Assembly (NCBI GenBank): GCA_964608765.1
Contig: CAZSPD010000004.1
Span: 658-64,657 of the forward strand
Length of the DNA stretch: 64,000 nucleotides
Direction of reading: 5' to 3'
Source: Candidatus Woesearchaeota archaeon
Lineage (GTDB): Archaea; Nanobdellota; Nanobdellia; Pacearchaeales; GW2011-AR1
In this document: piece by piece, positions 1-64,000 of the stretch
Layout: each line of letters starts with the position of its first letter
Position numbering within the stretch: the first letter of the stretch is position 1
Position numbers and translations under genes: made by a program
The notes under the pieces: generated by a model
Seen by the model: only the letters and a program-made list of their open reading frames with translations
Told to the model about the DNA's origin: nothing
Databases searched by the model: none

Positions 1-393
1 GCTGAAGGTGGAGGAGTCGGCGATTCTTCAGATAGCAGAAATGAACAAATAAGAAATTTTGTAAAGACAAATACATTTTGTTCAACACGTCAGTGTATAT
101 TATATGATTTTGCAGATATTGAAAACTATGACCCTGATGGAAATTATTTTTTAAACAAAAGAGTGTGGGATAATTTAGATTATAATTCAGGTAATTGGGC
201 AGTAGAGTATCTTGCAAGACACCCTACTGGATTGAATTTAGAATTAACAAATCTTGTTAAAGGTTATGGATGTGCTCATTCAGATACTCCTTCTGGAGCA
301 CAATTAAACTGTGCACTTAAAGGGCAAGCTGCGTGGTATATGTTTGCTCGTATGGTTGGTTGGGATGGAGTTGAAGGACACGAGTGTAATTAA
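1..393 (+). CDS. 3' part of a secreted protein; C-terminal domain paralogous to that of 2434..4596 (SGNH-like, uncharacterised)
   Basis: Frame 1 is open from base 1 (AEGGGVGDSS...ILYDFADIENYDPDGNY...CAHS...NCALKGQAAWYMFARMVGWDG), matching LFDFADIESYDPAGNY...CAHS...NCVRKGKAFWWMMARMAGWDG in 2434..4596. Confidence 0.8.
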   Translation, partial: AEGGGVGDSSDSRNEQIRNFVKTNTFCSTRQCILYDFADIENYDPDGNYFLNKRVWDNLDYNSGNWAVEYLARHPTGLNLELTNLVKGYGCAHSDTPSGAQLNCALKGQAAWYMFARMVGWDGVEGHECN

Positions 394-429
394 TTATAAT
401 TTTTTTAAACATTAAGTAGAGATATTATT

Positions 430-648
430 TTATTCTTTTTTAGCAAAGAGTCTCATTATTCCTATAAGAACTCCTAATAAGGTTGTTGCAACAACAATCC
501 ATCCAAATATAATCATAACTAATTTGGGTATGAATTTTATTGAGAGTGTTCCGTCAATCATCCCAAATGCAACAGCTAGTGAAACAACAACTCCTGTTAA
601 CCATCCAATAAATCCAAAGAATTTTCCAAAAAAACTTTTTTCTGCCAT
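430..648 (-). CDS. Small two-TM membrane protein
   Basis: 72 aa with two hydrophobic helices; directly downstream of argS. Confidence 0.7.
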   Translation of the reverse strand: MAEKSFFGKFFGFIGWLTGVVVSLAVAFGMIDGTLSIKFIPKLVMIIFGWIVVATTLLGVLIGIMRLFAKKE

Positions 649-657
649 TTTACTTAA

Positions 658-2382
658 TCACATTTTTTCCATAGGCTGAATTCCCATAAGTAAAAGAGAA
701 TCTCCTAATATTTTTTTAAATGAAGTTACTAAACTTACTCTAAAAGATTGTTTTTCTGAACCTACTACAGGACAGGTGTGGTAGAATTCATTAAATATTT
801 TAGATAGTTGGTAAGAGTAATTTGCAATTATAGATGGATTAAGTTCATCAAATGCTTTTTTTACTATTGTTTTAAAATCAGAAAGTTTTTTTGCTAGTTC
901 AACTTCTTTAATCTCAACTTCTTTTAGTTCTTGATTTGAAGAGATGTCTGTATTTTTTAATTTAGAAAGAATACTGCATGCTCGTGCATAACTGTATAAT
1001 AAATAAGGTCCTGTTTCTCCTTCAAAATCTATTGATTCTTTAGGATTAAATGTCATGTCTTTTTTTGTGTCTACTCTTAGAAGGATGTATTTTATTGCAG
1101 CAAGAGTTATGTTGAGGCTTTTTTCTTCAAGTTGTTTTTCTGATAATTTACCTCGAGATTTTAATTCTTTTTTAACTAGCTTTTGTATTTCTTCAATTAA
1201 ATCATCTGCATCTACAATTGTTCCTTCTCTTGATTTCATTCTTCCTTCAGGAAGGTTTACTAAACCATACGAGAGATGCTTTAAGTCATTTGTATTAAAT
1301 CCTAATTTATTTAAAAGAGTAAATAAAATTTGAAAGTGATGATTTTGTTCATTGCCTACAACATAAATTGATTTATCTACTTTGTAAGATTTCTTTTTTA
1401 ATTTAGCTAAGTATAAATCCTGAGTCATATAAATTGAAGTTCCGTCGCTTCTTAAGAGGACTTTTTCTCCAAATCCTTGTTCTTTTAAATCTGCTATTAT
1501 TGAACCATCTTCTTTTTTTGTGAAAATTTTGTCTTTAACACCTTGAAGTACAATATCTTTTCCATTTTTGTAAATTTCACTTTCAAAGAATTCTACATCG
1601 TGTTTTACTTGGAATTTTTTGTAAGTTTCTTTAAACCCATCTAAAGCCCACTTATTCATTTTTTTCCAAAGTGCTAGAGTTTTTTTATCGCCTTCTTCCC
1701 ATTTTTGTAATAGTTTTTGAGATTCTAATTCTAATCCAGGATTTTTCTCCAGGTTTTTATTGAACATAACATAAAAATCACCTACAAAATGGTCAGACTT
1801 TTGTTTTTTAGTGTCTGGTTTTTTATCTTTTCCAAAAAAACTGTAAGCAGCCATTGACTTACATATGTGTATTCCTCTATCATTGTTTAAATTAGCTCTA
1901 ATTACATGTTCTCCTGCAAATTCAGATATTCTTGAGATACTTTCTCCAATAGTTATGTTTCTTAGATGTCCAAGGTGTAAAGGTTTGTTTGTATTTGGAG
2001 AAGGAAATTCAACCATTGTTGTTTTTCCTGCATAATCAGAATTAAACTTTCCATAAGGTTCTTTAGAGAAGAGTATATCGCTTACAATGCTTAATACTTC
2101 TTTTTTCCTATTTAAGAAGAAATTTAGATAGGGTCCTTGTGTCTGAATATCTTCAAATTCTTCAGGTATTTTTTTTATATCTGCTCTTAAATTAAGTGCA
2201 ACTTCACTTGGGTTTAGTTTTATTTTAGAGGCTATGTAAAAACATGGGAAAGCATAATCACCCATATCTACAGATGGGGGTGTTTCAATTAATTGTTCTA
2301 TTTCTTCTTTTTTTATAGATAATCCTTGTTTTTTAATTAGAGGCATCAATATTTCTGAAATCACTTCTTTCATATGAGACAA
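658..2382 (-). CDS. argS: Arginine--tRNA ligase
   Basis: GDYAFPCF N-domain, EFPSPNTNKPLHLGHLRN (HIGH), RMKSREG (KMSKS-like), GETGPYLLYSYAR. Confidence 0.97.
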   Translation of the reverse strand: MSHMKEVISEILMPLIKKQGLSIKKEEIEQLIETPPSVDMGDYAFPCFYIASKIKLNPSEVALNLRADIKKIPEEFEDIQTQGPYLNFFLNRKKEVLSIVSDILFSKEPYGKFNSDYAGKTTMVEFPSPNTNKPLHLGHLRNITIGESISRISEFAGEHVIRANLNNDRGIHICKSMAAYSFFGKDKKPDTKKQKSDHFVGDFYVMFNKNLEKNPGLELESQKLLQKWEEGDKKTLALWKKMNKWALDGFKETYKKFQVKHDVEFFESEIYKNGKDIVLQGVKDKIFTKKEDGSIIADLKEQGFGEKVLLRSDGTSIYMTQDLYLAKLKKKSYKVDKSIYVVGNEQNHHFQILFTLLNKLGFNTNDLKHLSYGLVNLPEGRMKSREGTIVDADDLIEEIQKLVKKELKSRGKLSEKQLEEKSLNITLAAIKYILLRVDTKKDMTFNPKESIDFEGETGPYLLYSYARACSILSKLKNTDISSNQELKEVEIKEVELAKKLSDFKTIVKKAFDELNPSIIANYSYQLSKIFNEFYHTCPVVGSEKQSFRVSLVTSFKKILGDSLLLMGIQPMEKM

Positions 2383-2433
2383 AGAAATCTTAAATTAATA
2401 AATCTTTTTAAACGCTAAATCCTTAAACTATTC

Positions 2434-4596
2434 ATGCAAAAAAAAGGTGAGACGTCAAGATTAACCATTAATCTTTTAATTGGATTTTTAATTTTGGCTT
2501 TAGCAGTTATTATTTTTATTATAGTTAGAGGATATATGAATGATTCTAAACAAGAAGTATTGAGTGAAGAAAATCTTGATTTTAAAATCTCTCAAGTAAA
2601 ACAAATTGATGAGGATACTTTAATTGTTACTGTTATAAGAAATACAGGTGAAGGAAATTTTGAGGGTTTAAGTTTTTTAATTAGTGATGGAAATATGACT
2701 GAAATAATAAAAGTTAATACTTCTATGCAAGAAAATGAATCTGAAGAATTTTCAATTGGTGTTACTCAAATGAATGTTTCAAAAATAAAGATTATCTCTA
2801 TTTCACCTGTTTATATTGATGAAGAAGGTTTGAAAGTTACTGGAGGTGTTAAAGATGAATATATTACACCTAATGTTTGTTCAACTTACTGTCCTCCTGA
2901 TGCACAGTGTGGAGTTAGTGGATGTGGATTACCTTGTGGAAATGGGTGTGCTAAAGGATATTTTTGTTTAAATTATAAATGTATTAGGGAGAAAACTTCT
3001 TCAGGTGGAGGTGGAGGAGGAAGTGGTGGAAGTGGAGGTTCAACTTGTACTGATACATGTTCTTCTTTAAAATACAATTGTGGAACTCATACAATATGTG
3101 GAAAAAGTGTAAGTTGTGGAACATGTCAATCAGGTTATAATTGTGAAACAAATGGAACTTGTGTGAAAGACACTACATGTGTTCCTAAAACTTGCCAGGG
3201 ATTAGGAAGGGTGTGTGGAGAAGCTCCTGATGAATGTGGCGGAACATTAGATTGTGGAATATGTCAAACAGGATATAATTGTAATTCAAATGGAAGTTGT
3301 ACACAAATACCTTGTACTGATACATGCTCTTCATTGAAGTATGTTTGTGGTAATCAAAGTATTTGCGGTATAATTCAAAATTGTGGAACATGTCAAACAG
3401 GTTATACTTGTAATTCAAGTGGAATGTGTGAATGTAAACCTGAATCTAATAGCGAATTTTGTTCGAGATTAGGTAAAAATTGTGGAAGAGTTACAGGAAC
3501 AGATAATTGCGGAAAATCTAAAACAGTTCAAAATTGTGGAACATGTACTACTCCTGAAACATGTGGAGGAGGAGGTACAGCAAATGTGTGTGGGTGTACT
3601 CCTACAACATGTTCAGAATTAGGTAGAAATTGTGGAACAGTTTCAAATGGGTGTGGTGGAACATTAACTTGTGGGAGTTATGGAGGTGGATGTCAAACTG
3701 GTTATTCTTGTGCAGCAAATGGAACGTGTGTGAAAGATTGTGTTCCAAATTGTGCAGGTAAACAATGTGGAGATAATGGATGTGGTGGGAGTTGTGGAAT
3801 ATGTTCATCAGGATATTCTTGTGCAGCTAATGGAACATGTGTAAAGAGTGGAGGAGGATCAACGCCTACTGGAGCAATTATTGCAGACCACAATGCAGCT
3901 AATGATTTTGATATAATTCCTGCTTGTTGGATAACTGAGGCAAAGAGATTATTTAAGATAACATACCATCATACTTCTCATGGTTCACAAATACCTTCTG
4001 GAATGGAATATTTAGTAGAAAGTGTGAATCCAACATTATATTCTTACAGCTCACTCCTTACTGATAACTATGATACTGATTTGGGGAATGGAAATTGGAA
4101 ATCAATTACAATTTCTGATTTAAATAATAAACCTTCTCTTAACACTGCAATGTGGTCGTGGTGTGGACAAGCTGGAGGATATACTACAAATTCTTCAATG
4201 TACAGTCATTATCTTGGACCTGCAGAAAATTTAGTGAGTACTAGAGGTATATACTTTATTTATATGACAGGACATCTTGAGGGAACAGGGCCTTCAGGTG
4301 ATTTATACAAGGCAAATAACATAATAAGACAGCATGTTCAGAATATAGGGGGAGTGTTATTTGATTTTGCAGATATAGAAAGTTATGACCCTGCTGGAAA
4401 TTATGATCCAAATGGAAGCGATGAATGTGAGTGGTGTTATACTTGGTGTAGTAATCATCCTTCAGACTGTTATAATTTAAATATTGGGTGTGCACACTCT
4501 CATCCATTTAATTGTGTCAGAAAAGGAAAAGCATTTTGGTGGATGATGGCTAGAATGGCTGGGTGGGACGGAACAGCAGGTGCGTCTTGTCCTTAA
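2434..4596 (+). CDS. Surface protein: class III-like signal/TM, Ig-like domain, Cys-rich stalk, SGNH-like tip domain
   Basis: MQKKG|ETSRLTINLLIGFLILALAVIIF; repeated CGxCxxGYxCxxNGxC modules; C-terminal HTSHGSQ...CAHS domain. Confidence 0.75.
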   Translation: MQKKGETSRLTINLLIGFLILALAVIIFIIVRGYMNDSKQEVLSEENLDFKISQVKQIDEDTLIVTVIRNTGEGNFEGLSFLISDGNMTEIIKVNTSMQENESEEFSIGVTQMNVSKIKIISISPVYIDEEGLKVTGGVKDEYITPNVCSTYCPPDAQCGVSGCGLPCGNGCAKGYFCLNYKCIREKTSSGGGGGGSGGSGGSTCTDTCSSLKYNCGTHTICGKSVSCGTCQSGYNCETNGTCVKDTTCVPKTCQGLGRVCGEAPDECGGTLDCGICQTGYNCNSNGSCTQIPCTDTCSSLKYVCGNQSICGIIQNCGTCQTGYTCNSSGMCECKPESNSEFCSRLGKNCGRVTGTDNCGKSKTVQNCGTCTTPETCGGGGTANVCGCTPTTCSELGRNCGTVSNGCGGTLTCGSYGGGCQTGYSCAANGTCVKDCVPNCAGKQCGDNGCGGSCGICSSGYSCAANGTCVKSGGGSTPTGAIIADHNAANDFDIIPACWITEAKRLFKITYHHTSHGSQIPSGMEYLVESVNPTLYSYSSLLTDNYDTDLGNGNWKSITISDLNNKPSLNTAMWSWCGQAGGYTTNSSMYSHYLGPAENLVSTRGIYFIYMTGHLEGTGPSGDLYKANNIIRQHVQNIGGVLFDFADIESYDPAGNYDPNGSDECEWCYTWCSNHPSDCYNLNIGCAHSHPFNCVRKGKAFWWMMARMAGWDGTAGASCP

Positions 4597-4659
4597 ACGA
4601 ATCTTAAAATAATTTTATCTAATGATAATTCTTTTAAACACTAAATTCTTATATTGTTT

Positions 4660-7600
4660 ATGCAAAAAAAGGGTGAAATGTCAAGATTAACAATTAATCT
4701 TTTAATTGGATTTTTAATTTTGGCTTTAGCAGTTATTATTTTTATTATAGTTAGGGGTTATACTCAGGAAACTAAGCATGAGGTGCTTAGTGATGATGAT
4801 ATTGATTTGAAAATTTCACAAGTAAAGCAAATTGATGATAGTAATTTAGGTTTAACATTGAGGAGAAACTTTGGAGAAGGGAGTTTTAGTGGTTTAAGTT
4901 TTATAGTTTATGATGGTGTAAATCTTGAAATAATAAAATTAGATGCATTTATTGAAGAGAATGATTCTGAAGAATTATCACTTTATTTTAATCAGGTTAA
5001 TGCTTCGAGAATAAAAAGTATTTCTGTTTCTACAATTTATACTAATGAAGAAGGTTTGAAAGTTACTGGAGGTGTTAAAGATGAATACATTACACCTGAC
5101 ACTTGTTCAAATTACTGTCCTCCTAATGCACAGTGTGGAATTACTGGATGTGGATTATTTTGTGGGAGTGAAGATGGAAAATGTAAAAGCGGTTATTCGT
5201 GTGTGAATTATAAATGTGTTAAAGATAAATCATCTTCAGGAAGTGGAGATAGTGGTGGAGGTTCAACTACTCCTTGTACTGATACATGTAATTCACTAGG
5301 ATATAGGTGTGGAACTTATACAATTTGTGAAAAAAGTGTAAAATGTGGAGAGTGTGGTAATGGTTATACTTGTAATGATAAGGGAGTGTGTGTTGAAATA
5401 CCGATAAATTGTGAGGATAGTTGTTCTTCATTAGGTTATGAATGTGGATTCCATGATGTTTGTGGAATTTCAACTAATTGTAATGAGTGTTCAGTAGGAT
5501 ATGAATGTAATTCAACTGGTAAGTGCGTATGTAAATCTGAATCTAATAGTGAATTTTGTACAAGATTAGCAAGACAGTGTGGAAGTGTTACAGCTAATGA
5601 TAATTGTGGCACCTCAAGAACAGTAAATTGTGGAACATGTCAATCAGGTTATAATTGTGATAGTAGTGGGCTTTGTATAGCTGAACAGTGTGTTCCTGAA
5701 TCTAATAGTGCATTTTGTTTGAGATTAGGTAAAAATTGTGGAAGTGTTACAGCTTTGAATAATTGCGGTAATTCAAAAACAGTAAATTGCGGGTCTTGTT
5801 CTTCACCTCTAACTTGCGGGGGAGGTGGAACAGCAAATGTGTGTGGATGTACTGTTTCAAGTTATACTCCTGCATTAAATACATTCTGTGGTTCAAGAAG
5901 TGTTACAACAAATTGTGGAACAACAATTACTATGCCAGGAACACTAACATGTCAAACAGGATATTCTTGCGCAGCAAATGGGTCTTGTGTAAAAGATAGT
6001 GCTGATTGTATTGCTTCAACATCTTGTAGTTCTTTTGGAAAAAATTGTGGGACAATTTCAAATGGGTGTTCAGGAACATTAAATTGTGGAACATGTTCAA
6101 CAGGAAAAACTTGTTTTAATAATGTGTGTGTTAATAGTAATGAGGTAGGGGATTTAAATGTTCAACAGCAAAATTCAGATTGTGGGGATATTTTAGATTA
6201 TCAGTGTGGTATAAGAACAATATGTGATAAAAATGTTGATTTTGGAAATTGCCCTTCTGGATATATTTGTAATAATAATTTATGTATTGCATCTGATTCT
6301 AAGAGTTGTAATGGTGTTGTTTGTCCTTCTGGAGAGTATTGTTCTCATGGAGTGTGTTTGTTGAGTGTTTCAGGCAATACTTATTTTGTTGCAACTTGGG
6401 GTAAAGATAGTAATTCAGGAACATTTGAGCAACCTTTCTATAGTTGGCAGAAAGTAGTTAGTGTGTTAAAAGCAGGTGATATAGCTTACTTTAGAGGCGG
6501 AATTTGGCAACCTATAATACCTGAAGGAACTCATGGAAGTAATCTTGTTATGAGTATTTGGGGGCCTAGAGGATATAATAATGGTAAGAGTGGGACTGCT
6601 AGTAAGCCAATAAGATATTATAATTATCCTGGAGAAAGACCAATATATGATGGACAGTTTGTTGGAATTGATAGTGCAGGTTGGGGTGGAGGAATTAGTA
6701 TGGGAGATATACAGTATGTGTATCTTAGAGGTTTAACAGTAAGGAATGTGCATCAAAGTCCACCTAATCCTGCAAGAACAGGGAAACCTAATTCAGAAGT
6801 TAGTGGAATTAGTTGTGCTCAGTGTGCAAATATGATATATGAAAACCTTGTTGTACATGATATTGATGGAAGAGGGTTCCAACACTGGAGTGGAGCATGG
6901 GCAGAGTATGATGCCCAGTATGCTGTGAGTCTTGGATATGGCTATACAGCTCCTTATTATGAATCAGATAATACTGTTTGGATAAATTGTGATGCATATA
7001 ATCTGTATGATAGATATTCACTTGAACCTGGAAATGCTGCAGATGGATGGAAAGTTGAAACTTATTATGTTGGGAACTTTAATTGGATAAATTGTAGAGC
7101 ATTTAATTATTCTGATGATGGATTTGATCCTCATGGTTCAGGAAAAAGAGTGTTTGATGGGTGCTGGGCAATACCTAATACAAGGTATGATGAGATATCT
7201 AGCTCGTGGAATAATGAATTAAATGGATTTAAAATGACTGGTGTAATTCCAGAGACTGTTCCAAATTACAGAGTGGGTGGGGAAAATTTAGTTATTGTAA
7301 AGAATTCTATAGCTGCTGAGTGTGGATGGACTGGAATTTTGAATAATATTTTAGTCAATTATGTTGATCAGTGGCCAAATAATGGATTACTTTATAATAA
7401 TTTTGTATATAGAAGTGGAATAGGATATTCTGACTCTAATGCTTCTGTTTATTATAATAATATTGTTTATGATAGTCAGTTAAGAGATCCTACTGGGAAA
7501 AAATATGAGGTTTCATTGTATAATGCGTGGATTCAAGGAAGCCATAATACTTGGATATTTCATCCTTATTCAGGTGATTGGTGGTGGAATTATAATCCAA

Positions 7601-7845
7601 CATATACTGTAAACAATGCTGATTTTGTAAGTTTAGATATTTATGAATTAATGAAACCAAGAAAAGCAGATTTCAGTTTACCTGATGTGAATTTTGGTAA
7701 ATTAAAACAAGGAAGTGATTTAATTAATGCAGGAACTGTTGTGCAAGGATATCACTGTGCAACTTCAGGAGCACATCCAGGACAAAACTGTAGAGAATGG
7801 TATGGTTCAGCACCTGATTTAGGTCCTTTTGAAAGTAATTATTGA
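4660..7845 (+). CDS. Surface protein: same N-terminus as 2434..4596, Cys-rich stalk, right-handed beta-helix (PL9 pectate-lyase-like) tip
   Basis: ATG at 4660 aligns with the paralog start; YFVATWGKDSNSGTFEQPF, GDIAYFRGG, NAADGWK, SDDGFD, NGFKM, GSAPDLGPFE. Confidence 0.8.
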   Translation: MQKKGEMSRLTINLLIGFLILALAVIIFIIVRGYTQETKHEVLSDDDIDLKISQVKQIDDSNLGLTLRRNFGEGSFSGLSFIVYDGVNLEIIKLDAFIEENDSEELSLYFNQVNASRIKSISVSTIYTNEEGLKVTGGVKDEYITPDTCSNYCPPNAQCGITGCGLFCGSEDGKCKSGYSCVNYKCVKDKSSSGSGDSGGGSTTPCTDTCNSLGYRCGTYTICEKSVKCGECGNGYTCNDKGVCVEIPINCEDSCSSLGYECGFHDVCGISTNCNECSVGYECNSTGKCVCKSESNSEFCTRLARQCGSVTANDNCGTSRTVNCGTCQSGYNCDSSGLCIAEQCVPESNSAFCLRLGKNCGSVTALNNCGNSKTVNCGSCSSPLTCGGGGTANVCGCTVSSYTPALNTFCGSRSVTTNCGTTITMPGTLTCQTGYSCAANGSCVKDSADCIASTSCSSFGKNCGTISNGCSGTLNCGTCSTGKTCFNNVCVNSNEVGDLNVQQQNSDCGDILDYQCGIRTICDKNVDFGNCPSGYICNNNLCIASDSKSCNGVVCPSGEYCSHGVCLLSVSGNTYFVATWGKDSNSGTFEQPFYSWQKVVSVLKAGDIAYFRGGIWQPIIPEGTHGSNLVMSIWGPRGYNNGKSGTASKPIRYYNYPGERPIYDGQFVGIDSAGWGGGISMGDIQYVYLRGLTVRNVHQSPPNPARTGKPNSEVSGISCAQCANMIYENLVVHDIDGRGFQHWSGAWAEYDAQYAVSLGYGYTAPYYESDNTVWINCDAYNLYDRYSLEPGNAADGWKVETYYVGNFNWINCRAFNYSDDGFDPHGSGKRVFDGCWAIPNTRYDEISSSWNNELNGFKMTGVIPETVPNYRVGGENLVIVKNSIAAECGWTGILNNILVNYVDQWPNNGLLYNNFVYRSGIGYSDSNASVYYNNIVYDSQLRDPTGKKYEVSLYNAWIQGSHNTWIFHPYSGDWWWNYNPTYTVNNADFVSLDIYELMKPRKADFSLPDVNFGKLKQGSDLINAGTVVQGYHCATSGAHPGQNCREWYGSAPDLGPFESNY

Positions 7846-7901
7846 GAAGCGTAATCTTATTTTGAAAAACATGCATTTATAATAGCTTTATATTTGAATA
7901 A

Positions 7902-8102
7902 ATGATGGCAGAAGAAAAAAAGAAATCTCCAGGAATTTCTAAAGATATTGAAATTGGGTTTCATCAGGGTTCTTTAAATACCTTGATAAATGAAAGAAAT
8001 GAGCTGATTAAAATGATTCAGCAGACTGAGAAAGTTATGCAGGCTCATATAAAAAGATTAGAAGAGCTTGGAGTAAAAGTTAAGACAAAGAAAGACGAAT
8101 AA
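7902..8102 (+). CDS. Small coiled-coil hypothetical protein
   Basis: 66-aa charged helical ORF filling the intergenic gap. Confidence 0.65.
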   Translation: MMAEEKKKSPGISKDIEIGFHQGSLNTLINERNELIKMIQQTEKVMQAHIKRLEELGVKVKTKKDE

Positions 8103-8118
8103 ATCAATTGTTAAATTC

Positions 8119-8991
8119 TTAAGGAGTAGGTGCTGCTGCTGGGCTTCCAAGGATAATGTTTGCTCCTGCAGATACTACGAATGAGATTAACATTAATGCG
8201 AAAGAGTGTTTTATTCCTGATTTAATTCCTCCTTCTCCTAATTTACCAACAGTTAATCCTGTGAAGAAACCTTGTATTAATAATAAATAGAAGAATGAAT
8301 CAGAGATATCTCCTTCATCTACTGAACCTGCAGAAACACCTATATTTCCAATTCCACCTCCTATACCTGCACTTCCTAAATCAGACATTCCAGATACCAT
8401 TGGAATGATTTGATATTGCATTATTAAGATGATTATCATAAATACAAAGAAGATTATGTATCCTTGAACAACAAGTGCTGAGATTGCAGCTTTTCTTTCT
8501 TTCTTTAGTTTGTCTGAGATATTAACTGCTTCTGCTACTGCTTCAAGTATTTCTCCTATATCTCCTCCAGCCCTCTCAGCTTGTCCTATTAAGATAATTG
8601 TTCTTGAGACTGTTTGATTATTTACATCTTTAGCAAATGTTTGAAGTGCTATATTTAGTGGAATTCCAAGAGAAATCTGGTTAGCGAGTTTTTTTACATA
8701 TACTCCTAGTGCTCCAAATGATTTATCTTTAAGATTAATTATACTTTTACTGATAGGTGTTCCTGTTTTAACACTCTCTACTAAATTTCTTGTAAACTCT
8801 AGGAACATTTCTTCTTTTTCAGTTTCTTCTCTAGTTTCATTTATAAGAGAAATTACAAATGGAAGAATACCTGAAATAACACCTATACCTATAATGAGGA
8901 AAAATAATTTAGTATCTTTGAATAAGAATGAAAGTCCAACTATTAATATTGCTGCTGCAAGTCCAATGTAGTGTGTTTTCTTTATTTCCAT
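8119..8991 (-). CDS. Type II secretion system F-domain platform protein (TadC/FlaJ-like)
   Basis: EMFLEFTRNLVESVKTGTPI, AERAGGDIGEILEAVA, several TM helices. Confidence 0.88.
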   Translation of the reverse strand: MEIKKTHYIGLAAAILIVGLSFLFKDTKLFFLIIGIGVISGILPFVISLINETREETEKEEMFLEFTRNLVESVKTGTPISKSIINLKDKSFGALGVYVKKLANQISLGIPLNIALQTFAKDVNNQTVSRTIILIGQAERAGGDIGEILEAVAEAVNISDKLKKERKAAISALVVQGYIIFFVFMIIILIMQYQIIPMVSGMSDLGSAGIGGGIGNIGVSAGSVDEGDISDSFFYLLLIQGFFTGLTVGKLGEGGIKSGIKHSFALMLISFVVSAGANIILGSPAAAPTP

Positions 8992-8992
8992 T

Positions 8993-10357
8993 TTATTTCC
9001 TTGCTTGTAATACTCCTAAAAATACAATATTTATTAGAGTTACTGCTCCTACCATTACTATTGTTATCATTTTAGTACTCATTGAAAGCCCTAATCCACT
9101 TATCTTCATCATCATTAATAATATCATAAGTATCATAGGTGCTGCAATTACTAAACTTATATACATGTCCATAAATGTTTCAGCTGATTTTGTTTTCTTT
9201 TCTTGGTCAAGTCTGTTTTCAAATAATAGTGTTTGAGATCTTTTGTCAAAGAAATCAGAAAGATTTCCTCCTGAATTGATTGTTGTTGCAAGTCCATTAA
9301 ATAATTCTGCAAGTTTTTTACTTGGGCTATTGTATGCAACATTTCTAAGTGCACTTACTAAATCATATCCATATAAGTTGATTTCATTTGTTATTTTATT
9401 GAATTCTTTTTCAAGGTAAGGATATTCTTTTGTTACAACCATAATTGAGAATATCTTACTTGGGTCAACCATTGAACCAGATATTGCTGACATGTGTATT
9501 GTAGCAAAGGGAAGTTCATCATTTATTCTTGATTCACTCACACCTTTTTCTAGACTTGGATAAAAGAACATAAAAATAAATGTTAGAACTGGGGAAAGTA
9601 TTAAGATAAGAACAGAGATAAGAAGCCTCGAGCCAATTGTACCAGTTGCTTTGAAAATTATTGGTAAATCTGCACTTATTCTAAAAAAGAAGAAAAATAT
9701 TGCAATTAAAAGTCCTACTCCTAAAGCAACAAGTGTTGAAAGGAAAATTGTTGAGATATATGCTTTAGAAGTGAATTGAAGATTTGCTTTAACTAAGTCT
9801 CTCTCCATTGTATAGAATGTTTTTTCATCCATTATCTTCCTTGAAAGGTTTCCAAACATTTTATTTGCTGTTTGAACATATATACTCCCTTTTTTCTCTA
9901 CTTTTTTCTCTACTTTTTTGTCTTTTGTCTTCATTCTTTGAATAGTTAATTTTTCTAATTTTGTGGGTTTAAGGTCTTTAAGTGTGTATGCTTCTTTTTT
10001 AGGACCTGTATGGTATTTTTCTAAATTTTGAAGGCTCTTTTCAAGTGCAATTTTTTCTTCCATTCTTTTTGCAGCTTCTGTGAAATCTTCTTTTACACTT
10101 GCTATATTTTCCTTTGGTTCAATTCCTCTAGAACCTGGAACTCTTAGAAGGTTTATTTTCTCGAGTATAGGAGGTACTTCTTCATTTATTTTTTTGAGAT
10201 TTTGTTGTAATAATGCAATTTGAGAATCAATTATTCTTTGCTCTGCAACATCTGCATTTCTCATATAATTTCCAAGAGCTGTAATTTCTTTGCAAATCTT
10301 CTTTTCTTTAACAATTATTTCTTTAAGTTTTTGAAATTCTTCTGCATTTAAACTCAT
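8993..10357 (-). CDS. Type II secretion system F-domain platform protein (TadB/TadC-like)
   Basis: RINDELPFATIHMSAISGS, INSGGNLSDFF, C-terminal TMs. Confidence 0.88.
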   Translation of the reverse strand: MSLNAEEFQKLKEIIVKEKKICKEITALGNYMRNADVAEQRIIDSQIALLQQNLKKINEEVPPILEKINLLRVPGSRGIEPKENIASVKEDFTEAAKRMEEKIALEKSLQNLEKYHTGPKKEAYTLKDLKPTKLEKLTIQRMKTKDKKVEKKVEKKGSIYVQTANKMFGNLSRKIMDEKTFYTMERDLVKANLQFTSKAYISTIFLSTLVALGVGLLIAIFFFFFRISADLPIIFKATGTIGSRLLISVLILILSPVLTFIFMFFYPSLEKGVSESRINDELPFATIHMSAISGSMVDPSKIFSIMVVTKEYPYLEKEFNKITNEINLYGYDLVSALRNVAYNSPSKKLAELFNGLATTINSGGNLSDFFDKRSQTLLFENRLDQEKKTKSAETFMDMYISLVIAAPMILMILLMMMKISGLGLSMSTKMITIVMVGAVTLINIVFLGVLQARK

Positions 10358-10542
10358 GAGGTTTCCTCCTCTATTTTTTGATGTAATTTTAATAGATATT
10401 CTTTTAGTGCTTTAACTTGTTCAGGGTTATTTCTTTTGTAAGCTTCTTCTAGTTTTTTTACACCTTCTTCGAATGCAATTATCACTTTATTTAGAAACAC
10501 AAAACTTCCAGATTGATCACCTTTTTTTTCTTCATCACCCAT
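10354..10542 (-). CDS. Small hypothetical protein in pilus operon
   Basis: 62 aa, overlaps the next gene by 4 nt (translational coupling). Confidence 0.55.
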   Translation of the reverse strand: MGDEEKKGDQSGSFVFLNKVIIAFEEGVKKLEEAYKRNNPEQVKALKEYLLKLHQKIEEETS

Positions 10543-10579
10543 CTAAGATTGATGTAAATTGCATTATTAAATATTTTGA

Positions 10580-12199
10580 TTACTCTATTTCGAATCTTTT
10601 TAGAATTTCTTGAGGTTTCTTATAATACTCGTTGATTATATCTTGAACCTCTTCGAACTTGAAGATTCCTTGTTGATATATTTTGTATAGCAATTGAACT
10701 CTCCTTTTATATTCTAATTCTAATTCTTCGATTCTAATTCCATATCTTTTTCTTATTTTTTCAAATATTTTACTATTCTTTTTAGAGTAAAATTCATTTT
10801 CTAGAGCATTCCAGACAAAAGGAGTATTAGTTAGTGCAATACCGTCGAGAGTTACATTGATTATTTCAACTACTTCTTTTAGTTTTCTTGTTTCTTCTTT
10901 ATTTACAATAGCGTGAGTCATAATACAGACACAGTCAAGAACATTAAGTAGTGTTGGAGATAATTCAATTGGAGGTGTTTCTAGTCTTTTGATGAGGGTA
11001 TCTACAGAATCTGCGTGAATTGTACTTATAGATGAGTGTCCTGAAGCCATTCCCTGGAATAGTACTGATGCTTCTGCACCTCTAACTTCACCTACTATTA
11101 CATAGTCTGGGTTTTGTCTGAATGAGCTTCTAAGTAAGTCAAATAAGCTTATTTCTCCAGTGTTTCCAACTCCTGTTGCACTTCTTGCAACACTAGGAAG
11201 CCAGTTATCTCTAGGTAGATTAAGTTCTCTTGTATCTTCAATTGAAACTACTCTTGATTCTGGAGGAACAAAAAATGCTATTGCATTAAGTAAAGTTGTC
11301 TTACCTGAAGATGTTCCACCTGCTATAAGTATATTCATTTGATATTGGACAAGCAACCATAAATATGCTAAGATTTCAGGGCTTAGTGTTCCAAATGCAA
11401 TTAATTGAGGAGGAGTCCAAGGTGTTTTAGTGAACTTTCTTATTGTGTATGTTGGACCTTTACTTGTAATATCTTTTGTATAAGTAGCATTAACTCTCGA
11501 ACCATCAGGAAGACTTGCATCTAAGATAGGTCTTGAATATGAAATGTATTTTCCACATCTTTGAGCAAGTTTTTCAACGAAACTTTGTAGGTTATCAATA
11601 TCTCTGTATACTAAATTTGTTCTCATGTTTCTATATACTCTATGAACAAGATATACTGAAGAGTTTGCTCCATTACACTCAATATCTTCAACAAAATAGT
11701 CTCTAAGTAAAGGTTCTACTTCATTAAATCCAATAAAGTCCCTGCATAAGTAGTAGAATATTTTTTTGTAGCTTTCATAAGATAATTCTATTCCTAATTC
11801 TATTGCTAAAATTTTTAATCTTTTATCTATATATTCTAAAAGCTTTGTTTTTTCTTTATCAACAACTGTTTCAAAATCAATTAAATTATTCATAGCTGTG
11901 ATTATTTCTTCTTTTTTCTTTTCTTCTTCTGCAGTTAATAGAGGTTCTTCAATATCATATACTACTTCGTATAGTTCAGGGTCCCAGTGTATATGTACAA
12001 ATGTAAAAGGAGCAATTAAACAATATCTTACATCTACTTTTGTTTTATCTTTGATTCTTTTTAGAGGAGGAATTATAGGATTAAAGTTTATAGGGGGCAT
12101 TGGATAATCTTTTATATAAGTTGTATTTGGTTTTTTCTCATCTTTACTTTTAACTCTCACTTCTGTTTTTTTTATCTCTGCTTTTTTTACTTCTGCCAT
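10580..12199 (-). CDS. Type IV pilus/secretion assembly ATPase (TadA/FlaI/VirB11 family)
   Basis: Walker A GGTSSGKTT, SIEDTREL, RQNPDYVIVGEVRG, GHSSISTIHA. Confidence 0.95.
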   Translation of the reverse strand: MAEVKKAEIKKTEVRVKSKDEKKPNTTYIKDYPMPPINFNPIIPPLKRIKDKTKVDVRYCLIAPFTFVHIHWDPELYEVVYDIEEPLLTAEEEKKKEEIITAMNNLIDFETVVDKEKTKLLEYIDKRLKILAIELGIELSYESYKKIFYYLCRDFIGFNEVEPLLRDYFVEDIECNGANSSVYLVHRVYRNMRTNLVYRDIDNLQSFVEKLAQRCGKYISYSRPILDASLPDGSRVNATYTKDITSKGPTYTIRKFTKTPWTPPQLIAFGTLSPEILAYLWLLVQYQMNILIAGGTSSGKTTLLNAIAFFVPPESRVVSIEDTRELNLPRDNWLPSVARSATGVGNTGEISLFDLLRSSFRQNPDYVIVGEVRGAEASVLFQGMASGHSSISTIHADSVDTLIKRLETPPIELSPTLLNVLDCVCIMTHAIVNKEETRKLKEVVEIINVTLDGIALTNTPFVWNALENEFYSKKNSKIFEKIRKRYGIRIEELELEYKRRVQLLYKIYQQGIFKFEEVQDIINEYYKKPQEILKRFEIE

Positions 12200-12200
12200 T

Positions 12201-12764
12201 TTATCCTAAATAAAAGTTTATTACCTCTTTTCCTTGTTGTGTTCCTTCTCCTTTATTTTCTATAAAGAGTTTGTAAGCACTTGATGCCATTGTTAGTGTT
12301 TTACCCTCGTTTTTTTCTTGATATATTAAATCATAATCTTCAGAGAAATCTCTTTCAAGAATAACTTTACTGTATTGGTGTTCACCTTCAGTTAATATTT
12401 TTATGTTTCCGTCAGAGATTGCTTCTCCTGGTTCTGAGTATTTATATTCTGTTTGTATTTCAAACCTTATCTTATCGTTTTCTGAATCGATTATGAATTC
12501 TCCTTTTTTAATTCCAACTTCAATTAATCTTTTGTTTCCAACACTTCCTATTGTGGTTATTGAACTATCAATTTCTTTTATTATTTCTAGTGATTGTTTT
12601 ATTGTTGATTGGTCTCTCATCTCTTCTATTTTTGGTTTTACATAGGACAATACAAGTCCTATCATAATGAATGCAATTAAAAGATAAACAACAGTTTCAA
12701 TCCACACTTGTGCCTTGTGGTTTTTTAAAACTGTATTTTTCTTTACTGCCCCCTTTTTTTTCAT
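12201..12764 (-). CDS. Pilin-like protein with class III signal peptide
   Basis: HKA|QVWIETVVYLLIAFIMIGLVL. Confidence 0.8.
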   Translation of the reverse strand: MKKKGAVKKNTVLKNHKAQVWIETVVYLLIAFIMIGLVLSYVKPKIEEMRDQSTIKQSLEIIKEIDSSITTIGSVGNKRLIEVGIKKGEFIIDSENDKIRFEIQTEYKYSEPGEAISDGNIKILTEGEHQYSKVILERDFSEDYDLIYQEKNEGKTLTMASSAYKLFIENKGEGTQQGKEVINFYLG

Positions 12765-12803
12765 GTTTATTTAACTGAAATTTAGTTTATAATGTTTTCT
12801 TTT

Positions 12804-13319
12804 TTATCCCAGTAATGCACAATTAGGAATATCATTTATTTGAGAGGTTATTCCACATTGGTGCGTGTTTACTACTGGGGCTATTCTTATCCAGTCTACA
12901 TTATTTATTGTGCCTGAAAATCCACTTACAATATATGTTTTTCCTTCATTTTTTCCTGGAAGAGTTAGGTGCGTTTCTTCTTCATTATCATAGTATTTAA
13001 TGTCGTCGTAAGTTCTTTCAACATTTGTTAAAGTTACTACCTTTGAATTTCCTCCAACCATTATTGATATTACAACAGCATCAACTTCCACATCAGCAAT
13101 ATTTAGAGAAACTTGTACACTGTCTTCAGTGTAGCAGGTGTATAATTCATTTAGTGTGACTTTTTCTCCTGTTTCAACATTGAAGCATGAATCAACTTGG
13201 TTTTGGTTTTCATTAATCACTTTTTTGACAAATGTCCAGACAATTGTTATTGCAGCCATTGTAAGAAGTATTATTACTACTGTGGCAACAACAGCTGAGA
13301 GAGCTTTTTTATTTTTCAT
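12804..13319 (-). CDS. Archaeal pilin (class III signal peptide)
   Basis: MKNKKA|LSAVVATVVIILLTMAAITIVW. Confidence 0.88.
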   Translation of the reverse strand: MKNKKALSAVVATVVIILLTMAAITIVWTFVKKVINENQNQVDSCFNVETGEKVTLNELYTCYTEDSVQVSLNIADVEVDAVVISIMVGGNSKVVTLTNVERTYDDIKYYDNEEETHLTLPGKNEGKTYIVSGFSGTINNVDWIRIAPVVNTHQCGITSQINDIPNCALLG

Positions 13320-13323
13320 TTTA

Positions 13324-13803
13324 TTATTTTGCTGAAAGCCTTACTCCATATCTATTTTCATTGCACGCATAAGTTCTTCTTCCGTGATTTGACTCTCCCA
13401 ATAGTACTGGAATTAATATAATTTCTTTTGCAGCATCTCCAGCTTTGAATTCTGGGTATGCAAACATACCTCCTTGTATTAATCCTTCTTGTGGCCAATC
13501 TGCATTTGGGTCTGCAGTTAAATCTGTTTTTTTATGAGAGCCTTCTCCTACTATTTTAACATCTATGCCGTAAATAGGAACATTTCCAAAATTAGTAATA
13601 TATAATCCAGTAAATTTAGTGTAGCTTGCATCAAAATCAACATCATCACAAACTAATTCTATATTTCGATTATCAAATTTTGTTATTGCTTCTTGAGTCA
13701 TTCCTTTAATCCAGAAAAATACTATTAAGGCTATTACAACAACTAATACTATTAGAAGAACAGTAGCAACAACAGGGGAAAGAGCCTTTTTTTCTTTTTT
13801 CAC
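13324..13803 (-). CDS. Archaeal pilin (class III signal peptide)
   Basis: KKA|LSPVVATVLLIVLVVVIALIVF; GTG start. Confidence 0.88.
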   Translation of the reverse strand: MKKEKKALSPVVATVLLIVLVVVIALIVFFWIKGMTQEAITKFDNRNIELVCDDVDFDASYTKFTGLYITNFGNVPIYGIDVKIVGEGSHKKTDLTADPNADWPQEGLIQGGMFAYPEFKAGDAAKEIILIPVLLGESNHGRRTYACNENRYGVRLSAK

Positions 13804-13876
13804 TTTCTTTTTTATACCTCTTTATGTTTATACTATCATTTTAGTATTTTTAAATTCTTTGATTAGGTGTTTGGGC

Positions 13877-14443
13877 TTAATTACATGAAATTTCTTTTAC
13901 TGTTTTTTGTTCTGCACAACTTACTACCATCATTTTTCCATTTTCACTCTGCCATCTCATTGGAACAATTATAAGATAGTGCGCATTTCCACTTATTCCT
14001 GTTAAGTCATAGTTATTTTCTTCTAGTGAGCCTGGTTTAAATGTACTACTTAGTGTTGGACCTTCAAGTTCTACTCCTAGTTTTATTCCCTCTACTTTTG
14101 AATCTTTAAGTTTTGGTGAAAATCCCCCTCTATAATCTGTATTATTCTCTGCAATATTCAGTGTTGCAGATTCTATTTCTGAAGAATTAGATATATACAC
14201 AAAATAACCTGTTAAATTAAATCTCCCATCATTTTCTAAAGTAAAAGTTAATTTTTGGTCAGTACAGTCGTAATTGTAATTTTTAATTAAGAGAGAGGCT
14301 CCTTCTGGACAGGTTATTTTATCTTTTGGAGTATATGTTCTAAGAACAGCGTATACAATGAGTGCAATTACAACTAATAAAGCAATTAAGATAACATATT
14401 CTAACATAATGCTTATGGCTTTCTTGTTTTTTGTTAGTTTCAT
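13877..14443 (-). CDS. Archaeal pilin (class III signal peptide)
   Basis: KKA|ISIMLEYVILIALLVVIALIVY; paralog of 14475..15218. Confidence 0.85.
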   Translation of the reverse strand: MKLTKNKKAISIMLEYVILIALLVVIALIVYAVLRTYTPKDKITCPEGASLLIKNYNYDCTDQKLTFTLENDGRFNLTGYFVYISNSSEIESATLNIAENNTDYRGGFSPKLKDSKVEGIKLGVELEGPTLSSTFKPGSLEENNYDLTGISGNAHYLIIVPMRWQSENGKMMVVSCAEQKTVKEISCN

Positions 14444-14474
14444 TTTAGGATAATTAAGTAGTGTGTGTTATTAA

Positions 14475-15218
14475 TTAAGGCATTGCCTCAACACATTTTC
14501 CATTTGAGTCGCAAAATTCATTAGTTTCACAAGGTCCACAATCAATATTTTCATAACAATTATCTAAAATTATTCCACAATCTCTTTCTGCACATAAAAT
14601 ATTTTTGCCTAAACTGACACATTCTTCAGTACATCCATTACTAAATTCTTCTTTTATTCTTTGATTTCTACAACTTGCTAAAACTTCTCTTCTTCCTTCT
14701 TTTTGCCATCTTATTGGAACTATTTCTATTCCATAAATTTCAATGTCAGGACTTCCTAGAATATATTCGTGTTTTTCTGGTCCATCTCCTGGATTAAATG
14801 TATTTTTTTTAAGCTTACTTGAATCTAAGGGGTCTCCTCCAAGTTTTACTCCATTTATATTGAGTAGTTCACTTAGGTTGTTAGAGTAATTTGTTTGATA
14901 TTTTGAAGCTTCAAGTGTAGCCATTGTTTTTTTAGAGTCATCTATTAGGTAAATAAAATATCCTCCAACAGAGAATTGACCTGTATTTTTTATTTCTAGT
15001 GTAAGTGTTCCAGTTGTGCAATCATAACTTCTACTTATTATTGAGAGTGAGACTCCTTCAGGACACTCAGCATAAGAGTCTTTAGGAACATAGGTTTTTT
15101 GCCATTGATATACTATTACACCTATTACTGTAACAAGTACAACAATAAGAAGATATCCTATTACTACACTTAGTGCTTTTTTAGATCGTATATACATATC
15201 TTTCACCTCCTTTGTCAT
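14475..15218 (-). CDS. Archaeal pilin with C-terminal Cys-rich module
   Basis: KKA|LSVVIGYLLIVVLVTVIGVIVY; ends DCGIILDNCYENIDCGPCETNEFCDSNGKCV. Confidence 0.85.
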   Translation of the reverse strand: MTKEVKDMYIRSKKALSVVIGYLLIVVLVTVIGVIVYQWQKTYVPKDSYAECPEGVSLSIISRSYDCTTGTLTLEIKNTGQFSVGGYFIYLIDDSKKTMATLEASKYQTNYSNNLSELLNINGVKLGGDPLDSSKLKKNTFNPGDGPEKHEYILGSPDIEIYGIEIVPIRWQKEGRREVLASCRNQRIKEEFSNGCTEECVSLGKNILCAERDCGIILDNCYENIDCGPCETNEFCDSNGKCVEAMP

Positions 15219-15651
15219 AAATAATTATAGAATAAAAATTTTTCCCTTTTTCAAGAGGGAATGTGTAATAATTTTTATCTTTTTCAAATCTTATTTCATT
15301 GTTTCCAACATTCAAATTTCCAACAGATATTTTTTCTGATTCAGTGTATTGGTAGCTTTCTTTAATACCTTTGTCTACATCAACAACTATAAAATAAATT
15401 TCTTTATCTTTTGTATAATCAGAGAATTTCATAGAGAAATCTTGGAATTCATTTAAAGGAGTTCCGGGGTTGTTTAGTTCATAGTCTAAAACTCTTTCAG
15501 CTTCTATTTTAAGTTCTTCTGCAGTGTATAATCCTTCATAAGTTATTTTTTTTGTATAGTAGTTTGAAGAGTAAGTTAGTGCTATTAGTGCTCCTACTAT
15601 TATTATTGATGCAATTAAGTAGAATTGTCCTTTTTTATCACCTTTTTTCAT
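15181..15651 (-). CDS. Pilin-like protein with class III signal peptide
   Basis: KKG|QFYLIASIIIVGALIAL. Confidence 0.75.
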   Translation of the reverse strand: MKKGDKKGQFYLIASIIIVGALIALTYSSNYYTKKITYEGLYTAEELKIEAERVLDYELNNPGTPLNEFQDFSMKFSDYTKDKEIYFIVVDVDKGIKESYQYTESEKISVGNLNVGNNEIRFEKDKNYYTFPLEKGKNFYSIIIYDKGGERYVYTI

Positions 15652-15687
15652 TTTATTTAGTATGATTTTATTAATAATCTTTGTTTT

Positions 15688-16812
15688 TTATACTTTTAGG
15701 ATATATTGGGGTATTAGTTTTTTTGCGTTTTTTCTTCTTTTTTGATGTTCTTCTAAGAATTTACTTATTTTTTCAATAGTGTATTTTTTTAATTCACCTG
15801 TAGATAGTTTTCCAGATTTGTAATCTTTTTCAATTTGTCCAAGTATTTTATCATCTTCTTCAAAAAAGTATTTTAAATACTGGAATGAAACATCTACTTC
15901 TGTGTTTCCACCTAATTTTCTATGTTCTTCAATTGTCTCTCTTCCTCCTGAGAATGCGTATTTGTTTATTTTGTTTTTTACTTCAGAAGGAGAGTCTGTT
16001 GATAAGATGCTTTTAATTGATTCAGTGCTACTCATTTTACCTGTGTGCCCTGTTAGAGGAGGAAGAAATGAGCACTGGATACTTGCTGGTTTATAATATC
16101 CTAGTTTTGGTAGAATATCCCTTGTTATTCTAAAGTGGGGGTCTTGGTCAATAGCATGGGGTATTAAACAAGGTATTTTTTTCTTTTTTAATATTGAGGG
16201 TAAAAATGCTGGGACAGCTTGCATTGCAGTGTAAAAGATGCTTCCAACATTATTTGTATCTGTGAACCCAAAACTTGATTTTATTGTAGAGAAAGTTATT
16301 TTTTTTGCAACTTTTATTGCTTCAGGATACATTATTCCTGAGTGTGTTGTGTCAATTATAAAATGGGTTTTTTTAGGGTTGAATCCTACAGCAATTACAT
16401 CAAGCATGTTTTCTTCAGTCCACTTTTGTATTTCTTCATAACTTAAATTTTTGTATAAGAATTTTTCATCGTCTGTGAATTGAAAATATAATTCACAATT
16501 AAATTTGTCTTGTAACCATTTTGCAAAATACCAGACTATTAAGTGTCCAATATGTATTGGTCCAGAAGGGCCACATCCAGTATAAAGGAAAAATTTATTG
16601 CCTTTTTCATATTCTTTAAGTATCCAATTTAAGTCTCTTCCAGCAAAAAAAATCTCTCTTCTTAACATTGGGTGAAGTTCACCTTTTGTGTGTTTTTTTA
16701 TTTTTTTTAGAATTTCTTCATCTATTTTTTCAAGTCCAAATTCTTTAATCAATCTTTCATAATTTACTTCACCTTTAACTTCGTAAGGATTAACAATCAT
16801 CTCTTTATCCAT
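15688..16812 (-). CDS. trpS: Tryptophan--tRNA ligase (archaeal/eukaryotic type)
   Basis: TGCGPSGPIHIGH, AIDQDPHFRITRD, KMSST, KYAFSGG. Confidence 0.97.
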   Translation of the reverse strand: MDKEMIVNPYEVKGEVNYERLIKEFGLEKIDEEILKKIKKHTKGELHPMLRREIFFAGRDLNWILKEYEKGNKFFLYTGCGPSGPIHIGHLIVWYFAKWLQDKFNCELYFQFTDDEKFLYKNLSYEEIQKWTEENMLDVIAVGFNPKKTHFIIDTTHSGIMYPEAIKVAKKITFSTIKSSFGFTDTNNVGSIFYTAMQAVPAFLPSILKKKKIPCLIPHAIDQDPHFRITRDILPKLGYYKPASIQCSFLPPLTGHTGKMSSTESIKSILSTDSPSEVKNKINKYAFSGGRETIEEHRKLGGNTEVDVSFQYLKYFFEEDDKILGQIEKDYKSGKLSTGELKKYTIEKISKFLEEHQKRRKNAKKLIPQYILKV

Positions 16813-16982
16813 GATAATAAAAGAGCCTTAAGTAATTTATTAATGTTTTCATTATTATATAGAAAGTGAAAATAATAAAAATTTAGAACCTTGAAAATTG
16901 AAAATCCTAAAATTGAAAACCACAGAATTCAGTGTAGAGCAAATTTTTCAAATTTTCACTACCCTATTTATTTCATAAATAG

Positions 16983-17242
16983 TGTAGACAAGTGGTTTGC
17001 TACTAAGCACCTCAGAGAACTGCCTTTATTCTTCCTCAACTCTGCGACCCGCTAAGCATTCCAATAGGTGTTTAGGGCTGCTCCGATCAAGGTCTGACCC
17101 GATTCGCATCTACGAAATCAAAACGGACAAAGCGTCAACGTTGGAACAAAGATTCCCTGACACACTTATCACGCCCCACTCGTAGTTTGCCATAAAGCCC
17201 GTTTGCAAGTAGCGGAGGGCTAACCCGCTAACGTAGTCTACA
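16983..17242 (-). ncRNA. ffs: Signal recognition particle RNA (archaeal 7S, ~260 nt)
   Basis: Ends pair (UGUAGAC/GUCUACA); Alu helices 3 and 4 with complementary loops (AGCCC/GGGCU); long helix 5 (AGUGG/CCACU, UCAGGGAA/UUCUCUGA, UUCC/GGAA); helix 8 GGUCAG-ACC-loop-GG-AGCAGCC at 17075-17100; TATA-like TTTAAAAA about 25 nt upstream; locally GC-rich. Confidence 0.87.
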
Positions 17243-17271
17243 ATAAAACAATAGAATTACTCTTTTTAAAT

Positions 17272-17664
17272 CTACTCTCTGATAGATACTTTTAGTTTCA
17301 TTTTATTTGCGCCAAAAAACTCTTTACAGAATTTTGCTGCTTTTTTTTCATCAAAATCTTTACAACTAAATATGTCTATGAATGCTTTTTTTGGATTTTG
17401 TTGTTCTTCAAAGTGCGCAGTTATAGAAGATGTTTCAATGAATTGCATGAATGAGTATCCTTCTAGTTTTCCAACACCAAATTTCTTAAGATAAGTTGGG
17501 CCGTATTTTTTCATCTTTATTTTTTTACAGAGTTCATCACAGAAGGATTTAATTTCTTTAGGTTTAGTTATTTTATCATTACACCCTACTAAATCTATGC
17601 TTGCTAATTTACCCCAAAACTTTTTATTACTCTTAGCCTCGTTGGTATTTTTATTTTTTTTCAT
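17272..17664 (-). CDS. speD: S-adenosylmethionine decarboxylase (SpeD) family proenzyme
   Basis: IDLVGC, EGYSFMQFIETSSITAHF, FIDIFSCKDFD; exact substrate uncertain. Confidence 0.8.
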   Translation of the reverse strand: MKKNKNTNEAKSNKKFWGKLASIDLVGCNDKITKPKEIKSFCDELCKKIKMKKYGPTYLKKFGVGKLEGYSFMQFIETSSITAHFEEQQNPKKAFIDIFSCKDFDEKKAAKFCKEFFGANKMKLKVSIRE

Positions 17665-17745
17665 AACACCATTAAAAAATTATTTATTTTTAAACTTAAT
17701 CCTTTTTTATTTTTTCAGAAAAATAGTTTTTTAGTAAAATATTTT

Positions 17746-18000
17746 TTATCCGAGGTGTGGAGGAGGGAGAAAATAGAACTCAAATGCTTGATAGTATCTT
17801 TTATATTCACTTTCATAGTGGATGAGAAATTCTTTTATTGTTTTTTTCATAGAATCTTTTTCTTTTTCAGGTAAATCAAGATTATTTATTTTCTTAACAT
17901 ATATCCTGGCAAGTTTATATTCAATATCTCTTCTACCAGGTGAGAAATCCATTTTCCTCTTGAAGGTGTTTTCATTTTCTTCAGGAATATTTTTTGTCAT
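17746..18000 (-). CDS. Hypothetical protein
   Basis: 84-aa ORF with normal composition. Confidence 0.55.
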   Translation of the reverse strand: MTKNIPEENENTFKRKMDFSPGRRDIEYKLARIYVKKINNLDLPEKEKDSMKKTIKEFLIHYESEYKRYYQAFEFYFLPPPHLG

Positions 18001-18047
18001 TTGAGATACCTTTATCTTAAATTAATTAATATTTTTTGTATTTAAAT

Positions 18048-18833
18048 TTAACTTAAGAGTAATTTTACTAGAATAAATATTAGGATAATTAAAATTATTA
18101 TTTGAGCTAGTATCCAGAATTTTTTAAATGTGGTTTCTTCTGAATATGTATAATTTAAAATTTCTTTTTGACAGTAGTTAGTTTCAAGTGGTTTATTATA
18201 TGAGAAAGAGCACTGGTTTTTATCAACACAACTTCTGGTCATTACTCCATTATTACACTCCCCCCATCCAGTACATTTCCAATTTGGTTCACAAGGTTTT
18301 ACATAATAATTATTGAGTTCTACTTTTTCTTCTTTGTATTCAATACGACAGGTTTTAGAACACCCATCAAAATTATTTAAATTTCCATCATCGCACTCTT
18401 CACCTTCATCTAATATTCCATTTCCACATTTTTCATTTAAATTACAATCTAGAGGACAACTATAACAATATCCATGAGGTGTTGTACAATTATTAACTGG
18501 ACACTCTCCGCAATCTTCTGGGCAAGTTTCACAAGTTTCATTTCCATTACATATTCCATCTCCGCAAAATTCAATTGAAGGACAGTTATCACAATCACAC
18601 GGGCAAGTTAAATAAGTTTCATAATTATTACATATCATATCTCCGCAAAATTCAATTATGCAATTAGCAGAGCATCCATCTCCATTTAGAGTATTTCCAT
18701 CATCACACTGTTCTCCTGTTTCTTTAATTCCATTTCCACATACTGGAGAAGCATTAATTACTCCTATTAAGAATATTAATAGTATAAATGAAGGTAGTGT
18801 TAATAGTATCTTTATTTCTCTTTTTCTCACCAT
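18048..18833 (-). CDS. Secreted protein with Myxococcus-type Cys-rich (DUF4215-like) repeats and C-terminal TM
   Basis: Signal peptide; CGNGIKETGEQCDDGNTLNGDGCSANC repeats; C-terminal hydrophobic helix. Confidence 0.85.
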   Translation of the reverse strand: MVRKREIKILLTLPSFILLIFLIGVINASPVCGNGIKETGEQCDDGNTLNGDGCSANCIIEFCGDMICNNYETYLTCPCDCDNCPSIEFCGDGICNGNETCETCPEDCGECPVNNCTTPHGYCYSCPLDCNLNEKCGNGILDEGEECDDGNLNNFDGCSKTCRIEYKEEKVELNNYYVKPCEPNWKCTGWGECNNGVMTRSCVDKNQCSFSYNKPLETNYCQKEILNYTYSEETTFKKFWILAQIIILIILIFILVKLLLS

Positions 18834-18947
18834 TAATCTTTATAGTTAAAACTACTTAAAAGCATATATGTTGTTTAAAAGATAAGTTGTTTTAGATATG
18901 ATTGACTAGTGTTTTTTAGGTGTTATTACAGTGTTATTGGGTTGTTA

Positions 18948-21900
18948 TTAGTAAGGATTTCTCTTAATATAAACAACTATTGCAATTATTATTAAGATTG
19001 TTAATCCTAAGATAACTGCGAGAATTATCCACTGTAATTTACTAGCATTAAGAGGAGTTTTTTTAGTGTTTTCTTCAAACATTACTTTAACATTTGGAAG
19101 AGTTTCTTTTACAGATTTTTCATTAACACCTAAATTAACTGAATTTGAAGTGAATGATAGTTTCTTTGTTTTTGAAGTTTCTTTACTTGAACCTGAAGAA
19201 AGTACAATAGGTTCCTTAGTATCTGAAGGGTTTTTAGTTTCTGAGTCTCCTAAGATTATTACACTTCCAGAATCTTTGTTTAACACTATTGTATTTCCTG
19301 GTATTACAATTTCTGTTTCTTTATTTGAACCTGATACTATTAAATCAATTAATTTAGAATCTGATTTATCTCTATAGTCAATACTTACTTTTAAATCATA
19401 AAGTCCGTATTGTGCATTATCAGGTAATTTTAGATTAAAGAGTTTTGATTCTTTATCTTTGCCTCCGTATTTTTCTATTTTGATTTCTTCACTTCTTTCA
19501 TGTATTCCTAGTGAAGGGATTTCAAGTGTTATAAACACATTTTCATTTGATTTCCCTATATTTTCTATTTTTACTTTAACACCTAATTCTTCCCCTGGAG
19601 AAACCTCCTTTTTCCCTGCAACTATATCTGAAATTATTACTTTGTGTTTTTCTCTTTCTATTTTTGTTTCAATATAATTTGTATTGCACCATCCATCTTC
19701 ACTTTCTACATGAACATAAATTACAAATTCATTGTTTTCAATATCTGAAGGTATTTTTATAGTAAAGTCAACATCTTCATATCCATTTTCTTTTATGAAT
19801 ACGCTTTCTTTTATTATTTCAATACTTTCTTCTTCTTTAATGTCATATAAGTAGATTTCAATATCAAAATCACTATCATCATTAAGTTTGTTTTTTAATC
19901 TTATATTTCCATTAATTGTTTCACCTACTTCAAAGCTGTCTTTTTTTCCTGGTTTCTTTATAGTTATTTGAATTGAATCACTTTTATCTTCTAAAGAACA
20001 TTTTTCAGCATCAGTAAATTTAGGAGGTTCTTTTGCATCTTTAACTGTTATTGTTATTTCTTCAGAGTCTTTTAATCCTGTGTTATCTTCTACTATAAAT
20101 GTTAATTTGTATGTTCCAGATTGAGTGTAGTCTGGTGTCCAGGCAAATGTTCCTCTACCTTTTCCATTGTCTGTGAATGTTGCACCTTCTGGTAAATTTT
20201 CAACAGATAGTGTAAGTGGGTCTCTATCTTGGTCTGTTGCACTTATAGTGAATTTTAATTCAGTATTTTCACTTACTTCTTTATTTCCTATTTTACTAAG
20301 TATTGGGTTATCTGGAGCATCTATATTAATTTCCCAGTTTTCTAGTGCTTTATTTTTGTTTGAGCCGTCATTACATTCAATATTCCAGGTGTGTATACCA
20401 TCTTTAAGATAATCAATATAAAAGCTTCCTATAGTATTATTTTCAAATTTAGATGTTTCAAGAACAATATTATTTATTATAATACTACATTCAATTTCTT
20501 CAGCTAGATTATCTTTTACATAAAATTCAAATAATACTTCTCTATCTATATTAAAGATAGTATTATTGTAGGGAGTTTCAAGTTCTACTTCTGGTTTTGT
20601 AACATCATCTGTGTTTGATACACCTTTTGTTGGATAGTCGAGTATTTCCCACTTATTTGATGCATCTGGAATTCTAGCAAGAGAATTATATTTCTCATTG
20701 AATTCTTGATATTCCATTGTGTTTATTATTATTCTATTACAAGATAATTCTAAATATCCGCTTTTTTTGAGTGCATTCCATCCAAATACAGAAAATCCTT
20801 TTTTATCTAGTATTCCATAGAGCATTATTTCTTCAGTTCCATTTGAAATTACACACCCTTCTAGTATAAATTCTGATTCTTCAGGATTATATAATTCAAT
20901 CCATCCTTCACTTCCTGTAACAATTTCATTTATGAATATTTTTTGCATTACACTAACTTGCACTATTGTTTGACTGTAATCTTGTCCATCATATGCTTTA
21001 ATAATGAATTTATATTCTCCAAAATCACTTTCAGTTGTTTGCCATTCAAAATTGTTATTATCTTGAGTGAATCTTGAATCATTTATTGACAATTCAATTT
21101 CATCTCCTTCAATATCACTTGCAATTACACTAAATTCAATTAATCCTCCTGCAAGAATAAATTGTTTTTCTATTTCTTGGATTCTAGGAGCATCATTAAC
21201 AGAGTTAACTGTTATTGGAATTATTTCAATTATTTCCAATTCTCCATCACTTATTTTTATTCTTATTTCTCCTTCACCATACCAGTCTTCTTTAGGAGTT
21301 ATTAATATTGAAGTATTGTATTCATTTAATTCAACAGTTATTTGTGGAGATGTTGACTCAAAAGAATAACTTAATTCACTGTCAGGGTCATAAACCCAGT
21401 TTTCTAAAATTATTTCATATATATTGTCTTCATCTATTTCAATGTATTCTATTTTATTTATTATTTTAGGAGCATCATTAATAGGAAGAACTCTTAATGA
21501 GATGTTGTTTGTGTATGCTGTATTTATTCCATCACTTGCTTTAAAGATTATCCAGTCTTCTCCATACCAGTCTTTTTGAGATTTAAAGTGTGCAATACCG
21601 TTTTCTATTTTTTGAAGGATAATATTTGATTCATCTGAGCTTTCAGAGAAAAGATAGTAAAGTGTATCTCCATCTAAATCATAGAAATATTGAGTTAAAT
21701 CTAGTGTGTGAGTTGTATCTTCATTCCATTCTTGTGTTGGGATTTCCATTAATAATTCTGGAGCTTTATTTTTGTTCCAGACTTTTACACTGAATTTTTT
21801 AGTTGAACTTAATTCTTTATCACTTGCTGTTATAAAGAAATTATAATCTCCTTCATCTTCATATCCTGTTTGCCAAGTAAAGTGAGTTGGGTCTTCGGGG

Positions 21901-22733
21901 TCTTGTGTGAATCTTGAGTCATTTAGTGCATAGGATATTTTATCATCTTCAGAGTCATATGCTATAACATACACTTCAACTAATTCAGTTTCATGAACAG
22001 ATATTTTTGAAATGTCTTGTATTTCAGGAGGGTGATTTCCATCTCTTTCTAGTGCCCAGATAATTGAATTTGAAATTAATTTTTTAGAGTGTTCTGTTAG
22101 AGAACCCATTTCAACAAAGCCAATAAATACTCCTCTTGCATTGGATATTTTTCCTCCTCTTAGTACTGCTCCTTTATTGAGTGTTGTGACAATTCCTCCA
22201 TTGTAATTATTTGCTCCATCTGCAACTATTATATTCATTCCTGGAGCAGTGTAGAATTTTGAAATATATCTTAAATTATAAGAGATTAATACTTTGTCTG
22301 TTGTGTAGGGAATAAAACTTGAAGGAATATCTCTTGCTACAAAACTTTCAGTATTTTGAACATAAATTGTGCTAGGATAATTTGAAGATTTTATAGAGAC
22401 TGTTCTTCCTGTCCATCCCCATTCTTCTAGATGGTGTGTATTAAATATGACTGAGTTTTTTTGATTTACAGGAATAAGTGAAGGATTAGTGAATACACCT
22501 TCTCCTACAACTATCATTTTATAATTTGAAAAGTCTGTTGTTCCAAGAGAATTTTGATAGATAACATCATAATCATATCCCAGTGTATTAAAGATTTGTA
22601 TTAGTGAGTTTTCAGTGTAAGCTTCATTTTTAGTTACGTATGCAATGTCTTTTGCACTTACACTTCCTACTAGTGTTAAGATAGTTAGTACTAGTGTGAG
22701 GCTTAAAAGGAATTTACTTTTTTTATTATTCAT
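18948..22733 (-). CDS. Large surface adhesin: cadherin/Ig-like repeats, lamin-tail-like and CARDB-like domains, C-terminal TM
   Basis: Signal peptide; repeated NHPP/NKAP/NDAP cadherin-like starts; FINEIV...WIELYNP; TM followed by KRNPY. Confidence 0.82.
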   Translation of the reverse strand: MNNKKSKFLLSLTLVLTILTLVGSVSAKDIAYVTKNEAYTENSLIQIFNTLGYDYDVIYQNSLGTTDFSNYKMIVVGEGVFTNPSLIPVNQKNSVIFNTHHLEEWGWTGRTVSIKSSNYPSTIYVQNTESFVARDIPSSFIPYTTDKVLISYNLRYISKFYTAPGMNIIVADGANNYNGGIVTTLNKGAVLRGGKISNARGVFIGFVEMGSLTEHSKKLISNSIIWALERDGNHPPEIQDISKISVHETELVEVYVIAYDSEDDKISYALNDSRFTQDPEDPTHFTWQTGYEDEGDYNFFITASDKELSSTKKFSVKVWNKNKAPELLMEIPTQEWNEDTTHTLDLTQYFYDLDGDTLYYLFSESSDESNIILQKIENGIAHFKSQKDWYGEDWIIFKASDGINTAYTNNISLRVLPINDAPKIINKIEYIEIDEDNIYEIILENWVYDPDSELSYSFESTSPQITVELNEYNTSILITPKEDWYGEGEIRIKISDGELEIIEIIPITVNSVNDAPRIQEIEKQFILAGGLIEFSVIASDIEGDEIELSINDSRFTQDNNNFEWQTTESDFGEYKFIIKAYDGQDYSQTIVQVSVMQKIFINEIVTGSEGWIELYNPEESEFILEGCVISNGTEEIMLYGILDKKGFSVFGWNALKKSGYLELSCNRIIINTMEYQEFNEKYNSLARIPDASNKWEILDYPTKGVSNTDDVTKPEVELETPYNNTIFNIDREVLFEFYVKDNLAEEIECSIIINNIVLETSKFENNTIGSFYIDYLKDGIHTWNIECNDGSNKNKALENWEINIDAPDNPILSKIGNKEVSENTELKFTISATDQDRDPLTLSVENLPEGATFTDNGKGRGTFAWTPDYTQSGTYKLTFIVEDNTGLKDSEEITITVKDAKEPPKFTDAEKCSLEDKSDSIQITIKKPGKKDSFEVGETINGNIRLKNKLNDDSDFDIEIYLYDIKEEESIEIIKESVFIKENGYEDVDFTIKIPSDIENNEFVIYVHVESEDGWCNTNYIETKIEREKHKVIISDIVAGKKEVSPGEELGVKVKIENIGKSNENVFITLEIPSLGIHERSEEIKIEKYGGKDKESKLFNLKLPDNAQYGLYDLKVSIDYRDKSDSKLIDLIVSGSNKETEIVIPGNTIVLNKDSGSVIILGDSETKNPSDTKEPIVLSSGSSKETSKTKKLSFTSNSVNLGVNEKSVKETLPNVKVMFEENTKKTPLNASKLQWIILAVILGLTILIIIAIVVYIKRNPY

Positions 22734-22736
22734 TTT

Positions 22737-23357
22737 TTATTTTCTTTTACTTTTACTCTTAGTTTTCTTTTTCTTCCTCTTTTTACCCCAAATATAAATT
22801 AAGATTAATAATATAATAGCGAGTATGAATGTGCTTATTCCCCAAATTTTAATTAAACTTGAAGAGTTTTCTGTTTTTCCTGAATTATTTGAACTGCCTG
22901 AGTTGCCTTCTTCGGTATTTGAATTATCTTCCTCTTCTTCATAGTCTCCTTGTTTTTTTGCAATAACTATTATTGTTGAAGAGAGTACAACTCCTGCTTC
23001 TTTTCCGTCAATTGAATTAAAAAATACATTTACTCTTCCTTCGTAAGTTCCTACTTTTTTTACTTTTATTTTAATTTCAGCTTTTTTATTTTCATCTGGT
23101 TCTAAGATAAAAGTTTCATCAATTAATTCAATAAATTTTGATGCATTTGAATCTAGTTGAAGTGTTATATTTACTGGAACATCATTAACATTATTTACAA
23201 GTATTGTTTTTTGGACAATTGTGTTTGACCATCCATTAACTTCTGGATATAAAATCATTCTTCCATTTCCTATAGAACCAGTGATTGCTGAAACAACTAG
23301 GGTTCCTGAGATTAGGAACATAAATGCGAATAGTATCAGTATCTTTTTGTCTTTCAT
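22737..23357 (-). CDS. Secreted Ig-like protein with C-terminal TM and basic tail
   Basis: Signal peptide (VVSA|ITGS), TM followed by KKRKKKKTKSKSKRK. Confidence 0.75.
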   Translation of the reverse strand: MKDKKILILFAFMFLISGTLVVSAITGSIGNGRMILYPEVNGWSNTIVQKTILVNNVNDVPVNITLQLDSNASKFIELIDETFILEPDENKKAEIKIKVKKVGTYEGRVNVFFNSIDGKEAGVVLSSTIIVIAKKQGDYEEEEDNSNTEEGNSGSSNNSGKTENSSSLIKIWGISTFILAIILLILIYIWGKKRKKKKTKSKSKRK

Positions 23358-23440
23358 GTGACACTCTAGAATGAAGACACTATTTAAAGATTATTGTCGT
23401 CGAGAAACTTATTATTTGTTATTACTTTTATTTAATGAAT

Positions 23441-24307
23441 TTATTTTGTTTTGGGTTTTAGAGGGTTTTTAATTGTCTTTTTCATTTCAAAATAGAAGTT
23501 TTTGAAAAATAAAATTGAAAATGGAACTAATATGATATTTACTATAAGTAGGTAGAGTGTTTCTAGTGCTTTAGTTGCAATAAGAAGAGATAAAGAAACA
23601 TCCCACTGCTGAAGGAGTGTTTTTTTAAGATTTATCATAGTAACAGGAGCTTTAACAAGTGAGATAACAGCAATTACTAAAAATACTATTAATACAAATA
23701 GTATAATATATCCAAAAGTTTTCCACCATCTACCTTTCACTATTTTTCTACTTTTTTTAAGAGATTCTATTATTCCTTTATCTTCTTCAAAGAATACATA
23801 GGCTGCAAAAATCCAAAATACTCCAAATATTATTCCAGGTATTAAAAATACTAGGCTAAGAAGAACGAGGAATATCCAGGATACAATTGAAAACCCTAGG
23901 AATTTCCAGTATTTTTCCTTACCTTTTTTAATAATTCCTTTAAATGAAAATTTTGAGTTTTTAATTGAACTATTAATTAGTCCTGCACTTACAAATATTG
24001 AGAGTAAAAAGCTTATTATTCCTAGTATGGAGGTTATTATAAGATAGTATGAAGGTATTTGAATAGTATTTTCAATTAAAGAATTAATTAGTTCAGGATT
24101 AGAGAGTATTTCTAGTATTTTTTTGTCAAAGGACATTGTAAGTATCTGGAAGAGTGCACTTGCAACTAAAATTATTCCAGAGAATATTAGCATGAATTTG
24201 AGTATTCCCTTGAAATTAGATTTATACTCCTCAATACTTTTTGAGAATATTTTGCTAAAAGTAAATTCTTTTTCTGGCTTTGATTCTTTTTTAGTTTGTT
24301 TTTTCAT
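23441..24307 (-). CDS. Polytopic membrane protein (DUF975/GDPD-membrane-domain-like)
   Basis: LIPGIIFGVFW, GIIESLKKSRKIVKGRWWKTF signature. Confidence 0.75.
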   Translation of the reverse strand: MKKQTKKESKPEKEFTFSKIFSKSIEEYKSNFKGILKFMLIFSGIILVASALFQILTMSFDKKILEILSNPELINSLIENTIQIPSYYLIITSILGIISFLLSIFVSAGLINSSIKNSKFSFKGIIKKGKEKYWKFLGFSIVSWIFLVLLSLVFLIPGIIFGVFWIFAAYVFFEEDKGIIESLKKSRKIVKGRWWKTFGYIILFVLIVFLVIAVISLVKAPVTMINLKKTLLQQWDVSLSLLIATKALETLYLLIVNIILVPFSILFFKNFYFEMKKTIKNPLKPKTK

Positions 24308-24422
24308 TTTCCCCTTTTTTATTAAAACTTGATGAAAAATATATTGTATTAATATAAATTGTTTATATAAACTTTATTATTTAAGAGAAAGGAGTTTATT
24401 TTTTAAATAATTTAAATTAAAG

Positions 24423-26288
24423 TTAAAGTGCTTCACCCCAGAAGTAAATACTTCCACTATCAAAGTTTCCATTACATGGTTCAGGCATATTTAGTTTAAA
24501 TATTAAACTCATTTTTGAGCCTGGAGCAAGAATATTTGCAAGGTAATATCCATTGTAGTTATTTGCTTGGATTATCTCGTGTCTATCATAGAATCTATTA
24601 GGATTATTAAATCCAATACCGTAGTTAATTGATAAATACCCTTCAGCATCTTTAGTTCTTCCTATTTGCATATCTTGTTTTGTTGAGTAGGCTCCATTTG
24701 TTGCATAATATGCAAAGTTGCTTAAACTTAATTGATTTGTAGTCGGGCATTTAGCTCCTGAGCTTGAAGAGTCGTAAAAGTTTGTTCCTGATATGAACAT
24801 GTCAAGTAAAACTCCTGAACCAAAGTCAGCATCATTTCCAATTAATACTCTTCTAGAGTATGAACTAGTTCCTGGTCTTACTTCATCAAAGTTTATTTCT
24901 CCGTCAATTGATAATTGTATTAGAGGGTTAAAGAACCAGTATTCCATTTCAGCCATTTCACCTATAATTCCATCTAAATCTTCAGCTTCAACAGTTACTT
25001 CATATTCTCCGTACATTGAATCAAAAGTTTCTACAGTTAAAGTACATTCATAGTATGCCATTGTTTCTGGATTGAATGTTGTTAATTTTTCTTCTAATAT
25101 TCTAGCATTACATGAAGGGTCTATTGCATTTGGATCTGTTTGTTCAGGGACTTCAGTATTTGTTTTGTTTTCATTATTTTCATTACCATTATTGTTTCCA
25201 CTCTCTCCATTATCTCCTCCTCCAATTCCTATTGAACCTCCTCCGAAATTAAATAATTGAATTCCACCAGGTGTTTGAAGAGGGTTATTATTTTGAGGTA
25301 CTTTGTAGTTGATTATTCTTTTACAATTAGCTTCAATACTTCCATCAAGACTTACATAAACATCTTTAACTTTGTCGATTCCGTTTTTATCCATTACAAG
25401 AACAGTCCATTTGATTTGCTCACCTTCAAAAGCATAATTGTTTATTCTTTCAACTAGTACTTGATTAGCAGCACTTACTCTTCCAGGTTCAGTTGAATCA
25501 TCATATACAACTCTATCATGACACTGCCAAACTAGTGGTGCAAAATCTTCAACTGTTACACTGAATGGTTTTCTACAATTATTATTACATTTATCATTAT
25601 TTATTCTATTACCATCATCACACTGTTCATGAGAAGCTTGAAGTATTCCATCTCCGCAAAATCCTCCATTTAATTTTATTGTTTTACATTCACTTGAACA
25701 GTAGTTGCATGAAGAACCATATTCAGGAGTACATTTTATTCCATTGTTTTCTCCATTATCGCACTCTTCTCCTGCTTCTTTGATTCCATTTCCACAAAAT
25801 CCTTGTCCATTTCCACTTCCATTATTGTTTCCGTTTCCTTCACTTCCATTGTTTCCAGTTCCTCCATTATTTCCATTGTTACCATTATTTCCTGCATTTG
25901 GATCATCATTGTAAACATATAAATCCTTGAATGAGGTTTGTTGACTTAAATTAATTGATACTCCTTTTACATATTTGTCATAGTTTGCATTCTCAAATGT
26001 GAATATGTTCCAGGTGTCTCCATTAACTGCTTTTTGAGGAGTAGTGTAGGATGTTCCATCAGTATAAAAGAAAGTTGATTCAGCATAAAGCCCATTGTCT
26101 ATTCCTTTTATTGATATTTTAAAGAATCCTACTTTTGCATTAGAAATATAGATTGGATAGTATTTTGAAGTTGTTTTATATTCAGCATTAGTGTTTGTTA
26201 TCATAGATGCACTTGCAAATGAGAGTAAAATTAAAGTTAGTGCTAGTATTGCGAATGTTATTCCAAATGTTTTTTTGCTTGTTTTCAT
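24423..26288 (-). CDS. Secreted protein, paralog 1 of a family with a conserved ~300-aa C-terminal domain; N/G-rich linkers and Cys-rich repeats
   Basis: Signal peptide; F.P.VWQC.DR.VYDD...ERINNYAFEGEQ...FWGEAL shared with 26337..29348 and 30715..31845. Confidence 0.85.
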   Translation of the reverse strand: MKTSKKTFGITFAILALTLILLSFASASMITNTNAEYKTTSKYYPIYISNAKVGFFKISIKGIDNGLYAESTFFYTDGTSYTTPQKAVNGDTWNIFTFENANYDKYVKGVSINLSQQTSFKDLYVYNDDPNAGNNGNNGNNGGTGNNGSEGNGNNNGSGNGQGFCGNGIKEAGEECDNGENNGIKCTPEYGSSCNYCSSECKTIKLNGGFCGDGILQASHEQCDDGNRINNDKCNNNCRKPFSVTVEDFAPLVWQCHDRVVYDDSTEPGRVSAANQVLVERINNYAFEGEQIKWTVLVMDKNGIDKVKDVYVSLDGSIEANCKRIINYKVPQNNNPLQTPGGIQLFNFGGGSIGIGGGDNGESGNNNGNENNENKTNTEVPEQTDPNAIDPSCNARILEEKLTTFNPETMAYYECTLTVETFDSMYGEYEVTVEAEDLDGIIGEMAEMEYWFFNPLIQLSIDGEINFDEVRPGTSSYSRRVLIGNDADFGSGVLLDMFISGTNFYDSSSSGAKCPTTNQLSLSNFAYYATNGAYSTKQDMQIGRTKDAEGYLSINYGIGFNNPNRFYDRHEIIQANNYNGYYLANILAPGSKMSLIFKLNMPEPCNGNFDSGSIYFWGEAL

Positions 26289-26336
26289 TTTGTTTTTGTG
26301 TTTTTTTATTTATGTTTTATTTTATTTGTTTTTTAT

Positions 26337-29300
26337 TTATACTGCTTCAGCCCAGAACCTAATGTGTCCTGAGTTAAATGTCCCAACGCACGGTTCAGGT
26401 ACATTTAATCTGAATATAAGTGTCATGTCTGCTCCAGGAGAAAGTAAATTTCCTGTGTAATATGGTCCTGCTTTTTGCACCTGTAGTACTTCGTGAGAAT
26501 TGTAGAATTTATAAGGATTATTGAATTCTAATCCATAGTTTACACTACAATATCCTTCACTATCACAAGTTCTTCCTACTTGCATATCTTGTTTTGTTGA
26601 GTGTGCTCCATTTGTTGCATAATATGCGAAGTTGCTTAAACTTAATTGATTTGTAGTCGGGCATTTAGCTCCTGAGCTTGAAGAGTCGTAAAAGTTTGTT
26701 CCTGACACAAATACATCTAATAAAACTCCTGAACCAGAATCTGCATTATTTGTAAGAATAACTGGTGAAGAGTATTCCAGTGTTCCTGGCCTGAGTATAC
26801 TACTGAAACTAATGCCTCCTTGAACATTTAGAGATACAATTGGATTAAGGAACCAGACTTCTGTTTCATCCATTATTCCTATTTCTCCATATAAATCTTC
26901 AGCTTCAATTGTTATTTCTGATTTTCCATACATTGAGTCTGAAGTTTCAACAGTTAAGATACATTCATAGTATGCCATTGTTTCTGGATTAAATGTTGTT
27001 AATTTTTCTTCTAAGATTCTAGCATTACATGAAGGATCCATTTTATTGTCTCTAAGTATTCTACAATTAGCTTCAATAATTCCATCTAGTGTTACATAAA
27101 CATCTTTAACTTTGTCAATTCCATTTTTATCCATTACAAGGACTTTCCATCTTATTTGTTCTCCTTCAAATGCATAATTGTTTATTCTTTCAATTAGAGG
27201 TTCACCACCTTGAGATATTCTTCCTGGGCGTGTGAAATCATCGTACACTAATCTTTCATCACACTGCCAGACTAAGGGGGTAAATTCTTCAATAGTCATA
27301 TTTGGAACACAAATTCCATTAGGGCATTCATTTTTACATAGTGAAGAACATCCATCTCCATTCTTAGTGTTTCCATCATCACACTGTTCATTAGGTGTTT
27401 GAAGTATTCCATCTCCACAAAATCCTCCAGAGAGTGTAAGTAATTTACAAGTGCTTGAGCAATAAGCACAAGTTTTTCCGTATTTAGCTACACATAATTT
27501 CCCATTGTTTATTCCTGAATCACACTCTTCTCCTAATTCTAAAATTCCATTTCCACATTCTGGAAGTTTATATTCAATTTTACAATCATGAGAACATCCA
27601 TCTCCATCGATATTATTTCCATCATCGCACTCTTCATTATTTTGTTTTATTCCATCTCCGCAAAATTCAATTTTACATAGTGAGGAGCATCCATCATTAT
27701 CATCAGTGTTTCCATCATCACATTCTTCTCCTGTTTCTAGTATTCCATTTCCACATAGTGGTTCAGGTCCATCACAAAGAACATAAAAGCTTCTAGTTGC
27801 TTTATTATCTGATTCATCATCTTCAATACAAAGTGGATTGTGTTGACTTATGATATTTAATGAGAGAGTGTATTTTGTATTGCACTCTAAATTATTTGTG
27901 TTTAGTGTGAGTGTTTTAGAGTGGAATTTAGTTATTGTGTAATTATAATTTGCAAGAGTATTTGAATTTACTTTGAAAATCATATTAGCATTATTTGTTG
28001 TGTCTGGGATATTATTGTTAATGTAGTATCTTACTTTGTAGGTTCCTTTTGGAATTGAAGGTGTTACTTGAGAAATCCAAGTTCCATTTTCATAACTTAG
28101 TGCTATGCCTGTTCCAAAAGAATTTGCATAAGAGTATCTTACTGATAAATCTTCAATACACTGTTCTTCTTCAGGTATTTCTATTTTACATTTAGAAGAA
28201 CATCCATCATTATCATCAGTGTTTCCATCATCACACTCTTCACCTTCTTCTAATATTCCATTTCCACATAGTGGTTCAGGTTCATCATCTTCACAAGTTA
28301 AATAAAAACTTCTAGTTGCTTTATTATCTGAATCATCATCTTCAATGCAAAGTGGATTGTGCTGGCTTACTACATTTAATGAAATAGTGTATTCTTTATC
28401 ACACTCTAGATTATTGGTATTTAGTGTGAGTGTTTTATAGTGGAATTGTTTTATTGTGTTATTATATTCTTCAAAAATATTTGAATTTAATTTAAGTGTT
28501 ATTAGTGCATTATTTGTTGTATTTTGGATATTATTATCAATGTAGTATCTTATAGTGTAAGTTCCTTTTGGAATTGAAGGTGTTATTTGAGAAATAAAAG
28601 TTCCATTTTCATAACTTATTGCTATGCCTGTTCCAAAAGAATTTGCATAAGAGTATCTTACTGATAAATCTTCAATACACTGTTCTTCTTCAGGTATTTC
28701 TATTTTACATTTAGAAGAACATCCATCATTATCATCAGTGTTTCCATCATCACACTCTTCACCTTCTTCTAATATTCCATTTCCACATTTTGGAAGGCAA
28801 TCATATTTAACATATAATTTATGGGTATTGCTTTGTTTCCAATCTTCTTGGTCACTCCAAGCTTTAAAGTGATTAGGTATTTCAAAATCTCCACACTCTT
28901 CTGGTTCAAGAACCTCCACTCTAATAAGAATTCTTCCAACTTCTCCTGGAGAAACAACATGGGCATTCCAGGTTAAAGTGTTTGTTAATTTATTGAATCC
29001 AGGCTGTGAGTGAGCAGAATGTCCAAAACTTATTCCTTCTTTATCACTATCTCTTTCTAGGTAAGTTGTGTAATTTAAGTATTTTAAATTTGAATCAAGT
29101 TTTTCTTGTATTTCAACTCCTCCACCAGTGCAAGGTTTATTTCCTTTATTTTCGTATTTTAGTGTGTAAAGAATAATATCTCCTGGTTTTACATTTGTTT
29201 TATCTGCACATTTAACTATTTCAAGGCAACATCCTGTACATGCACTTGCAAAACTTAAAAATAAAATTAAAGTAATTGCACTAGCTAAGAGTAGTTTTGA

Positions 29301-29348
29301 GGTTTTCTCTTTTTTTCTTTCTCTTTTTTGGTTCTCTTTTTGCACCAT
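26337..29348 (-). CDS. Secreted protein, paralog 2: DUF11-like domain, duplicated Cys-rich/Ig module, conserved C-terminal domain
   Basis: KCADKTNVKPGDIILYTLKYENKG (DUF11-like); CGNGILEEGEECDDGN repeats; ends FWAEAV. Confidence 0.85.
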   Translation of the reverse strand: MVQKENQKRERKKEKTSKLLLASAITLILFLSFASACTGCCLEIVKCADKTNVKPGDIILYTLKYENKGNKPCTGGGVEIQEKLDSNLKYLNYTTYLERDSDKEGISFGHSAHSQPGFNKLTNTLTWNAHVVSPGEVGRILIRVEVLEPEECGDFEIPNHFKAWSDQEDWKQSNTHKLYVKYDCLPKCGNGILEEGEECDDGNTDDNDGCSSKCKIEIPEEEQCIEDLSVRYSYANSFGTGIAISYENGTFISQITPSIPKGTYTIRYYIDNNIQNTTNNALITLKLNSNIFEEYNNTIKQFHYKTLTLNTNNLECDKEYTISLNVVSQHNPLCIEDDDSDNKATRSFYLTCEDDEPEPLCGNGILEEGEECDDGNTDDNDGCSSKCKIEIPEEEQCIEDLSVRYSYANSFGTGIALSYENGTWISQVTPSIPKGTYKVRYYINNNIPDTTNNANMIFKVNSNTLANYNYTITKFHSKTLTLNTNNLECNTKYTLSLNIISQHNPLCIEDDESDNKATRSFYVLCDGPEPLCGNGILETGEECDDGNTDDNDGCSSLCKIEFCGDGIKQNNEECDDGNNIDGDGCSHDCKIEYKLPECGNGILELGEECDSGINNGKLCVAKYGKTCAYCSSTCKLLTLSGGFCGDGILQTPNEQCDDGNTKNGDGCSSLCKNECPNGICVPNMTIEEFTPLVWQCDERLVYDDFTRPGRISQGGEPLIERINNYAFEGEQIRWKVLVMDKNGIDKVKDVYVTLDGIIEANCRILRDNKMDPSCNARILEEKLTTFNPETMAYYECILTVETSDSMYGKSEITIEAEDLYGEIGIMDETEVWFLNPIVSLNVQGGISFSSILRPGTLEYSSPVILTNNADSGSGVLLDVFVSGTNFYDSSSSGAKCPTTNQLSLSNFAYYATNGAHSTKQDMQVGRTCDSEGYCSVNYGLEFNNPYKFYNSHEVLQVQKAGPYYTGNLLSPGADMTLIFRLNVPEPCVGTFNSGHIRFWAEAV
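27688..28790. repeat. Intragenic tandem duplication, about 515-bp unit, two copies plus a partial
   Basis: catccatcattatcatcagtgtttccatcatcaca recurs at 27688, 28201 and 28720; the protein block CIEDLSVRYSYANSFGTGIA occurs twice. Confidence 0.9.
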
Positions 29349-29395
29349 TTTTTATTCATTTTTCACCTCTCTCTAAACTCTTTTTTATAATCTAA

Positions 29396-30577
29396 TTAGT
29401 AATCTATTGTAAATGTTGCAGGAACAGCAATTATGTTCCCTGCTTTATCTGATATTTCTATTGATAATGAATAATCTCCTTTTGTAAATGCAACTTTTTT
29501 GTAACAGTAACCATTTGTTAGTTTTGTACATAGAGTTGTTGTAGGTGAGCGAGGATTAAGTGTATTTTTAGAGGTTATTCTATAGAGATTGTCTTCACTT
29601 ATACTTAAATTAAATTCAATATATCTTTTATTTACTATTTTGAAAAATGAATCGGGATTGTTTAGTACAGGTGGTTTAGTGTCTACTTTTATTTGAGTGC
29701 TTCGTGAAGAAACACTTGTTCCTGCAATATCTTCAACTTCAAAATAATATCCTATTGTTTGTCCTGTGTATTTATTTAGGTTTACATCAATTGTACATAA
29801 GTATTGATTTGAAGCATAAGTACATTTACTTAAATCTAGGTTTGTTTTATCTGTTCCATAATATAGTGTGACTCTTTTAGGATTTAATTCTCTGAATTTG
29901 ATTTCAAATGAACCATCTGCAAAACTATTTGCTCGTGGAAGTGCTGTTGAGAGTGTAGGTTTTATACTGTCTACAAAGAAATTAACTTCTACTTCAGTAG
30001 GGTTTCCATTTAAGTCTGTTGCTTTGAATAGTAAACTGTTTTGACCTTCTTTGAATGTTATTGATTTTGAGTATGGATTAGATGAAGTAGAAACTGGACA
30101 TTTAGGGCAGATTCTCATCCAAGAAATTGAGCCTGGTTTATTTAAGTCTCTGTATTGAATTTCTGCAATTTCATTAAGAGTTAATTTAAGATCAATTCTT
30201 CTAGAATTTTGAATACTATTATTTAGAGGATTTAGTATTTTTAATTCAGGAGGTTCTCCATCAGATACAACTCCTCCACCAGGTACATCACCTGAACAGT
30301 CTGTAGGCATCTTTAAACACACAGCAGAATTTCCACCAACATAACACTCTCTTACTGGATCATAAGATTTGAAACACGGAGTACATAAAGTGTATTGACA
30401 AGTGCAGTATTTTGAATTACAATTTGAAAGTGTTATTTTATCTTGATTAGTACAATAAGTGTATTTATCCCCTTTAGTGAAACATGCTTTAAATTCTGCA
30501 CTTGCAAATGAAAGCATTGTTAGAGTTAATACTAACATTATGAATGTTATTCCGAGTGTTTTTTTTGATGTTTTCAT
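29396..30577 (-). CDS. Secreted Ig-fold protein
   Basis: Signal peptide nearly the same as 24423..26288; DGEPPELKILNP, VDSIKP, VDTKPP Ig-like starts; DKAGN. Confidence 0.75.
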   Translation of the reverse strand: MKTSKKTLGITFIMLVLTLTMLSFASAEFKACFTKGDKYTYCTNQDKITLSNCNSKYCTCQYTLCTPCFKSYDPVRECYVGGNSAVCLKMPTDCSGDVPGGGVVSDGEPPELKILNPLNNSIQNSRRIDLKLTLNEIAEIQYRDLNKPGSISWMRICPKCPVSTSSNPYSKSITFKEGQNSLLFKATDLNGNPTEVEVNFFVDSIKPTLSTALPRANSFADGSFEIKFRELNPKRVTLYYGTDKTNLDLSKCTYASNQYLCTIDVNLNKYTGQTIGYYFEVEDIAGTSVSSRSTQIKVDTKPPVLNNPDSFFKIVNKRYIEFNLSISEDNLYRITSKNTLNPRSPTTTLCTKLTNGYCYKKVAFTKGDYSLSIEISDKAGNIIAVPATFTIDY

Positions 30578-30680
30578 TTTGTTTTTGTGTTTTTATGTAG
30601 TGTGTTTTACTTTGTTTGTTTATGTGAATTTGAGAGTTTACTCTTAGTGAGTACCCTGTTTCTTGAGGGTGTTTGAGTAT

Positions 30681-30709
30681 AATAAAATAAAAAATAAAAA
30701 AATAAAAAA
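30681..30709 (-). terminator. T-rich archaeal terminator after paralog 3
   Basis: Minus strand TTTTTTATTTTTTTATTTTTTATTTTATT right after the stop codon. Confidence 0.6.
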
Positions 30710-30714
30710 TGGAT

Positions 30715-31845
30715 TTAGATTGCTTCACCCCAGAAGTAAATCTTTCCACTATCAAAGTTACCATTACATGGTTCTGGAAGATTAAGTCTGAAGATTAGCG
30801 ACATTTCTGCTCCAGGTGCTAGGATGTTTCCAAGGTAGTATGGACCTTGTTTCATAGTTGATTGAAGAATTTCATGTCTATCATAGAATGGGTTTGGATC
30901 ATTAAATCCTGTACCATAGTTGATTGATAGATATCCTTCAGCATCTTTATTTCTTCCTACTTGTAAATCCTGTTTTGTAGAATATGCTCCGTTTGTAGCA
31001 TAGTATCTGAAATTTTCTAATTTAAGAACATTGCTTGTTCCACATTTAGCTCCTGAACTTGATGAATCATAGAAGTCTGTTCCTGATATGAACATATCAA
31101 GTAAAACTCCTGAACCGAGGTCAGCTTCATTTCCAACTAATACTCTTCTAGAGTATGAGCTAGTTCCTGGTCTTACTTCATCAAAGCTTATTTCTCCATC
31201 AATTGATAATTCAATTATTGGATTAAGGAACCAGTATTCCATTTCAGCCATCTCAGAAGTTAATCCATTTAAATCTTCAGCTTCAACAGTTATTTCATAT
31301 TCTCCATACATAGATTCGAAAGTTTCTACAGTAAGAGTACATGTGTAATAAGCCATTACTTCTGGATTAAATGTTGTTAATTTTTCTTCTAAGATTCTAG
31401 CATTACAAGATTCTGGTATTTCTCCTGGTTTAGGTTTAGGTTTCCCTAAAACTTCTACATCGTATGTGCTATAGTGAACTGGGAATATATTCCCAACTTC
31501 TCTTTTACAGTTTGCTTCAATGTCTCCACCAACTGTTACATACACATCTTTAACTTTGTCGATTCCGTTTTTATCCATTACAAGAACAGTCCATTGGATT
31601 TGTTCACCTTCGAAAGCATAGTTGTTTATTCTTTCGACCATAACTTGTCCAGGTCCTGTTATTCTTCCGGGTTCAGTTGCATCATCATATACAACTCTAT
31701 CATAACATTGCCATACAATTGGTTCAAATTCTTCTGTTATGATACTAACACCCATCCCTGAACCAACACTAACAGCTAAAACTCCAGGTAATACTGAAAG
31801 CACTAACGCAGAAATTACTAATACGCTTAATAATGTCTTTTTCAT
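30715..31845 (-). CDS. Secreted protein, paralog 3 (minimal form); candidate abundant envelope/S-layer-like protein
   Basis: Signal peptide followed almost directly by the shared domain; strong SD; own promoter and terminator. Confidence 0.85.
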   Translation of the reverse strand: MKKTLLSVLVISALVLSVLPGVLAVSVGSGMGVSIITEEFEPIVWQCYDRVVYDDATEPGRITGPGQVMVERINNYAFEGEQIQWTVLVMDKNGIDKVKDVYVTVGGDIEANCKREVGNIFPVHYSTYDVEVLGKPKPKPGEIPESCNARILEEKLTTFNPEVMAYYTCTLTVETFESMYGEYEITVEAEDLNGLTSEMAEMEYWFLNPIIELSIDGEISFDEVRPGTSSYSRRVLVGNEADLGSGVLLDMFISGTDFYDSSSSGAKCGTSNVLKLENFRYYATNGAYSTKQDLQVGRNKDAEGYLSINYGTGFNDPNPFYDRHEILQSTMKQGPYYLGNILAPGAEMSLIFRLNLPEPCNGNFDSGKIYFWGEAI

Positions 31846-31946
31846 ATTTTATAACCTCCTTTCAACTGTATGTAATATCCTCTGTTAGACAGATTCGTTA
31901 TCGCAACTTTATCCGGATAACTATGAAATGATGTTAATTTATATAA
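31846..31946 (-). promoter_or_regulatory. TATA box, structured 5' UTR and strong Shine-Dalgarno of paralog 3
   Basis: TTATATAAA at about 31938-31946; hairpins GTTATC..GATAAC (31897-31921) and TCTGT-3nt-ACAGA (31881-31893); AGGAGGT at 31854-31860, 8 nt before the ATG. Confidence 0.65.
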
Positions 31947-32310
31947 TTCTATTTTGATTTTCTCTTTTTGTGCCTCTTTTGCACATCTTTTTTTGAACAT
32001 TGTAGATTTTCTAAATGCAATTTCTTTTTAAGCATTATTGTCGTCGAAGTAATAGGTTTTTGTTGTTACCTTATTTAGATGAACTAATTTATTTTTTTGA
32101 CTTTATCGAATACAAAAGGCTAATTTTAATACTGAGTTATATCTATTCTAATATGCATATTATTTGGATATAAACTGAAAATTGCTTTTTGAGAGTAACA
32201 GCAAGCATTATTGTTTTTAGAGTAGCAAAAGAAAAAAGGTATTTTTGAATTACTATTCTATTATTGGATGTAAGTTATTATTTTAATTTAGAAATTAATA
32301 GGGTGTTAGT

Positions 32311-32829
32311 TTATTTTTTCTTTTTTGCAGGTGTTTTTTTCTTTGCAGGTTTTTTAGAAGTTGTAGTTTTCTTTTTAGTAGGAGTTTTCTTTTTTGTTGT
32401 TTTAGGAGTGCCTGGTTTTTTGTAAGTTTTTTTAGCTGCTTTCATTGCATCTTGGAAAGTAGCATCAGGGTCTTTTTCTTTCATTGCTCTGTAAGTGTCA
32501 CTTAAATGAACTTGCCAGGTTGTTAGTTTTTTTCTATCATCATATATTGTTCTATCTCCTGAAGGAGTTTCTTGTTTTGGGGTGATTTGAATAGGTGTAA
32601 ATCTTGTTTCTTGAATTTTTGCTTCTTTTGCTTCCATTTCTTCTCCTACTAGATTCACACGTGAGATTGCAGCAGCCATTTTTCTCATTCTTTTTACTTG
32701 ATTTTCCATTTTTTTTATTCTTCTTCTTTCATTTATTGAAATTGCAATTATTCCAATTAAAACTAATAATATTAGAATAAATAGTAAAATAGGTACAATC
32801 ATGCTTGGTTGAAAAAATAAAAATGACAT
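32311..32829 (-). CDS. Membrane-anchored basic protein with HMG-box-like helix pair and histone H1-like Lys/Pro/Thr tail
   Basis: N-terminal TM; WQVHLSDTYRAMKEKDPDATFQDAMKAAKKTYKK; PKTTKKKTPTKKK...PAKKKTPAKKKK. Confidence 0.7.
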   Translation of the reverse strand: MSFLFFQPSMIVPILLFILILLVLIGIIAISINERRRIKKMENQVKRMRKMAAAISRVNLVGEEMEAKEAKIQETRFTPIQITPKQETPSGDRTIYDDRKKLTTWQVHLSDTYRAMKEKDPDATFQDAMKAAKKTYKKPGTPKTTKKKTPTKKKTTTSKKPAKKKTPAKKKK

Positions 32830-32912
32830 TTTGTTACTTTAAAATGTTGTCAACATGGTTTTTATAGATATTTGTGTTTAAATTTGCTATTTTTTGTTGT
32901 TACTTTTTATTG

Positions 32913-33186
32913 ATGATTATTTATAATCAAGAGATAATAAGAAAGATATTTCTGCAACTTAAGAATAATCCTTATGTGGGATCAAATAAGGTATAAATTT
33001 TTCAGAGAAAAAAGAATAAAAGAGAAAAGAATTTACTATTTGGTTTATGATGATTTAATGTTAGTGTTGATTGTTGCTATAAGTGATAAGAAAACTCAAG
33101 AAGAAACAATAAATAAGATTGTAGAATATTTTAAAGAATATAGGGAGCATTCAGAAAAATTAAGCAACTCTTTTGACTTTTTCTAA
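32913..33186 (+). pseudogene. Frameshifted, N-truncated RelE/ParE-like toxin
   Basis: MIIYNQEIIRKIFLQLKNNPYVG (frame from 32913) continues as DQIRYKFFREKRIKEKRIYYLVYDD in another frame at about 32980. Confidence 0.6.
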
Positions 33187-33396
33187 TTTTAAATCTTTTA
33201 AGCTTTCTTCGAATTGTTTAATTAAGTCTTCATCTATTTTTTTTATTATTATCATATCTTCTATTTTATCTAGTGCAATTATAGACCCTTCTTTTAAATT
33301 TAGTTCATTCCTTATTTTATTTGGGATTACAATTTGGCCTTTTGAGCTTATTTTTGTTATTTCCATAGTGTAAGAAAGTAAGAATGTAGTCTTCAT
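33160..33396 (-). CDS. AbrB/MazE/SpoVT-family DNA-binding protein
   Basis: TKISSKGQIVIPNKIRNELNLKEGS; probable start at MEITK. Confidence 0.9.
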   Translation of the reverse strand: MKTTFLLSYTMEITKISSKGQIVIPNKIRNELNLKEGSIIALDKIEDMIIIKKIDEDLIKQFEESLKDLKLEKVKRVA

Positions 33397-33407
33397 AAAT
33401 TTTCCTA

Positions 33408-33866
33408 TTATTTTTCTTCAATCCAGAAGTGAATGTCAATATTCATAGGATAATTAGGGTCAGGCCACCATAATTTGTCTTTGAATTTAGGGTTTTCCAA
33501 ACTTAAGTCTTTTGTTATATTTATTATTATTTTAGTTCTATTAAATTCTTCAATTAATTTGAAGGATTCATCAATAGTTATGTATTCATCTATTTCTAAT
33601 ATGAATTCTCCTGAATCCATATTATCTAGGAGTGTTCCATTTTCAGCAAACATATCTATTGTGTAAGTGTATCTCATTTTTTGATGTTCTAAGTTGTGAA
33701 TTGTGAATGAGTAGTTGTAGATTTCATTTAATTTAACTGAAGAAGGTAATTCAGTGTGGTTTTCAAAGTACATTTCAGTTAAAGGTTCTATTCCTAAAGG
33801 AATAAATGAAAGTACAACTAAAAATATTCCAAGCAAGATTATTCCAGCAATAAATACTTTTTTCAT
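33408..33866 (-). CDS. DUF1616-like membrane-anchored protein
   Basis: N-terminal TM, EPLTEMYF, FTIHNLEHQKMRYTY, IHFWIE. Confidence 0.6.
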   Translation of the reverse strand: MKKVFIAGIILLGIFLVVLSFIPLGIEPLTEMYFENHTELPSSVKLNEIYNYSFTIHNLEHQKMRYTYTIDMFAENGTLLDNMDSGEFILEIDEYITIDESFKLIEEFNRTKIIINITKDLSLENPKFKDKLWWPDPNYPMNIDIHFWIEEK

Positions 33867-33960
33867 TGTTTGTTTTCTCCTAATAGATACTTTAGTTTAC
33901 TTCTTATTAAATCTATAGATTTCATGATTTTTTAGGTTTTTTAGTGGAGTTTTTAATAAT

Positions 33961-34473
33961 TTATAGAGTGTTTAAAATATCTTTAAAAAATTCAGTTTGT
34001 CTTATTAAAGTGTATCTTTTTTCTCCTGTGCTTAAAGGTAATTCATTATAGCACTGGTGTAAGCAAGATGTAAAGTATATTTTATCTACTGTTTTTCTTG
34101 ATTTTAAAGAACCTATTTTTCTTCCTCTCCCTATTATATTTGATATTTCTTCAGGGATGTACATGTTTCCAACAACATCGCTTTTTTCAACTCTTGCTTT
34201 AAATTCAGGAACACCTTTAGATTCAAGAGCATAATTTACTAGTTTTAGGGATTTTCTAGCATAACTTGCAGGAACTCTAATTATTCTATTTTCATTTGAT
34301 TTTAGATTATATTCAATATTTCCAAGATCATCTATTTTTCCTACAAATTTTGAGTAAAATTCTTTGCTTTTTCCATCAATGTATTTTTCATTAGAAAGTG
34401 TTCCGCCTCCATTTTCGCGAATACTTTCATTTAAGATTATGTTTTTTTCTAGATTATTGAATATGCTTACCAT
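33961..34473 (-). CDS. Hypothetical protein
   Basis: 170-aa ORF, no recognised motif. Confidence 0.6.
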   Translation of the reverse strand: MVSIFNNLEKNIILNESIRENGGGTLSNEKYIDGKSKEFYSKFVGKIDDLGNIEYNLKSNENRIIRVPASYARKSLKLVNYALESKGVPEFKARVEKSDVVGNMYIPEEISNIIGRGRKIGSLKSRKTVDKIYFTSCLHQCYNELPLSTGEKRYTLIRQTEFFKDILNTL

Positions 34474-34555
34474 GATTTAATAGATAAATTATTTATTTAT
34501 AAAGTTTTCTATATATAACTACTATATAGTTACATAAATAATATTTAGAAGTAAA

Positions 34556-34843
34556 TTATTCTTTAGTTTTTAGTTTTTCTTCTAAATTATTTGTGTTTGG
34601 GGTGTGAGTGTCTTTATCTTGATTAGTTAAATAGCAATTATTGTGTTTTGCTCTTTTAAAACACAAATAAACATAACTTGCTGCAGAGATTCCAAATCCT
34701 ACTCCAACTAAGCTTCTTTCTTTATCACTTGGTTCTTCGTGTTTATAGGCTTTGTATCCAACATAGGAAATGCTCCCAAATGTTGAACATACCAGTGTTG
34801 CAAGAATAAGATAATCTTTTATATTTTTAGTTTGTTTTTTCAC
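34556..34843 (-). CDS. Small membrane hypothetical protein
   Basis: Two hydrophobic segments. Confidence 0.55.
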   Translation of the reverse strand: MKKQTKNIKDYLILATLVCSTFGSISYVGYKAYKHEEPSDKERSLVGVGFGISAASYVYLCFKRAKHNNCYLTNQDKDTHTPNTNNLEEKLKTKE

Positions 34844-34857
34844 TTTAATTTCTTTTT

Positions 34858-35349
34858 TTAGTTTTTTGGTTTTTCTTGTATTTTTTGTGCTTTTTTTGCA
34901 TTGTATTTGTATTCTTCTATTTCTTTTATTTTATTAGATAAGTAATTATATCTTCCTTCAAATTGTTTGTAAATTCCAGTATCTTTTGAACTGTAATTAA
35001 CCTTGTTTATATTGACTTTTTCCATACCTTTTTTTAGAAAAGGGTTCTCAATGTATTTTATTTTTCCTTTTTCTTTGTATTCAATAATTTTATTGTGTGT
35101 GAGTCCATAAGAATAAACTACTTTGTTTCCATCAATATTATATTTTTGATTAGCTAGTTTAGGTATATTTACTGCAATAGTGAGTGCAATTGCAAGTACT
35201 CCTCCACTCGCTACAAGACTTGCAAGTGTTTTTTTAGCTAATTCTTTTTCTGTTTCAGAATGTAGATTGTGCTGTGTAAATTTCTTACTATCAAAATGAC
35301 TGTAGTGTTTAGTTCTTTCTTTATTATTAGATTTGTTTTCTAAATTCAT
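34858..35349 (-). CDS. Single-TM hypothetical protein
   Basis: One hydrophobic segment (LASLVASGGVLAIALTIAV). Confidence 0.55.
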   Translation of the reverse strand: MNLENKSNNKERTKHYSHFDSKKFTQHNLHSETEKELAKKTLASLVASGGVLAIALTIAVNIPKLANQKYNIDGNKVVYSYGLTHNKIIEYKEKGKIKYIENPFLKKGMEKVNINKVNYSSKDTGIYKQFEGRYNYLSNKIKEIEEYKYNAKKAQKIQEKPKN

Positions 35350-35422
35350 TGTAAAGTATATGTTTTGAAATGTGATTTAAAAAGTTTGTGTAGATTTAGA
35401 TGTAAGTTTTAGTGTATTGGTT

Positions 35423-36214
35423 TTATTCTCTTAAGAAATTAAGTATATCTTGCCATCTTTCTTCAATTAATCCTAAATTTCTTGCATCGTGTCCTTTAGA
35501 GTGTTTTATTAATTTAATCCAAGGGTGTTTTTCAATAATATTTAGAGTGTGGTTAATTGAAGTTGTTTTATCTTCAGAATCATGAAATACTAAAATACCT
35601 GTTTCATTTCCAGCTAATCTATTAAGATAAAAATCAGGTGAAGCTTCTGGGACCTGATTTATTTTTTCAATTAAACTTTCATTTTTAAATTTGATTCTGT
35701 ATAGGTTTCTGTAAGCTCTTCTAATAAATTCTAAATGTTTTTCAATGTCTTGCTCATCTCCATCTTGATTGTGTTTTTTAAAATCCCAGACAGGAGAAAA
35801 TAATATTATTTTTCTAATATCTTTATCAAGTGCTCCAGCACCACAAGAGAGTGCTCCACTAAAGCTTCCACCTAAAAGAATTATATTTCCAACAGAAAAT
35901 TTAATGATGTTATTGTCCCATAGGTTTTTTGCTTTTCCTTTTTTTAGTTCTTTTAAGAATTCTGTTATTTCTTTAACAATATTTTCTTCAAGGAATCCTT
36001 TACCTTTGCTTTGATAAGTTCCAGTGTATTTTGGGAAAAATACATTGAATCCTCTATTATATAGGAATTTTATTAAATTATTATATTCTGCAGCACCTGG
36101 AAAACCTGGGAGAATAATGATTGCATCTCTTTTCCATCCTTCTTCATATCCATGAACTAAAAACTCAAAGAAAACATCTTTGTAATATGATTTTAAGATA
36201 TAATTTTCTATCAT
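35423..36214 (-). CDS. Alpha/beta-fold hydrolase
   Basis: ILPGFPG, nucleophile elbow GGSFSG, FHDSEDK, KGH. Confidence 0.8.
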   Translation of the reverse strand: MIENYILKSYYKDVFFEFLVHGYEEGWKRDAIIILPGFPGAAEYNNLIKFLYNRGFNVFFPKYTGTYQSKGKGFLEENIVKEITEFLKELKKGKAKNLWDNNIIKFSVGNIILLGGSFSGALSCGAGALDKDIRKIILFSPVWDFKKHNQDGDEQDIEKHLEFIRRAYRNLYRIKFKNESLIEKINQVPEASPDFYLNRLAGNETGILVFHDSEDKTTSINHTLNIIEKHPWIKLIKHSKGHDARNLGLIEERWQDILNFLRE

Positions 36215-36338
36215 AATTTACTAAAGGTTTTATTCCTTTTATGTTTTATGTTTTGGGTTTTATGTCTTGGGTTTTGGGCTTCTCTTTAAAAGATGTTTAA
36301 GTTAATAGTGCAGTAATGGGGTATTGATTTCTTAAAAA

Positions 36339-36463
36339 TATTCTATTTTGTATATTTAGTCAAAGAAAATGTAACTTTTAGTACAAAATACAAAAGATAT
36401 AACTGATTTATTATTCTATTTTGTATATTTAGTCAAAGAAAATGTAACTTTTAGTACAAAATA
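36339..36463. repeat. Exact 52-bp direct repeat (73-bp period) upstream of the Fic gene
   Basis: tattctattttgtatatttagtcaaagaaaatgtaacttttagtacaaaata at 36339-36390 and 36412-36463; each copy is internally bounded by tattttgta/tacaaaata. Confidence 0.92.
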
Positions 36464-36498
36464 GGAATATTTTTAAACTTTAAATCCTTATAAATATC

Positions 36499-37740
36499 AT
36501 GGTAACTAAATATGATGTCTTTGAATTTGTTTATAAAAATCAAGTTCCTTTAAAGCCAATAGATGTAGTAAGAAATTTTCATAAGGATGAAAGAGAGTAT
36601 CATGCTATTTATAAGATGCTAAGAGAACTTCAAAAAGAAAAACTTTTGGAAAAAACAGATAATGGATTTCAGATTAAGTTAAGTGAAAAATCAGAGCTTC
36701 TTTATGAAATTATTAAATATTCTCTTAATAATAATCTAAATTACAATGAACTCTTAGATAGAAATTTCTCTGATTTTATAAGTATTGGGTTGCAAAAACA
36801 AGAATTAACTTCTTTGGATATAAAAATAAATCCTCGGACTATAAAAAAGTATATAGACATTTTATCTAAATATGGATTAACTCTTGTTTTATCTGAAAAA
36901 CCTCTTAGAATAAAAATATTTTACAATACTCTTATGAATAATTTGTTGATTTATTTTAATCATAGTTCTAAATTAATAAGTGAAGATAAGAAGCAATATA
37001 TTCAAGAAATAGAAAAAGAGCTTTTAAAATATAGAAAATTAAAAAGAAAGAATGAATTAGGATACAGAAAAATAATGGATGAATTTGAGATTCATTTTAT
37101 TCATCATAGTTTATCTCTGGAGGGAAATCCAATAACTCTTCCAGAGACTATAAAAATTTTAAAAGAAAATATAATCCCCTCTAATTTGAAGATAAATGAT
37201 GTAGAAGAAGTAAAAAATTATCAAAAAGCACTTATTCAGATGCTTAAAGATGCATCTGAAAGAAAACCATTAAGTTTAGCCAGTGTACTAAATTATCATA
37301 AGCAGGCAATGTTTCACCTTCAGAAACTTGCAGGAAATATACGGGATTTTGAAGTATTTATACAAGGAAATCCTGACTTTAAAATCGTAAAATCTAGAGA
37401 AATACAAGAAGAGCTTGGAAAATTATTTGAAAAATACAATGAATTTATTAAAAGAAAAAAAGTTCTATTGAAAGACATTTTCTCATTTGCAGTTTATTTT
37501 CATAATGAATTTCAACACATTCATCCATTTGCAGATGGAAATAGCAGGACAACAAGGTTAATTACTTTTCATCTTCTTCAGTCAATGGATATTCCAATTT
37601 TTGATATACCGCTTGGTTTATTGGATGAATATTTGAATTGCACAAAAGCATCAAAAAAAAGAGAAGATTCCAGACTTATTTTGACTTTACAAAAAATAAC
37701 TTTGTTTAATCTTAAGAAGATAAATGAAAAATTGAAATAA
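36499..37740 (+). CDS. Fic-domain protein with N-terminal wHTH
   Basis: HPFADGNSRTTR Fic motif; HHSLSLEGNPIT. Confidence 0.92.
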   Translation: MVTKYDVFEFVYKNQVPLKPIDVVRNFHKDEREYHAIYKMLRELQKEKLLEKTDNGFQIKLSEKSELLYEIIKYSLNNNLNYNELLDRNFSDFISIGLQKQELTSLDIKINPRTIKKYIDILSKYGLTLVLSEKPLRIKIFYNTLMNNLLIYFNHSSKLISEDKKQYIQEIEKELLKYRKLKRKNELGYRKIMDEFEIHFIHHSLSLEGNPITLPETIKILKENIIPSNLKINDVEEVKNYQKALIQMLKDASERKPLSLASVLNYHKQAMFHLQKLAGNIRDFEVFIQGNPDFKIVKSREIQEELGKLFEKYNEFIKRKKVLLKDIFSFAVYFHNEFQHIHPFADGNSRTTRLITFHLLQSMDIPIFDIPLGLLDEYLNCTKASKKREDSRLILTLQKITLFNLKKINEKLK

Positions 37741-37783
37741 AAATTATAAAACCACCGGAACAATTAGTCCAAAAAGTGTAAAG

Positions 37784-38350
37784 TTAAGATAAAACTTCTT
37801 CTATCTTAGAAATAAATTCATCTGCATTGCTTAAAGCTGTTTTAGCCATTTCTTTTGTAATAGCAGGAGTAGCATCATATTGAGCTGTTTCTCTGTTTGT
37901 TTTTGTTTGTATGAGTTTTGTTATCAATTGTTCGCTTATAAGATAAGCTTTTGCAAGTTTATGAATATCCTTTGCTTCTAAGTTCTTGTTTTTATTTTCA
38001 TGAACGTAATCATGCTCTAAGACCGCTATTGTGGCTGCATGGCTTTTTGACTTAAAGCCAAGTTTAGCAAGAGCAGATAAAGCAGAAGTATACATTGCAT
38101 AATAAGAAACAATAATAACCCAATCATGAGTCTCAAAGTCCTTGGCAAGATTTAGCATTCTCTTTAAGTCATCTTGTTCAGATATTTTGAATAACAAATT
38201 AGCAATGCTAAAGTTCTTTCTTGCCTTTGTTATAAATGGCTTTTCAAGTTTTTTATTCTCTTCATTTTTTAAAAGATGTTCTTTTTTTAGATATCCCTTA
38301 ATTTGGTTTTTTAGTATTGTTTTTCTGTCTTTCATACTATTAATCTCCAA
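37784..38350 (-). CDS. HEPN-domain protein (module 1)
   Basis: WVIIVSYYAMYTSA, FKSKSHAAT, NRETAQY; coupled to the upstream MNT. Confidence 0.85.
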   Translation of the reverse strand: MEINSMKDRKTILKNQIKGYLKKEHLLKNEENKKLEKPFITKARKNFSIANLLFKISEQDDLKRMLNLAKDFETHDWVIIVSYYAMYTSALSALAKLGFKSKSHAATIAVLEHDYVHENKNKNLEAKDIHKLAKAYLISEQLITKLIQTKTNRETAQYDATPAITKEMAKTALSNADEFISKIEEVLS

Positions 38351-38955
38351 AATAATTCATGCCCATATAAAGATATTCCTGATTCTTTTGACTCTTTTCC
38401 AACATTTAGCTCTTTTGATTTTAACATTTTTTTAAATTCCTCTATATTTGTTATTAATGGGCTTATTTGAATATTATGTGAGTATCGATAACTTGCACTC
38501 TCTCTTTCTATTGATTCTCTTAGGTTTTTATCCTTTAAATCATTCACTATGAACATTAAATCTATGTCTGATTGTTTATTTGCAGTTTCTTTAGCATAGC
38601 TTCCAAATAAAACAATAGAGAATATTTCAGAAATGTATTTTTCAGTTAACTTAGAAATTAAGTTTTCTATTATTGCTTTAAGCTTAGGATTCTTCTTATA
38701 AATTTCTTCTTTTTTCTTAATATCTGTTTCCTGAAGAAGATGCCTTGTTTTTGCATTCTCTAGGTTAAGTTTGCATTGCTTAGAGTTGCCTATTTTTAAC
38801 ACATTTATTATTTTTTCTTTCTCCATTACTGATATATGGATATAAGTAGGCCTATAACCTATCTTAAGTCTTCTAGATATTTCCATTATAGTTAATCCTG
38901 TGTCTATATTCTTTCTCATTAATTCTACAATCTTAAGTAATGTTTCTTGTCTCAT
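38332..38955 (-). CDS. wHTH-minimal nucleotidyltransferase (module 1)
   Basis: LFGSYAKETANKQSDIDL; N-terminal HTH. Confidence 0.9.
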   Translation of the reverse strand: MRQETLLKIVELMRKNIDTGLTIMEISRRLKIGYRPTYIHISVMEKEKIINVLKIGNSKQCKLNLENAKTRHLLQETDIKKKEEIYKKNPKLKAIIENLISKLTEKYISEIFSIVLFGSYAKETANKQSDIDLMFIVNDLKDKNLRESIERESASYRYSHNIQISPLITNIEEFKKMLKSKELNVGKESKESGISLYGHELFWRLIV

Positions 38956-38961
38956 TTTGAT

Positions 38962-38988
38962 TATTCATCTAATGAATAGTACTATTCA
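38962..38988. promoter_or_regulatory. Palindromic operator of MNT-HEPN module 1
   Basis: TATTCA-N5-TGAATA overlapping the perfect 16-bp palindrome TGAATAGTACTATTCA, between the TATA and the ATG. Confidence 0.6.
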
Positions 38989-39084
38989 CTTTAGTATATA
39001 AACATTTCTGTATACTCTTAGTGATATATTCTTATACTAGAAGGAGTATACCTATTTCTACTCTATTTTTTCTTAGAATTAACA

Positions 39085-39495
39085 ATTGTACCAGAAGGTG
39101 CTGTTTTTGTAAAAGGAAATTTCTTTCAAGAAGAATTTGAAAAAGACTTTGAGGAAGGCTACGATTTAATAATTGCTTCACTAGTTCTTCATTTCACAAA
39201 AAGAGAATACACCCCCAGGATTATCAAAAAAATCCAAGACTCAACTTCAAAAAATGGGTATAATTTTTTAATATTAATGTCTAATAAAGATTCTTTTTCA
39301 AAAAATAATTTAGATAGATTTTATCCTTCACTAGACGAAATATTAGAAATTTACAAAGATTGGAAAGTAATTAAAGTTCTTGAAGATGAAACAGAACCAG
39401 AACAACATTCTAACTCCAATGTTCAAGAACATCCTCATACACACCATCTTATTTTCATTATTTTTCAGAACCAAATATCCACTCTAAATTCTTAA
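39085..39495 (+). pseudogene. C-terminal half of a TehB-like SAM-dependent methyltransferase
   Basis: The frame upstream of the listed ORF gives FVKGNFF...YDLIIASLVLHF...KIQDSTSKNGYNFLI; motif I and a start codon are missing. Confidence 0.65.
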
Positions 39496-39681
39496 TCTTA
39501 AATCCAAAACAACTTCCCGTACTTATGTACATTATGTTTGGTTTTGTCACTTAAAAATAACACCAAAACCTAACATTTATAAACCTTAAATTCACTAATA
39601 TATTCAAGTATAAATCTTAAATTAATATAGATTAAATATACTAAAAAAGTGCAATAAAAACACCCCAAAAAATACTTAAAA

Positions 39682-40533
39682 ATGGTAAGAAAAACTCTGC
39701 TCAAAACAAATAGAAAAAATACTTCTAACACTTCTAATAATAAAAGATTCAAAAAAATAACTTTAATGATTCCATGCTATAATGAAGCAGAGAGTATAGG
39801 GCAATTAATTGAAGATGTTCCAGTAAAGAAGATTAATGATGCAGGATATAAAATTGAAGTTCTTGTAATTGATAATAATTGTACTGATAATACAGCAGAG
39901 ATTGCACAAAAGAAAGGTGCAAGAGTAATATCTGAGACTAAAAAAGGAAAAGGAAATGCAATCCGTGCTGGTTTTAGTAACATATCTAAAGATGTTGATT
40001 ATGTTGTTATGTTAGATGGAGATAATACTTACAAGCCAAAGGAAATTCTAAGATTAATTGAACCATTAGAGTCTGGATTTGCAGATGTTATTGTTGGTTC
40101 AAGATTAGAAGGTAAAATGACAACGCATGCTATGAGTAAATCACATAGATTTGCTAATTGGGTATTTACATTTTTAACAAGAACAATATATGGAGCAAAT
40201 GTTACAGATACTTGCACAGGATATTTTGCTTGGACAAGAGATGCAGTAAATACACTTAATAACCATATTAAATCACAAGGTTTTGCAATTGAAGCAGAAA
40301 TGATAAGTAAGATGTCGCGTCTTAAACTTAAAGTGTATTCAGTTCCAATAACTTATGCTCCAAGAGTGGGCGAAACAAAATCAAAACTTGCTCCAATAAA
40401 AGATGCAATGAAGATTATTTGGATGTTAATAAAAAATAGAAGCTGGAAACCTCAGGAAAACAATAAAAAAGATAAAAACGAAGTAAGTTCAATGAATAAA
40501 AGAGAAAAAAAGAAAAAGAAAAGGGGGGAGTAA
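39682..40533 (+). CDS. Glycosyltransferase family 2 (DPM-synthase-like)
   Basis: IPCYNEAESI, VIDNNCTDNT, GKGNAIRAGF, MLDGDNTY. Confidence 0.92.
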   Translation: MVRKTLLKTNRKNTSNTSNNKRFKKITLMIPCYNEAESIGQLIEDVPVKKINDAGYKIEVLVIDNNCTDNTAEIAQKKGARVISETKKGKGNAIRAGFSNISKDVDYVVMLDGDNTYKPKEILRLIEPLESGFADVIVGSRLEGKMTTHAMSKSHRFANWVFTFLTRTIYGANVTDTCTGYFAWTRDAVNTLNNHIKSQGFAIEAEMISKMSRLKLKVYSVPITYAPRVGETKSKLAPIKDAMKIIWMLIKNRSWKPQENNKKDKNEVSSMNKREKKKKKRGE

Positions 40534-40540
40534 TTGAAAG

Positions 40541-41629
40541 ATGAAAATAGTTCATGTCCTTGCTTATTATGGAGACTATTTAGGAGGAATCCAAAATTAT
40601 GTTAAAGAATTGGCTAAAAGACAAAAAGCAGAAGGACATGATGTTAAAATAATTACTTCTAATTTAAAAGGGAATCAAAATTTATTAGACGGAATTAAGA
40701 TTATACGATGTAATTCTTGGTTTTCTCTATTTAGAACTCCATTTATGCCCTCCATCCTAAAAAAATTGTTGAATGAAAATTGTGATGTTGTCCATGCACA
40801 TTTACCTTCGCCAGGATTAGATTTAGCTGTTTCAATTAAAAAAATATTAAGCCCAAAGACAAGATTGGTATTAACAATACATAATTACGCCCCAAGAACA
40901 AGTTCAATAAAAAAGATATTTGCATTTATTAATGATAGAATCTTGCTGCAATTTGCCTTGAGAAGCGCAGACAAGATAATTTTTACAAATAAAGGGTTTG
41001 CTAATTCATTAAAATACCCTTTTGATAAAAAAAAGATGATTATTCTCCCTTTGGGAGTAGATTTAAAAAAATTTAAGCCGAGTGCTAAATATAACCCTAA
41101 TCAAATATTATTTGTAGGACGGATGATTCCAGAAAAGGGTTTACATATTTTAGTTAAATCCATTCAACTAATTAATAAAGAATATCCTAAATTAAAGCTG
41201 CTGGCAATAGTTTCAGAGGTTTATGAAGGATTTAATAAATACGAATCCGATATTATTCGAGAAGGGAAAGGATTTCTTAGAGTATTAAAGAACATTTCTA
41301 ATGAAAGGATATCTAGTTATTATTCAAATTCAAAATTACTCGTAATGCCAAGTATAGACATTGATAGTTTTGGTTTTGTATTAATTGAAGCAATGGCTTG
41401 CGGTTGCCCGGTCATTACTTCGGATTTACCTGGCCCTGCCAGTATAATCAATAAGAAAGTTGGTTTAGTGACTAAAAGGGGAGATATAGATGATACGAAA
41501 AAGGCTATTTTAAGTATTTTAAAGAATAAAGATTATGATATATTGAGGGGAAATTGTAGAGATTATGTAACAAATAATTTTAATTGGGATAAAATAAATA
41601 AAAAAATGTTGGACATATATAAAGAATGA
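40541..41629 (+). CDS. Glycosyltransferase family 4
   Basis: GGIQNY, LFVGRMIPEKG, DSFGFVLIEAMACG. Confidence 0.92.
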   Translation: MKIVHVLAYYGDYLGGIQNYVKELAKRQKAEGHDVKIITSNLKGNQNLLDGIKIIRCNSWFSLFRTPFMPSILKKLLNENCDVVHAHLPSPGLDLAVSIKKILSPKTRLVLTIHNYAPRTSSIKKIFAFINDRILLQFALRSADKIIFTNKGFANSLKYPFDKKKMIILPLGVDLKKFKPSAKYNPNQILFVGRMIPEKGLHILVKSIQLINKEYPKLKLLAIVSEVYEGFNKYESDIIREGKGFLRVLKNISNERISSYYSNSKLLVMPSIDIDSFGFVLIEAMACGCPVITSDLPGPASIINKKVGLVTKRGDIDDTKKAILSILKNKDYDILRGNCRDYVTNNFNWDKINKKMLDIYKE

Positions 41630-42585
41630 ACAAAAAATCATTATCTGTAGTTATTTTGACTTATAATTCCTGTAAAACTATTGGTAAATGTTTGCGGTCT
41701 TTAGAGAATCAGGAAAATAAAGATTTTGAAATACTCATTGTAGATGATGATTCAACAGACGATACCTTAAAGATTGTTAAATCATTTTTTTCTAAATCTA
41801 AAATACCGTTTAAAATACTAAAAAATGGGGCCCATAGCATCTCCAGAGGGAGGAACATAGGTATTAAAGAATGTAAGACTAGATATATTACTTTTTTAGA
41901 CTCTGATGCATATGCTCATAAAGATTGGGTTAAAAACATATTACTTAATTTTAAAGAAGATCCGGAATTATCTGTGGTAGGGGGAAACACTTTACCTGTT
42001 TATACTAGCAAATTGTCATATGCAAATGCTTTGGTTTATGAAACAATAAGGAATTTAACTAGGAAGGGTTTATGGAAGATTGAAGGAGGGAATTCAGCAT
42101 TTGATACTAGGAAACTAAAAGGGGAATTATTTGACGAAAGGTTTAAACACTGCGAAGATGTAGAATTTTTTAGTAGAATTAAAAATAAACACAAAATTAA
42201 ACATGATTCTTCAATAAAAATTGATCATGAACATAGAGATAGTTTAAAGAAATATTTTATTCAACAATATAAATACGGAACTTGGGAATTATTTTTTAAT
42301 TTTTCAAAAAAACAGGAGATAAGACTAGCTTCATTTATCCCCTCATTATTAATTTTGAGTTCCGTATCTTTGGCTTTATTTAACTTACTTTTCATTTTCA
42401 TAATTCCTTTAATGAGCTTGGCATTATCTTTATTTGTTTGGTTATATAAAAAATCTCAAATAAAATTTTTACCTTATTTCTTTATTAGCTTTTTATTTAA
42501 AATAATAGGTTGGGGGAGCGGAGTAATAATCGGATTCATTGAGGTTATTTTTAGGAGTAAAAGATATAAATCTTTATTAAAATAA
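41626..42585 (+). CDS. Glycosyltransferase family 2 with C-terminal TMs
   Basis: VVILTYN, IVDDDSTDDT, FLDSDA, EDVEF. Confidence 0.9.
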   Translation: MNKKSLSVVILTYNSCKTIGKCLRSLENQENKDFEILIVDDDSTDDTLKIVKSFFSKSKIPFKILKNGAHSISRGRNIGIKECKTRYITFLDSDAYAHKDWVKNILLNFKEDPELSVVGGNTLPVYTSKLSYANALVYETIRNLTRKGLWKIEGGNSAFDTRKLKGELFDERFKHCEDVEFFSRIKNKHKIKHDSSIKIDHEHRDSLKKYFIQQYKYGTWELFFNFSKKQEIRLASFIPSLLILSSVSLALFNLLFIFIIPLMSLALSLFVWLYKKSQIKFLPYFFISFLFKIIGWGSGVIIGFIEVIFRSKRYKSLLK

Positions 42586-42586
42586 A

Positions 42587-42958
42587 ATGAAATTTATCCA
42601 GGCATCAAGTTTTTATTTTCTACATCCGGAATGTACAGAACAATGGATAAGGAATTTATCAAAACACTTTGGGAAAAAAGAATATAAATTTGAAGTATTC
42701 ACTTCTTATATGTATTATCTAAAAGATAAGCAAATAAAACCAACAAAAAATCTTAAAATTTATCATCTTTTTACAAAAGAGATTAATGAGTTATTACTAG
42801 ATAATATACTATCTAAAAATTTACTTATAGAATATTTAGAATTGCCTAAAAAACACAAAGGAGATAAGATGATTGAACAAACAGAAAAAGTTTACGAGGA
42901 ATCTCTTAGAGATCATAATAAAAAACTAAATCAAAAAAAAAGTGAAGGATATAAATGA
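42587..42958 (+). pseudogene. Internally deleted GT4 remnant
   Basis: GT4-like N-terminus (MKFIQ...EQWIRNLSKHF...FEVFTS) joined to a GT4-like C-terminal helix (MIEQTEKVYEE); core motifs absent. Confidence 0.55.
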
Positions 42959-45342
42959 CTTCCTACAAATATCAAAAGCAACATGCAAGCAATTATAATT
43001 ACAAGCCTAAACGGAGTTTTAAACAAAGAGTCAAAAACTTCTTTACAATTCCTGAAGAAGATTTAAAGGAAGAACCAGCAAAACAATTTGAAAAGATTAA
43101 ATTATTTACTCTAACTCGTGGAAGTTTGTTTTTAGGTATCTTAATTTTTATGATGCTCATTAATATACTTGTGGGATTTAACATAAACTTTCTTTATCTT
43201 AGGCAAATATTAGGATTTTTATTTTTAATTTTAGTGCCTGGGCTGTTGATTATGCTGTGTTTTAAGATTAGGACAGTTAAATTTTGGGAATATTTAGTTT
43301 ACACCGTAGGACTGAGTGTAGCATTTATCATGTTTGCAGGGTTAGCTGTTAATTGGACTTTACCTGCATTAAATATAACAGATAAACCTCTTTCACTTTG
43401 GCCTATTTTAATTTGCTTTAATATATTTCTCTTAGCATTATGGTTTACAGCAGTGTATAGAAATAGAGACTTAAGACCATTTGATATTACAATACCCAAA
43501 CTTGATGCAATCAATAGAATATTTTTTATAATTCCAATATTTTTTCCACTACTTTCAATATTAGGAGCTTTCTTACTTAACAATCACGGCCCAAATATCC
43601 TGACAATGATAATGCTTGGGACAATAGCAATTTATGTTTTGCTTTTAGTCATATTTAGGAAAAGGATGAATGAAAATGTGTGGCCTTGGGCTTTGTGGAT
43701 GATAGGATTGGCCTTGTTATTTAGCTCAGGAATGAGAAGTTGGAACATTTTTGGGGGAGATACAAGATTAGAGTCGTTTGTATCTCAATTGACTTTTTCT
43801 GAAGGCGTTTGGAGTATTAATAATTTTAATAATGCATATAATGCTATGCTTAGTGTTTCAATTTTACCTACTCTTATTCATAATATTTCAAATCTTGATT
43901 TATTGATTGTTCTTAAGTTAGTTTTCCCAATACTATTCTCTTTAACGATATTAATTGTATATTTTATATCTAAGAAATTTAATAATATTATTGGTTTTTT
44001 ATCAGCATTCTTATACCTTTCTAATACGCAGTTCTTTTCTGGATCATTGATTCCATTCCGTCAAGAAATGGCTCTTTTATTTTTTGGTTTGATGCTTTTA
44101 GTCCTTTTTACAAAGGATTTTAATGATACAATAAAAAAATTATTATTTATAATCTTTGGTATTTCAATGATCGTCTCACATTATTCTACTTCTTACATTG
44201 CTCTCGCTTTATTTACTTTAACATATATTATAAGTTTAGCTTATAAGACATACGAAAAACAGAAAATAAAAAGAGGGAAGTTATTTGAATCACAAAAATT
44301 AGAGGTTTATTTAACTGGATTTTTGGTTTTACTATTGTTAATTTTTGGATTTTTATGGTATAGCCAAGTTACTCCAATTGGAGGGGGTTTTATAGATTTT
44401 ACAAAAAAAAGTCTTTCAAATATGGGAAACATGTTCACTGAGGACGTACAAGCAGACATAAGTTCTCCTTTAAATCATTTTAATATTTTTTACAAACCAA
44501 ATCCCGATAGTGTATTTAAGGAGTATATAAACGAGATAAATGCTGATTCTTCGATAAATGAAAGCTATTCTATTAAACAACAATTCCCAGAATTATTAGA
44601 TCCAAAAACAAATTATTCAAACTTAAAATTTATATTACTTACATCAGAAATAATTAAGAAACTTATTAAATTTTTGATAATCTTTGGATTTTTTGGCTTG
44701 TTATTCTCAAAGAATTTTTCTCAAAGGACATTCTTTATAATAATTACTTTTATCTTTTTTATCTTAATGTTAATCTTACCATTTATCTCAATAGACTATA
44801 GCATTATTAGGGCATACCAACAATTTTTGATATTGCTTTCTCCCTTGCCAGTATTAGCTTTTTGCATGTTATTTAAATCAAGGAGATATAATTCTGGAAT
44901 CTTATTAATTTCTTTTATATTGTCCTTGTTCTTTCTTTTTTCAACAAGCTTTATATTTCAAATATCTGGGGGGCACTTTCCTTCAGGAAATCTTAATAAT
45001 CTTGGTAACGACTATGATTTATATTTTACAAATAATGCAGAGATAGCAGGGTCTAATTGGTTATTTAAGAGCTATCACCAAGATTCAGATATTTTTTCAA
45101 CAAGATATTCCCTGAAAAAATTATACCTTTCTCCAAGTTATAATAAAAGAAAGATTATTGAAAACTTAATCTTGGGGGTATTTAAAGAAGATAACTATAT
45201 TTATTTTGGGCAACCAGAAATATCTGGAAAAGGTTATGACACTTTTAATGGCAACTTAATAATTTATTCCACTCCCAATACGGCTTTAGAGATCAGGAGA
45301 AATACTATATACTCTAATGGAGGTTCAAAGGCATTTAGATGA
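42955..45342 (+). CDS. DUF2206-like polytopic membrane protein
   Basis: LILVPGLL, YTVGLSVAFIMFAG, YNAMLSVSILP, HYSTSY, IYSNGGSKAF; many TMs. Confidence 0.8.
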   Translation: MTSYKYQKQHASNYNYKPKRSFKQRVKNFFTIPEEDLKEEPAKQFEKIKLFTLTRGSLFLGILIFMMLINILVGFNINFLYLRQILGFLFLILVPGLLIMLCFKIRTVKFWEYLVYTVGLSVAFIMFAGLAVNWTLPALNITDKPLSLWPILICFNIFLLALWFTAVYRNRDLRPFDITIPKLDAINRIFFIIPIFFPLLSILGAFLLNNHGPNILTMIMLGTIAIYVLLLVIFRKRMNENVWPWALWMIGLALLFSSGMRSWNIFGGDTRLESFVSQLTFSEGVWSINNFNNAYNAMLSVSILPTLIHNISNLDLLIVLKLVFPILFSLTILIVYFISKKFNNIIGFLSAFLYLSNTQFFSGSLIPFRQEMALLFFGLMLLVLFTKDFNDTIKKLLFIIFGISMIVSHYSTSYIALALFTLTYIISLAYKTYEKQKIKRGKLFESQKLEVYLTGFLVLLLLIFGFLWYSQVTPIGGGFIDFTKKSLSNMGNMFTEDVQADISSPLNHFNIFYKPNPDSVFKEYINEINADSSINESYSIKQQFPELLDPKTNYSNLKFILLTSEIIKKLIKFLIIFGFFGLLFSKNFSQRTFFIIITFIFFILMLILPFISIDYSIIRAYQQFLILLSPLPVLAFCMLFKSRRYNSGILLISFILSLFFLFSTSFIFQISGGHFPSGNLNNLGNDYDLYFTNNAEIAGSNWLFKSYHQDSDIFSTRYSLKKLYLSPSYNKRKIIENLILGVFKEDNYIYFGQPEISGKGYDTFNGNLIIYSTPNTALEIRRNTIYSNGGSKAFR

Positions 45343-46409
45343 GAACAGATAAGAGAAAAATAGGTTTTTTAATATTATCCCCTAATTGGTCTGGAGCAGA
45401 GAATGCATTAAAAAATATATTGATAAACTTGGGAAAGTTTGGAGAGGAAACATGTATCTATTGTAATTCTGAAATTTGTAAGTATTATGTTAATATTAAA
45501 GGAAACCAAATATTTGATTTAGGACCTTTAAACATTAAGAGCAAATTAAGGTTTATAAATTATATCAACATAAAAAATAAACTAGAAAAAATATTGTCTA
45601 ATAATAGAGTAGGAGTTTTATTTATAATGCTAGACGGTTCTTTCTTTGTGGCTAGAGGGTTAAACACTAAATTTAAAATACCAATTTTACTTAACCTTCG
45701 TGGAGAAGAGATTAATAATTATGCCACTAATAAATTTTCTTTGGGAAATATATTTATTAAATATTGGATTAAAAATTCTGAAAAGATTATCTCTGTTTCT
45801 AGTAATCAAATAGAAAAATTTCCAGAAAAATATAAACAAAAAACAGTAACAATCTCAAACGGAGTAGATTTAAAATTGTTTAAACCACTAAGTAGCCTTA
45901 AAAAAAAGAAAAATGTGGTTTTATTTGTGGGGAGACTTAAAAAAGAAAAAGGAATTAAAGAGATTCTGACCGTTGCCAAACAACTTCCTCAATATGAATT
46001 TTGGTTTGTAGGTCAAGGTCCTCTTGAGAATTTGATTAATTTACCCAACACAAAGAATTTTGGATTTAAATCAACAGAGGAATTAGTTAAATTGTACAAT
46101 CAAGCAACAATTTGCATTTCTCCTTCTTATAGGGAAGGTTTTAGTAACGTAGGGTTAGAGGTTCTTGCATGCGGGAGAGTCCTCATTTGCACTCCTCCAT
46201 TTTTAGAATATATTGAAAATGAAAAAGATGGAATAATAATTCCTACAAAAGATGAAAAAGCATTGAAAGATGCCATTGTTGACTTAATGACAAATGAGAA
46301 AAAGAGAGAAATCCTTGAAAAAAATGCTCGGAGGAAAGCGTTGCAATATTCTTGGGATAAGGTTGCTGAGCAATATTTGCTATTATGTGAGGGGTTATCT
46401 ATAAAATGA
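45339..46409 (+). CDS. Glycosyltransferase family 4
   Basis: SGAE, FVGRLKKEKG, PSYREGFSNVGLEVLACG. Confidence 0.9.
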   Translation: MRTDKRKIGFLILSPNWSGAENALKNILINLGKFGEETCIYCNSEICKYYVNIKGNQIFDLGPLNIKSKLRFINYINIKNKLEKILSNNRVGVLFIMLDGSFFVARGLNTKFKIPILLNLRGEEINNYATNKFSLGNIFIKYWIKNSEKIISVSSNQIEKFPEKYKQKTVTISNGVDLKLFKPLSSLKKKKNVVLFVGRLKKEKGIKEILTVAKQLPQYEFWFVGQGPLENLINLPNTKNFGFKSTEELVKLYNQATICISPSYREGFSNVGLEVLACGRVLICTPPFLEYIENEKDGIIIPTKDEKALKDAIVDLMTNEKKREILEKNARRKALQYSWDKVAEQYLLLCEGLSIK

Positions 46410-47446
46410 AAGTAAATGTAAATTATATTAGGTGGGGTAGAGATGATGCTGTAGGAAAAGTAAGCGACAATATTCTTAGCCACATTAATAAGAAACAAAA
46501 TATAAATACTGTAGTTTTAGAAGCTAAATCGTCTAATGTTTATAAGAGAGTGTTAAGGATAATTAAGAGCACTTTTAAAATTGCCTATCTTTTATTTAAA
46601 AAAGAGGTTGTCCACTTTGAAGAGTCAAAAAGATTTGAAACAAATATAAATATTCTAATAAGAAATAAGAGATCTGTGCTAACTGTACATCATATTGATT
46701 ACGATAAGAATTATTTGAATTCTCTTTTTTTAAAATTAAAATACCGTTCTTTTTCAAAGATTATTGCAGTATCAGAAAATACTAAAAAAGATATAATTAA
46801 CAAATATAGGATTAGTAGCTCAAAGATTATAACTGCCTATAATGGGGTTAATAAAAGTATTTTCAGGCCTCTTAATAAAAAAAGTTTCGACTTAGTTGGA
46901 AAAAAATATATTTTGTATTTGGGAAGCGAAGTACCTAGGAAAAATATATATAACCTGCTTAAAGCATTCAAAGAAATTCTCCTTAAACATCCTAACTTGT
47001 TTTTGGTCAAAGCAGGGTATTCGGGGGGAGATAAATATAGAGAAAATACTAAAAAAATTATACAAGATTTGGGGCTTAGAGATAGGGTCATACTCATATC
47101 TAAAAGATTAAATGAGAAAGATCTTCCTTTATATTATTCAAATTCTGAACTGTTTATTTATCCTACTTTGCAAGAAGGGTTTGGAATGCCTTTAGTAGAG
47201 GCAATGGCATGCGGCTGCCCGATTGTTACTTCTAATATTAACCCCATGAAAGAGATAGCAAGAGGTCAAGTTTTGGTAAATCCCTTTAAGTATAAGGATA
47301 TCGCTAAAGGTATTGACAAAGTGTTATCTTCCGAAAAATATAAAAAAGAACTAAAAGAAAAAGCAATAACTCGCTCAAATGATTTTGATTGGGAAGAGTC
47401 TGCTAATAAGATTCTGAATATTTACAAAGAACTAAAGAGTATTTAG
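46406..47446 (+). CDS. Glycosyltransferase family 4
   Basis: PRKNI, EGFGMPLVEAMACGCP. Confidence 0.92.
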   Translation: MKVNVNYIRWGRDDAVGKVSDNILSHINKKQNINTVVLEAKSSNVYKRVLRIIKSTFKIAYLLFKKEVVHFEESKRFETNINILIRNKRSVLTVHHIDYDKNYLNSLFLKLKYRSFSKIIAVSENTKKDIINKYRISSSKIITAYNGVNKSIFRPLNKKSFDLVGKKYILYLGSEVPRKNIYNLLKAFKEILLKHPNLFLVKAGYSGGDKYRENTKKIIQDLGLRDRVILISKRLNEKDLPLYYSNSELFIYPTLQEGFGMPLVEAMACGCPIVTSNINPMKEIARGQVLVNPFKYKDIAKGIDKVLSSEKYKKELKEKAITRSNDFDWEESANKILNIYKELKSI

Positions 47447-47448
47447 TA

Positions 47449-48585
47449 TCATTTATTCACTAGTCTTCTTATTTTTTCTATAAATTTTTTGATTTCTTTT
47501 TCAAAAAAATCTTTTTTCCCTTTATTATTTCTCTTTATAGAATTGCACACTTTATGGTATATCTTTTTTTTATCATTTATTCCACTAATTTTAACATAGT
47601 CTTTTTCTTTTCCTATATCTTTCATAAATGCTATATTCTTTAGATTGTATGAAAAATTGAAAAAATTGGTTTCACTTCCAAAGGCTAATATTGAAGAATG
47701 GAGCATCATGCATAAAACGAAATCCATTTTTCCATAATAATACTTCATCTTTTTAGGGGAAAGGTTTACAACAGTAATATCTCTAAATAATTTATTTAAC
47801 CTTTTTATTACATATTTTTCTTTAGGATGGTGTTTAAAATAGTAAATCTTTATTGGTTTTTTTAAGCTTAAATTGTTTATGACATACCCATAAGTTTCAA
47901 TTATCTCGTCTACCTTCTTTTTGTTAATTGAGCTGACATGGAAACCTATGTTTATTCCAAGGTTAAATTTATTTCTATCGATTTTAAGTTTTTTTGATTT
48001 TTCCTCGGATAAGAGTATTGAAGGACATCCTATATTTGGAGTGTCTTTATCTAACTCGTTTTTTAATATCTTTAATGTCTCTTGATCTCTAACTGAGGAT
48101 AACTTCGCCATTCCATTGAGGAGCTTTATACTTTTTTTCACCTTCTTAGTTAATTTCGGGTGGTTTAAGTTTATATTCGCCCCAGGAGAGAATATAACTA
48201 GTGGCTTTTTTATATAGGTCAATATCTTTTTATCTAAAGGAAAGAATGAGTTAGAATAAATACCTCCTCCTCCTATAATCACTAAGTCATGATTATTTAT
48301 TTTTTTTACTATCCTCCTTATTTCTACTTTTCTTATTTTTCTGTAAACTTTTTTAAGCGGACTTACCATTGGAACGATTTTAGAACCGAGTGGCCCTTTA
48401 GAAGTATCGTCTATTAATACAGGGTATTCTCTTTCTTTTAACTGTTTTATCAAACAGTGAGTATATCTATATATGTCAATATTCTCTTTTAATAAATCTT
48501 CAATTGATAGGGTAATTGCTATATCTCCCTTGTTACATTTCATTTCAGGGTGAAAGTGTATCACACTTATTTTGTTTTTTTTCAT
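47449..48585 (-). CDS. Polysaccharide pyruvyl transferase family protein
   Basis: NKGDIAI, IIGGGGIY, SSVRDQET, MMLHSSILA. Confidence 0.85.
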   Translation of the reverse strand: MKKNKISVIHFHPEMKCNKGDIAITLSIEDLLKENIDIYRYTHCLIKQLKEREYPVLIDDTSKGPLGSKIVPMVSPLKKVYRKIRKVEIRRIVKKINNHDLVIIGGGGIYSNSFFPLDKKILTYIKKPLVIFSPGANINLNHPKLTKKVKKSIKLLNGMAKLSSVRDQETLKILKNELDKDTPNIGCPSILLSEEKSKKLKIDRNKFNLGINIGFHVSSINKKKVDEIIETYGYVINNLSLKKPIKIYYFKHHPKEKYVIKRLNKLFRDITVVNLSPKKMKYYYGKMDFVLCMMLHSSILAFGSETNFFNFSYNLKNIAFMKDIGKEKDYVKISGINDKKKIYHKVCNSIKRNNKGKKDFFEKEIKKFIEKIRRLVNK

Positions 48586-48629
48586 ATTGCGATATGTCTT
48601 ATAATAACGACTCCTTTTTATATTTTTTA

Positions 48630-50771
48630 CTATCCTTTAACTACGTTTTTTACGAGCTTTTTATCCCATTTATATTCCAAAAGCATTTCTTTCATTCTTT
48701 CATTAGAGTACCCTAAATATCGCGCTTTATTCACCCAATCTGTTAATATTCTTACTTTATATGCTTCGTGCTTCTTCTTTTTGCATGTAATTGAGATTAT
48801 TAGAGATATGCAGATTATGCTTCCTAAGAGCATAATTATAATAATTAGGTAGTTGTTTTTTGAAAGAGCAAGTGAAAGGGTTCCTGTGCGAGTTTTATAG
48901 TCAAGTTCGTTTATATCTTCTTGATATTGTGAAGGACCATAAACATTTTCTTTTTTCTTATTACTGTTTCTGTTGTTGGTTTTAGAAGGAGATTGTTCTG
49001 TAAATATTTCTTTTGTAGGGATTACTTTATTTTGGTTTGTCTCAATTGTTATAGATTCATCATAAAGTATGTTTAAGTAATCTACACTAACAATTTTACT
49101 TTTCCCAGATGAAGATGAACTGCTTGCACTTGTTGCAGTTTTCTCTTTTTCTGAAGGTTCATAATTTGCAATTCCTTCATAGTGTTTAACATCATATTCT
49201 GTAAGGATGCCAACGTTTACAGCTCCATTTTTAGCAGTATAAATTTCACCAGTATCCAAATCCTTTAATGCTTCAATGTTTGTAGATGATACGTCTACAC
49301 TAACACTTATATTAGAAGTTCCAATATTGATGATTGTTACATGCCAAATATTATCCGGATTTAAGCTCGTAACAGATATAATACTTTCATTATTTGAACT
49401 TGAATTTACTATCATGTTTCCTCCCGCGTGATAGTGTGCAAAATCTTTTGTGACGTTGTATGAGGGGTAGTAATCATTGTCCAATTTAGGTTCTGAAACC
49501 ATGGACCACCTTTGAGGATATTCTGGATAATTTTCTTTATCAGAATATTTGTATCTTTCGCTCCATTGATAAATTACAGAAGATGTTTCTTGAGGGTATT
49601 TGTTTAATATGCGCGTATAACTCTGTGAAAGATGGGAGGTGAAACTATTAATGTTTGATGAATTTTTTAGATAATCTGAGTCTAAGTTCCATTCACTTAT
49701 AATTATCCTAGAGCAGTTTAAATTGTAGAAAGAGCAATTTTGCATTAATCTGTCTATTTCTACTCTTATTCTTTCTGTAGAGTAGTATCCACTTGAATTT
49801 CTTGGCTCATGATAAATGTGTTTTGAAATAAAGTCTGCATTATTTCCGATTTCTGATAAAAAGACACTCCATAGATTTGGGGAAGAGCATTGCCATGTTC
49901 CTGAAGGGCCCCCAACATTAATTGAAGGGTATTTGTATTTTATTGCATTGTAGGTTGAGTTGTATAGTTTTACATATTCTTCTGCTTTCTTTATATCATC
50001 ATAGGGTAAGTCGTTTAACCAAAAATTGCTATAAGGTTCATTCCAAACTTCAACATCAACCACTTCAGCATATTTTCCATTTTCAGTTAATCTATCTAAA
50101 TAATCTACAACTATTTCCTTCCAAATATTGTAATCGTAAGGGGGGCAGTTTATAAGTCTGCTTAAATTACATCCTTCAATAGAGATGTTTGCTAACCAAG
50201 ACGGCATATAGTCTACAATTAGTAAAACTTTAATTCCATTCTCATTGGCCCATCTCAATTGCTCTATCTTAGGATTTAAATCCCCTTTAAAATAATAATT
50301 ATTTGTAGATTCATTATAAAAATAATAATGTTGCAAGCTAGCATCCCACCTTATATAATTCATACCTGAATCTAAGAATGCTTGCCTGTGCCACTCTAAA
50401 TCGGAAGGAGATTCAGGTGTTCCATCTTCATCTGCATCAACTTTAGTCCCTTTTCCAAGATAATATCCATGAGTGTTTGTTCCGTAGAAATAATCATTTA
50501 CTTTTCCGACTTCTTCATCGGCCTTTATTGTTACAATTGCAATTGGATTTCTAAATTCATCAATAGCATATCCTGTTGGTGTTAGCTTTTTTTTGAATAG
50601 CGGTGAGAAATCAAATATTTTTTGGTAAGATTCTTTTGAAGGAGAATCTTTCATGATTAAACTGGTTAGGGTTGTTGCTAGTGCTATATTTATTATAATT
50701 ATTCCTAAAGTTACGAACATAAATGTTGATGCATGTATTTTTGTTAGCCGTTTCCCTCTTTTTTTTCTCAT
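48630..50771 (-). CDS. Membrane-anchored clan A glycoside hydrolase (GH39-like)
   Basis: VEVWNEP (acid/base), IIISEWN (nucleophile), VGGPS; N- and C-terminal TMs. Confidence 0.75.
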   Translation of the reverse strand: MRKKRGKRLTKIHASTFMFVTLGIIIINIALATTLTSLIMKDSPSKESYQKIFDFSPLFKKKLTPTGYAIDEFRNPIAIVTIKADEEVGKVNDYFYGTNTHGYYLGKGTKVDADEDGTPESPSDLEWHRQAFLDSGMNYIRWDASLQHYYFYNESTNNYYFKGDLNPKIEQLRWANENGIKVLLIVDYMPSWLANISIEGCNLSRLINCPPYDYNIWKEIVVDYLDRLTENGKYAEVVDVEVWNEPYSNFWLNDLPYDDIKKAEEYVKLYNSTYNAIKYKYPSINVGGPSGTWQCSSPNLWSVFLSEIGNNADFISKHIYHEPRNSSGYYSTERIRVEIDRLMQNCSFYNLNCSRIIISEWNLDSDYLKNSSNINSFTSHLSQSYTRILNKYPQETSSVIYQWSERYKYSDKENYPEYPQRWSMVSEPKLDNDYYPSYNVTKDFAHYHAGGNMIVNSSSNNESIISVTSLNPDNIWHVTIINIGTSNISVSVDVSSTNIEALKDLDTGEIYTAKNGAVNVGILTEYDVKHYEGIANYEPSEKEKTATSASSSSSSGKSKIVSVDYLNILYDESITIETNQNKVIPTKEIFTEQSPSKTNNRNSNKKKENVYGPSQYQEDINELDYKTRTGTLSLALSKNNYLIIIIMLLGSIICISLIISITCKKKKHEAYKVRILTDWVNKARYLGYSNERMKEMLLEYKWDKKLVKNVVKG

Positions 50772-50796
50772 TTTATATTTGTTATTTGTTTATTTT

Positions 50797-51024
50797 TTAT
50801 TCTGTGTCGAATATCCAAGAAATTCCTCTGAGTTTTGTTTGGATTTTCTTGCTTTTTTCAAGATAATCTAAAATTGTCATGAGAGTTATGTGGTTGACTT
50901 TTCTTGGAAGTTTTTTCTTTAAGTCTGCAATTGTTATTGCTTCTTTTTTCAAACTAGTTTTTTTTAGAGTGTCCTCTACCATTAGAATTGTGTTCAGTGT
51001 TGGATAGTGGACACTCTTTTTCAT
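50797..51024 (-). CDS. Small wHTH protein
   Basis: YPTLNTILMVE, TIADLKKKLPRKV...LDYLEKSKKI. Confidence 0.7.
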   Translation of the reverse strand: MKKSVHYPTLNTILMVEDTLKKTSLKKEAITIADLKKKLPRKVNHITLMTILDYLEKSKKIQTKLRGISWIFDTE

Positions 51025-51193
51025 CTCTTTTTAACCAGTTGCGGCTAACTATGATATAGTTATTAATTTGTATCTATTAACTATTTATTTATACTATATT
51101 GATACATATTTGTATTTATAAATATTTGGGGTGTGGAGGAGAGATTTCACTAATATCAATGGTTTATAAATCTCATACCAAAAAATATATAAA

Positions 51194-51229
51194 TACTGAA
51201 AAATCAGTAATATTACTGAAAAATCAGCA
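51194..51229. promoter_or_regulatory. Two tandem palindromic operators of module 2
   Basis: TACTGA-AAAA-TCAGTA (51194-51209) and TACTGA-AAAA-TCAGCA (51214-51229), just downstream of TATATAAA. Confidence 0.7.
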
Positions 51230-51239
51230 ATAATCTAAC

Positions 51240-51899
51240 ATGGAAAAAATAAAGAGAAAACAAGAAGAGGGATTTAGTGCAGTTTTTGGAGATGTTGAGA
51301 TTTCCCATCTAGAAGGAACAATTCTCGCTTCTTTTTTCCCTGAAGCAGAGGAGATGACAATAAAAGAGATTAAAGAGAGGGTGGATTATTCTTATGAGAG
51401 GGTTAATTCTGCACTTAAGTTTCTTACTGAAAAAAAGATAGTTATTGAAAAACAAAAGGGAAAAACCCTCATTTATTCTATTAATATTGAAAGTCCATAT
51501 TCTTATAGCTTAGGATTTAACAGATATATGCTTCAAAGAGAAATAGATTTTATCAAAAGAAATAAGCTAATATACACTGCAATTAAAGAATTGAGTATGC
51601 ATCCATACTCTTGGATGATTGTTTTGTTTGGGAGCTATTCTAAAAATACAGAATCTAAACAGAGTGATGTAGATTTAATCTGTATTTCCAGCAATAAAAA
51701 AGAGACAGAGGATTTTATTCATTCATTAAAACGTAAATATGGGATTAATTTTGCTCCTGTAATACTTCCTTTGCATGAGTTTCCTAATATAAAAAAAGAT
51801 AACCCCGAATTATGGGATGATTTAAAGAAGTATGCAATAATCTTTAAGGGAGGAGATTACTTCTATTCTTGGATGTATAAAGATGAAAATAAGTATTAA
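51240..51899 (+). CDS. wHTH-minimal nucleotidyltransferase (module 2)
   Basis: LFGSYSKNTESKQSDVDL. Confidence 0.9.
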   Translation: MEKIKRKQEEGFSAVFGDVEISHLEGTILASFFPEAEEMTIKEIKERVDYSYERVNSALKFLTEKKIVIEKQKGKTLIYSINIESPYSYSLGFNRYMLQREIDFIKRNKLIYTAIKELSMHPYSWMIVLFGSYSKNTESKQSDVDLICISSNKKETEDFIHSLKRKYGINFAPVILPLHEFPNIKKDNPELWDDLKKYAIIFKGGDYFYSWMYKDENKY

Positions 51900-52398
51900 T
51901 CAATTAATAAAAAAAGGATATCTTTCAAAGGATGATTCTTCCAGAAGTCTCTCTAAAAGATATCTTCAAAAAGCGAGAAATAATTTAATCACCATGAGTT
52001 TGCTTTCTGAGATAAATGCAAGTAAAAAGGTAAGGGATTTGCTAAAAATACCTTCAGATTATAATTCGGATGAGTGGATTGTCATAACAGGATATTATGC
52101 AATGTATTCTTCAGCATTGGCTTTGATTTCTAAGATTGGATATAAAAGCAAGAATCACACTGCTACAATACTTTTGTTAGAAGAATTTTTTATTAAAAAG
52201 AAATTGATGTCTGCAGAAGACTTATCTTTACTAAAGAACGCAATCTTTCAGAAATTTGAAATAGAAAAATTATCTGAAGCAAGACATAAACGTGAGGTAG
52301 CACAATACAGTGTGACTAAGCAAACAACAAAAGAGATTGCTCAAAATGTGATAGAAGATGCTTATAATTTTGTAAATAAAGTGGAATTGATAATTTAG
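51883..52398 (+). CDS. HEPN-domain protein (module 2)
   Basis: WIVITGYYAMYSSA, YKSKNHTAT, KREVAQY. Confidence 0.85.
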   Translation: MKISINQLIKKGYLSKDDSSRSLSKRYLQKARNNLITMSLLSEINASKKVRDLLKIPSDYNSDEWIVITGYYAMYSSALALISKIGYKSKNHTATILLLEEFFIKKKLMSAEDLSLLKNAIFQKFEIEKLSEARHKREVAQYSVTKQTTKEIAQNVIEDAYNFVNKVELII

Positions 52399-52493
52399 TA
52401 TTTTTTCATTTAATTATTCGGGGTGTGGAGGGGAAGAAATTAAAGGGGAGTCGTAATAGAAAAACTTAAATTCTCCATTCTTCTACTTAAATT

Positions 52494-53171
52494 ATGAAAA
52501 TAATTTTATCTGGAGGGGGAAGCGGAGAACAAACTACAGAATTAGATAGCCTCTTTGCTAGTTTATTAGATAAATCTAAACCTCTTTTATATATTCCAAT
52601 TGCAATAGATAATATTAAACACCCTTATCCTGAGTGTTTGAAATGGTTGAAATCTACATTTGATAATTTAGGAGTAACTAAATATGAATTGTGGGCAGAA
52701 CAAGATTTATCAAAATCTAAGGAAGTTCCTCCAGAAAAATTTTCTGGTATTTATATTGGTGGAGGAAACACCTTTTATTTGATACATCAACTAAAGAAAT
52801 CCGGTTTTTGGAATTTTCTTATGAATGCAATTGAATTAGATATTCCAGTATATGGTGGTTCTGCAGGAGCAATTATACTTTCTAAATCTCTTACAACTGC
52901 AAAATACTATGATAAAGATTGGAATGGATTAAAGAACCTTAAAGCAGCAAATTTAGTCAATGGATATGATATTATCTGTCATTACAAAGAAGAGAGAAGA
53001 GATAAATTAAACGAGATACTTTCTCATGAAAAATTAAAGGCTGTTTTACTGACAGAAAGAAGTGGACTATATAATGATGGAAAAAAGGTAATACTTGTGG
53101 GAAAAGATCCTTCAATAGTTGTAAATAAGAAAAAAGAATTTATACTCAAACCAGGAGAAGAATTAAATTAA
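52494..53171 (+). CDS. pepE: Peptidase E family (S51)
   Basis: IYIGGGNTFYL, YGGSAGA catalytic Ser, ICHY. Confidence 0.85.
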   Translation: MKIILSGGGSGEQTTELDSLFASLLDKSKPLLYIPIAIDNIKHPYPECLKWLKSTFDNLGVTKYELWAEQDLSKSKEVPPEKFSGIYIGGGNTFYLIHQLKKSGFWNFLMNAIELDIPVYGGSAGAIILSKSLTTAKYYDKDWNGLKNLKAANLVNGYDIICHYKEERRDKLNEILSHEKLKAVLLTERSGLYNDGKKVILVGKDPSIVVNKKKEFILKPGEELN

Positions 53172-54148
53172 AAATTTTCTTTAACCACTTTTTCCAGTGA
53201 AGATTCCCACCTTTGCCATAATTTATCTTGGTCTTCAATAAATTTCTCCATAAAAGAATATACATTCTTTAAGTAAAGTTCGTAGTTTTCCAATATAATA
53301 TTTAGATTCTTTTTAGCTTCATATAAATTTGAAGAAACTTTGCCAATCTTTTCCTTTTCTATTATTTCAAATTGTTTTTTATCAGAAGTTATACATAAAG
53401 GAATACATCCATAAGATAGTCCATCTAATATAGAATATTCAAAATAATCTCTTAACCCTCCATCGGAACAATGAATTAATATTCTTGCTTCTTCTAATAA
53501 CTTTCTTTTTTCTTTTTCAGATATTCCCAATCCTGAATCTGGGGGAATAAACTTAATATTTTCACCTTCATTCTCTTTAAGTTTTGAAACATAATCTTGA
53601 AATTCCCATGAACCAGCAATAATAAGGGGAAATTCTGTCTTTTTTGCAAAATCTATTGCTAATTTTGGTTTTTTATCTTCAACTATCCTTGATATAAAAA
53701 GGGAAAAATCTTTTTTTATTAAGTTTTTTTTAAGACGTAAATCAAACGGTATATACCCTCCCTCTATTAAATTTATGTTAAATCCCCTGCTCTTATAATA
53801 ATCATTTACTCTTTCTCTATGGGTTAGCCATGGAGTTATCTTAGCTTTAGGGTTTTCTATAAAATTCTTTAAACTATTTCCACTATGGCAAAATTTTATT
53901 TGGTTTCTATTTCTTAATTCTTGGAATTGGTATTTGTCTACTATTGGGATAAAAACTATCTTTGTTGGAGGAACACCTTCTATAGGGCTTATATCCCAAA
54001 TTAAAGAATTATCAAATTTCTTTTCATTCAAATAAACAGGTTTGTTTAACTTTTTGGATATAATTGAAGTCATCCTTTGAGCACCTCCCAATTGAGAATC
54101 ATACTCTGCATAGATTGAGAGATTGTCATAAACTTCCTTAGACAGCAT
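53168..54148 (-). CDS. GT-B fold glycosyltransferase (divergent GT4-like)
   Basis: GGAQRM, FISRIVEDKKP, EYSILDGLSYGCIP. Confidence 0.7.
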   Translation of the reverse strand: MLSKEVYDNLSIYAEYDSQLGGAQRMTSIISKKLNKPVYLNEKKFDNSLIWDISPIEGVPPTKIVFIPIVDKYQFQELRNRNQIKFCHSGNSLKNFIENPKAKITPWLTHRERVNDYYKSRGFNINLIEGGYIPFDLRLKKNLIKKDFSLFISRIVEDKKPKLAIDFAKKTEFPLIIAGSWEFQDYVSKLKENEGENIKFIPPDSGLGISEKEKRKLLEEARILIHCSDGGLRDYFEYSILDGLSYGCIPLCITSDKKQFEIIEKEKIGKVSSNLYEAKKNLNIILENYELYLKNVYSFMEKFIEDQDKLWQRWESSLEKVVKENF

Positions 54149-54512
54149 TTTCTTTCTCTAAACTGCTATTTATATACGAATAGGTTTCTTGTTTGGAATT
54201 CAAGGGTTTAATGAATTTACTCCAATAGTCATAAGAATAAGAAACTAAATTAAATGTATCGAATAATCCATAATTTTCCGAGATATTTTTAACATACTTA
54301 TTAAACTGGTTTTTTGAATCTATATTTGAGTTTCTTATATTCGACATAGAAAGCAAGGTTAAAGACCTAATACTATCTATAATTCCATACCTAGAGTGTT
54401 TTAATTCATTTTTAGGAGTTATTAGTTCAAAAAAAGGTTTATCTCCCAAAGAAATTATTATCCTTAAAAAAATAATTAGAAGAGAATTAAACAATATCCC
54501 TAAATTAACCAA
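54138..54512 (-). CDS. Hypothetical protein or gene remnant
   Basis: 124-aa ORF with a weak TTG start; overlaps the next gene. Confidence 0.35.
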   Translation of the reverse strand: MVNLGILFNSLLIIFLRIIISLGDKPFFELITPKNELKHSRYGIIDSIRSLTLLSMSNIRNSNIDSKNQFNKYVKNISENYGLFDTFNLVSYSYDYWSKFIKPLNSKQETYSYINSSLEKENAV

Positions 54513-54746
54513 AGGAATTTTAAAGGGAAAATATAGATTAAATTAGATAATATCTTCTTCCTTTAGAAAAATTAAATTTATGTTTTATCTTAAAATAATG
54601 TAAGGTTATCTTAGTTAGATAACAGGATTTTCTTCTCACACCTTTTTAAAATATTCCTTAAAATGTTGCATCCAGCACTTATTACTATACGACACCATCG
54701 TAAAGTTTATTGTTCATAAAAACATTTAAATAGTATTGGTTCATAA

Positions 54747-55316
54747 ATGATACATATGGTTCAAAATAGAGACGATATAGAATCTGAAATAATATTGGTT
54801 TTGCTTAAGAATGAGACTCATCTTAGAGAGATAGCAAGGATTCTTGGAGAGTCGCATTCTACGCTATTAAGGAAGATTAAGGATTTGTTAAAAAATAATA
54901 TTTTAGATTATAAAAAACAGGGAAAGAATAAAGTTTTTTTTATTAGGAACAATCTAAAGGCCAGAAATTATGTTTATTCTGCAGAAATCTACAAGTTTAA
55001 CCAACTTCTAAGGAAACATCCAGAATTATCAATAATATTAGGAGATATAAAAAAGAATTTTCCAAGTGGAATGATTCTTCTATTTGGAAGTTATGCTAAG
55101 GGAATTGCAAGAACTGACAGTGATATAGATATTTATCTTGAGACAGAAGATAACAAACTTAAAAATAAAATAAGCGAATTAAATTCAAAATTAAGTATTA
55201 AGATAGGAGCTTTTGAAACAAAATCCTTATTAATTAAAGAAATTATAAAGAATCATATAATAGTAAGAGGTATAGAAGAGTTTTATGAAAGAACTGACTT
55301 TTTTAAGGAAACTTAG
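54747..55316 (+). CDS. wHTH-minimal nucleotidyltransferase (module 3)
   Basis: HLREIARILGESHST, LFGSYAKGIARTDSDIDI; probable start 54756. Confidence 0.9.
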   Translation: MIHMVQNRDDIESEIILVLLKNETHLREIARILGESHSTLLRKIKDLLKNNILDYKKQGKNKVFFIRNNLKARNYVYSAEIYKFNQLLRKHPELSIILGDIKKNFPSGMILLFGSYAKGIARTDSDIDIYLETEDNKLKNKISELNSKLSIKIGAFETKSLLIKEIIKNHIIVRGIEEFYERTDFFKET

Positions 55317-55776
55317 GAAAGATAAAATTCTTCAGTTAGTTGAACCTTCTGAAGAAATGAAATCTTCTTATCTAATTAAAGCAGAAAACTGCCTTAAATC
55401 TGCCAAAATACTTCATCAGAATCAGATTTATGAAAACTCTACATCAGAAGCCTATTACTCTATGTATAATTCACTCTTATCTTTATTATTCAATGCTGGA
55501 ATTAAATCTGAAAATCATTCTGCTTCTATTCTGCTTTTGGATATATTATTTAAAAAGAAAGAGATGGCAAAAACCCTCTTTTGGGCTAAAGGAGAAAGAA
55601 TAGATAAACAATATTATATAGAAACTCAGCAAATTGTAAAAGTAACAAATGAATCTTGCAATGATATGATATTGAAAGCAGAGGAATTTTTAATAAAGAT
55701 GAAATTATTAATATCTGAGATAAGCAACGAGAGTATTAGTTCTGTTAGAAAAGAATTTATAGACTTATTTGGATAA
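55285..55776 (+). CDS. HEPN-domain protein (module 3)
   Basis: EAYYSMYNSL, IKSENHSAS, ERIDKQYY. Confidence 0.85.
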   Translation: MKELTFLRKLRKDKILQLVEPSEEMKSSYLIKAENCLKSAKILHQNQIYENSTSEAYYSMYNSLLSLLFNAGIKSENHSASILLLDILFKKKEMAKTLFWAKGERIDKQYYIETQQIVKVTNESCNDMILKAEEFLIKMKLLISEISNESISSVRKEFIDLFG

Positions 55777-55832
55777 TTTAAGTGTAACTATTGCTCTATT
55801 ACAATATTTGATTTAGTATGATAACTTCCTTC

Positions 55833-55988
55833 TCACACTTTTTTAAAATACTCTTTAAAATGTTTCATCCAGCACTTCTTGTGGAAGATGAAAAACTCCT
55901 TTATTTTTTGTCCTCTTTTACCTATTAGCATTACATATTCGTCTTTTGATTCATCGATTCGATTGGAGCATTTTGAGCAGGTTTTCAT
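55833..55988 (-). CDS. Small Zn-finger-like protein
   Basis: MKTCSKCSNRI...FHKKCW (CxxC...HxxC); ATG at 55988 preferred over the longer ORF call. Confidence 0.65.
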   Translation of the reverse strand: MKTCSKCSNRIDESKDEYVMLIGKRGQKIKEFFIFHKKCWMKHFKEYFKKV

Positions 55989-56052
55989 TTTGGTTAATAT
56001 ATGTATGTAGGTAACTATATTACTATTTAAATATGTGTATACTGATACATAT

Positions 56053-56265
56053 ATGGCTAGTAAACCCATTAACAGAATAATGGAGGAAATCTTTGACTTA
56101 TTAAAAAAAGAAAAAGAATTATCTACAAGGCAATTATCAGTTAATATTGGCTCACAATGGATAACTATTGAAAAAGCTCTTGAATCTATGAAAAAATTAG
56201 AAGTTGTTAAGGAAAGAATTGATAAATTTGATAAAAGAAATACTCGGCTTTGGAGCCTAAAATGA
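56053..56265 (+). CDS. Small wHTH transcriptional regulator
   Basis: LSTRQLSVNIGSQWITIEKALESM, RLWSL; divergent from the Zn-finger gene. Confidence 0.7.
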   Translation: MASKPINRIMEEIFDLLKKEKELSTRQLSVNIGSQWITIEKALESMKKLEVVKERIDKFDKRNTRLWSLK

Positions 56266-56957
56266 AATTTAAGTTGAGGAGACTTGCTAGGGAGTTTAAT
56301 TTGAGATTCAGTGAAACATGGTTTAAACTTATTTGGATATCTAAGAGAGAGAATATACTTCTTGAGTATATGTGGATGTGTCCAGATCCAATTTACATTA
56401 AATATGGTAAAACTTCTTATGAAAGAGCTAAGAACATTGAGTGTTTTATTGATTCAGATGAGTTTAAAGAGTGCTTAGAGAGATTTGGAGGGCAGGTTAT
56501 TGAGAGGAATACTTTCAAAAAGTATTTTCCTGGATGGATAAATGAAATAGAAAATTTGGAGATTCGGAGAGAGCTACATACTATTTATAAGAAGATATCG
56601 GGTGCAATGGGGATGGGTCCTAGAATTGCTGTCTTGACAAAATCTTCTAAAAAAAGTGAGATAGAGAAAATTAAGTCATTTGTTTTATTTCATGAATTCA
56701 TTCATATATTAGTTAATGAAAATAAACTTGATTTTAAAGATTGGAGATACAATGAAGGTTTGGTTACTTATTTACAAGAATTTTCTAATAAAAAGATTAA
56801 TAAGTTGGATGAGGAAGCTAGGAAATCTACTTACAATTTCCAAAAACAGTATTATGTTTATGCTATTAAGTTTAGAGAATTGCTTAAAGGAGATAATGTT
56901 CCAGAAAAAAGAAAACAAAAAATAATCGAACTAAAAAACTCTTTAGGAAGGGGATAA
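56250..56957 (+). CDS. Putative gluzincin-type metallopeptidase
   Basis: FHEFIH followed by YNEGLVTY. Confidence 0.6.
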   Translation: MEPKMKFKLRRLAREFNLRFSETWFKLIWISKRENILLEYMWMCPDPIYIKYGKTSYERAKNIECFIDSDEFKECLERFGGQVIERNTFKKYFPGWINEIENLEIRRELHTIYKKISGAMGMGPRIAVLTKSSKKSEIEKIKSFVLFHEFIHILVNENKLDFKDWRYNEGLVTYLQEFSNKKINKLDEEARKSTYNFQKQYYVYAIKFRELLKGDNVPEKRKQKIIELKNSLGRG

Positions 56958-56976
56958 GAAGAGAAAATAAAAATCT

Positions 56977-57303
56977 TTAGTTTGATCTAACTATCTTTCT
57001 AAGAATATCTCCCAATAATAATCCTATTGAGGCTATTGTTATAGCAGGAAATATAATTAAGATGAGATAGATAACAGTTATAGCAACTACCACCTGACTT
57101 GATGTAAATAGCAACATAAATTCTTCTTTGAAAAGGTAAATTACTACTAGTCCAAGAATACCTAAAATTAAGATAATCCATTCAAGCATATCTCTTACTT
57201 TTTCTAATTTTTTTCTCTTTTCAGATTCTTTTATAAGGAAATACCCAACTACAATAAAAGATATTAAAATCGTTAATATAACTACCCACATTAAATTAAC
57301 CAT
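56977..57303 (-). CDS. Small three-TM membrane protein
   Basis: Hydrophobic 108-aa ORF with its own promoter. Confidence 0.65.
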   Translation of the reverse strand: MVNLMWVVILTILISFIVVGYFLIKESEKRKKLEKVRDMLEWIILILGILGLVVIYLFKEEFMLLFTSSQVVVAITVIYLILIIFPAITIASIGLLLGDILRKIVRSN

Positions 57304-57353
57304 AATAATTACAACATCTTCAACTATTTACGCTTTTCTGTACACTCTATTCT

Positions 57354-57788
57354 TTAATTATTCTTTTGTGCATCTTTCTTCAATTTAAAAAGAAATAGGC
57401 TTCCAAGAATAAATCCTAAAATATCTCCAAAAATAAACTTTATCCACTCTGTACTTTGAATACCTTCTTTTACACAATAGTAAGAAGCATCAGAAATAAT
57501 AAAGGCAATCAAAGAAAGGAAATATGGAAAATTCCAACTTTTATTATCTCTTTTTCTTCCAAGAATAGATTCTACTCCAAAACTAAATATAAGTAATAAT
57601 GTAGGAAGGCCAAATCCCCAAAAGAAATGTTCTAGGAAATTCCTTCCAAAGAAATCATATAATATTACCTCCTTATTAGAGAAGTTCATAAGGAATCTAT
57701 TCATAGATAGGAAAATAACACCGATAAGAACAATTAAGAAAATCATCTTGTATTCTTTTTTTATCATGGCTCTTCTTAATCCTTTCAA
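57354..57788 (-). CDS. Small polytopic membrane protein
   Basis: Hydrophobic; HFFWGF; probable start at MIKKEYK (57767). Confidence 0.65.
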   Translation of the reverse strand: MKGLRRAMIKKEYKMIFLIVLIGVIFLSMNRFLMNFSNKEVILYDFFGRNFLEHFFWGFGLPTLLLIFSFGVESILGRKRDNKSWNFPYFLSLIAFIISDASYYCVKEGIQSTEWIKFIFGDILGFILGSLFLFKLKKDAQKNN

Positions 57789-57802
57789 CTATTTACATAT
57801 TT

Positions 57803-58099
57803 TTATTTTGAATTTAAGACCATTAAAACAGATAGTGTAAGCAATATGAACACTACCCAAAGAAAATTTATAATTGATTTTTTGACTTCACCCCTATTTC
57901 TCAGTTTAATATATACCCCCAATGTGAATATAAGATAACCTAAACAAGCTGTTAAAAATATTGAGTTAAATATTGTTTCTCCAAGTGAATTTAGAAATTT
58001 AATTATTGCATAAGAAAATAAAATCCCCCCTATTATCTCAAATAATCTTCCAAAAGAATATGTATCCTCTTTATTCCCCGGATAAATTCTTTTATTCAT
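57803..58099 (-). CDS. Small three-TM membrane protein
   Basis: Hydrophobic 98-aa ORF. Confidence 0.65.
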   Translation of the reverse strand: MNKRIYPGNKEDTYSFGRLFEIIGGILFSYAIIKFLNSLGETIFNSIFLTACLGYLIFTLGVYIKLRNRGEVKKSIINFLWVVFILLTLSVLMVLNSK

Positions 58100-58165
58100 A
58101 AAAAATAAAGACTTTTATTATTTATAATATTATGTGGGATGAATAGCATATTACTTATTTTTCAT

Positions 58166-58897
58166 TTATTTTAGGAGGTTTCCACTTAATGAAAAAAGAA
58201 CAAACGTAACAAGTACTATGATTAAAATGATAGACGCGGCCAATACTAACCTTTCTTTTTTCGATTCTTTCTCTGGAATAATAGAGATTAGGTTTAGCAG
58301 AGACACGATTAGAGTAAGGATGGCAACCCATAACATAATATTTGAGGAAATGCTCATTTTTCTTGTAGAGCTTTCTATGGATCCCAACATGGTTGCCGAT
58401 CCTTTTATTTGATTAGATTGTTCTTTAAATAGGCTATATTGCCATTGTGGCATAGCGGAGAAGTAATATCTGAAGCAATTTCCATGGTAATAATACCCGG
58501 ATGGGCTATAGAATTTGATAAAATTTGTTTCGTAGTTAGAAGAACATATTTCTAGCTTGTAATCTGATGTGGTTTCAAAGTTCCAGACATAGAAATCCTT
58601 TTTTTCAGTGATATTTTTATAGGGATAAAATTCATAATAAGAGTAAGGTTGAATTTCAACAAATTTCGTTAATGTAGGATAATCTATTCCTGGATGATTT
58701 AAATTCGTTACAACAATGCTTATATTCCCTTTATACATTTCAGAATCGTTATTATAAATAGTTATATTGTAAATGAAAATATCCCCTACTACATTATATT
58801 CTGAGCTTATTGGGCCTTTAGAAATTATCTCAATGTCTAAGATAAGAGTGGATACTTTTGCAGAAACACTGCAAATTAGTATTATTACAAATAACAA
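58166..58897 (-). CDS. Secreted/membrane protein; 5' end out of frame at an A9 tract
   Basis: The ATGs at 58941/58938 are one frame off from the signal peptide KRATLFIALLFVIILICSVSA; two C-terminal TMs. Confidence 0.65.
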   Translation of the reverse strand: MLFVIILICSVSAKVSTLILDIEIISKGPISSEYNVVGDIFIYNITIYNNDSEMYKGNISIVVTNLNHPGIDYPTLTKFVEIQPYSYYEFYPYKNITEKKDFYVWNFETTSDYKLEICSSNYETNFIKFYSPSGYYYHGNCFRYYFSAMPQWQYSLFKEQSNQIKGSATMLGSIESSTRKMSISSNIMLWVAILTLIVSLLNLISIIPEKESKKERLVLAASIILIIVLVTFVLFSLSGNLLK

Positions 58898-59094
58898 TGC
58901 GATAAATAAAGTTGCTCTTTTTTTTTCAGATTAAACATCATAATCACAATATCTCTAACTATTTACGTCTTTCTGTTCCGCTTTCTCTTCAACTTATGTA
59001 GAGTATAATTATTTTTTCCACCGATATCTATTTTTTAAAAATATACAATATTATTTAAATAGAAATACCTTCTCAACAGGAAGTAGATACTAAA

Positions 59095-59457
59095 ATGACT
59101 TTAGAAAATTTATATCCAAAAGAATGGGATGAGATTACAAATAAAAAAATCCCGAAAGAAGAAATAAATATTTATTTCTTAAAATTTGTAGCAAAGCTAG
59201 TAAAAGAAGAAAAAAGAAACAAAAAAACAGATACGAGTGTTGGAGATGGTTGGAGTATGGTTATTAATATGAATAAAAACTATTATAAATTAGCTCCAGA
59301 AATTTATGGTTTCCTTTTTAGATTAGGAGACTACGATATGCAAGACAATCTAGGACACGGAACTAGTGAATATGGTGATATGCTTTACACTTTGCAAGAA
59401 GTTGAACCTGAGTTAATAAAAATTGCAGGCAAATTTGGATTAAATTTAGATTTGTAA
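59095..59457 (+). CDS. Hypothetical protein
   Basis: 120-aa ORF with upstream TATA and a downstream hairpin plus T-tract. Confidence 0.65.
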   Translation: MTLENLYPKEWDEITNKKIPKEEINIYFLKFVAKLVKEEKRNKKTDTSVGDGWSMVINMNKNYYKLAPEIYGFLFRLGDYDMQDNLGHGTSEYGDMLYTLQEVEPELIKIAGKFGLNLDL

Positions 59458-59464
59458 TTTTACT

Positions 59465-59494
59465 GGCTTCTGGATAATACTGGAAGCCTTTTTT
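59465..59494 (+). terminator. Hairpin plus T-tract
   Basis: GGCTTC...GAAGCC followed by TTTTTT, 8 nt after the 59457 stop. Confidence 0.55.
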
Positions 59495-59505
59495 ATTTTA
59501 CTTCT

Positions 59506-59660
59506 TTACTTCTTCATCCGCTTATACAGTAATCCCCAGAACAATACAAAATATATAAGGAAGAACAACATTCCTGAATAACTATGGTAAAGCCCAAGTG
59601 CTATATTGGGGGAGATGTATGCTCCTACAAGCATTAGTGTGAAAACTCTTAGTATATTAA
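59506..59660 (-). pseudogene. Orphan 3' end of the archaeosortase gene
   Basis: 59558-59660 is 102/103 identical to 61219-61321 and continues in frame as IYFVLFWGLLYKRMKK*. Confidence 0.9.
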
Positions 59661-59750
59661 TTACTTTTTCTAAGAAATTTACTTAGATAACAGAATTCTA
59701 CTTCTTCATTAAAACTTCAATCTTTTTTCAAGAATATATAAACAAGTATT

Positions 59751-59800
59751 TAACTAAAGTTAAACTATAATTAAACTTTAGTATAACTAAAGTTAAACTA
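59751..59800. promoter_or_regulatory. Duplicated 17-bp box upstream of the AAA ATPase
   Basis: taactaaagttaaacta at 59751 and 59784, with an inverted partial copy (aactttagt) between them. Confidence 0.6.
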
Positions 59801-59848
59801 CACATTAATAATAGTAAGGTTTATAAATAAGCTCTATCTTTATTAAGT

Positions 59849-61042
59849 ATGAATGTAGCGACAAAATATACTGAGAGAAATATAAAAGAAAGATTTGATA
59901 AGTTAATTAAGCCCTATCAGGTCATTGCAATAGTTGGGGCAAGACAAGCTGGCAAAACAACATTCCTAAAAGAACAAGCAAAGAGATTCAAGAGTAATTA
60001 TCTTCTATTTGATGATCCGGATATAAGGGAATTATTTGATGAAGATATTAAAAAATTTGAAATTCAAAATATAGAAGGGAATGAACTTTCTGTATTGGAT
60101 GAAGTTCAGTATTGTAAAGATGCAGGAAGGAAACTGAAATATCTTGCAGATAATAGCAGAAAGTTATGGGTAACCTCTTCTTCTGAAATTTTGCTAAGTA
60201 AAGAGGTATTATCTTATCTTGTGGGAAGGGTTTCAATAATAAAACTTTACCCATTTTCAATAGAAGAATTTCTCGATTTAAAAAACTTAAAAGAATTTTC
60301 TAAAATTACATTAAAAAGAGCATTATGGGAGCATATGACATTTGGAGGATACCCTAAAATAAATCTCACAGGAGATATAGAATTGAAAAAAACTATGCTT
60401 AAAGATTTATATGAAACAATGATTCTCAAGGATATTGCAAGAACTTTTTCAATAGATGATTTATCCTCTTTAGAAAAATGTTTAAGGTATCTAGCAATTA
60501 ATACAGGAAATTTGATTTCCTACGATTCACTTTCTAAAGATGTGAAGATTTCATTTCAGACTCTGAAAAAATATTTAGAATCAATGGAAAAAAGTTATCT
60601 ATTATATTCAGTTCAGCCATTTTTTAAAAATAAGCTTAAGGAGATAATTAAACAGCCTAAAATCTATTTTATTGATACTGGATTGAGAAATTTTATAGCA
60701 AAATCTTTTAATGATGAACCAGAGGGTAATTTGTTTGAAAATTATATATTCACAGAACTATTGAAAATGGGCTTCTCGCCAAAGTATTGGAGAACAAAGA
60801 CAAAGATGGAAATTGACTTTGTAATAGAAAAAGAATCAAATATAATACCTATAGAGGTTAAAATCAATGCAAAATCAGAGAAAGTTGAGAGGAATATTAG
60901 AGCATTTATAGAGGAATATAAACCAAAAACTGCAATTATTGTTTCTTATGAAGGAGAGAAATCAGAGATAGAAGTCGATGGTTGCAAAGTTGTATTTACA
61001 GATTTAATTGGTATGAAAAAAATTTTATCTAAATTCACCTAA
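59849..61042 (+). CDS. AAA_14-family ATPase with DUF4143-like C-terminal domain
   Basis: GARQAGKTT, LDEVQY, GRVSII, FGGYP, KIYFIDTGL, EIDFVIE...PIEVK. Confidence 0.92.
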   Translation: MNVATKYTERNIKERFDKLIKPYQVIAIVGARQAGKTTFLKEQAKRFKSNYLLFDDPDIRELFDEDIKKFEIQNIEGNELSVLDEVQYCKDAGRKLKYLADNSRKLWVTSSSEILLSKEVLSYLVGRVSIIKLYPFSIEEFLDLKNLKEFSKITLKRALWEHMTFGGYPKINLTGDIELKKTMLKDLYETMILKDIARTFSIDDLSSLEKCLRYLAINTGNLISYDSLSKDVKISFQTLKKYLESMEKSYLLYSVQPFFKNKLKEIIKQPKIYFIDTGLRNFIAKSFNDEPEGNLFENYIFTELLKMGFSPKYWRTKTKMEIDFVIEKESNIIPIEVKINAKSEKVERNIRAFIEEYKPKTAIIVSYEGEKSEIEVDGCKVVFTDLIGMKKILSKFT

Positions 61043-61071
61043 AATTTGATTTCAATTAGATAACTATTATC

Positions 61072-61180
61072 GTTTCATCCACTAAACTTCATCCTTGAAG
61101 TTTTGGTACTCAGTGTTTCATCCACTAAACTTCATCCTTGAAGTTTTGGTACTCAGTGTTTCATCCATTAAACTTCATCC
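61072..61180. repeat. 43-bp tandem repeat, 2.5 copies, containing an 8-bp-stem hairpin
   Basis: gtttcatccactaaacttcatccttgaagttttggtactcagt at 61072 and 61115, partial at 61158; AAACTTCA-TCCT-TGAAGTTT. Confidence 0.92.
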
Positions 61181-62108
61181 ATTTGTAGAGTAGACCCCAG
61201 AAGAGGATGAAGTATATTAGGAAGAACAACATTCCTGAATAACTATGGTAAAGCCCAAGTGCTATATTAGGGGAGATGTATGCTCCTACAAGCATTAGTG
61301 TGAAAACTCTTAGTATATTAAATGCAAATGCTCCTAGAATTGCAGGTATGAACAATATAGCTGCTTTCTTTTTGTTTATTTTATTCCAGTCTAAAAATAC
61401 TATGAAAAGATATAATGCAGTGAAGATAAATATACTGTATATTCCACTGCAAGCTTCTGCAATTATAACAGAGAATCCATTAACAGTTATTCCATCTGTT
61501 CCAAAGATTATAACATCTACCCCAATTATTTTTAATAAGAAAGTAGTTGATTTCATAACACCTAAACTTAGATAAGTCCATAAACTCCAGACAAGATTCA
61601 TGAATGAGTAAGTTATTATTGCAAATATTAAAAAGTAGAATAATTCTTTCTTAAATTTTTTAATAAAGTTATTTGTGAGATTTATTCCAAATACTCCCCA
61701 TGCAAGGCAGAAAAATACAGAGAGTGCAAGAAGGTGAAACCAGATTATATTGAAGAGTGTTGGGTTGAGAGTATTTATGTTGTTGCTTACTAAATAAAAA
61801 GCACCTAATAGAACACATGAGATTCCAATTAGTAAATAGTCTTTTTTCTCTCTTTTGAATTTTCCTAATTCACTTATTCTTTTTCTATAAAGAAGAATAA
61901 ACCCTACTATTGAGAAAAGAATTATGTATCCTGCTCTTCCGTAAATTTCAATTTTCCATTTAGTTAACAAATTATTAGAAAATACACTTATACCTACAAT
62001 AAAAGAAAATACGATAAATAAAATAATAAAGATACCTGTTTTCCATAAGAACTGCTTAAGTCCTGGATTTAACTTAGGTTTGGCTTGGGTTTTTCCCTTA
62101 GTTTTCAT
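61161..62108 (-). CDS. Archaeosortase/exosortase family protein
   Basis: Polytopic; IIAEACSGIYS (Cys), NILRV (Arg), LYH (His). Confidence 0.88.
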   Translation of the reverse strand: MKTKGKTQAKPKLNPGLKQFLWKTGIFIILFIVFSFIVGISVFSNNLLTKWKIEIYGRAGYIILFSIVGFILLYRKRISELGKFKREKKDYLLIGISCVLLGAFYLVSNNINTLNPTLFNIIWFHLLALSVFFCLAWGVFGINLTNNFIKKFKKELFYFLIFAIITYSFMNLVWSLWTYLSLGVMKSTTFLLKIIGVDVIIFGTDGITVNGFSVIIAEACSGIYSIFIFTALYLFIVFLDWNKINKKKAAILFIPAILGAFAFNILRVFTLMLVGAYISPNIALGLYHSYSGMLFFLIYFILFWGLLYKWMKFNG

Positions 62109-62169
62109 GTATTTTTAGTGGAGATTATTGTTTATATTATTTGCCTGTGTGGTTAATATTGCTTACTTT

Positions 62170-62442
62170 TCACTTATACCCTTCAGGTTTTATTAGTCCA
62201 TTGTTTTTCAGTGCTTTTTGAACATGCTTTGTGTTCCATCCATTAATTTCAAGCTTTGTTCTAATCTGTGTGTAATTCATTCCTGATTCTTTTGCATTTT
62301 TTACCCATTCATTTAATCTAGGCATTATTAGTTCTTCTTTTTCTTTGTTTTTCTTGGATTTGTGTACAAGAAAGATAATTAATCCTATTGAGATTATTCC
62401 TAATACTAATAATGAAATTATAATTAACAATCTATTTGCCAT
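62170..62442 (-). CDS. Single-TM protein with a small cytoplasmic helical domain
   Basis: TM followed by LNEWVKNAKESGMNYTQIRTKLEINGW. Confidence 0.7.
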   Translation of the reverse strand: MANRLLIIISLLVLGIISIGLIIFLVHKSKKNKEKEELIMPRLNEWVKNAKESGMNYTQIRTKLEINGWNTKHVQKALKNNGLIKPEGYK

Positions 62443-62559
62443 TGATTTATTAAAGAGGGGTAATATTTATACTTTTTTTGTTGTAGTTGTATCTTATTAG
62501 TGGTGATATATATAAATCTTTATAAAGAAATAGTGTTTTATTTATTTGATTAAAATTTT

Positions 62560-62862
62560 ATGAATATTTTTTTATTAAACATGAAAGAGGAAACAGCAAC
62601 GGCAAATACAGTTTACTATGATAAGGAAGGTATGTGGATATTTGATAGTATGTTAGATATGCACTATAAACTTAATTTAATGGATGATCACTCTAGAGAT
62701 ACTTATGAAAAAAATATGAATCTAGGAAGTTATGCTGTTAAAGATAATTATCCTAAAGATAATTACCTTAAAAATAATTCTGCTAAAGATAATACTAGCA
62801 AGTTAACTAAAATCCTTGAAAAAGAACATGAAAGTAAAAGGAAAAATAAGAGAAAAAATTAA
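62560..62862 (+). CDS. Hypothetical protein
   Basis: 100-aa ORF with short DNYxKDN-like repeats. Confidence 0.5.
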   Translation: MNIFLLNMKEETATANTVYYDKEGMWIFDSMLDMHYKLNLMDDHSRDTYEKNMNLGSYAVKDNYPKDNYLKNNSAKDNTSKLTKILEKEHESKRKNKRKN

Positions 62863-62915
62863 TTACTTTTGTTTGTTGTAGAAATATTTATATATTATAT
62901 TAATTTTAAAATTAA

Positions 62916-64000
62916 ATGGAAAAGAGGAAGTTGATGTTATTATCTTCTGTACTTTCTGTTATTTTAATTTTAATGATTGTCACACTTGTTTCTAGTGGCT
63001 TAATTTATACTGGAAAAGCAATACAAAAACCATGCACGTGTGCATCTTATGGATATAAATGTGGATATCAAACTATTTGTGGAAAAACTGAGAACTGTGG
63101 AACTTGTTCTTCAGGATATTCTTGTGCAGCAAATGGAACGTGTATAAAACTCTGTTCACCTGAGACAAATAATCAATTTTGTTCAAGATTAGGTAAGAAT
63201 TGTGGAAGTGTTACAGGAGTAGATAATTGTGGTAGTTCAAGAACAACTACTTGTGGTTCATGTGCTTCAAATCAAATGTGTACTAATGGACTTTGCACTC
63301 AAAATTGTACACCTGAATCTAATACTCAATTTTGTTCAAGATTAGGTAAGAATTGTGGAAGTGTTACAGGAGTAGATAATTGTGGTAGTTCAAGAACAAC
63401 TACTTGTGGTTCATGTGCTTCAAATCAAATGTGTACTAATGGACTTTGCACTCAAAATTGTACACCTGAATCTAATACTCAATTTTGTTCAAGATTAGGT
63501 AAGAATTGTGGAAGTGTTACAGGATATAATAATTGTGGAAAACTAATTACAACTGATTGCGGTGTGTGTAAAGGAGGAAGTGTGTGTCAGGATGGAAAGT
63601 GTACTAATTGCTCAGCTACATGTGCTTCACTAGGATTCCAGTGTGGGGTTTACAATATTTGTAATAAAACACTTAATTGTGGAGCTTGTCCTTCAGGATA
63701 TACTTGTAATTCTGGAAATGGTACATGTGTAAAATCAGTGTGTATTCCAGGAAATTGTAGTTCACTAGGTAAAAATTGTGGAACAGTTTCAGATGGATGT
63801 GGAAAAATAATAAATTGTGGAACATGTATTTTACCTGCAACATGTGGGGGAAGTGGTGTATCTAATGTGTGTGGATGTACTGCTGAGACAAATATTCAAT
63901 TTTGTTCAAGATTAGGTAAGAATTGTGGAAGTGTTACAGCATATAATAATTGTGGTACATTAAGAACAATTAATTGTGGAGTGTGTTTAAATGGATATAC
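62916..64000 (+). CDS. Cys-rich repeat surface protein (3' partial; not in the ORF track)
   Basis: ATG at 62916, MEKRKLMLLSSVLSVILILMIVTLVSSGLIYTGKAI, open to the window end; FCSRLGKNCGSVT modules as in 2434..7845. Confidence 0.88.
   Translation, partial: MEKRKLMLLSSVLSVILILMIVTLVSSGLIYTGKAIQKPCTCASYGYKCGYQTICGKTENCGTCSSGYSCAANGTCIKLCSPETNNQFCSRLGKNCGSVTGVDNCGSSRTTTCGSCASNQMCTNGLCTQNCTPESNTQFCSRLGKNCGSVTGVDNCGSSRTTTCGSCASNQMCTNGLCTQNCTPESNTQFCSRLGKNCGSVTGYNNCGKLITTDCGVCKGGSVCQDGKCTNCSATCASLGFQCGVYNICNKTLNCGACPSGYTCNSGNGTCVKSVCIPGNCSSLGKNCGTVSDGCGKIINCGTCILPATCGGSGVSNVCGCTAETNIQFCSRLGKNCGSVTAYNNCGTLRTINCGVCLNGY
63174..63524. repeat. Exact 153-bp (51-codon) intragenic tandem repeat, 2.3 copies
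   Basis: caattttgttcaagattaggtaagaattgtgg starts at 63174, 63327 and 63480. Confidence 0.92.

What the first reader, a model, noticed from the sequence alone, without database searches (positions are those of the whole stretch)
51128..61321. Candidate system: recombinase-less TA/ATPase mini-cassettes inserted at gene 3' ends
Seen: three 1.2-1.7 kb modules within 10 kb (repeat spacings 1292, 1197 and 1661 bp) each lie between direct repeats (12, 49 and 103 bp), and each carries a tandem operator-like sequence. In two cases the repeat is the 3' end of the adjacent minus-strand gene. Known: integrative elements that restore their target gene usually hit tRNAs and encode an integrase. Inference: a family of non-autonomous cassettes moved in trans or by host recombination, which could explain how MNT-HEPN and AAA_14 genes turn over quickly in small genomes.
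Basis: inference. Interest (0 to 1): 0.75.

Follow-up and report, generated by a model that had tools for sequence, protein, structure and literature searches.

The report
Recombinase-less defence/TA cassettes at gene ends
Small self-contained toxin-antitoxin-like and ATPase-nuclease gene cassettes in this DPANN-type archaeal genome sit between duplicated copies of a neighbouring gene's end and carry no recombinase; related cassettes in many other archaea show the same repeats far more often than control genes, which points to a poorly described way for such genes to move.

Summary
Two repeat pairs are real and large: 149 nt at 91% (59512-59660 / 61173-61321) and 55-73 nt at about 90% (54611-54683 / 55813-55880). 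Each copies the 3' end of the adjacent minus-strand gene, which stays intact. The third pair, an exact G-rich 12-mer, is only marginal.

The modules are two wHTH-MNT/HEPN pairs and one AAA_14-DUF4143 ATPase-nuclease. Each has its own promoter and operator and no recombinase.

They behave as mobile cassettes:
- A 92%-identical relative lacks the AAA_14 cassette and carries two other cassettes at neighbouring sites.
- Relatives keep only the cassette core, in unrelated flanks.
Flanking direct repeats of differing sequence occur in 6/38 AAA_14 loci against 0/70 control genes, and in 12/41 MNT-HEPN loci against 1/29.

Displaced copies differ from the intact gene ends mostly at synonymous sites (codon positions 1/2/3 = 15/5/36). 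So they come from foreign functional alleles, not from decay in place.

Best reading: non-autonomous cassettes carry a piece of a host gene end and insert by host recombination (Campbell-like). A recombinase acting in trans is not excluded. I rate it a new variant of known kinds (CIME, minimal mobile element), interest about 0.68.

The parts
51107..51142 (+). Left copy of the weak repeat of module 1 (core GGGGTGTGGAGG, 51128-51139)
   Evidence: The minus strand reads ..EISPPHPKYL*.
51194..51227 (+). Tandem palindromic operator-like sites TACTGAAAAATCAG x2 upstream of MNT-1
   Evidence: (I21).
51240..51899 (+). wHTH-MNT nucleotidyltransferase 1 (219 aa)
   Evidence: Pfam NTP_transf_2 5e-8 plus wHTH families. 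PADLOC PDC-M05A.
51883..52398 (+). HEPN protein 1 (171 aa), overlaps MNT-1 by 17 nt
   Evidence: Pfam HEPN 4e-5. Alignment A7.
52399..52434 (+). Right copy of the weak repeat of module 1 (core 52420-52431)
   Evidence: The minus strand reads ..SSPPHPE*.
54611..54683 (-). Displaced 3' fragment of the small ORF (last 15 codons, stop, and about 25 nt downstream with a hairpin); left repeat of module 2
54708..54746 (+). Promoter/operator of module 2 (TATTGTTCATAAA ... TTTAAATAG ... TATTGGTTCATAA). The proximal part is conserved in about 60 related cassettes.
54747..55316 (+). wHTH-MNT nucleotidyltransferase 2 (189 aa)
   Evidence: Pfam Polbeta 9e-9 and NTP_transf_2 5e-8. PADLOC PDC-M05A/S09.
55285..55776 (+). 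HEPN protein 2 (163 aa), overlaps MNT-2 by 32 nt
   Evidence: Pfam HEPN 1.5e-9. 80 relatives at 54-77% identity in metagenomes.
55813..55880 (-). Right repeat of module 2: the 3' end of the intact small ORF plus its downstream sequence
55833..56069 (-). Target gene of module 2 (78-aa ORF; the likely product starts at MKTCSKC..)
   Evidence: No Pfam hit.
59512..59660 (-). Displaced archaeosortase 3' fragment, reading ..FVLFWGLLYKRMK, followed by K* and native downstream DNA; left repeat of module 3
59752..59848 (+). Conserved operator/promoter of the AAA_14 cassette (CTAAAGTTAAACTA x2, a palindrome, TATA box TTTATAAATA). Homology with relatives starts here.
59849..61042 (+). AAA_14 - DUF4143 ATPase / PD-(D/E)XK nuclease (397 aa)
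   Evidence: Pfam AAA_14 4e-29 and DUF4143 1e-39. PADLOC PDC-S01 1e-79. Invariant Walker A/B and E321, D323, E336, K338.
61072..61180 (.). 43-nt tandem unit x2.5. Each unit is a strong hairpin and contains GGATGAAGTTTAGTGGATGAA. The last unit overlaps the final codons of the archaeosortase gene (..WMKFNG*).
   Evidence: (D10, D11).
61173..61321 (-). Right repeat of module 3: the 3' end of the intact archaeosortase gene
61161..62108 (-). Archaeosortase/exosortase-family gene (315 aa), target of module 3. Its C-terminus is altered to ..KWMKFNG*, where homologues have ..KWMKK*.
   Evidence: Pfam PF09721 2e-23. Homologue C-termini.

Best explanation
The three modules are compact accessory cassettes. 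Two are wHTH-MNT/HEPN toxin-antitoxin-like pairs. One is an AAA_14-wHTH-PD-(D/E)XK ATPase-nuclease, a candidate defence gene. Each brings its own promoter and operator, so it regulates itself. None encodes a recombinase.

They are mobile as units of about 1.1-1.9 kb. A cassette travels together with a 20-150-nt copy of the terminal part of a host gene taken from a previous genome. It inserts into the matching gene end of a new genome by the host's own recombination. This would be a Campbell-type, 'ends-in' homologous or microhomology-mediated event.

The result is an intact target gene next to the cassette and a displaced, homologous but diverged gene-end fragment on the far side. Recombination between the two copies can loop the cassette out again. 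Addiction or defence functions would explain why these genes persist despite the flanking repeats.

Shown:
- the anatomy of the modules;
- the presence/absence polymorphism in a close relative;
- the enrichment of flanking repeats in two cassette families;
- the foreign-allele origin of the displaced copies;
- the absence of a cassette-borne recombinase.

Inferred:
- that the host recombination machinery, rather than a recombinase acting in trans, performs the joining;
- that a circular intermediate exists;
- that addiction or defence stabilises the cassettes.
For: 1. Polymorphism. Relative L003 lacks the AAA_14 cassette. It carries a 0.5-kb 97-aa-ORF insert and a 1.39-kb Fic cassette at sites that are empty in the window.

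2. Cassette core in unrelated contexts.
- AAA_14 relatives at 80-84% nucleotide identity share only window 59752 to about 61065.
- About 55 MNT-HEPN relatives have unrelated flanks.
- AAA_14 homologues at >=60% amino-acid identity span DPANN lineages and Thermoplasmata, Methanoperedens and Methanosarcinales.

3. Repeat enrichment against shifted and gene-aligned controls.

4. Nature of the repeats.
- They differ in sequence and length between loci.
- There are no conserved cassette-end motifs or inverted repeats.
- Where the repeat is coding, its inner edge lies within about 15 nt of the stop codon.

5. Differences between intact and displaced copies fall at codon positions 1/2/3 = 15/5/36 (chi-square p = 1.5e-6). 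In the window's 149-nt repeat, 14 nucleotide differences change only 2 of 49 residues.

6. Mosaic structure. There are 2 mismatches in the first 104 nt against 12 in the last 45 nt (p = 1e-5). The right junction lies at the 8-nt GGATGAAG that is also repeated in the tandem units.

7. Two unrelated cassette types show the same architecture, so the mechanism is not encoded by the cargo.

8. Recombinases are absent nearby.
- None was found among about 50 window ORFs.
- Of 15 repeat-positive loci elsewhere, only L026 has a tyrosine recombinase, and there it is the target gene. That locus also has an IS607-like pair about 1.2 kb from the cassette.
Against: - No circular form or same-population empty site was seen. 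Contigs simply break at the repeats, and no circular contigs were found.
- The mosaic of the 149-nt repeat cannot be produced by one Campbell event. It needs extra gene conversion.
- Only about 15-20% of related cassettes have detectable repeats. The window's Fic gene and third MNT-HEPN pair have none.
- How a cassette first acquires a new target fragment is not explained.
- One MNT-HEPN subfamily carries a conserved 75-nt element, in two loci on both sides. This could be a dedicated recombination site.
- Repeats of 12-23 nt are short for homologous recombination.
- The rest of each genome was not searched for recombinases.
Confidence: 0.5

Rival explanations
1. The cassettes are non-autonomous satellites, in the manner of cis-mobilizable elements (CIMEs). 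The flanking repeats are attL/attR sites, and a site-specific tyrosine or serine recombinase encoded elsewhere in the genome, or on a virus or plasmid, excises and integrates them in trans.
For: - The architecture is exactly that of elements that target a gene's 3' end: the gene is restored and the native end is displaced.
- CIMEs are defined as having lost integration genes while keeping attL/attR (PMC6323972).
- One MNT-HEPN subfamily carries a conserved 75-nt element at -184, and in two loci also at +82.
- Archaeal integron-like arrays without an integrase exist in Nanoarchaeota (PMC9668308).
Against: - The repeats differ in sequence and in length (20-152 nt) in nearly every locus, with no shared core. 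Many different recombinases, or a very promiscuous one, would be needed.
- No recombinase was found in 64 kb of the window.
- None was found near 14 of the 15 repeat-positive loci.
- The repeats do not fold like attC sites (z about 0).
Confidence: 0.22
2. Duplication in place. The cassette was joined illegitimately inside the gene end at a staggered break, and repair synthesis duplicated 20-150 nt of the target, like a long target-site duplication. The copies then diverged, or were patched later by unrelated recombination with other strains.
For: - Several repeats are identical or nearly so: L126 34/34, L034 20/20, L088 43/44.
- The first 104 nt of the window's 149-nt repeat are 98% identical.
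- There is microhomology (GGATGAAG) at one junction.
Against: - The differences are strongly biased to synonymous sites. Position 2 carries 5 of 56 differences, p = 0.002 even under a mixed model.
- The reading frames, stop codons and cysteines of displaced fragments are preserved.
- The mismatches cluster in one patch.
- No known mechanism produces duplications of such variable length.
Confidence: 0.13
3. The modules are decayed remnants of larger integrase-bearing integrated elements (proviruses or plasmids). Only the addictive TA or defence gene and the two att repeats survived deletion.
For: - Archaeal integrated elements are typically flanked by direct repeats, one of which overlaps the target gene (PMC4158269).
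- TA modules resist loss (my own knowledge of the field).
Against: - In more than 15 independent loci with different repeats, the interval holds only the promoter, the cassette genes and tens of nucleotides. Spacings are 1107-1871 nt, and there are no pseudogene debris.
- The cassette core, not a larger element, is what recurs in unrelated contexts.
- The families are nearly absent from the viral contig collection.
Confidence: 0.07
4. For module 3 only: the AAA_14-DUF4143 protein, which has an ATPase, a wHTH domain and a PD-(D/E)XK nuclease, itself catalyses the cassette's insertion. It would be a self-mobilising nuclease gene.
For: - The catalytic residues are intact and invariant.
- The family spreads across phyla at >=60% identity.
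- Repeats are enriched around it.
Against: - MNT-HEPN cassettes, which have no DNA nuclease, show the same repeat architecture.
- There are no terminal inverted repeats or conserved ends.
- The family is catalogued as a defence candidate: PDC-S01 and arCOG03166, 'likely involved in defense' (PMC4158269).
Confidence: 0.05

Closest known systems
Integrative elements that target the 3' end of a gene (tyrosine-integrase islands, proviruses and plasmids; pNOB8-type in archaea)
   Same: - Direct repeats flank the insert, and one overlaps the 3' end of the target gene.
- The gene is restored and the old end is displaced.
- Related strains differ in presence or absence.
   Different: - No integrase, and the unit is only 1.1-1.9 kb.
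- The targets are protein-coding genes, or occasionally 5' ends or intergenic DNA, not tRNA genes.
- Repeat length and sequence vary widely even within one cassette family.
Cis-mobilizable elements (CIMEs) of streptococcal and other ICE systems (PMC6323972)
   Same: They are non-autonomous: they keep flanking att-like repeats but lack integration and transfer genes.
   Different: - CIMEs share att sites with a cognate ICE or IME whose integrase acts on them. No cognate element or shared att core was found here.
- The repeats here are locus-specific gene ends carrying foreign-allele signatures.
Minimal mobile elements (MMEs) of Neisseria (Saunders & Snyder 2002; described in PMC3082526)
   Same: - Different whole-gene cassettes lie between the same conserved genes in different strains (window against L003 on both sides of the archaeosortase gene).
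- There are no mobility genes, and incorporation is attributed to host homologous recombination.
   Different: - MMEs are exchanged through homology in both flanking genes and leave no flanking duplication.
- Here a duplicated, diverged gene end flanks the cassette, and the same cassette occurs in many unrelated contexts.
Integron gene cassettes and CALIN arrays, including the archaeal ones (PMC9668308)
   Same: - Small cassettes, rich in TA and defence genes, without their own recombinase.
- Reported in Nanoarchaeota.
   Different: - There are no attC hairpins, and the repeats here are coding gene ends.
- The cassettes carry their own promoters and operators.
- They are not co-oriented in an array, and no IntI is present.
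MNT-HEPN (type VII, MntA/HepT-like) toxin-antitoxin pairs, and the PADLOC candidates PDC-M05A and PDC-S01
   Same: - Domain content and gene order match, with overlapping bicistronic genes.
- An N-terminal wHTH domain and upstream operators point to autoregulation.
   Different: - The HEPN proteins lack an obvious Rx4-6H motif; they read R-x3-4-Q-Y.
- The MntA equivalog scores are below cut-off.
- No function has been tested.

Membership tests
Gene-3'-end-targeting integrative element (integrase type) | Direct repeats flank the insert, one overlapping the 3' end of an intact target gene | tested here: met
   Modules 2 and 3. Also L020, L039, L026, L042, L034 and L134.
Gene-3'-end-targeting integrative element (integrase type) | An integrase is encoded within the element | tested here: not met
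   The repeat-bounded intervals hold only the cassette genes.
Gene-3'-end-targeting integrative element (integrase type) | An empty site exists in relatives | tested here: met
   L003 lacks the AAA_14 cassette. The window lacks L003's Fic and 97-aa cassettes.
Gene-3'-end-targeting integrative element (integrase type) | A short identical crossover core is shared by attL and attR and conserved among related elements | tested here: inconclusive
   GGATGAAG (8 nt) lies at the right edge of the 149-nt repeat. No core is shared among loci.
CIME (cis-mobilizable element) | Keeps attL/attR but lacks integration and transfer genes | tested here: met
   Formally met by modules 2 and 3.
CIME (cis-mobilizable element) | A cognate autonomous element with the same att sites and an integrase that acts on them | tested here: not met
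   No recombinase among about 50 window ORFs, and none near 14 of 15 repeat-positive loci. Whole genomes were not searched.
Integron cassette / CALIN | attC site: an imperfect inverted repeat of 55-140 nt with R''/R' boxes that folds as a hairpin | tested here: not met
   The repeats are coding gene ends. DNA folding gives z = +0.3, -0.1 and -0.8 for the repeat copies. Rfam found no match.
Integron cassette / CALIN | Promoterless, co-oriented cassettes downstream of attI/IntI | tested here: not met
   Each cassette has its own conserved TATA box and operator. No IntI was found.
Minimal mobile element (MME) | Alternative cassettes lie between the same two conserved genes in different strains | tested here: met
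   Seen at the archaeosortase/120-aa-gene site and at the 90-aa-gene/archaeosortase site, window against L003.
Minimal mobile element (MME) | Exchange occurs only through homology in both flanking genes, with no flanking duplication | tested here: not met
   Diverged duplications of gene ends flank the cassettes.
Transposon / insertion sequence | A transposase, terminal inverted repeats, and a short target-site duplication of fixed length | tested here: not met
   No transposase was found. No conserved ends exist. The repeats are 20-152 nt long and not identical.
Type VII TA (MntA/HepT) | MNT domain with the GS...DxD nucleotidyltransferase motif | tested here: met
   LFGSY.K....SD.D is invariant in the three window MNTs. 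Pfam NTP_transf_2 and Polbeta match.
Type VII TA (MntA/HepT) | HEPN toxin with the Rx4-6H RNase motif | tested here: not met
   Alignment A7 shows R-E-x-A-Q-Y or R-I-D-K-Q-Y and no conserved His after the Arg. This rests on inspection only.
Type VII TA (MntA/HepT) | Score above the NCBIfam MntA equivalog cut-off | tested here: not met
   26.9 and 33.0 bits against a cut-off of 60.
PDC-S01 / COG1373 / arCOG03166 (AAA_14-DUF4143) | AAA_14 ATPase plus a DUF4143 PD-(D/E)XK domain with catalytic residues | tested here: met
   Pfam. PADLOC 1e-79. Invariant GKT, DE, and E321/D323/E336/K338. DUF4143 is placed in the PD-(D/E)XK superfamily (PMC3424549).
PDC-S01 / COG1373 / arCOG03166 (AAA_14-DUF4143) | Anti-virus defence activity | not testable with these tools
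   It has candidate status only in PADLOC and in PMC4158269.

The most novel reading that the evidence does not exclude
Archaea may have a widespread mode of gene mobility that needs no recombinase. Selfish defence or TA cassettes would carry a short 'passport' copy of the end of a host gene from their previous genome. They would use the new host's own recombination to insert into the matching gene end, restoring the gene. The displaced fragments would then be molecular fossils that record the donor lineage. If so, this explains how TA and defence genes spread without mobility genes of their own.
Probability: 0.35. Interest if true: 0.85.

Novelty: new variant of a known kind. Interest (0 to 1): 0.68.

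Why it matters
TA modules and single-gene defence candidates such as COG1373/AAA_14-DUF4143 are among the most patchily distributed and most often transferred genes in archaea and bacteria. Most of them carry no mobility genes, and how they move is largely unknown.

This locus, and the roughly 15 comparable loci found in other archaeal phyla, give a concrete anatomy that can be tested:
- a cassette with its own promoter;
- a duplicated end of a host gene;
- foreign-allele signatures in the displaced copy.

If the mechanism is host recombination using a portable homology arm, three things follow:
- It explains rapid cassette turnover in very small DPANN genomes that lack integrases.
- The displaced fragments become a way to trace donors of horizontal transfer.
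- Short 3'-end gene fragments in metagenome-assembled genomes should be read as insertion scars, not as annotation noise.

Tried and rejected
- tRNA and Rfam scans of the window and of related loci found nothing. The targets are therefore not tRNA or known RNA genes.
- Exact-protein look-up of the archaeosortase found nothing.
- The glycosyltransferase between modules 1 and 2 has no relative above 54% identity, so no empty-site comparison was possible for modules 1 and 2.
- TTAGATAAC occurs three times in the window, all at the edges of cassettes 2 and 3, and just after the AAA_14 stop codon in relatives. The count is not significant (24 of 100 shuffles), and the copies are parts of small hairpins. 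I dropped it as a recombination site.
- attC-like folding of the repeats was rejected.
- A conserved 75-nt 'A element' flanks one MNT-HEPN subfamily. It has no hairpin and no Rfam family, and it is absent from the window. It remains unexplained.
- The search for circular contigs found none.
- The viral-contig collection gave one AAA_14 hit, in a giant-virus bin, and no HEPN hit.
- The PDB sequence search with AAA_14 found nothing.
- The displaced 45-nt patch is nearer to the L004/L014 allele (36/45 against 30/45), but this is not significant (p = 0.12).
- I tried single-event Campbell and integrase-type reconstructions of the 149-nt mosaic. None fits without an extra conversion step.
- Tandem duplication followed by deletion was rejected because of the synonymous-site bias.

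Full report
**Context**

The window has about 29% G+C. It encodes ArgRS, a class-I aaRS, type-IV-pilus-like ATPase and membrane proteins, Cys-rich surface proteins, a glycosyltransferase cluster and an archaeosortase.

Homologues of its proteins are named Woesearchaeota, Pacearchaeota or Nanoarchaeota. It is therefore chromosomal DNA of a DPANN-type archaeon.

No tRNA gene and no Rfam family is present.

**Observation**

Self-BLAST and the repeat finder confirm two strong direct repeats:
- 59512-59660 / 61173-61321: 149 nt, 90.6% identity, E 3e-53, spacing 1661.
- 54629-54683 / 55826-55880: 55 nt at 89%. With a 4-nt indel it extends to 54611-54683 / 55813-55880. Spacing 1197.

The right copy of the first pair is the 3' end of the archaeosortase gene 61161-62108(-). 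The right copy of the second pair is the last 15 codons and stop of ORF 55833-56069(-). Both left copies keep the reading frame and a stop codon.

The third repeat is an exact 12-mer, GGGGTGTGGAGG, at 51128 and 52420. It extends to 21 matches in 24 nt. Its score of 16.5 lies at about the 97-99th percentile of control intervals. Isolated 12-mers at such spacing are common in the window (170 pairs), although this one is the most G+C-rich. I treat it as marginal.

A third near-copy at 17752 forms the C-terminus (..LPPPHLG*) of an 84-aa minus-strand ORF. Both module-1 copies also read ..SPPHP..* on the minus strand. They may be gene-end remnants too, but this is not established.

**What lies between the repeats**

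- Module 1: wHTH-MNT (51240-51899) and HEPN (51883-52398).
- Module 2: wHTH-MNT (54747-55316) and HEPN (55285-55776).
- Module 3: AAA_14 + DUF4143 (59849-61042).

These assignments come from Pfam.

PADLOC files them as candidate defence systems: PDC-M05A/S09 for the MNT proteins and PDC-S01 (E 1e-79) for AAA_14.

DUF4143 is a PD-(D/E)XK domain (PMC3424549). The archaeal family arCOG03166 has been called 'likely involved in defense' (PMC4158269). Walker A/B and E321, D323, E336 and K338 are invariant in 15 homologues.

The MNT-HEPN pairs resemble type VII TA pairs. However, they score below the MntA equivalog cut-off, and their HEPN proteins show no Rx4-6H motif.

Each module has tandem operator-like sites just upstream of its first gene. 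The 43-nt tandem at 61072-61180 is instead a pair of strong hairpins between convergent genes (z = -4.4).

No repeat-bounded interval has room for a recombinase. None was found among about 50 ORFs of the window.

**Polymorphism**

Contig L003 (Logan SRR31904127) carries an archaeosortase that is 95% identical in protein and about 92% in DNA.

- It has no AAA_14 cassette. The archaeosortase ends ..KWMKK*, as do all other homologues.
- After a different 0.5-kb insert holding a 97-aa ORF, the gene is followed by the same terminator and 120-aa gene as in the window.
- Upstream of the archaeosortase, L003 holds a 1.39-kb Fic cassette with three tandem 20-nt repeats. The window is contiguous at that point (62164-62169).

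So three cassette differences lie within 4 kb between two close strains.

**The cassette core recurs in other contexts**

AAA_14 relatives at 80-84% nucleotide identity (L004-L012) align with the window only from 59752 (the operator) to about 61065, just after the stop. Their flanks are unrelated.

The operator and TATA architecture is conserved even in Thermoplasmatales and Methanoperedens copies. Homologues at >=60% amino-acid identity occur across DPANN lineages and several euryarchaeal orders.

For module 2, 80 metagenomic loci encode MNT-HEPN pairs at 54-78% identity. Almost all have unrelated flanks beyond about 200 nt.

I took the best local alignment between the 400-500-nt left and right flanks of each cassette.

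| Cassette family | Threshold | Cassette loci | Controls | Control type | p |
|---|---|---|---|---|---|
| AAA_14 | score >=20 | 8/40 | 1/186 | shifted intervals | not computed |
| AAA_14 (window excluded, deduplicated) | score >=20 | 6/38 | 0/70 | gene-aligned | 0.0014 |
| MNT-HEPN | score >=20 | 9/44 | 1/131 | shifted intervals | 1.7e-5 |
| MNT-HEPN (window excluded, deduplicated) | score >=15 | 12/41 | 1/29 | gene-aligned | 0.005 |

- The repeats are 20-152 nt long and 78-100% identical. They differ in sequence from locus to locus, apart from L084/L085 (duplicate contigs) and L106, which share the A element described below.
- They are mostly 3' ends of neighbouring genes, in either orientation. 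One case is a 5' end (L013) and some are intergenic.
- Where the repeat is coding, its inner edge lies within about 15 nt of the stop codon.
- No conserved terminal motif or inverted repeat marks the cassette ends.

**Origin of the displaced copies**

Across the coding repeats, differences between intact and displaced copies fall at codon positions 1/2/3 = 15/5/36 (chi-square p = 1.5e-6). Reading frames, stops and cysteines are preserved.

In the window's 149-nt repeat, 14 nucleotide differences change only 2 of 49 residues. The differences are also clustered: 2 in the first 104 nt and 12 in the last 45 nt (p = 1e-5).

The displaced fragments therefore diverged while they were parts of functional genes. 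They, or the matching gene ends, come from other genomes. They are not products of duplication in place followed by decay.

The gene-attached copy is L003-like throughout. It switches to cassette DNA at GGATGAAG, an 8-mer that recurs in the tandem units. The displaced copy carries the divergent patch, then the same 8-mer, then native downstream DNA.

The patch is somewhat closer to the allele of L004/L014 (36/45 against 30/45; p = 0.12). Those genomes carry an 84%-identical AAA_14 about 1.26 kb from their own archaeosortase 3' end. This is suggestive only.

No single Campbell or integrase-type event reproduces the whole mosaic. At least one further conversion is needed.

**Mechanism**

The anatomy is that of an integrative element that restores the 3' end of its target gene, shrunk to one or two genes and lacking an integrase.

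Four points make me favour integration and excision by the host's own recombination over a site-specific enzyme acting in trans:
- Two unrelated cargo types show the same architecture.
- The repeats have no common core.
- Repeat lengths are heterogeneous.
- The identity pattern is mosaic.

The event would be a Campbell-type or ends-in event, using a gene-end fragment that travels with the cassette.

Recombinases are scarce nearby. Of 15 repeat-positive loci elsewhere, only L026 has a tyrosine recombinase within the fetched flanks, and there it is the target gene itself. That locus also has an IS607-like pair.

The trans model is not excluded:
- Whole genomes were not searched.
- One MNT-HEPN subfamily carries a conserved 75-nt element, in two loci on both sides.
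- Archaeal attC arrays without integrases are known (PMC9668308). The repeats here, however, do not fold like attC.

Retention through addiction or defence is an inference from the gene content.

**Comparison with known systems**

The closest concepts are these:
- CIMEs: att-flanked and lacking an integrase (PMC6323972).
- Neisseria minimal mobile elements: alternative cassettes between conserved genes, incorporated by homologous recombination (PMC3082526).
- Integron cassettes.
- Classical elements that integrate at a gene's 3' end.

This case differs from each. There is no cognate integrase or shared att site, unlike CIMEs. A diverged flanking duplication and many unrelated contexts are present, unlike MMEs. 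There is no attC, and the cassettes have their own promoters, unlike integrons. There is no integrase, and the unit is of minimal size, unlike classical elements.

I found no description of repeat-flanked AAA_14/COG1373 or MNT-HEPN cassettes in the searchable literature.

**Verdict**

The mechanism is only partly resolved. I rate it a new variant of a known kind, with interest about 0.68.

Noticed in passing
window 36339-38955: A second accessory cluster. It holds a Fic gene (36499-37740, PADLOC PDC-S04/SoFic) preceded by a perfect 52-nt tandem repeat (36339-36390 / 36412-36463). A third wHTH-MNT/HEPN pair lies on the minus strand (38955-37784). Neither has flanking direct repeats (scores 10-12).
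   Followed up: partly
window 39080-39470: An ORF-less stretch next to the third MNT-HEPN pair. By eye it reads like the C-terminal part of a SAM-dependent methyltransferase, possibly a gene fragment. This was not checked with any tool.
   Followed up: no
window 57295-57341 / 58930-58976: A further direct repeat (47 nt, 83%, spacing 1635, score 27). It duplicates a promoter and start-codon region and encloses three small membrane-protein genes (57354-58897). The architecture matches the 5'-end case in L013.
   Followed up: partly
window about 58915-58923: A run of nine A residues lies just after an ATGATG at 58938. With ten A residues the 243-aa gene would start there with a good signal peptide (MMFNLKKKRATLFIALLFVIILICSVSA..). 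This could be a sequencing error or a phase-variable homopolymer.
   Followed up: no
window 17752-17770, 51128-51144, 52420-52437: Three same-strand copies of the G-rich motif G(G/A)GGTGTGGAGG(A/G)G. Each reads ..PPH..* on the minus strand. Only the copy at 17.8 kb ends a real 84-aa ORF, which has no Pfam hit.
   Followed up: partly
L003 1559-2945 and 3956-4450: The close relative carries a Fic cassette with three tandem 20-nt repeats (TTACCATTTAGGCAGGAAAA) and a 97-aa membrane-ORF insert flanked by about 13 nt of AAAATAAAGAGG. A 36-nt copy of the archaeosortase promoter and start (2979-3014) is repeated at 4314-4349.
   Followed up: partly
L003 4892-9905 against the whole window: Synteny with the relative stops right after the 120-aa gene (window about 59070). 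L003's next 5 kb (HAD hydrolase, DHH and His_Phos genes) has no counterpart anywhere in the 64-kb window. Window 50.8-59 kb may therefore be a larger variable island.
   Followed up: partly
L063, L079, L081, L083, L084, L086, L103, L106 (about -184 from the MNT start codon); also L084 4574, L106 2406, L083 222, L075 1697: A conserved element of about 75 nt (CCCCCACGAGATGnTTAACCTTAGGTTAAGGTTCTC...CGACGATAAGG) travels with one MNT-HEPN subfamily in unrelated flanks. It sometimes lies on both sides or bounds neighbouring genes. It has no long hairpin and no Rfam family, and it is absent from the window.
   Followed up: partly
L004 1-204 and 1550-1716; L013 4887-5110: A G+C-rich noncoding element of about 100-200 nt (..AACATTGCTCAAC..GGGAGATAACTTA) lies upstream of the AAA_14 operator in two Woesearchaeota relatives. 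In L004 it is duplicated on both sides of the gene.
   Followed up: partly
L004 / L014, about 35 nt downstream of the archaeosortase stop: The sequence GTGGATGAAGAAGTAG (= WMKK*) looks like a tiny displaced remnant of another archaeosortase C-terminus. This suggests repeated insertion and excision at this gene end in several lineages.
   Followed up: no
L026 4962-5798: In a Methanoperedens genome, the gene whose 3' end is duplicated around the AAA_14 cassette is a 278-aa XerA-like tyrosine recombinase. An IS607-like TnpB/resolvase pair lies 1.2 kb further on.
   Followed up: partly
L083 3506-4138; L126 6242-7525; L011 1723-2400: Cassette types cluster together. A truncated AAA_14-DUF4143 gene lies next to an MNT-HEPN pair (L083). 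A full AAA_14 and a Fic gene lie near another pair (L126). A Fic gene lies next to the closest AAA_14 relative (L011).
   Followed up: no
window 2434-7845 and 63036-63986: Large Cys-rich repeat proteins share 153-nt tandem coding repeats (for example 63132-63590) and have paralogous copies about 58 kb apart. The DUF4215-type surface proteins at 18-31 kb also carry internal tandem repeats (27666-28788).
   Followed up: no

What the first reader, a model, noticed from the sequence alone, without database searches (positions are those of the whole stretch)
54632..55877. MNT-HEPN module 3 sits between two versions of the same gene end
Seen: the last 14 codons of the Zn-finger gene (55829-55877) recur 1197 bp away (54632-54680) with 4 mismatches, 3 of them synonymous (aaa/aag, gag/gaa, aaa/aag) and one K/Q change. 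Inference: both copies evolved as coding sequence, so one arrived from a diverged allele together with the TA pair rather than decaying as a local duplicate.
Basis: partly seen in the sequence, partly recalled or inferred. Interest (0 to 1): 0.65.

Follow-up and report, generated by a model that had tools for sequence, protein, structure and literature searches.

The report
Toxin-antitoxin cassette between duplicated gene tails
A two-gene toxin-antitoxin cassette with no recombinase of its own sits directly behind a tiny zinc-ribbon gene of a small-genome (DPANN, Pacearchaeota-like) archaeon, next to a displaced second copy of that gene's last 14 codons. The same gene end has captured other cargo in related genomes, so it seems to act as a reusable docking site for mobile cassettes.

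Summary
Window 54632-54680 and 55829-55877 match at 45/49. With one 5-nt gap the repeat extends to about 70 nt and includes about 20 nt beyond the stop codon. Copy B is the true end of a 51-aa CxxC...HxxC gene on the minus strand. Copy A is an orphan. Between them lies a self-contained wHTH-MNT/HEPN operon.

The four differences are biased towards synonymous changes (P about 0.005-0.02). The layout recurs: 4 of 8 distinct loci with this rare gene family carry a second tail, or a second near-whole gene copy, with different cargo in between.

In a second wastewater population the same cassette is about 99% identical, while the Zn gene is 93% and the further flank 85% identical. The sequence left of the orphan tail is unrelated. 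The stretches that travel with the cassette are the 5' stub of tail A and the 3' end of tail B.

Best reading: a cassette carrying a copy of the gene tail was inserted by a single crossover inside codons 42-45 (Campbell-type), using host recombination or a recombinase acting in trans. No integrase, attC site, terminal inverted repeat or excision joint was found. This is a new variant of known kinds (insertion with long target duplication; e14/icd-type integration).

The parts
54611..54683 (-). Direct-repeat copy A: the orphan tail of the Zn-ribbon gene. The coding part is 54639-54680 (KCWMQHFKEYFKKV), the stop is 54636-54638, and about 25 nt of 3' UTR-like sequence follows. There is no gene body upstream.
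54602..54624 (.). Small palindrome GTTATCT-TAGTT-AGATAAC just beyond the orphan tail's stop. Its right arm is part of the motif TTAGATAACAGGATT, which is shared with the left end of the ATPase cassette at 59683.
54684..54746 (+). Spacer plus the cassette's own promoter region (TTTAAATAG box, TGGTTCA boxes). From about 54718 onwards it is conserved with the same cassette in unrelated genomes.
54747..55316 (+). wHTH-MNT nucleotidyltransferase (189 aa), the predicted antitoxin. It belongs to a very large, tightly conserved DPANN family.
   Evidence: Pfam Polbeta/NTP_transf_2/HTH; 1181 relatives at about 75% identity
55285..55776 (+). HEPN protein (163 aa), the predicted toxin. It overlaps the MNT gene by 32 nt.
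   Evidence: Pfam HEPN, 1.5e-9
55789..55852 (.). A 64-nt segment (cassette trailer, Zn 3' UTR, stop and last 6 codons) that is missing in the second population. There the Zn gene ends ...HFKGYA* or ...HFKGYT*.
   Evidence: (joint 55788->55853)
55812..55880 (-). Direct-repeat copy B: the 3' UTR, stop (55833-55835) and last 14-15 codons of the intact Zn-ribbon gene.
55833..55988 (-). Zn-ribbon gene (51 aa, CxxC...HxxC). It is an orphan family with no Pfam or PDB match and is rare in public data.
56054..56957 (+). Host-side flank: a small wHTH gene divergent from the Zn gene, overlapping a HExxH protein gene. This flank is 85% identical in the second population.
59512..61321 (.). A parallel case in the same window: an AAA_14/DUF4143 ATPase gene between two copies of the sortase gene tail (149 nt, 91%). 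Its inner ends carry the same two compound motifs as the TA cassette (59683-59697; 61044-61064).

Best explanation
The wHTH-MNT/HEPN pair is a recombinase-less accessory cassette that docked at the 3' end of the small Zn-ribbon gene.

The incoming DNA, most simply a circle, carried the TA operon with its own promoter plus a roughly 70-nt copy of a Zn-gene end from another allele. That copy comprised the last 14 codons, the stop and about 20 nt beyond. One reciprocal crossover inside codons 42-45 of the resident gene inserted the circle (Campbell-type 'pop-in').

As a result the resident gene keeps an intact frame, made of the host 5' part plus the incoming 3' end (tail B). The displaced resident end, now fused to the incoming 5' stub, lies on the far side of the cassette as the orphan tail A. 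Host homologous recombination is the most economical agent.

Once in place, the TA pair would be expected to disfavour its own loss through recombination between the repeats. This rests on what is known of toxin-antitoxin addiction, not on anything tested here.

Shown: the repeat; the gene/orphan geometry; coding-type divergence; recurrence of the layout at this gene family with four different cargoes; and near-identity of the cassette in a diverged second population.

Inferred: the circular intermediate, the crossover position and the use of host recombination.
For: 1. Geometry of gene, cargo and orphan tail, with the repeat abutting the cargo on both sides.

2. Recurrence in 4 of 8 distinct Zn-gene loci.
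- L001: methyltransferase between the gene and a 23-codon orphan.
- L013: MNT(204)/HEPN(178) between two near full-length copies.
- L017: MNT(190)/HEPN(179) between a 9-codon remnant and a 35-codon fragment.
- The window itself.
The three TA pairs are only 26-34% identical to each other, so these are independent captures.

3. L002 has a single copy. It is syntenic with L013 upstream of Zn1 (88%) and downstream of Zn2 (84%), so the extra copy plus TA pair in L013 is an insertion.

4. Differences between copies fall at third codon positions: window 3/4, L001 8/9, L013 14/20.

5. Second population (Logan contigs L003 and L022, runs X10-X12):
- cassette 54735-55788: 11 differences in 1054 nt;
- tail A: 4 differences in 46 nt;
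- Zn tail: 3 in 43, on the same contig as the HEPN end (2 in 336);
- Zn body: 7 in 106;
- HExxH flank: 85% identical;
- no similarity left of 54635.

6. Codon table. AAT AAG TGC TGG ATG C (tail A) and AAA G.. (tail B) are the same in both populations. Codon 42 position 3 through codon 44 position 3 follows the host in both copies. This is the pattern expected from one crossover with a short conversion tract.

7. No integrase or transposase among the ORFs tested in the window. No terminal inverted repeats.

8. The same 189-aa MNT cassette sits in many unrelated contexts. In some of them it lies between locus-specific direct repeats (L006 73 nt; L004 39 nt).
Against: No circular form, empty site or excision joint was seen. 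Only assembled contigs were available, and these drop rare variants.

The crossover inference rests on one 1.2-kb contig (L003) plus short contig pieces. That L022 comes from the same organism as L003 is inferred, not shown.

The donor-to-host switch points are the same in both populations. That fits a fixed, site-specific exchange point, or a single ancestral insertion followed by replacement of the flanks, at least as well as two independent homologous crossovers.

Two compound motifs are shared by this cassette and the ATPase cassette at the sortase gene. They hint at defined recombination sites.

Four other contexts of the same cassette (L008-L011) show no clear flanking repeats.

Confidence: 0.45

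Rival explanations
1. Site-specific integration by a recombinase acting in trans. The cassette would be a non-autonomous integrative element, comparable to Xer-exploiting IMEX elements or to integrase-less remnants of archaeal integrated elements. Its att site would overlap the Zn-gene tail or the T(T/A)(A/T)GATAAC core just beyond the stop. The element would carry a substitute tail so that the gene stays intact, as e14 and phage 21 do at icd.
For: The donor/host switch points lie in the same interval of 10 nt or less (codons 42-45) in both populations.

GATAACAG[AG]ATT occurs only at 54618 and 59686. ATTTGATTT-N5-6-GATAAC occurs only at 55806 and 61044. These positions are the left and right inner ends of two cassettes with unrelated cargo and unrelated target genes. 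About 0.04 occurrences of each motif are expected by chance.

In the second population tail A is abutted by ...AATTTGATTT..TATAAC, which looks like another cassette's right end.

A 6+7+6 palindrome, GTTATC-TTAGTTA-GATAAC, lies at copy A.
Against: No recombinase gene lies in the cassette or among the ORFs tested in the window.

Repeat boundaries differ widely among loci: whole gene, 23 codons, 14 codons, 9 codons. That is not expected for one fixed att site.

The motifs are absent from 137 kb of related loci, and they were noticed post hoc.

The putative overlap region differs at 3 of 7 positions between the hosts, which would normally hinder tyrosine-recombinase exchange.
Confidence: 0.25
2. 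Pure 'insertion with long target duplication'. Both tails would be copies of the resident gene end made during insertion, for example by repair synthesis across staggered breaks or by template switching. The present differences would then be later mutations smoothed by gene conversion from the selected copy.
For: Both tails in each population share that population's own synonymous states at codons 42-44.

Tails A and B are both about 7-9% diverged between the populations, like the host gene and unlike the cassette.

The category is documented for restriction-modification units in bacteria, with repeats of more than 30 bp and no mobility genes (PMC2853133).
Against: The copy-specific differences (K/Q, AAA/AAG at codon 45, AAA/AAG at codon 50, AAT/AAG at the boundary) are identical in both populations. 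They either predate the split or travel with the cassette.

The L001 tails switch abruptly from synonymous-only differences over 16 codons to unrelated ends (EYWELEGK* versus EYYQLNKKK*). This looks like two allele types, not decay.
Confidence: 0.15
3. An old tandem duplication of the Zn gene, unrelated to the cassette. The TA pair would have landed between the paralogues later, and the distal copy would have lost its 5' part.
For: L013 has two near full-length copies that both look functional.
Against: In L013 the duplication starts at codon 3 and excludes the promoter.

Four loci have four different repeat boundaries, each abutting its cargo.

The same scar occurs at unrelated genes: the sortase tail in this window and the tail of a 212-aa gene in L004.

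L002, L012, L015 and L016 have one copy only.
Confidence: 0.07

Closest known systems
Insertion with long target duplication of restriction-modification gene units (Nobusato et al. 2000; Furuta, Abe and Kobayashi 2010, PMC2853133)
   Same: A small selfish ('addiction-type') gene unit with no mobility gene lies between direct repeats longer than 30 bp that overlap the 3' end of a neighbouring gene. Repeat lengths vary. The repeats differ slightly from each other.
   Different: The published cases are bacterial R-M units, and no archaeal case survived that screen. Here the cargo is an MNT/HEPN pair in a DPANN archaeon. Part of the repeat appears to travel with the cassette rather than being copied from the target, and the same gene tail has been used repeatedly by different cargo.
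Prophage e14 / phage 21 integrated in the 3' end of E. coli icd (own knowledge, not checked here)
   Same: The element supplies a substitute gene end, so the host gene stays intact. The displaced original end remains as an orphan beyond the element. The two ends differ mainly at synonymous sites.
   Different: Those elements encode their own integrase and are tens of kb long. Here the insert is 1.1 kb with no recombinase.
Integron gene cassettes and CALINs, including those reported in Archaea (Ghaly et al. 2022, PMC9668308)
   Same: Small promoter-bearing or promoterless cassettes, often TA pairs, collect at a site. Integrase-less clusters exist and can be serviced in trans. Nanoarchaeota are among the archaeal carriers.
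   Different: The repeats here are gene tails, not attC hairpins. They have no R''/R' pairing and only weak folding (z = -1.0 to -2.4). There is no IntI, no array in a single orientation, and the cassette has its own promoter.
Campbell-type single-crossover integration ('pop-in/pop-out') of circular DNA, as used in archaeal genetics (own knowledge)
   Same: It predicts exactly this product: intact gene, insert, then a truncated second copy, with each copy a donor/host chimera.
   Different: It is known as a laboratory method and for plasmids. It has not been described as a natural route for spreading TA cassettes via a portable tail of about 50-70 nt.

Membership tests
Type II/VII MNT-HEPN toxin-antitoxin pair (the cargo) | Minimal nucleotidyltransferase with a GS...DxD motif | tested here: met
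   Pfam Polbeta 9e-9 and NTP_transf_2 5e-8. GSYAKGIARTDSDIDIY is read directly from the sequence.
Type II/VII MNT-HEPN toxin-antitoxin pair (the cargo) | HEPN domain with a catalytic Rx4-6H motif | tested here: inconclusive
   The HEPN domain is present (PF05168, 1.5e-9). No Rx4-6H is visible in the 163-aa sequence, only KSENH and ERIDKQYY.
Type II/VII MNT-HEPN toxin-antitoxin pair (the cargo) | Two overlapping co-oriented genes with their own promoter; toxicity neutralised by the partner | tested here: inconclusive
   A 32-nt overlap and a conserved upstream TATA-like box are seen. Toxicity cannot be tested with these tools.
Insertion with long target duplication | Direct repeats longer than 30 bp flanking an insert that has no mobility gene | tested here: met
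   A repeat of 49-73 nt. The insert encodes only MNT and HEPN.
Insertion with long target duplication | Both repeats align to one copy in an empty-site genome | tested here: inconclusive
   No empty site was found for the window's own lineage. For the relatives, single-copy L002 versus L013 shows the insertion.
Integrase-borne integrative element at a gene 3' end (e14/icd type; archaeal integrated elements) | Integrase gene within the element | tested here: not met
   Only two genes lie between the repeats, and neither is a recombinase.
Integrase-borne integrative element at a gene 3' end (e14/icd type; archaeal integrated elements) | The element carries a substitute gene end, and the displaced end persists | tested here: met
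Integrase-borne integrative element at a gene 3' end (e14/icd type; archaeal integrated elements) | Excised circular form or empty attB detectable | tested here: inconclusive
   No joints linking the two tails were seen in the contigs of 12 runs. No raw reads were available.
Integron cassette / CALIN | attC site: an imperfect palindrome with R'' RYYYAAC and R' GTTRRRY that folds as a hairpin | tested here: not met
   The repeats do not fold end to end (z = -1.0 to -2.4). Only a 7-bp stem is present, in copy A alone.
Integron cassette / CALIN | IntI nearby or a co-oriented cassette array | tested here: not met
   No integrase among the tested ORFs. The neighbouring genes have mixed orientation.
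IS / transposon | Transposase, terminal inverted repeats and a short target duplication | tested here: not met
   No transposase. Only chance-level inverted repeats. The duplication is 49-73 nt.

The most novel reading that the evidence does not exclude
Small-genome DPANN archaea may have a cassette-capture system in which the end of a conserved small gene serves as a portable docking ('att') site carried by minimal, recombinase-less cassettes.

Exchange would occur at a defined short interval, here codons 42-45 of the Zn-ribbon gene. It would perhaps be catalysed by a host recombinase in trans that recognises T(T/A)(A/T)GATAAC-type cores with conserved inner ends. Functionally this would be an archaeal analogue of integrons or IMEX elements, built on gene tails rather than on attC or dif.

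The orphan tails would be a readable record of successive captures and would be kept 'in frame' by repeated swapping with the live gene end.
Probability: 0.2. Interest if true: 0.8.

Novelty: new variant of a known kind. Interest (0 to 1): 0.55.

Why it matters
DPANN archaea have tiny genomes. In the 21 related loci fetched here, recombinase genes turned up only as the XerA-like operon of L018, L019 and L021. How they gain and shuffle accessory and defence genes is poorly understood.

This locus gives a compact, sequence-level case. A TA cassette is about 99% identical in two populations whose surrounding genes are only 85-93% identical. In both it sits at the same gene end, and the two tails have a chimeric make-up that points to the crossover site.

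Together with three further captures at the same rare gene family, this makes 'gene tails as reusable docking sites' a testable route of horizontal transfer that needs no element-encoded integrase. It also warns annotators that short orphan gene ends next to TA pairs in these genomes are insertion scars, not decayed paralogues.

Tried and rejected
I could not search the genome for paralogues of the Zn gene, for other copies of the repeat, or for recombinases.
- Integron attC reading: rejected on folding and motif grounds.
- Transposon reading: no terminal inverted repeats and no transposase.
- Structured RNA in the repeats: only a sub-threshold U6 hit.
- Carriage on viruses: none found for the Zn family or the MNT.
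- Excision or empty-site joints: none in the contigs of 12 runs.
- RNA runs: none held.
- Deciding the native tail from homologues: both K and Q, and both tail endings, fit the family consensus.
- Base composition: the cassette does not stand out.
- Function of the Zn protein: no Pfam or PDB match. One 672-aa hit in the representative search is a spurious tandem repeat.
- Flanking repeats as a universal feature of this cassette: not so. L008-L011 have none that exceed chance.
- L013 Zn1 versus Zn2 as donor versus host: both are about 85-86% identical to L002 and mosaic, so no assignment was possible.
- One of my own script steps was mis-framed (window B versus L003 B) and another was mis-registered (last block).

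Full report
**What is in the window.** The window is AT-rich (29.5% GC). On the minus strand copy B (55829-55877) is the end of a 51-aa ORF, 55833..55988, which reads MKTCSKC...FHKKCWMKHFKEYFKKV*. Copy A (54632-54680) reads KCWMQHFKEYFKKV* and is preceded by only six more in-frame codons.

A gapped alignment extends the repeat to 54611-54683 versus 55812-55880, so about 20 nt beyond the stop codon is duplicated too. Chance is excluded. Between the copies lie two overlapping genes: a wHTH-MNT nucleotidyltransferase (54747..55316) and a HEPN protein (55285..55776). There is nothing else in the insert. It has no recombinase and no terminal inverted repeats. The repeats do not fold like integron attC sites and match no RNA family.

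**Do the two tails differ like coding sequence?** Yes. Only 11-18% of random single-base changes in these codons would be synonymous, so 3 of 4 gives P = 0.005-0.02. On its own this is thin, so I looked for independent cases.

**The Zn-ribbon family and its other loci.** The family is rare. The word-indexed search found one homologue. The full profile search found 26 representative clusters among 1.84 billion proteins. There is no Pfam or PDB match.

Collection scans gave eight distinct loci. Four of them have a second tail:

- **The window.**
- **L001.** The gene is followed by a SAM methyltransferase gene and then an orphan, FFIFHKICWMEHFEEYYQLNKKK*. Against the live tail this orphan shows 8 synonymous differences and 1 non-synonymous over 16 codons (P<1e-4). 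It then switches abruptly to an unrelated ending.
- **L013.** Two near full-length copies flank an antisense MNT(204)/HEPN(178) pair. The repeat runs from codon 3 into the 3' UTR, and 14 of its 20 differences are at third codon positions.
- **L017.** A 9-codon remnant (HFKEFYGRV) and a 35-codon fragment flank MNT(190)/HEPN(179).

The three TA pairs are only 26-34% identical to each other, so these are separate captures. L002 has a single copy. It is syntenic with L013 on both outer sides (88% upstream of Zn1, 84% downstream of Zn2), which shows that the extra copy plus TA pair in L013 is an insertion. L012, L015 and L016 have one tail only.

**The cassette as a mobile unit.** The 189-aa MNT belongs to a very large and unusually uniform DPANN family, with 1181 hits at about 75% identity. 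Makarova et al. made a comparable remark about unusual conservation for a different, fused MNT-HEPN cluster in DPANN (PMC6393860).

The cassette, with its conserved promoter, sits in many unrelated contexts. In some of these it lies between locus-specific direct repeats (L006/L007 73 nt at 85%; L004/L005 39 nt at 97%). In others it does not (L008-L011).

**A second population.** Runs X1-X9 hold the window's own strain with no variation and no joints. Wastewater runs X10-X12, and Logan contigs L003 and L022, hold a relative. Its identity to the window varies sharply along the region:

| Segment | Differences or identity |
|---|---|
| Left of 54635 (a 3,014-nt X11 contig diverges exactly at tail A's stop) | no similarity |
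| Tail A | 4 differences in 46 nt, all four synonymous |
| Spacer | 3 in 63 |
| MNT gene | 8 in 570 |
| HEPN gene | 2 in 460 |
| HEPN end, on one X12 contig | 2 in 336 |
| Zn tail, on the same X12 contig | 3 in 43 |
| Zn gene body | 7 in 106 |
| wHTH/HExxH flank | 85% identical |

X10 has the same 25-nt insertion as L022. So the cassette is an island of about 99% identity inside flanks of 85-93% identity, at the same gene end. I read this as recent horizontal transfer.

This population also lacks window 55789-55852. Its Zn gene therefore ends ...HFKGYA* or ...HFKGYT*.

**Where the exchange happened.** The evidence is the codon table.

- The 5' stub of tail A (AAT AAG TGC TGG ATG C) and the start of the 3' part of tail B (AAA G...) are the same in both populations.
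- The 3' part of tail A and its downstream flank follow the host.
- Codon 42 position 3 to codon 44 position 3 is host-specific in both copies (A, T, T in the window; G, C, C in L003).

This is what a single crossover in codons 42-45 produces when an incoming tail pairs with the resident tail and a short conversion tract forms. Each tail would then be a donor/host chimera. The inference rests on few, short contigs and I mark it as such.

**Mechanism.** I favour Campbell-type insertion of a cassette that carries a tail copy, by host recombination (0.45).

A recombinase acting in trans at a defined site is a serious rival (0.25). The switch points coincide in both populations. In addition, two compound motifs each occur exactly twice in the 64 kb, at the left and right inner ends of this cassette and of the ATPase cassette behind the sortase gene. 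About 0.04 occurrences of each are expected by chance, and the motifs are absent from 137 kb of related loci.

Pure target duplication (0.15) and an old tandem paralogue (0.07) fit less well.

**Comparison with known systems.** The closest published kinds are insertion with long target duplication of R-M units, a screen in which no archaeal case survived (PMC2853133), and e14/phage 21 at icd. Archaeal integrons and CALINs exist, including in Nanoarchaeota (PMC9668308), but the defining attC feature is not met here.

Earlier notes of this scan report similar scars in other DPANN genomes. I used them as leads only.

**Limits.** Only contigs were available, not raw reads, and no RNA data were held.

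Noticed in passing
window 54615-54629, 55806-55825, 59683-59697, 61044-61064: The TA cassette and the ATPase cassette behind the sortase gene share about 25-nt boundary sequences. Left ends: TTAGTTAGATAACAGGATT-TTCTTCT versus TTACTTAGATAACAGAATTCTACTTCT (24/27). Right inner ends: ATTTGATTT-N5-6-GATAACT. Each compound motif occurs only at these two places in 64 kb, where about 0.04 is expected. This is either a site-specific core or carried-over Zn 3' UTR.
   Followed up: partly
window 56262-56954; L018 4166-6235; L019; L021 110-2063: Homologues of the HExxH protein next to the Zn gene sit, in relatives, in an operon beside rpS9/rpL13. The operon runs XerA-like tyrosine recombinase (277 aa), then HExxH, then a Zn-ribbon protein with the 'Recombinase' (PF07508) domain. 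The window copy has a small wHTH gene upstream instead.
   Followed up: partly
L002 5154, 6198, 8353; L014; L013 7203; L015 1949, 5428, 7940; L017 7675 and 2489-2674: Short fragments of the 5' end of a GT4 glycosyltransferase gene (K-I-L-M-L-N-Y-E-F-P-P-L-G-G-G) are scattered as orphan 'heads'. Two of them bracket a 2.1-kb block right behind the L002 Zn gene. So gene heads, as well as gene tails, are duplicated around inserted blocks.
   Followed up: partly
L004 4928-4966 and 6026-6064; L011 about 2400-2460 and 3535: In some genomes the MNT/HEPN cassette's own 3' trailer (AAACTCTGCAAAAATGGGC.G.T.CG.GCCC, with a small GC hairpin) is also present upstream of the cassette, behind a neighbouring AbiE pair. 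This gives the locus the look of a small cassette array.
   Followed up: partly
window 54696-54636 (minus strand): The orphan tail is an intact 20-codon ORF (MVSYSNKCWMQHFKEYFKKV; MMSYSN... in the second population). It starts about 30 nt from the near-palindromic TATA-like box of the MNT promoter. Expression as a micro-protein is conceivable but untested.
   Followed up: no
L012 1316-2471 and 4001-8035: L012 carries an orthologue of the window's MNT/HEPN module 2 (67% and 84% identity) 1.5 kb upstream of its Zn gene. Downstream it carries genes that appear to correspond to the window's glycan-island genes, judged by eye. Its Zn protein has a longer ending that runs into the convergent glycosyltransferase gene.
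   Followed up: no
L002 6216-8264 versus L013 6418-7614: The genes behind the Zn gene (a 125-aa protein and an NYN/LabA-like protein) are in the opposite order in these two related genomes. This suggests shuffling of small gene blocks at this site.
   Followed up: no
window 50797-51024 and L006 1102-1332: A 75-aa protein (M..HYPTLNTI.MVED.LKK...) lies close to an MNT/HEPN cassette both in the window (module 2) and in an unrelated genome (the 189-aa type cassette).
   Followed up: no
window 61072-61180: Three tandem copies of about 55 nt (GTTTCATCCACTAAACTTCATCCTTGAAGTTTTGGTACTCA) lie between the ATPase cassette and the stop of the sortase gene.
   Followed up: no

Follow-up and report, generated by a model that had tools for sequence, protein, structure and literature searches.

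Duplicated sortase gene ends around a single-gene ATPase cassette in a DPANN archaeon

The 3′ end of an exosortase/archaeosortase-family gene occurs twice in the stretch of 64,000 nucleotides analysed here (the window), once in the gene itself and once as an orphan beyond an ATPase gene. This raises the questions of which of the two ends is native and how the ATPase gene came to lie between them. A sequence-only reading had proposed that a foreign gene end replaced the C-terminus of the sortase. That interpretation was partly supported: the arrangement of repeats and insert was confirmed as real, and the polarity given to it is unlikely.

The sortase gene is intact (315-aa ORF), as the earlier reading had it. 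Its TIGR04178 signature scored 54 bits against a cutoff of 23, which places the protein in the exosortase/archaeosortase family; all models of named subfamilies (ArtC, XrtA, XrtV and others) stayed far under their cutoffs, for instance ArtC with 37 bits against 100. Residues C220, R267 and H288 are invariant across 34 sortase homologues, and the duplicated core, residues 264-297, includes two of them, R267 and H288. The window protein is 95% identical to P0001. Exact look-ups found neither the window sortase nor the orphan ORF on record.

A repeat search of the window gave a direct repeat of 149 nt (59512-59660 and 61173-61321) with 91% identity and a spacing of 1661. Pairwise alignment resolved it into a 103-nt core, in which the copies disagree only at 59608 G versus 61269 A, and a tail of 46 nt with 13 differing positions, 11 of which are synonymous; identity breaks off sharply at 59660/61321. 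The 103-bp duplication with one mismatch was present as first described, and both tail translations agreed with the earlier ones, the attached end reading ...IYFILFWGLLYKWMKFNG-stop (ORF 61161-62108, minus strand) and the orphan end ...IYFVLFWGLLYKRMKK-stop (ORF 59506-59634, minus strand). The orphan comprises 155 nt, namely 34 core codons, 16 tail codons and the stop, and three sortase-end modules stand in tandem at the site: the gene, a 40-nt remnant and the orphan. The insert is thereby bracketed by direct repeats of the 3′ end of the gene, in the Campbell-type topology suggested before. Between the repeats lies a single AAA_14/DUF4143 ATPase gene, identified with Pfam, with a palindromic operator in which the half-site ACTAAAGTTAAACTA occurs three times (59753-59800); here, too, the earlier description of the cargo held. 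Its statement that an integrase is lacking was borne out: no recombinase was found inside the 1.66 kb, the ATPase being the only family-matched ORF in 59661-61160, and no recombinase family among the 50 scanned window ORFs of at least 100 aa (of 59 ORFs). The window contained neither XerA nor tRNA genes that could act as an att site, and 58900-62300 held no credible known RNA families. The repeat search gave no inverted repeats at the insert boundaries, no transposase was present and the length of the duplication is not fixed (45, 67, 140, 149 and 187 nt across cases), so that none of the features of a transposon or IS element (terminal inverted repeats, transposase, fixed-length target duplication) was seen.

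In the sequencing run SRR8925753, three independent k=31 Logan contigs were 100% identical to 55095-59587, 59631-61101 and 63202-61292 of the window; each junction is therefore real. All three contigs end exactly 30 nt into the core, and the linkage across the 103-nt core comes from one assembly. The four flanks could be paired either way, as would be expected if the sample held an empty site (T′-core-sortase) plus a 1661-nt circle, or a variant of this, and the 103-nt repeat had been threaded wrongly. Such a misassembly is highly improbable, however, given that the NCBI contig (73.9 kb) was assembled directly across the repeat, that the core can be spanned by 150-nt reads, that a MAG from a different study (locus L093, below) has the same integrated architecture, and that a circle of 1.66 kb holding a single ATPase gene lacks a replication function.

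Table 1. Features of the sortase-ATPase locus, in window coordinates
Feature	Position	Strand	Description
Hairpin (GGCTTCTGG...CTGGAAGCC)	59465-59488		After convergent 120-aa gene (59095-59457); fold z = -4.3
Native-type 3′ flank (D), orphan stop and last codon	59489-59511	-	In gene orientation ...GGATGAAG AAG TAA AGAAGTAAAATAAAAAAGG
Orphan tail T′	59512-59557	-	Encodes IYFVLFWGLLYKRMK; 46-nt micro-patch, 28% diverged from attached tail, differences nearly all synonymous; 46-mer TATATATTTTGTATTGTTCTGGGGATTACTGTATAAGCGGATGAAG
Orphan core C′	59558-59660	-	Copy of sortase codons 264-297 (R267, H288); 102/103 match to resident core
22-nt filler	59661-59682		Between orphan core and second flank motif
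Mini sortase-end remnant	59683-59722	-	GATTGAAGTTTTA ATGAAGAAGTAG AATTCTGTTATCTAA: pseudo MKK-stop, then conserved flank motif
ATPase operator/promoter region	59748-59805	+	Palindrome ACTAAAGTTAAACTA/TAATTAAACTTTAGT plus third half-site; fold z = -3.5
AAA_14 + DUF4143 ATPase / PD-(D/E)XK nuclease	59849-61042	+	397 aa, intact; AAA_14 E 4e-29, DUF4143 E 1e-39 (Pfam)
Distal end of resident sortase 3′ flank (GATTTCAATTAGATAAC...)	61048-61071	-	Carries TTATCTAA motif; aligns with L091 sortase flank (score 75, 0/500 shuffles)
43-nt module, 2.5 copies	61072-61200	-	In gene orientation TGGATGAAACACTGAGTACCAAAACTTCAAGGATGAAGTTTAG; each unit restates sortase end (W-M-K-H-stop) plus hairpin
Exosortase/archaeosortase-family gene	61161-62108	-	315 aa, intact; PF09721 E 2e-23, 83 bits; TIGR04178 54 bits
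Attached tail T	61173-61218	-	Part of sortase gene
Resident core C	61219-61321	-	Part of sortase gene

The 13 nucleotide differences between the two tails change only two amino acids; when 13 substitutions were placed at random 200,000 times, the outcome was never as conservative, and tail and core were heterogeneous (Fisher p = 6.6e-7). A simple tandem duplication followed by neutral decay was ruled out, the differences being confined to the tail and almost entirely synonymous. The earlier reading had considered the attached tail foreign on account of its C-ending codons. Such codons characterize the sortase gene throughout: the C-ending fraction of NNY codons was 0.44 over the gene and 0.54 over its last 116 codons (shared core included), whereas 45 other ORFs gave 0.24 and the ATPase gave 0.11. 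In codon style the attached tail agrees with its own gene, and the codon argument fails.

Comparison with relatives pointed the same way. Attached-type codons were found in L098 and in L001, L113 and L114, the three closest relatives (92% nucleotide identity, without the ATPase), and the L001 tail showed 4 differences from the attached tail versus 12 from the orphan tail. The orphan tail T′ was roughly equidistant from every sampled sortase tail. No donor of T′ was found, and a protein search for a full-length sortase with a KRMKK tail gave one weak candidate. The orphan core, in turn, has all 7 positions at which the window core differs from L001. In L001, L113 and L114 the attached-type tail is joined to a D-type flank and ends in KK, not FNG. 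The sequence-only reading had pointed to ATPase-less relatives with an FNG tail as evidence against itself; the relatives do carry the attached-type tail, but with the KK end. The cluster of the nearest relative contained only KK- and FNG-tailed members. In the window the native downstream flank is joined to the orphan tail, not to the attached one, and it is the orphan that ends in the family-consensus KK-stop. The window corresponds to L001 plus a 1661-nt segment with GGATGAAG at both bounds.

The flanks of the insert allowed its edges to be placed. On the orphan side, 59340-59495 is about 99% identical to L001, the hairpin marks native downstream DNA common to both, and AGAAGTAAAATAAA is shared by the D flank and the L001 flank after the sortase stop. 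No homologue of the 22-nt filler was found. The mini remnant is homologous to the sequence directly after the L098 sortase stop (score 51, 0 of 500 shuffles), where 59677-59730 corresponds to native sortase flank. Among about 700 kb of loci the exact 15-mer AATTCTGTTATCTAA was present only in L093, L098 and the window; the fourth match, in L111, comes from a Logan contig that covers this very stretch of the window. On the sortase side, the 43-nt modules, with a hairpin of z = -4, have homologues in the native sortase flanks of L093 (two units) and L091 (one unit), and 61048-61172, which includes them, is native sortase flank in these two loci. This homology rules out that the 43-nt repeats are cargo or form a CRISPR-like array. 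Copies of the flank motif stand at 59683 and 61056, one on each side of the ATPase; direct similarity between 59661-59760 and 61043-61172 was not significant by itself (108 of 500 shuffles). The right edge of the cassette lies 5 nt past the ATPase stop, and what other ATPase loci have in common with it is limited to the operator and ORF (about 59748-61046). Instead of the 1.66 kb first proposed, the cassette proper is about 1.3 kb long and sits between the intact sortase and two sortase-end relics.

The last, partial 43-nt unit gives the ...K-FNG-stop of the sortase. Since FNG is supplied by repeats of the native flank, the attached-type tail occurs in relatives and the codon style is that of the gene, at most the last one to three residues were changed, from ...WMKK-stop to ...WMKFNG-stop, with the joint inside the reiterated GGATGAAG module; replacement of the C-terminus as such was not supported. 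Judged by these comparisons, the sortase most likely kept its own tail and did not receive a foreign one.

We favour, with slightly better than even confidence, an explanation in which single defence or toxin genes insert recurrently behind the sortase stop, insertion is duplicative and integrase-less, the sortase tail is native and the orphan is a relic. What the analysis shows is the anatomy of the locus, how relatives compare with it and that the arrangement recurs; the recombination mechanism and order of events we infer as follows. A self-regulated module of about 1.3 kb, made up of the palindromic operator and a PDC-S01-type ATPase-nuclease, would have inserted behind the sortase stop in a duplicative manner, the 3′ end of the target being copied as in a single-crossover (Campbell-type) event. 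As it carries no recombinase, the module would need either host homologous recombination via the roughly 100-nt core or a recombinase acting in trans at the GGATGAAG or TTATCTAA motifs. The resident sortase would retain its vertically inherited tail and its own reiterated 43-nt flank, and only its last residues would be altered, owing to a joint located within the GGATGAAG word of one flank unit. The relics would be the 40-nt remnant (MKK-stop plus AATTCTGTTATCTAA) and the 155-nt non-functional orphan, whose core would match the resident core through a recent event or gene conversion and whose 46-nt tail would derive from a different functional sortase allele. Several points speak against this proposal: the orphan tail adjoins the D flank with a canonical KK-stop, as the opposite polarity predicts; an orphan borne by the insert should have a core as diverged as its tail, so that the 102/103 identity needs an extra gene-conversion step; no T′ donor, recombinase or autonomous parent element was found; and a single assembly provides the linkage across the core.

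The opposite polarity is that of icd-e14-icdC in E. coli, in which the phage supplied the attached end and the pseudogene is native (PMC13626634). The sequence-only reading amounts to this case: a circle with the core, attached tail, 43-nt units and ATPase would have recombined in the core and displaced the native T′ downstream. The topology is identical. As with e14 and phage 21 in icd, a copy of the 3′ end of a protein gene flanks the insert at either side and the gene is intact; the copies differ chiefly by synonymous changes, and recombination between them would restore a single gene (PMC13626634). Recombination restricted to the core would preserve just such a combination, an identical core beside a tail with synonymous divergence; the orphan carries the consensus KK-stop and borders on native flank that matches L001 at about 99%, and the L093 orphan likewise has a canonical end. 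Nevertheless, we regard this course of events as fairly unlikely. The three close ATPase-less relatives have the attached-type tail on the D flank and would need to have lost the element via an 8-nt microhomology rather than the 103-nt core, T′ would be left as an unexplained 46-nt patch, 28% diverged, between DNA 99% and 93% like L001, other genomes have the 43-nt units as native flank and the support from codon usage is gone. Unlike e14, which measures 15 kb, has its own integrase and brought the attached end with it, the window insert is 1.3-1.7 kb long and without a recombinase, and relatives indicate that its attached tail is native.

The orphan could also be the last remnant of a tandem sortase paralogue that lost its 5′ part and had its core homogenized by gene conversion, the ATPase merely lying in between. 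MAG CAYPLY01 has two sortase paralogues, on separate contigs (L093, L094), the equidistance of T′ from all sampled tails is as for a paralogue, and an identical core requires gene conversion in any history but a very recent duplication. Against this, the two independent orphans, of 155 nt in the window and 45 nt in L093, each consist of the extreme 3′ end only and each follow AATTCTGTTATCTAA, no further sortase fragment was found in the window and no sampled locus had tandem sortase genes, which makes a paralogue origin improbable.

The duplicative insertion that we prefer draws on its recurrence elsewhere. Locus L093, from a Woesearchaeota MAG, shows in order the sortase, two 42-nt units, a convergent AAA_14/DUF4143 gene, its own operator, AATTCTGTTATCTAA and a 45-nt orphan tail that ends in the canonical KK-stop, with a repeat spacing of 1540. 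Its AAA_14/DUF4143 gene is just 30% identical to the window ATPase, and L093 is an independent second case of the same architecture. Direct repeats of at least 40 bp bracketed the ATPase gene in 6 of 45 non-redundant loci versus none of 49 control positions (p = 0.01); the duplication comprised 67 nt from the convergent gene's 3′ end in L047, and 140 nt from the 5′ end of a flippase gene in L002. The slot behind the sortase is occupied by an AAA_14/DUF4143 gene in the window, L093, L094/L083, L106 and L110, by Fic in L098 and L108, by MNT in L090 and by a 97-aa ORF in L001.

A bolder possibility, which we rate as unlikely, is that the stop-codon region (TGGATGAAG...AATTCTGTTATCTAA) serves as a dedicated landing pad for integrase-less, self-regulated single-gene cassettes, and with it a new gene-capture system, in a DPANN clade with MAGs labelled Woesearchaeota, Pacearchaeota and Nanoarchaeota. 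The cassettes, PDC-S01 ATPase-nucleases, Fic and MNT/HEPN, would be captured and exchanged at the sortase stop, their boundaries mimicking the sortase end; each event would restate the gene end, accounting for the 42/43-nt units and the orphan tails, and the driver would be a trans-acting recombinase or the nuclease of the cassette itself.

DPANN archaea have tiny genomes with few CRISPR or restriction systems and appear reliant on compact single-gene defences. The window ATPase matched the PADLOC candidate defence gene PDC-S01 (E 9.6e-80 over residues 9-366) and shares its AAA_14 plus DUF4143 architecture, which suggests a defence role. PDC-S01 is a candidate single-gene system, an ATPase fused to a PD-(D/E)XK nuclease with validation pending; it is described as abundant in Archaea, and DPANN archaea reportedly show an enrichment of single-gene systems, SoFic and the PDCs among them (PMC12988326). 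Neither a preferred insertion site nor flanking duplications are mentioned in the available text of that source (PMC12988326). Homologues of the ATPase with 60-89% identity are spread across DPANN, the operator is conserved upstream of them in many loci, and identical copies of the gene were present in two other sequencing runs. A check for viral carriage gave no relatives in IMG/VR, PHROGs gave no matches and the PDB no sequence matches. Inspection of 21 sortase loci, 80 ATPase loci and viral contigs revealed no autonomous integrase-bearing element that uses the same att site. The insert resembles cis-mobilizable elements (CIMEs), att-flanked islands whose integration and transfer genes have been lost (PMC6323972), in being a small cargo between attL/attR-like direct repeats of its target without a recombinase of its own. 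CIMEs, however, are bacterial and defined against a known ICE with the same att site; here no parent element or integrase was found, and the repeat lengths vary between cases.

Taken together, the locus, its independent twin L093 and the surplus of duplications flanking related ATPase genes suggest a simple way in which such genes may be moved, duplicative and integrase-free, via the 3′ end of a conserved membrane-protein gene that is left undestroyed. They also carry a warning on method: codon style and an identical core with a synonymous tail mimic replacement of the e14 type, and relatives reverse the likely polarity.

With defence and toxin hot spots and integron-like arrays the site shares a conserved anchor gene followed by a variable slot (ATPase-nuclease, Fic, MNT/HEPN) and a short boundary motif that recurs. 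Unlike in integrons, no integron integrase or attC sites were identified at the sortase slot, and in contrast to integron-like arrays the cassettes have their own operators and the boundary motif mimics the stop region of the anchor gene. The GC-rich CCCACCC motif of other cassette edges was absent near the window cassette. TTAGATAAC alone gave 3 matches versus 1.4 expected, which was not significant; only the longer alignments were. Finally, TTAGATAA and TTATCTAA are reverse complements of each other, an observation that touches on the idea of an archaeal Xer/dif site.

The 3' end of the sortase gene was found by repeat search to be present twice in the window as a direct repeat of 149 nt, with 91% identity and a spacing of 1661. 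Pairwise alignment showed a single mismatch in the 103-nt core, G at 59608 and A at 61269, and a sharp end of the sequence match at 59660/61321. The tails that continue from the core, T on the sortase gene and T' on the orphan copy, differ at 13 of 46 nucleotides, yet just two residues are changed; in 200,000 simulations that placed 13 substitutions at random, no outcome was equally conservative. With 1/103 differences in the core and 13/46 in the tail (Fisher p = 6.6e-7), the near-identical core and synonymously diverged tails described in the sequence-only reading are borne out. The conservative tail differences and the contrast between tail and core therefore rule out a chance repeat, as well as a uniformly decaying duplicate. 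The orphan tail evolved inside a working sortase gene.

Features of the sortase locus and order of parts in the window and in L093, a Woesearchaeota MAG contig
Feature	Position	Strand	Remarks
Intact sortase ORF	61161-62108	minus	315 aa, C-terminal end ...IYFILFWGLLYKWMKFNG-stop
Orphan ORF	59506-59634	minus	end ...IYFVLFWGLLYKRMKK-stop
Direct repeat, two copies	59512-59660; 61173-61321		
Core, orphan; resident	59558-59660; 61219-61321		
Tail T'; T	59512-59557; 61173-61218		
43-nt unit, x2.5	61072-61200		TGGATGAAACACTGAGTACCAAAACTTCAAGGATGAAGTTTAG (gene orientation)
Miniature end	59683-59722		GATTGAAGTTTTA-ATGAAGAAGTAG-AATTCTGTTATCTAA (gene orientation)
Palindrome upstream of ATPase	59753-59800		three half-sites
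Cargo ATPase	59849-61042	plus	AAA_14 + DUF4143
Locus order (gene orientation), 1-3			sortase, 43-nt units, TTATCTAA motif
Locus order, 4-5			convergent ATPase + operator, miniature end with TTATCTAA motif
Locus order, 6-8			22-nt filler, orphan core + tail, native flank
L093 order, 1-2	3139-4098 (sortase)		sortase, two 42-nt units
L093 order, 3-5			convergent 395-aa AAA_14/DUF4143 gene, own operator (ACTTTACGATGGTGTCGTATA, x2), AATTCTGTTATCTAA
L093 order, 6			45-nt orphan tail

The large ORF belongs to the exosortase/archaeosortase family (PF09721, E 2e-23; TIGR04178 signature above cutoff) and reached the cutoff of no subfamily model. Its 114 homologues are nearly all unnamed metagenomic proteins, the few named ones belonging to Nanoarchaeota, Pacearchaeota and 'archaeon GW2011_AR13', all DPANN. 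C220, R267 and H288 are invariant in 34 homologues, and the latter two lie within the core.

Three Logan (k=31) contigs of SRR8925753 are 100% identical to 55095-59587, 59631-61101 and 63202-61292, each stopping exactly 30 nt inside the core. They independently confirm the junctions between flank, T' and core, between core and 59661, and between core and sortase body, and fit both the integrated form and an empty site accompanied by a 1661-nt circle. The latter reading, in which the integrated form is an artefact, is given a low probability, since the NCBI contig (73.9 kb) was assembled through the repeat and the integrated layout is also seen in the L093 MAG.

The sequence-only reading had taken the attached tail for a foreign replacement of the native end, in part because of its codons. 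The fraction of C-ending NNY codons is 0.44 in the whole sortase gene and 0.54 in its last 116 codons (duplicated core included), versus 0.24 in 45 other ORFs and 0.11 in the ATPase. The attached tail follows the codon style of its own gene, and the codon argument is lost. Relatives point the same way. The closest one, P0001 (95% aa identity), is encoded on L001, a 9.9-kb contig that shares with the window the sortase gene (92% nt) and a convergent 120-aa gene (95%); it lacks the ATPase and holds instead, in the gap, a 97-aa ORF that is missing from the window. Its tail DNA shows 4 differences from T and 12 from T', and the same tail is found in two more L001-like contigs (L113 and L114), which speaks against a foreign origin of T. 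TTC ATC CTC TTC TGG GGT is common to T and the next relative, L098.

T', on the other hand, runs on into native downstream DNA, namely the AGAAGTAAAATAAA flank and a terminator (59340-59495 is ~99% identical to L001), and ends in the family consensus ...WMKK-stop. Position thus speaks for the orphan tail as the native one and descent for the attached tail. T' forms a patch of at most 52 nt, 28% diverged, between L001-like DNA and the orphan core; the latter equals the resident core at 102 of 103 positions and includes all seven differences of the resident core from L001.

Compared to an L001-like site, the window carries an extra 1661-nt segment with GGATGAAG at both bounds. Our preferred history is an insertion at the end of the sortase gene that was duplicative and Campbell-like. 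Host recombination or a trans-acting recombinase would have driven it, and the resident gene would have kept its own tail. T' would then derive from another functional sortase allele, and the identity of the two cores would reflect a recent event or gene conversion. The e14-like polarity of the sequence-only reading, with an element-borne attached end and a native orphan, is genuinely paralleled by icd/e14/icdC (PMC13626634) and accounts elegantly for the identical core, but it requires that relatives lost the element via an 8-nt microhomology and not via the core, and it leaves T' as an unexplained native micro-patch. As a third possibility, the orphan may be a truncated tandem paralogue under concerted evolution. 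Every history considered needs one gene conversion or one micro-patch.

In the 43-nt unit, 'W M K H stop' precedes a 28-nt stretch that contains a hairpin (z = -4). The segment 61048-61172 aligns throughout with native sortase 3' flanks that hold two units in L093 and one in L091, a score reached by 0/500 shuffles; the 43-nt repeats are therefore sortase flank and not cargo. The 'FNG-stop' ending arises because the gene's TGGATGAAG meets the GGATGAAGTTTA(A/G)TGGATGAAAC junction of such a unit. The miniature end, which lies across the ATPase from these units, comprises a pseudo 'MKK-stop' and a motif that L098 has just past its sortase stop codon (score 51, 0/500). A second miniature end lies directly past the stop in many relatives (L001, L090, L098, L091, L083/L094), and two L001-like Logan contigs break off exactly at the stop codon, a graph branch. 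The extreme 3' end of the sortase gene is a recombination hot spot.

The cargo ATPase matches the PADLOC candidate single-gene defence system PDC-S01 (E 1e-79). In a 2026 survey (PMC12988326), PDC-S01 is described as a fusion of an ATPase with a PD-(D/E)XK nuclease and as abundant in Archaea; AbiE, SoFic and PDCs are reported there to be enriched in DPANN, and most PDCs still await validation. Homologues with 60-89% identity are spread across DPANN, with none in IMG/VR, PHROGs or PDB. The upstream palindrome is kept together with the gene in many loci, and conservation among ATPase loci stops left of ~59748 and right past the ATPase stop codon; the transferable unit is therefore operator plus ORF, ~1.3 kb, and not the 1.66-kb cassette proposed earlier. 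No recombinase was detected in the 50 scanned of 59 window ORFs of at least 100 aa, in line with the reported lack of an integrase, and the window has no tRNA gene. It resembles ordinary chromosome (ArgRS, a class I W/Y tRNA synthetase, pilus genes, glycosyltransferases), with several Fic and MNT/HEPN genes. The region around the sortase is rich in toxin/defence-type genes, with one Fic gene and three MNT/HEPN nucleotidyltransferase pairs within 25 kb (36499-38955, 51240-52398, 54747-55776).

In L093 the architecture of the window is seen again with a different ATPase (only ~30% identical) and a different sortase (62% aa). Its repeat spacing is 1540, and its orphan tail, which matches the attached tail at 89% identity, carries TAG in place of TGG and ends in GLCYKWMKK-stop. 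AAA_14/DUF4143 genes also lie downstream of the sortase in L094/L083, L106 and L110, Fic in L098 and L108, and MNT in L090; the flippase or glycosyltransferase genes at this position in L103, L105 and L100 are probably conserved neighbours. Directly upstream of the L001 sortase, a 1.4-kb Fic gene insertion (1559-2949) is absent from the window (62165-62168), so that both sortase sides are variable.

Away from the sortase, direct repeats of at least 40 bp bracket the ATPase in 6 of 45 non-redundant loci versus 0 of 49 control positions within the same loci (p = 0.01). The duplicated sequence is 67 nt (98.5%) of a convergent gene's 3' end in L047, 140 nt from the 5' end of a flippase gene, promoter included, in L002/L003, and 187 nt in L033. 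In L051 (ATPase 62% identical), the last 10 codons of an AspRS-like gene (QLKEANIKLD) are copied, with synonymous differences, right after the ATPase stop (3867-3896 and 5176-5205), the window pattern in miniature at another host gene.

The topology of the locus is that of e14 and phage 21 at icd, which integrate into a gene's 3' end with the gene restored; CIMEs (PMC6323972) likewise are without a recombinase, and defence hot spots similarly have a variable slot behind a conserved anchor gene. We did not find described in the literature a 1.3-1.7-kb cassette without integrase, unrelated members of one ATPase-nuclease family recurring at the same few nucleotides of a sortase gene, or boundary sequences mimicking a gene's stop region. 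A dedicated capture mechanism, if demonstrated, would raise the interest of the locus.

Upstream of the MNT-HEPN pair at 54747-55776, within 54615-54710, the boundary motif recurs with one mismatch as AATCCTGTTATCTAA, preceded by GTGAGAAGAA. About 60 nt from it lies the palindrome ACTTTACGATGGTGTCGTATAG, which is found unchanged in another genome as the operator of the ATPase cassette of L093. Different cargo genes seem to share boundary and operator modules. A 22-nt perfect hairpin, TCTAATCAAGGTTTTGATTAGA, lies ~125 nt upstream and ~12 nt downstream of ATPase homologues (~62% identity) on several unrelated contigs (L032, L041, L042, L048, L024) and could be a cassette-boundary or terminator element. 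Three Logan contigs from three runs (L084, L085, L086), exactly 1570 nt each, carry an 84%-identical ATPase and identical ends with a common AGATATGTTTTA-like sequence, which suggests another repeat-bounded cassette where assemblies break. The GC-rich word GGGCGGGTGGGAATAAG, which stands out in these loci, is common to the sortase-Fic spacer of L098 (700-735) and the ATPase-Fic spacer of L082 (1545-1570), and the Fic genes of L098, L082 and L093 are flanked by palindromes of the form GTGGGCACA...TGTGCCCAC. Tandem 153-nt repeats (63036-63990; 3-4 copies, 69-100% identity) and related 27-111-nt families lie a short way upstream of the sortase region and encode Cys-rich modules (...CG..C...); the products may be surface proteins or sortase substrates, and L001 has these repeats too.
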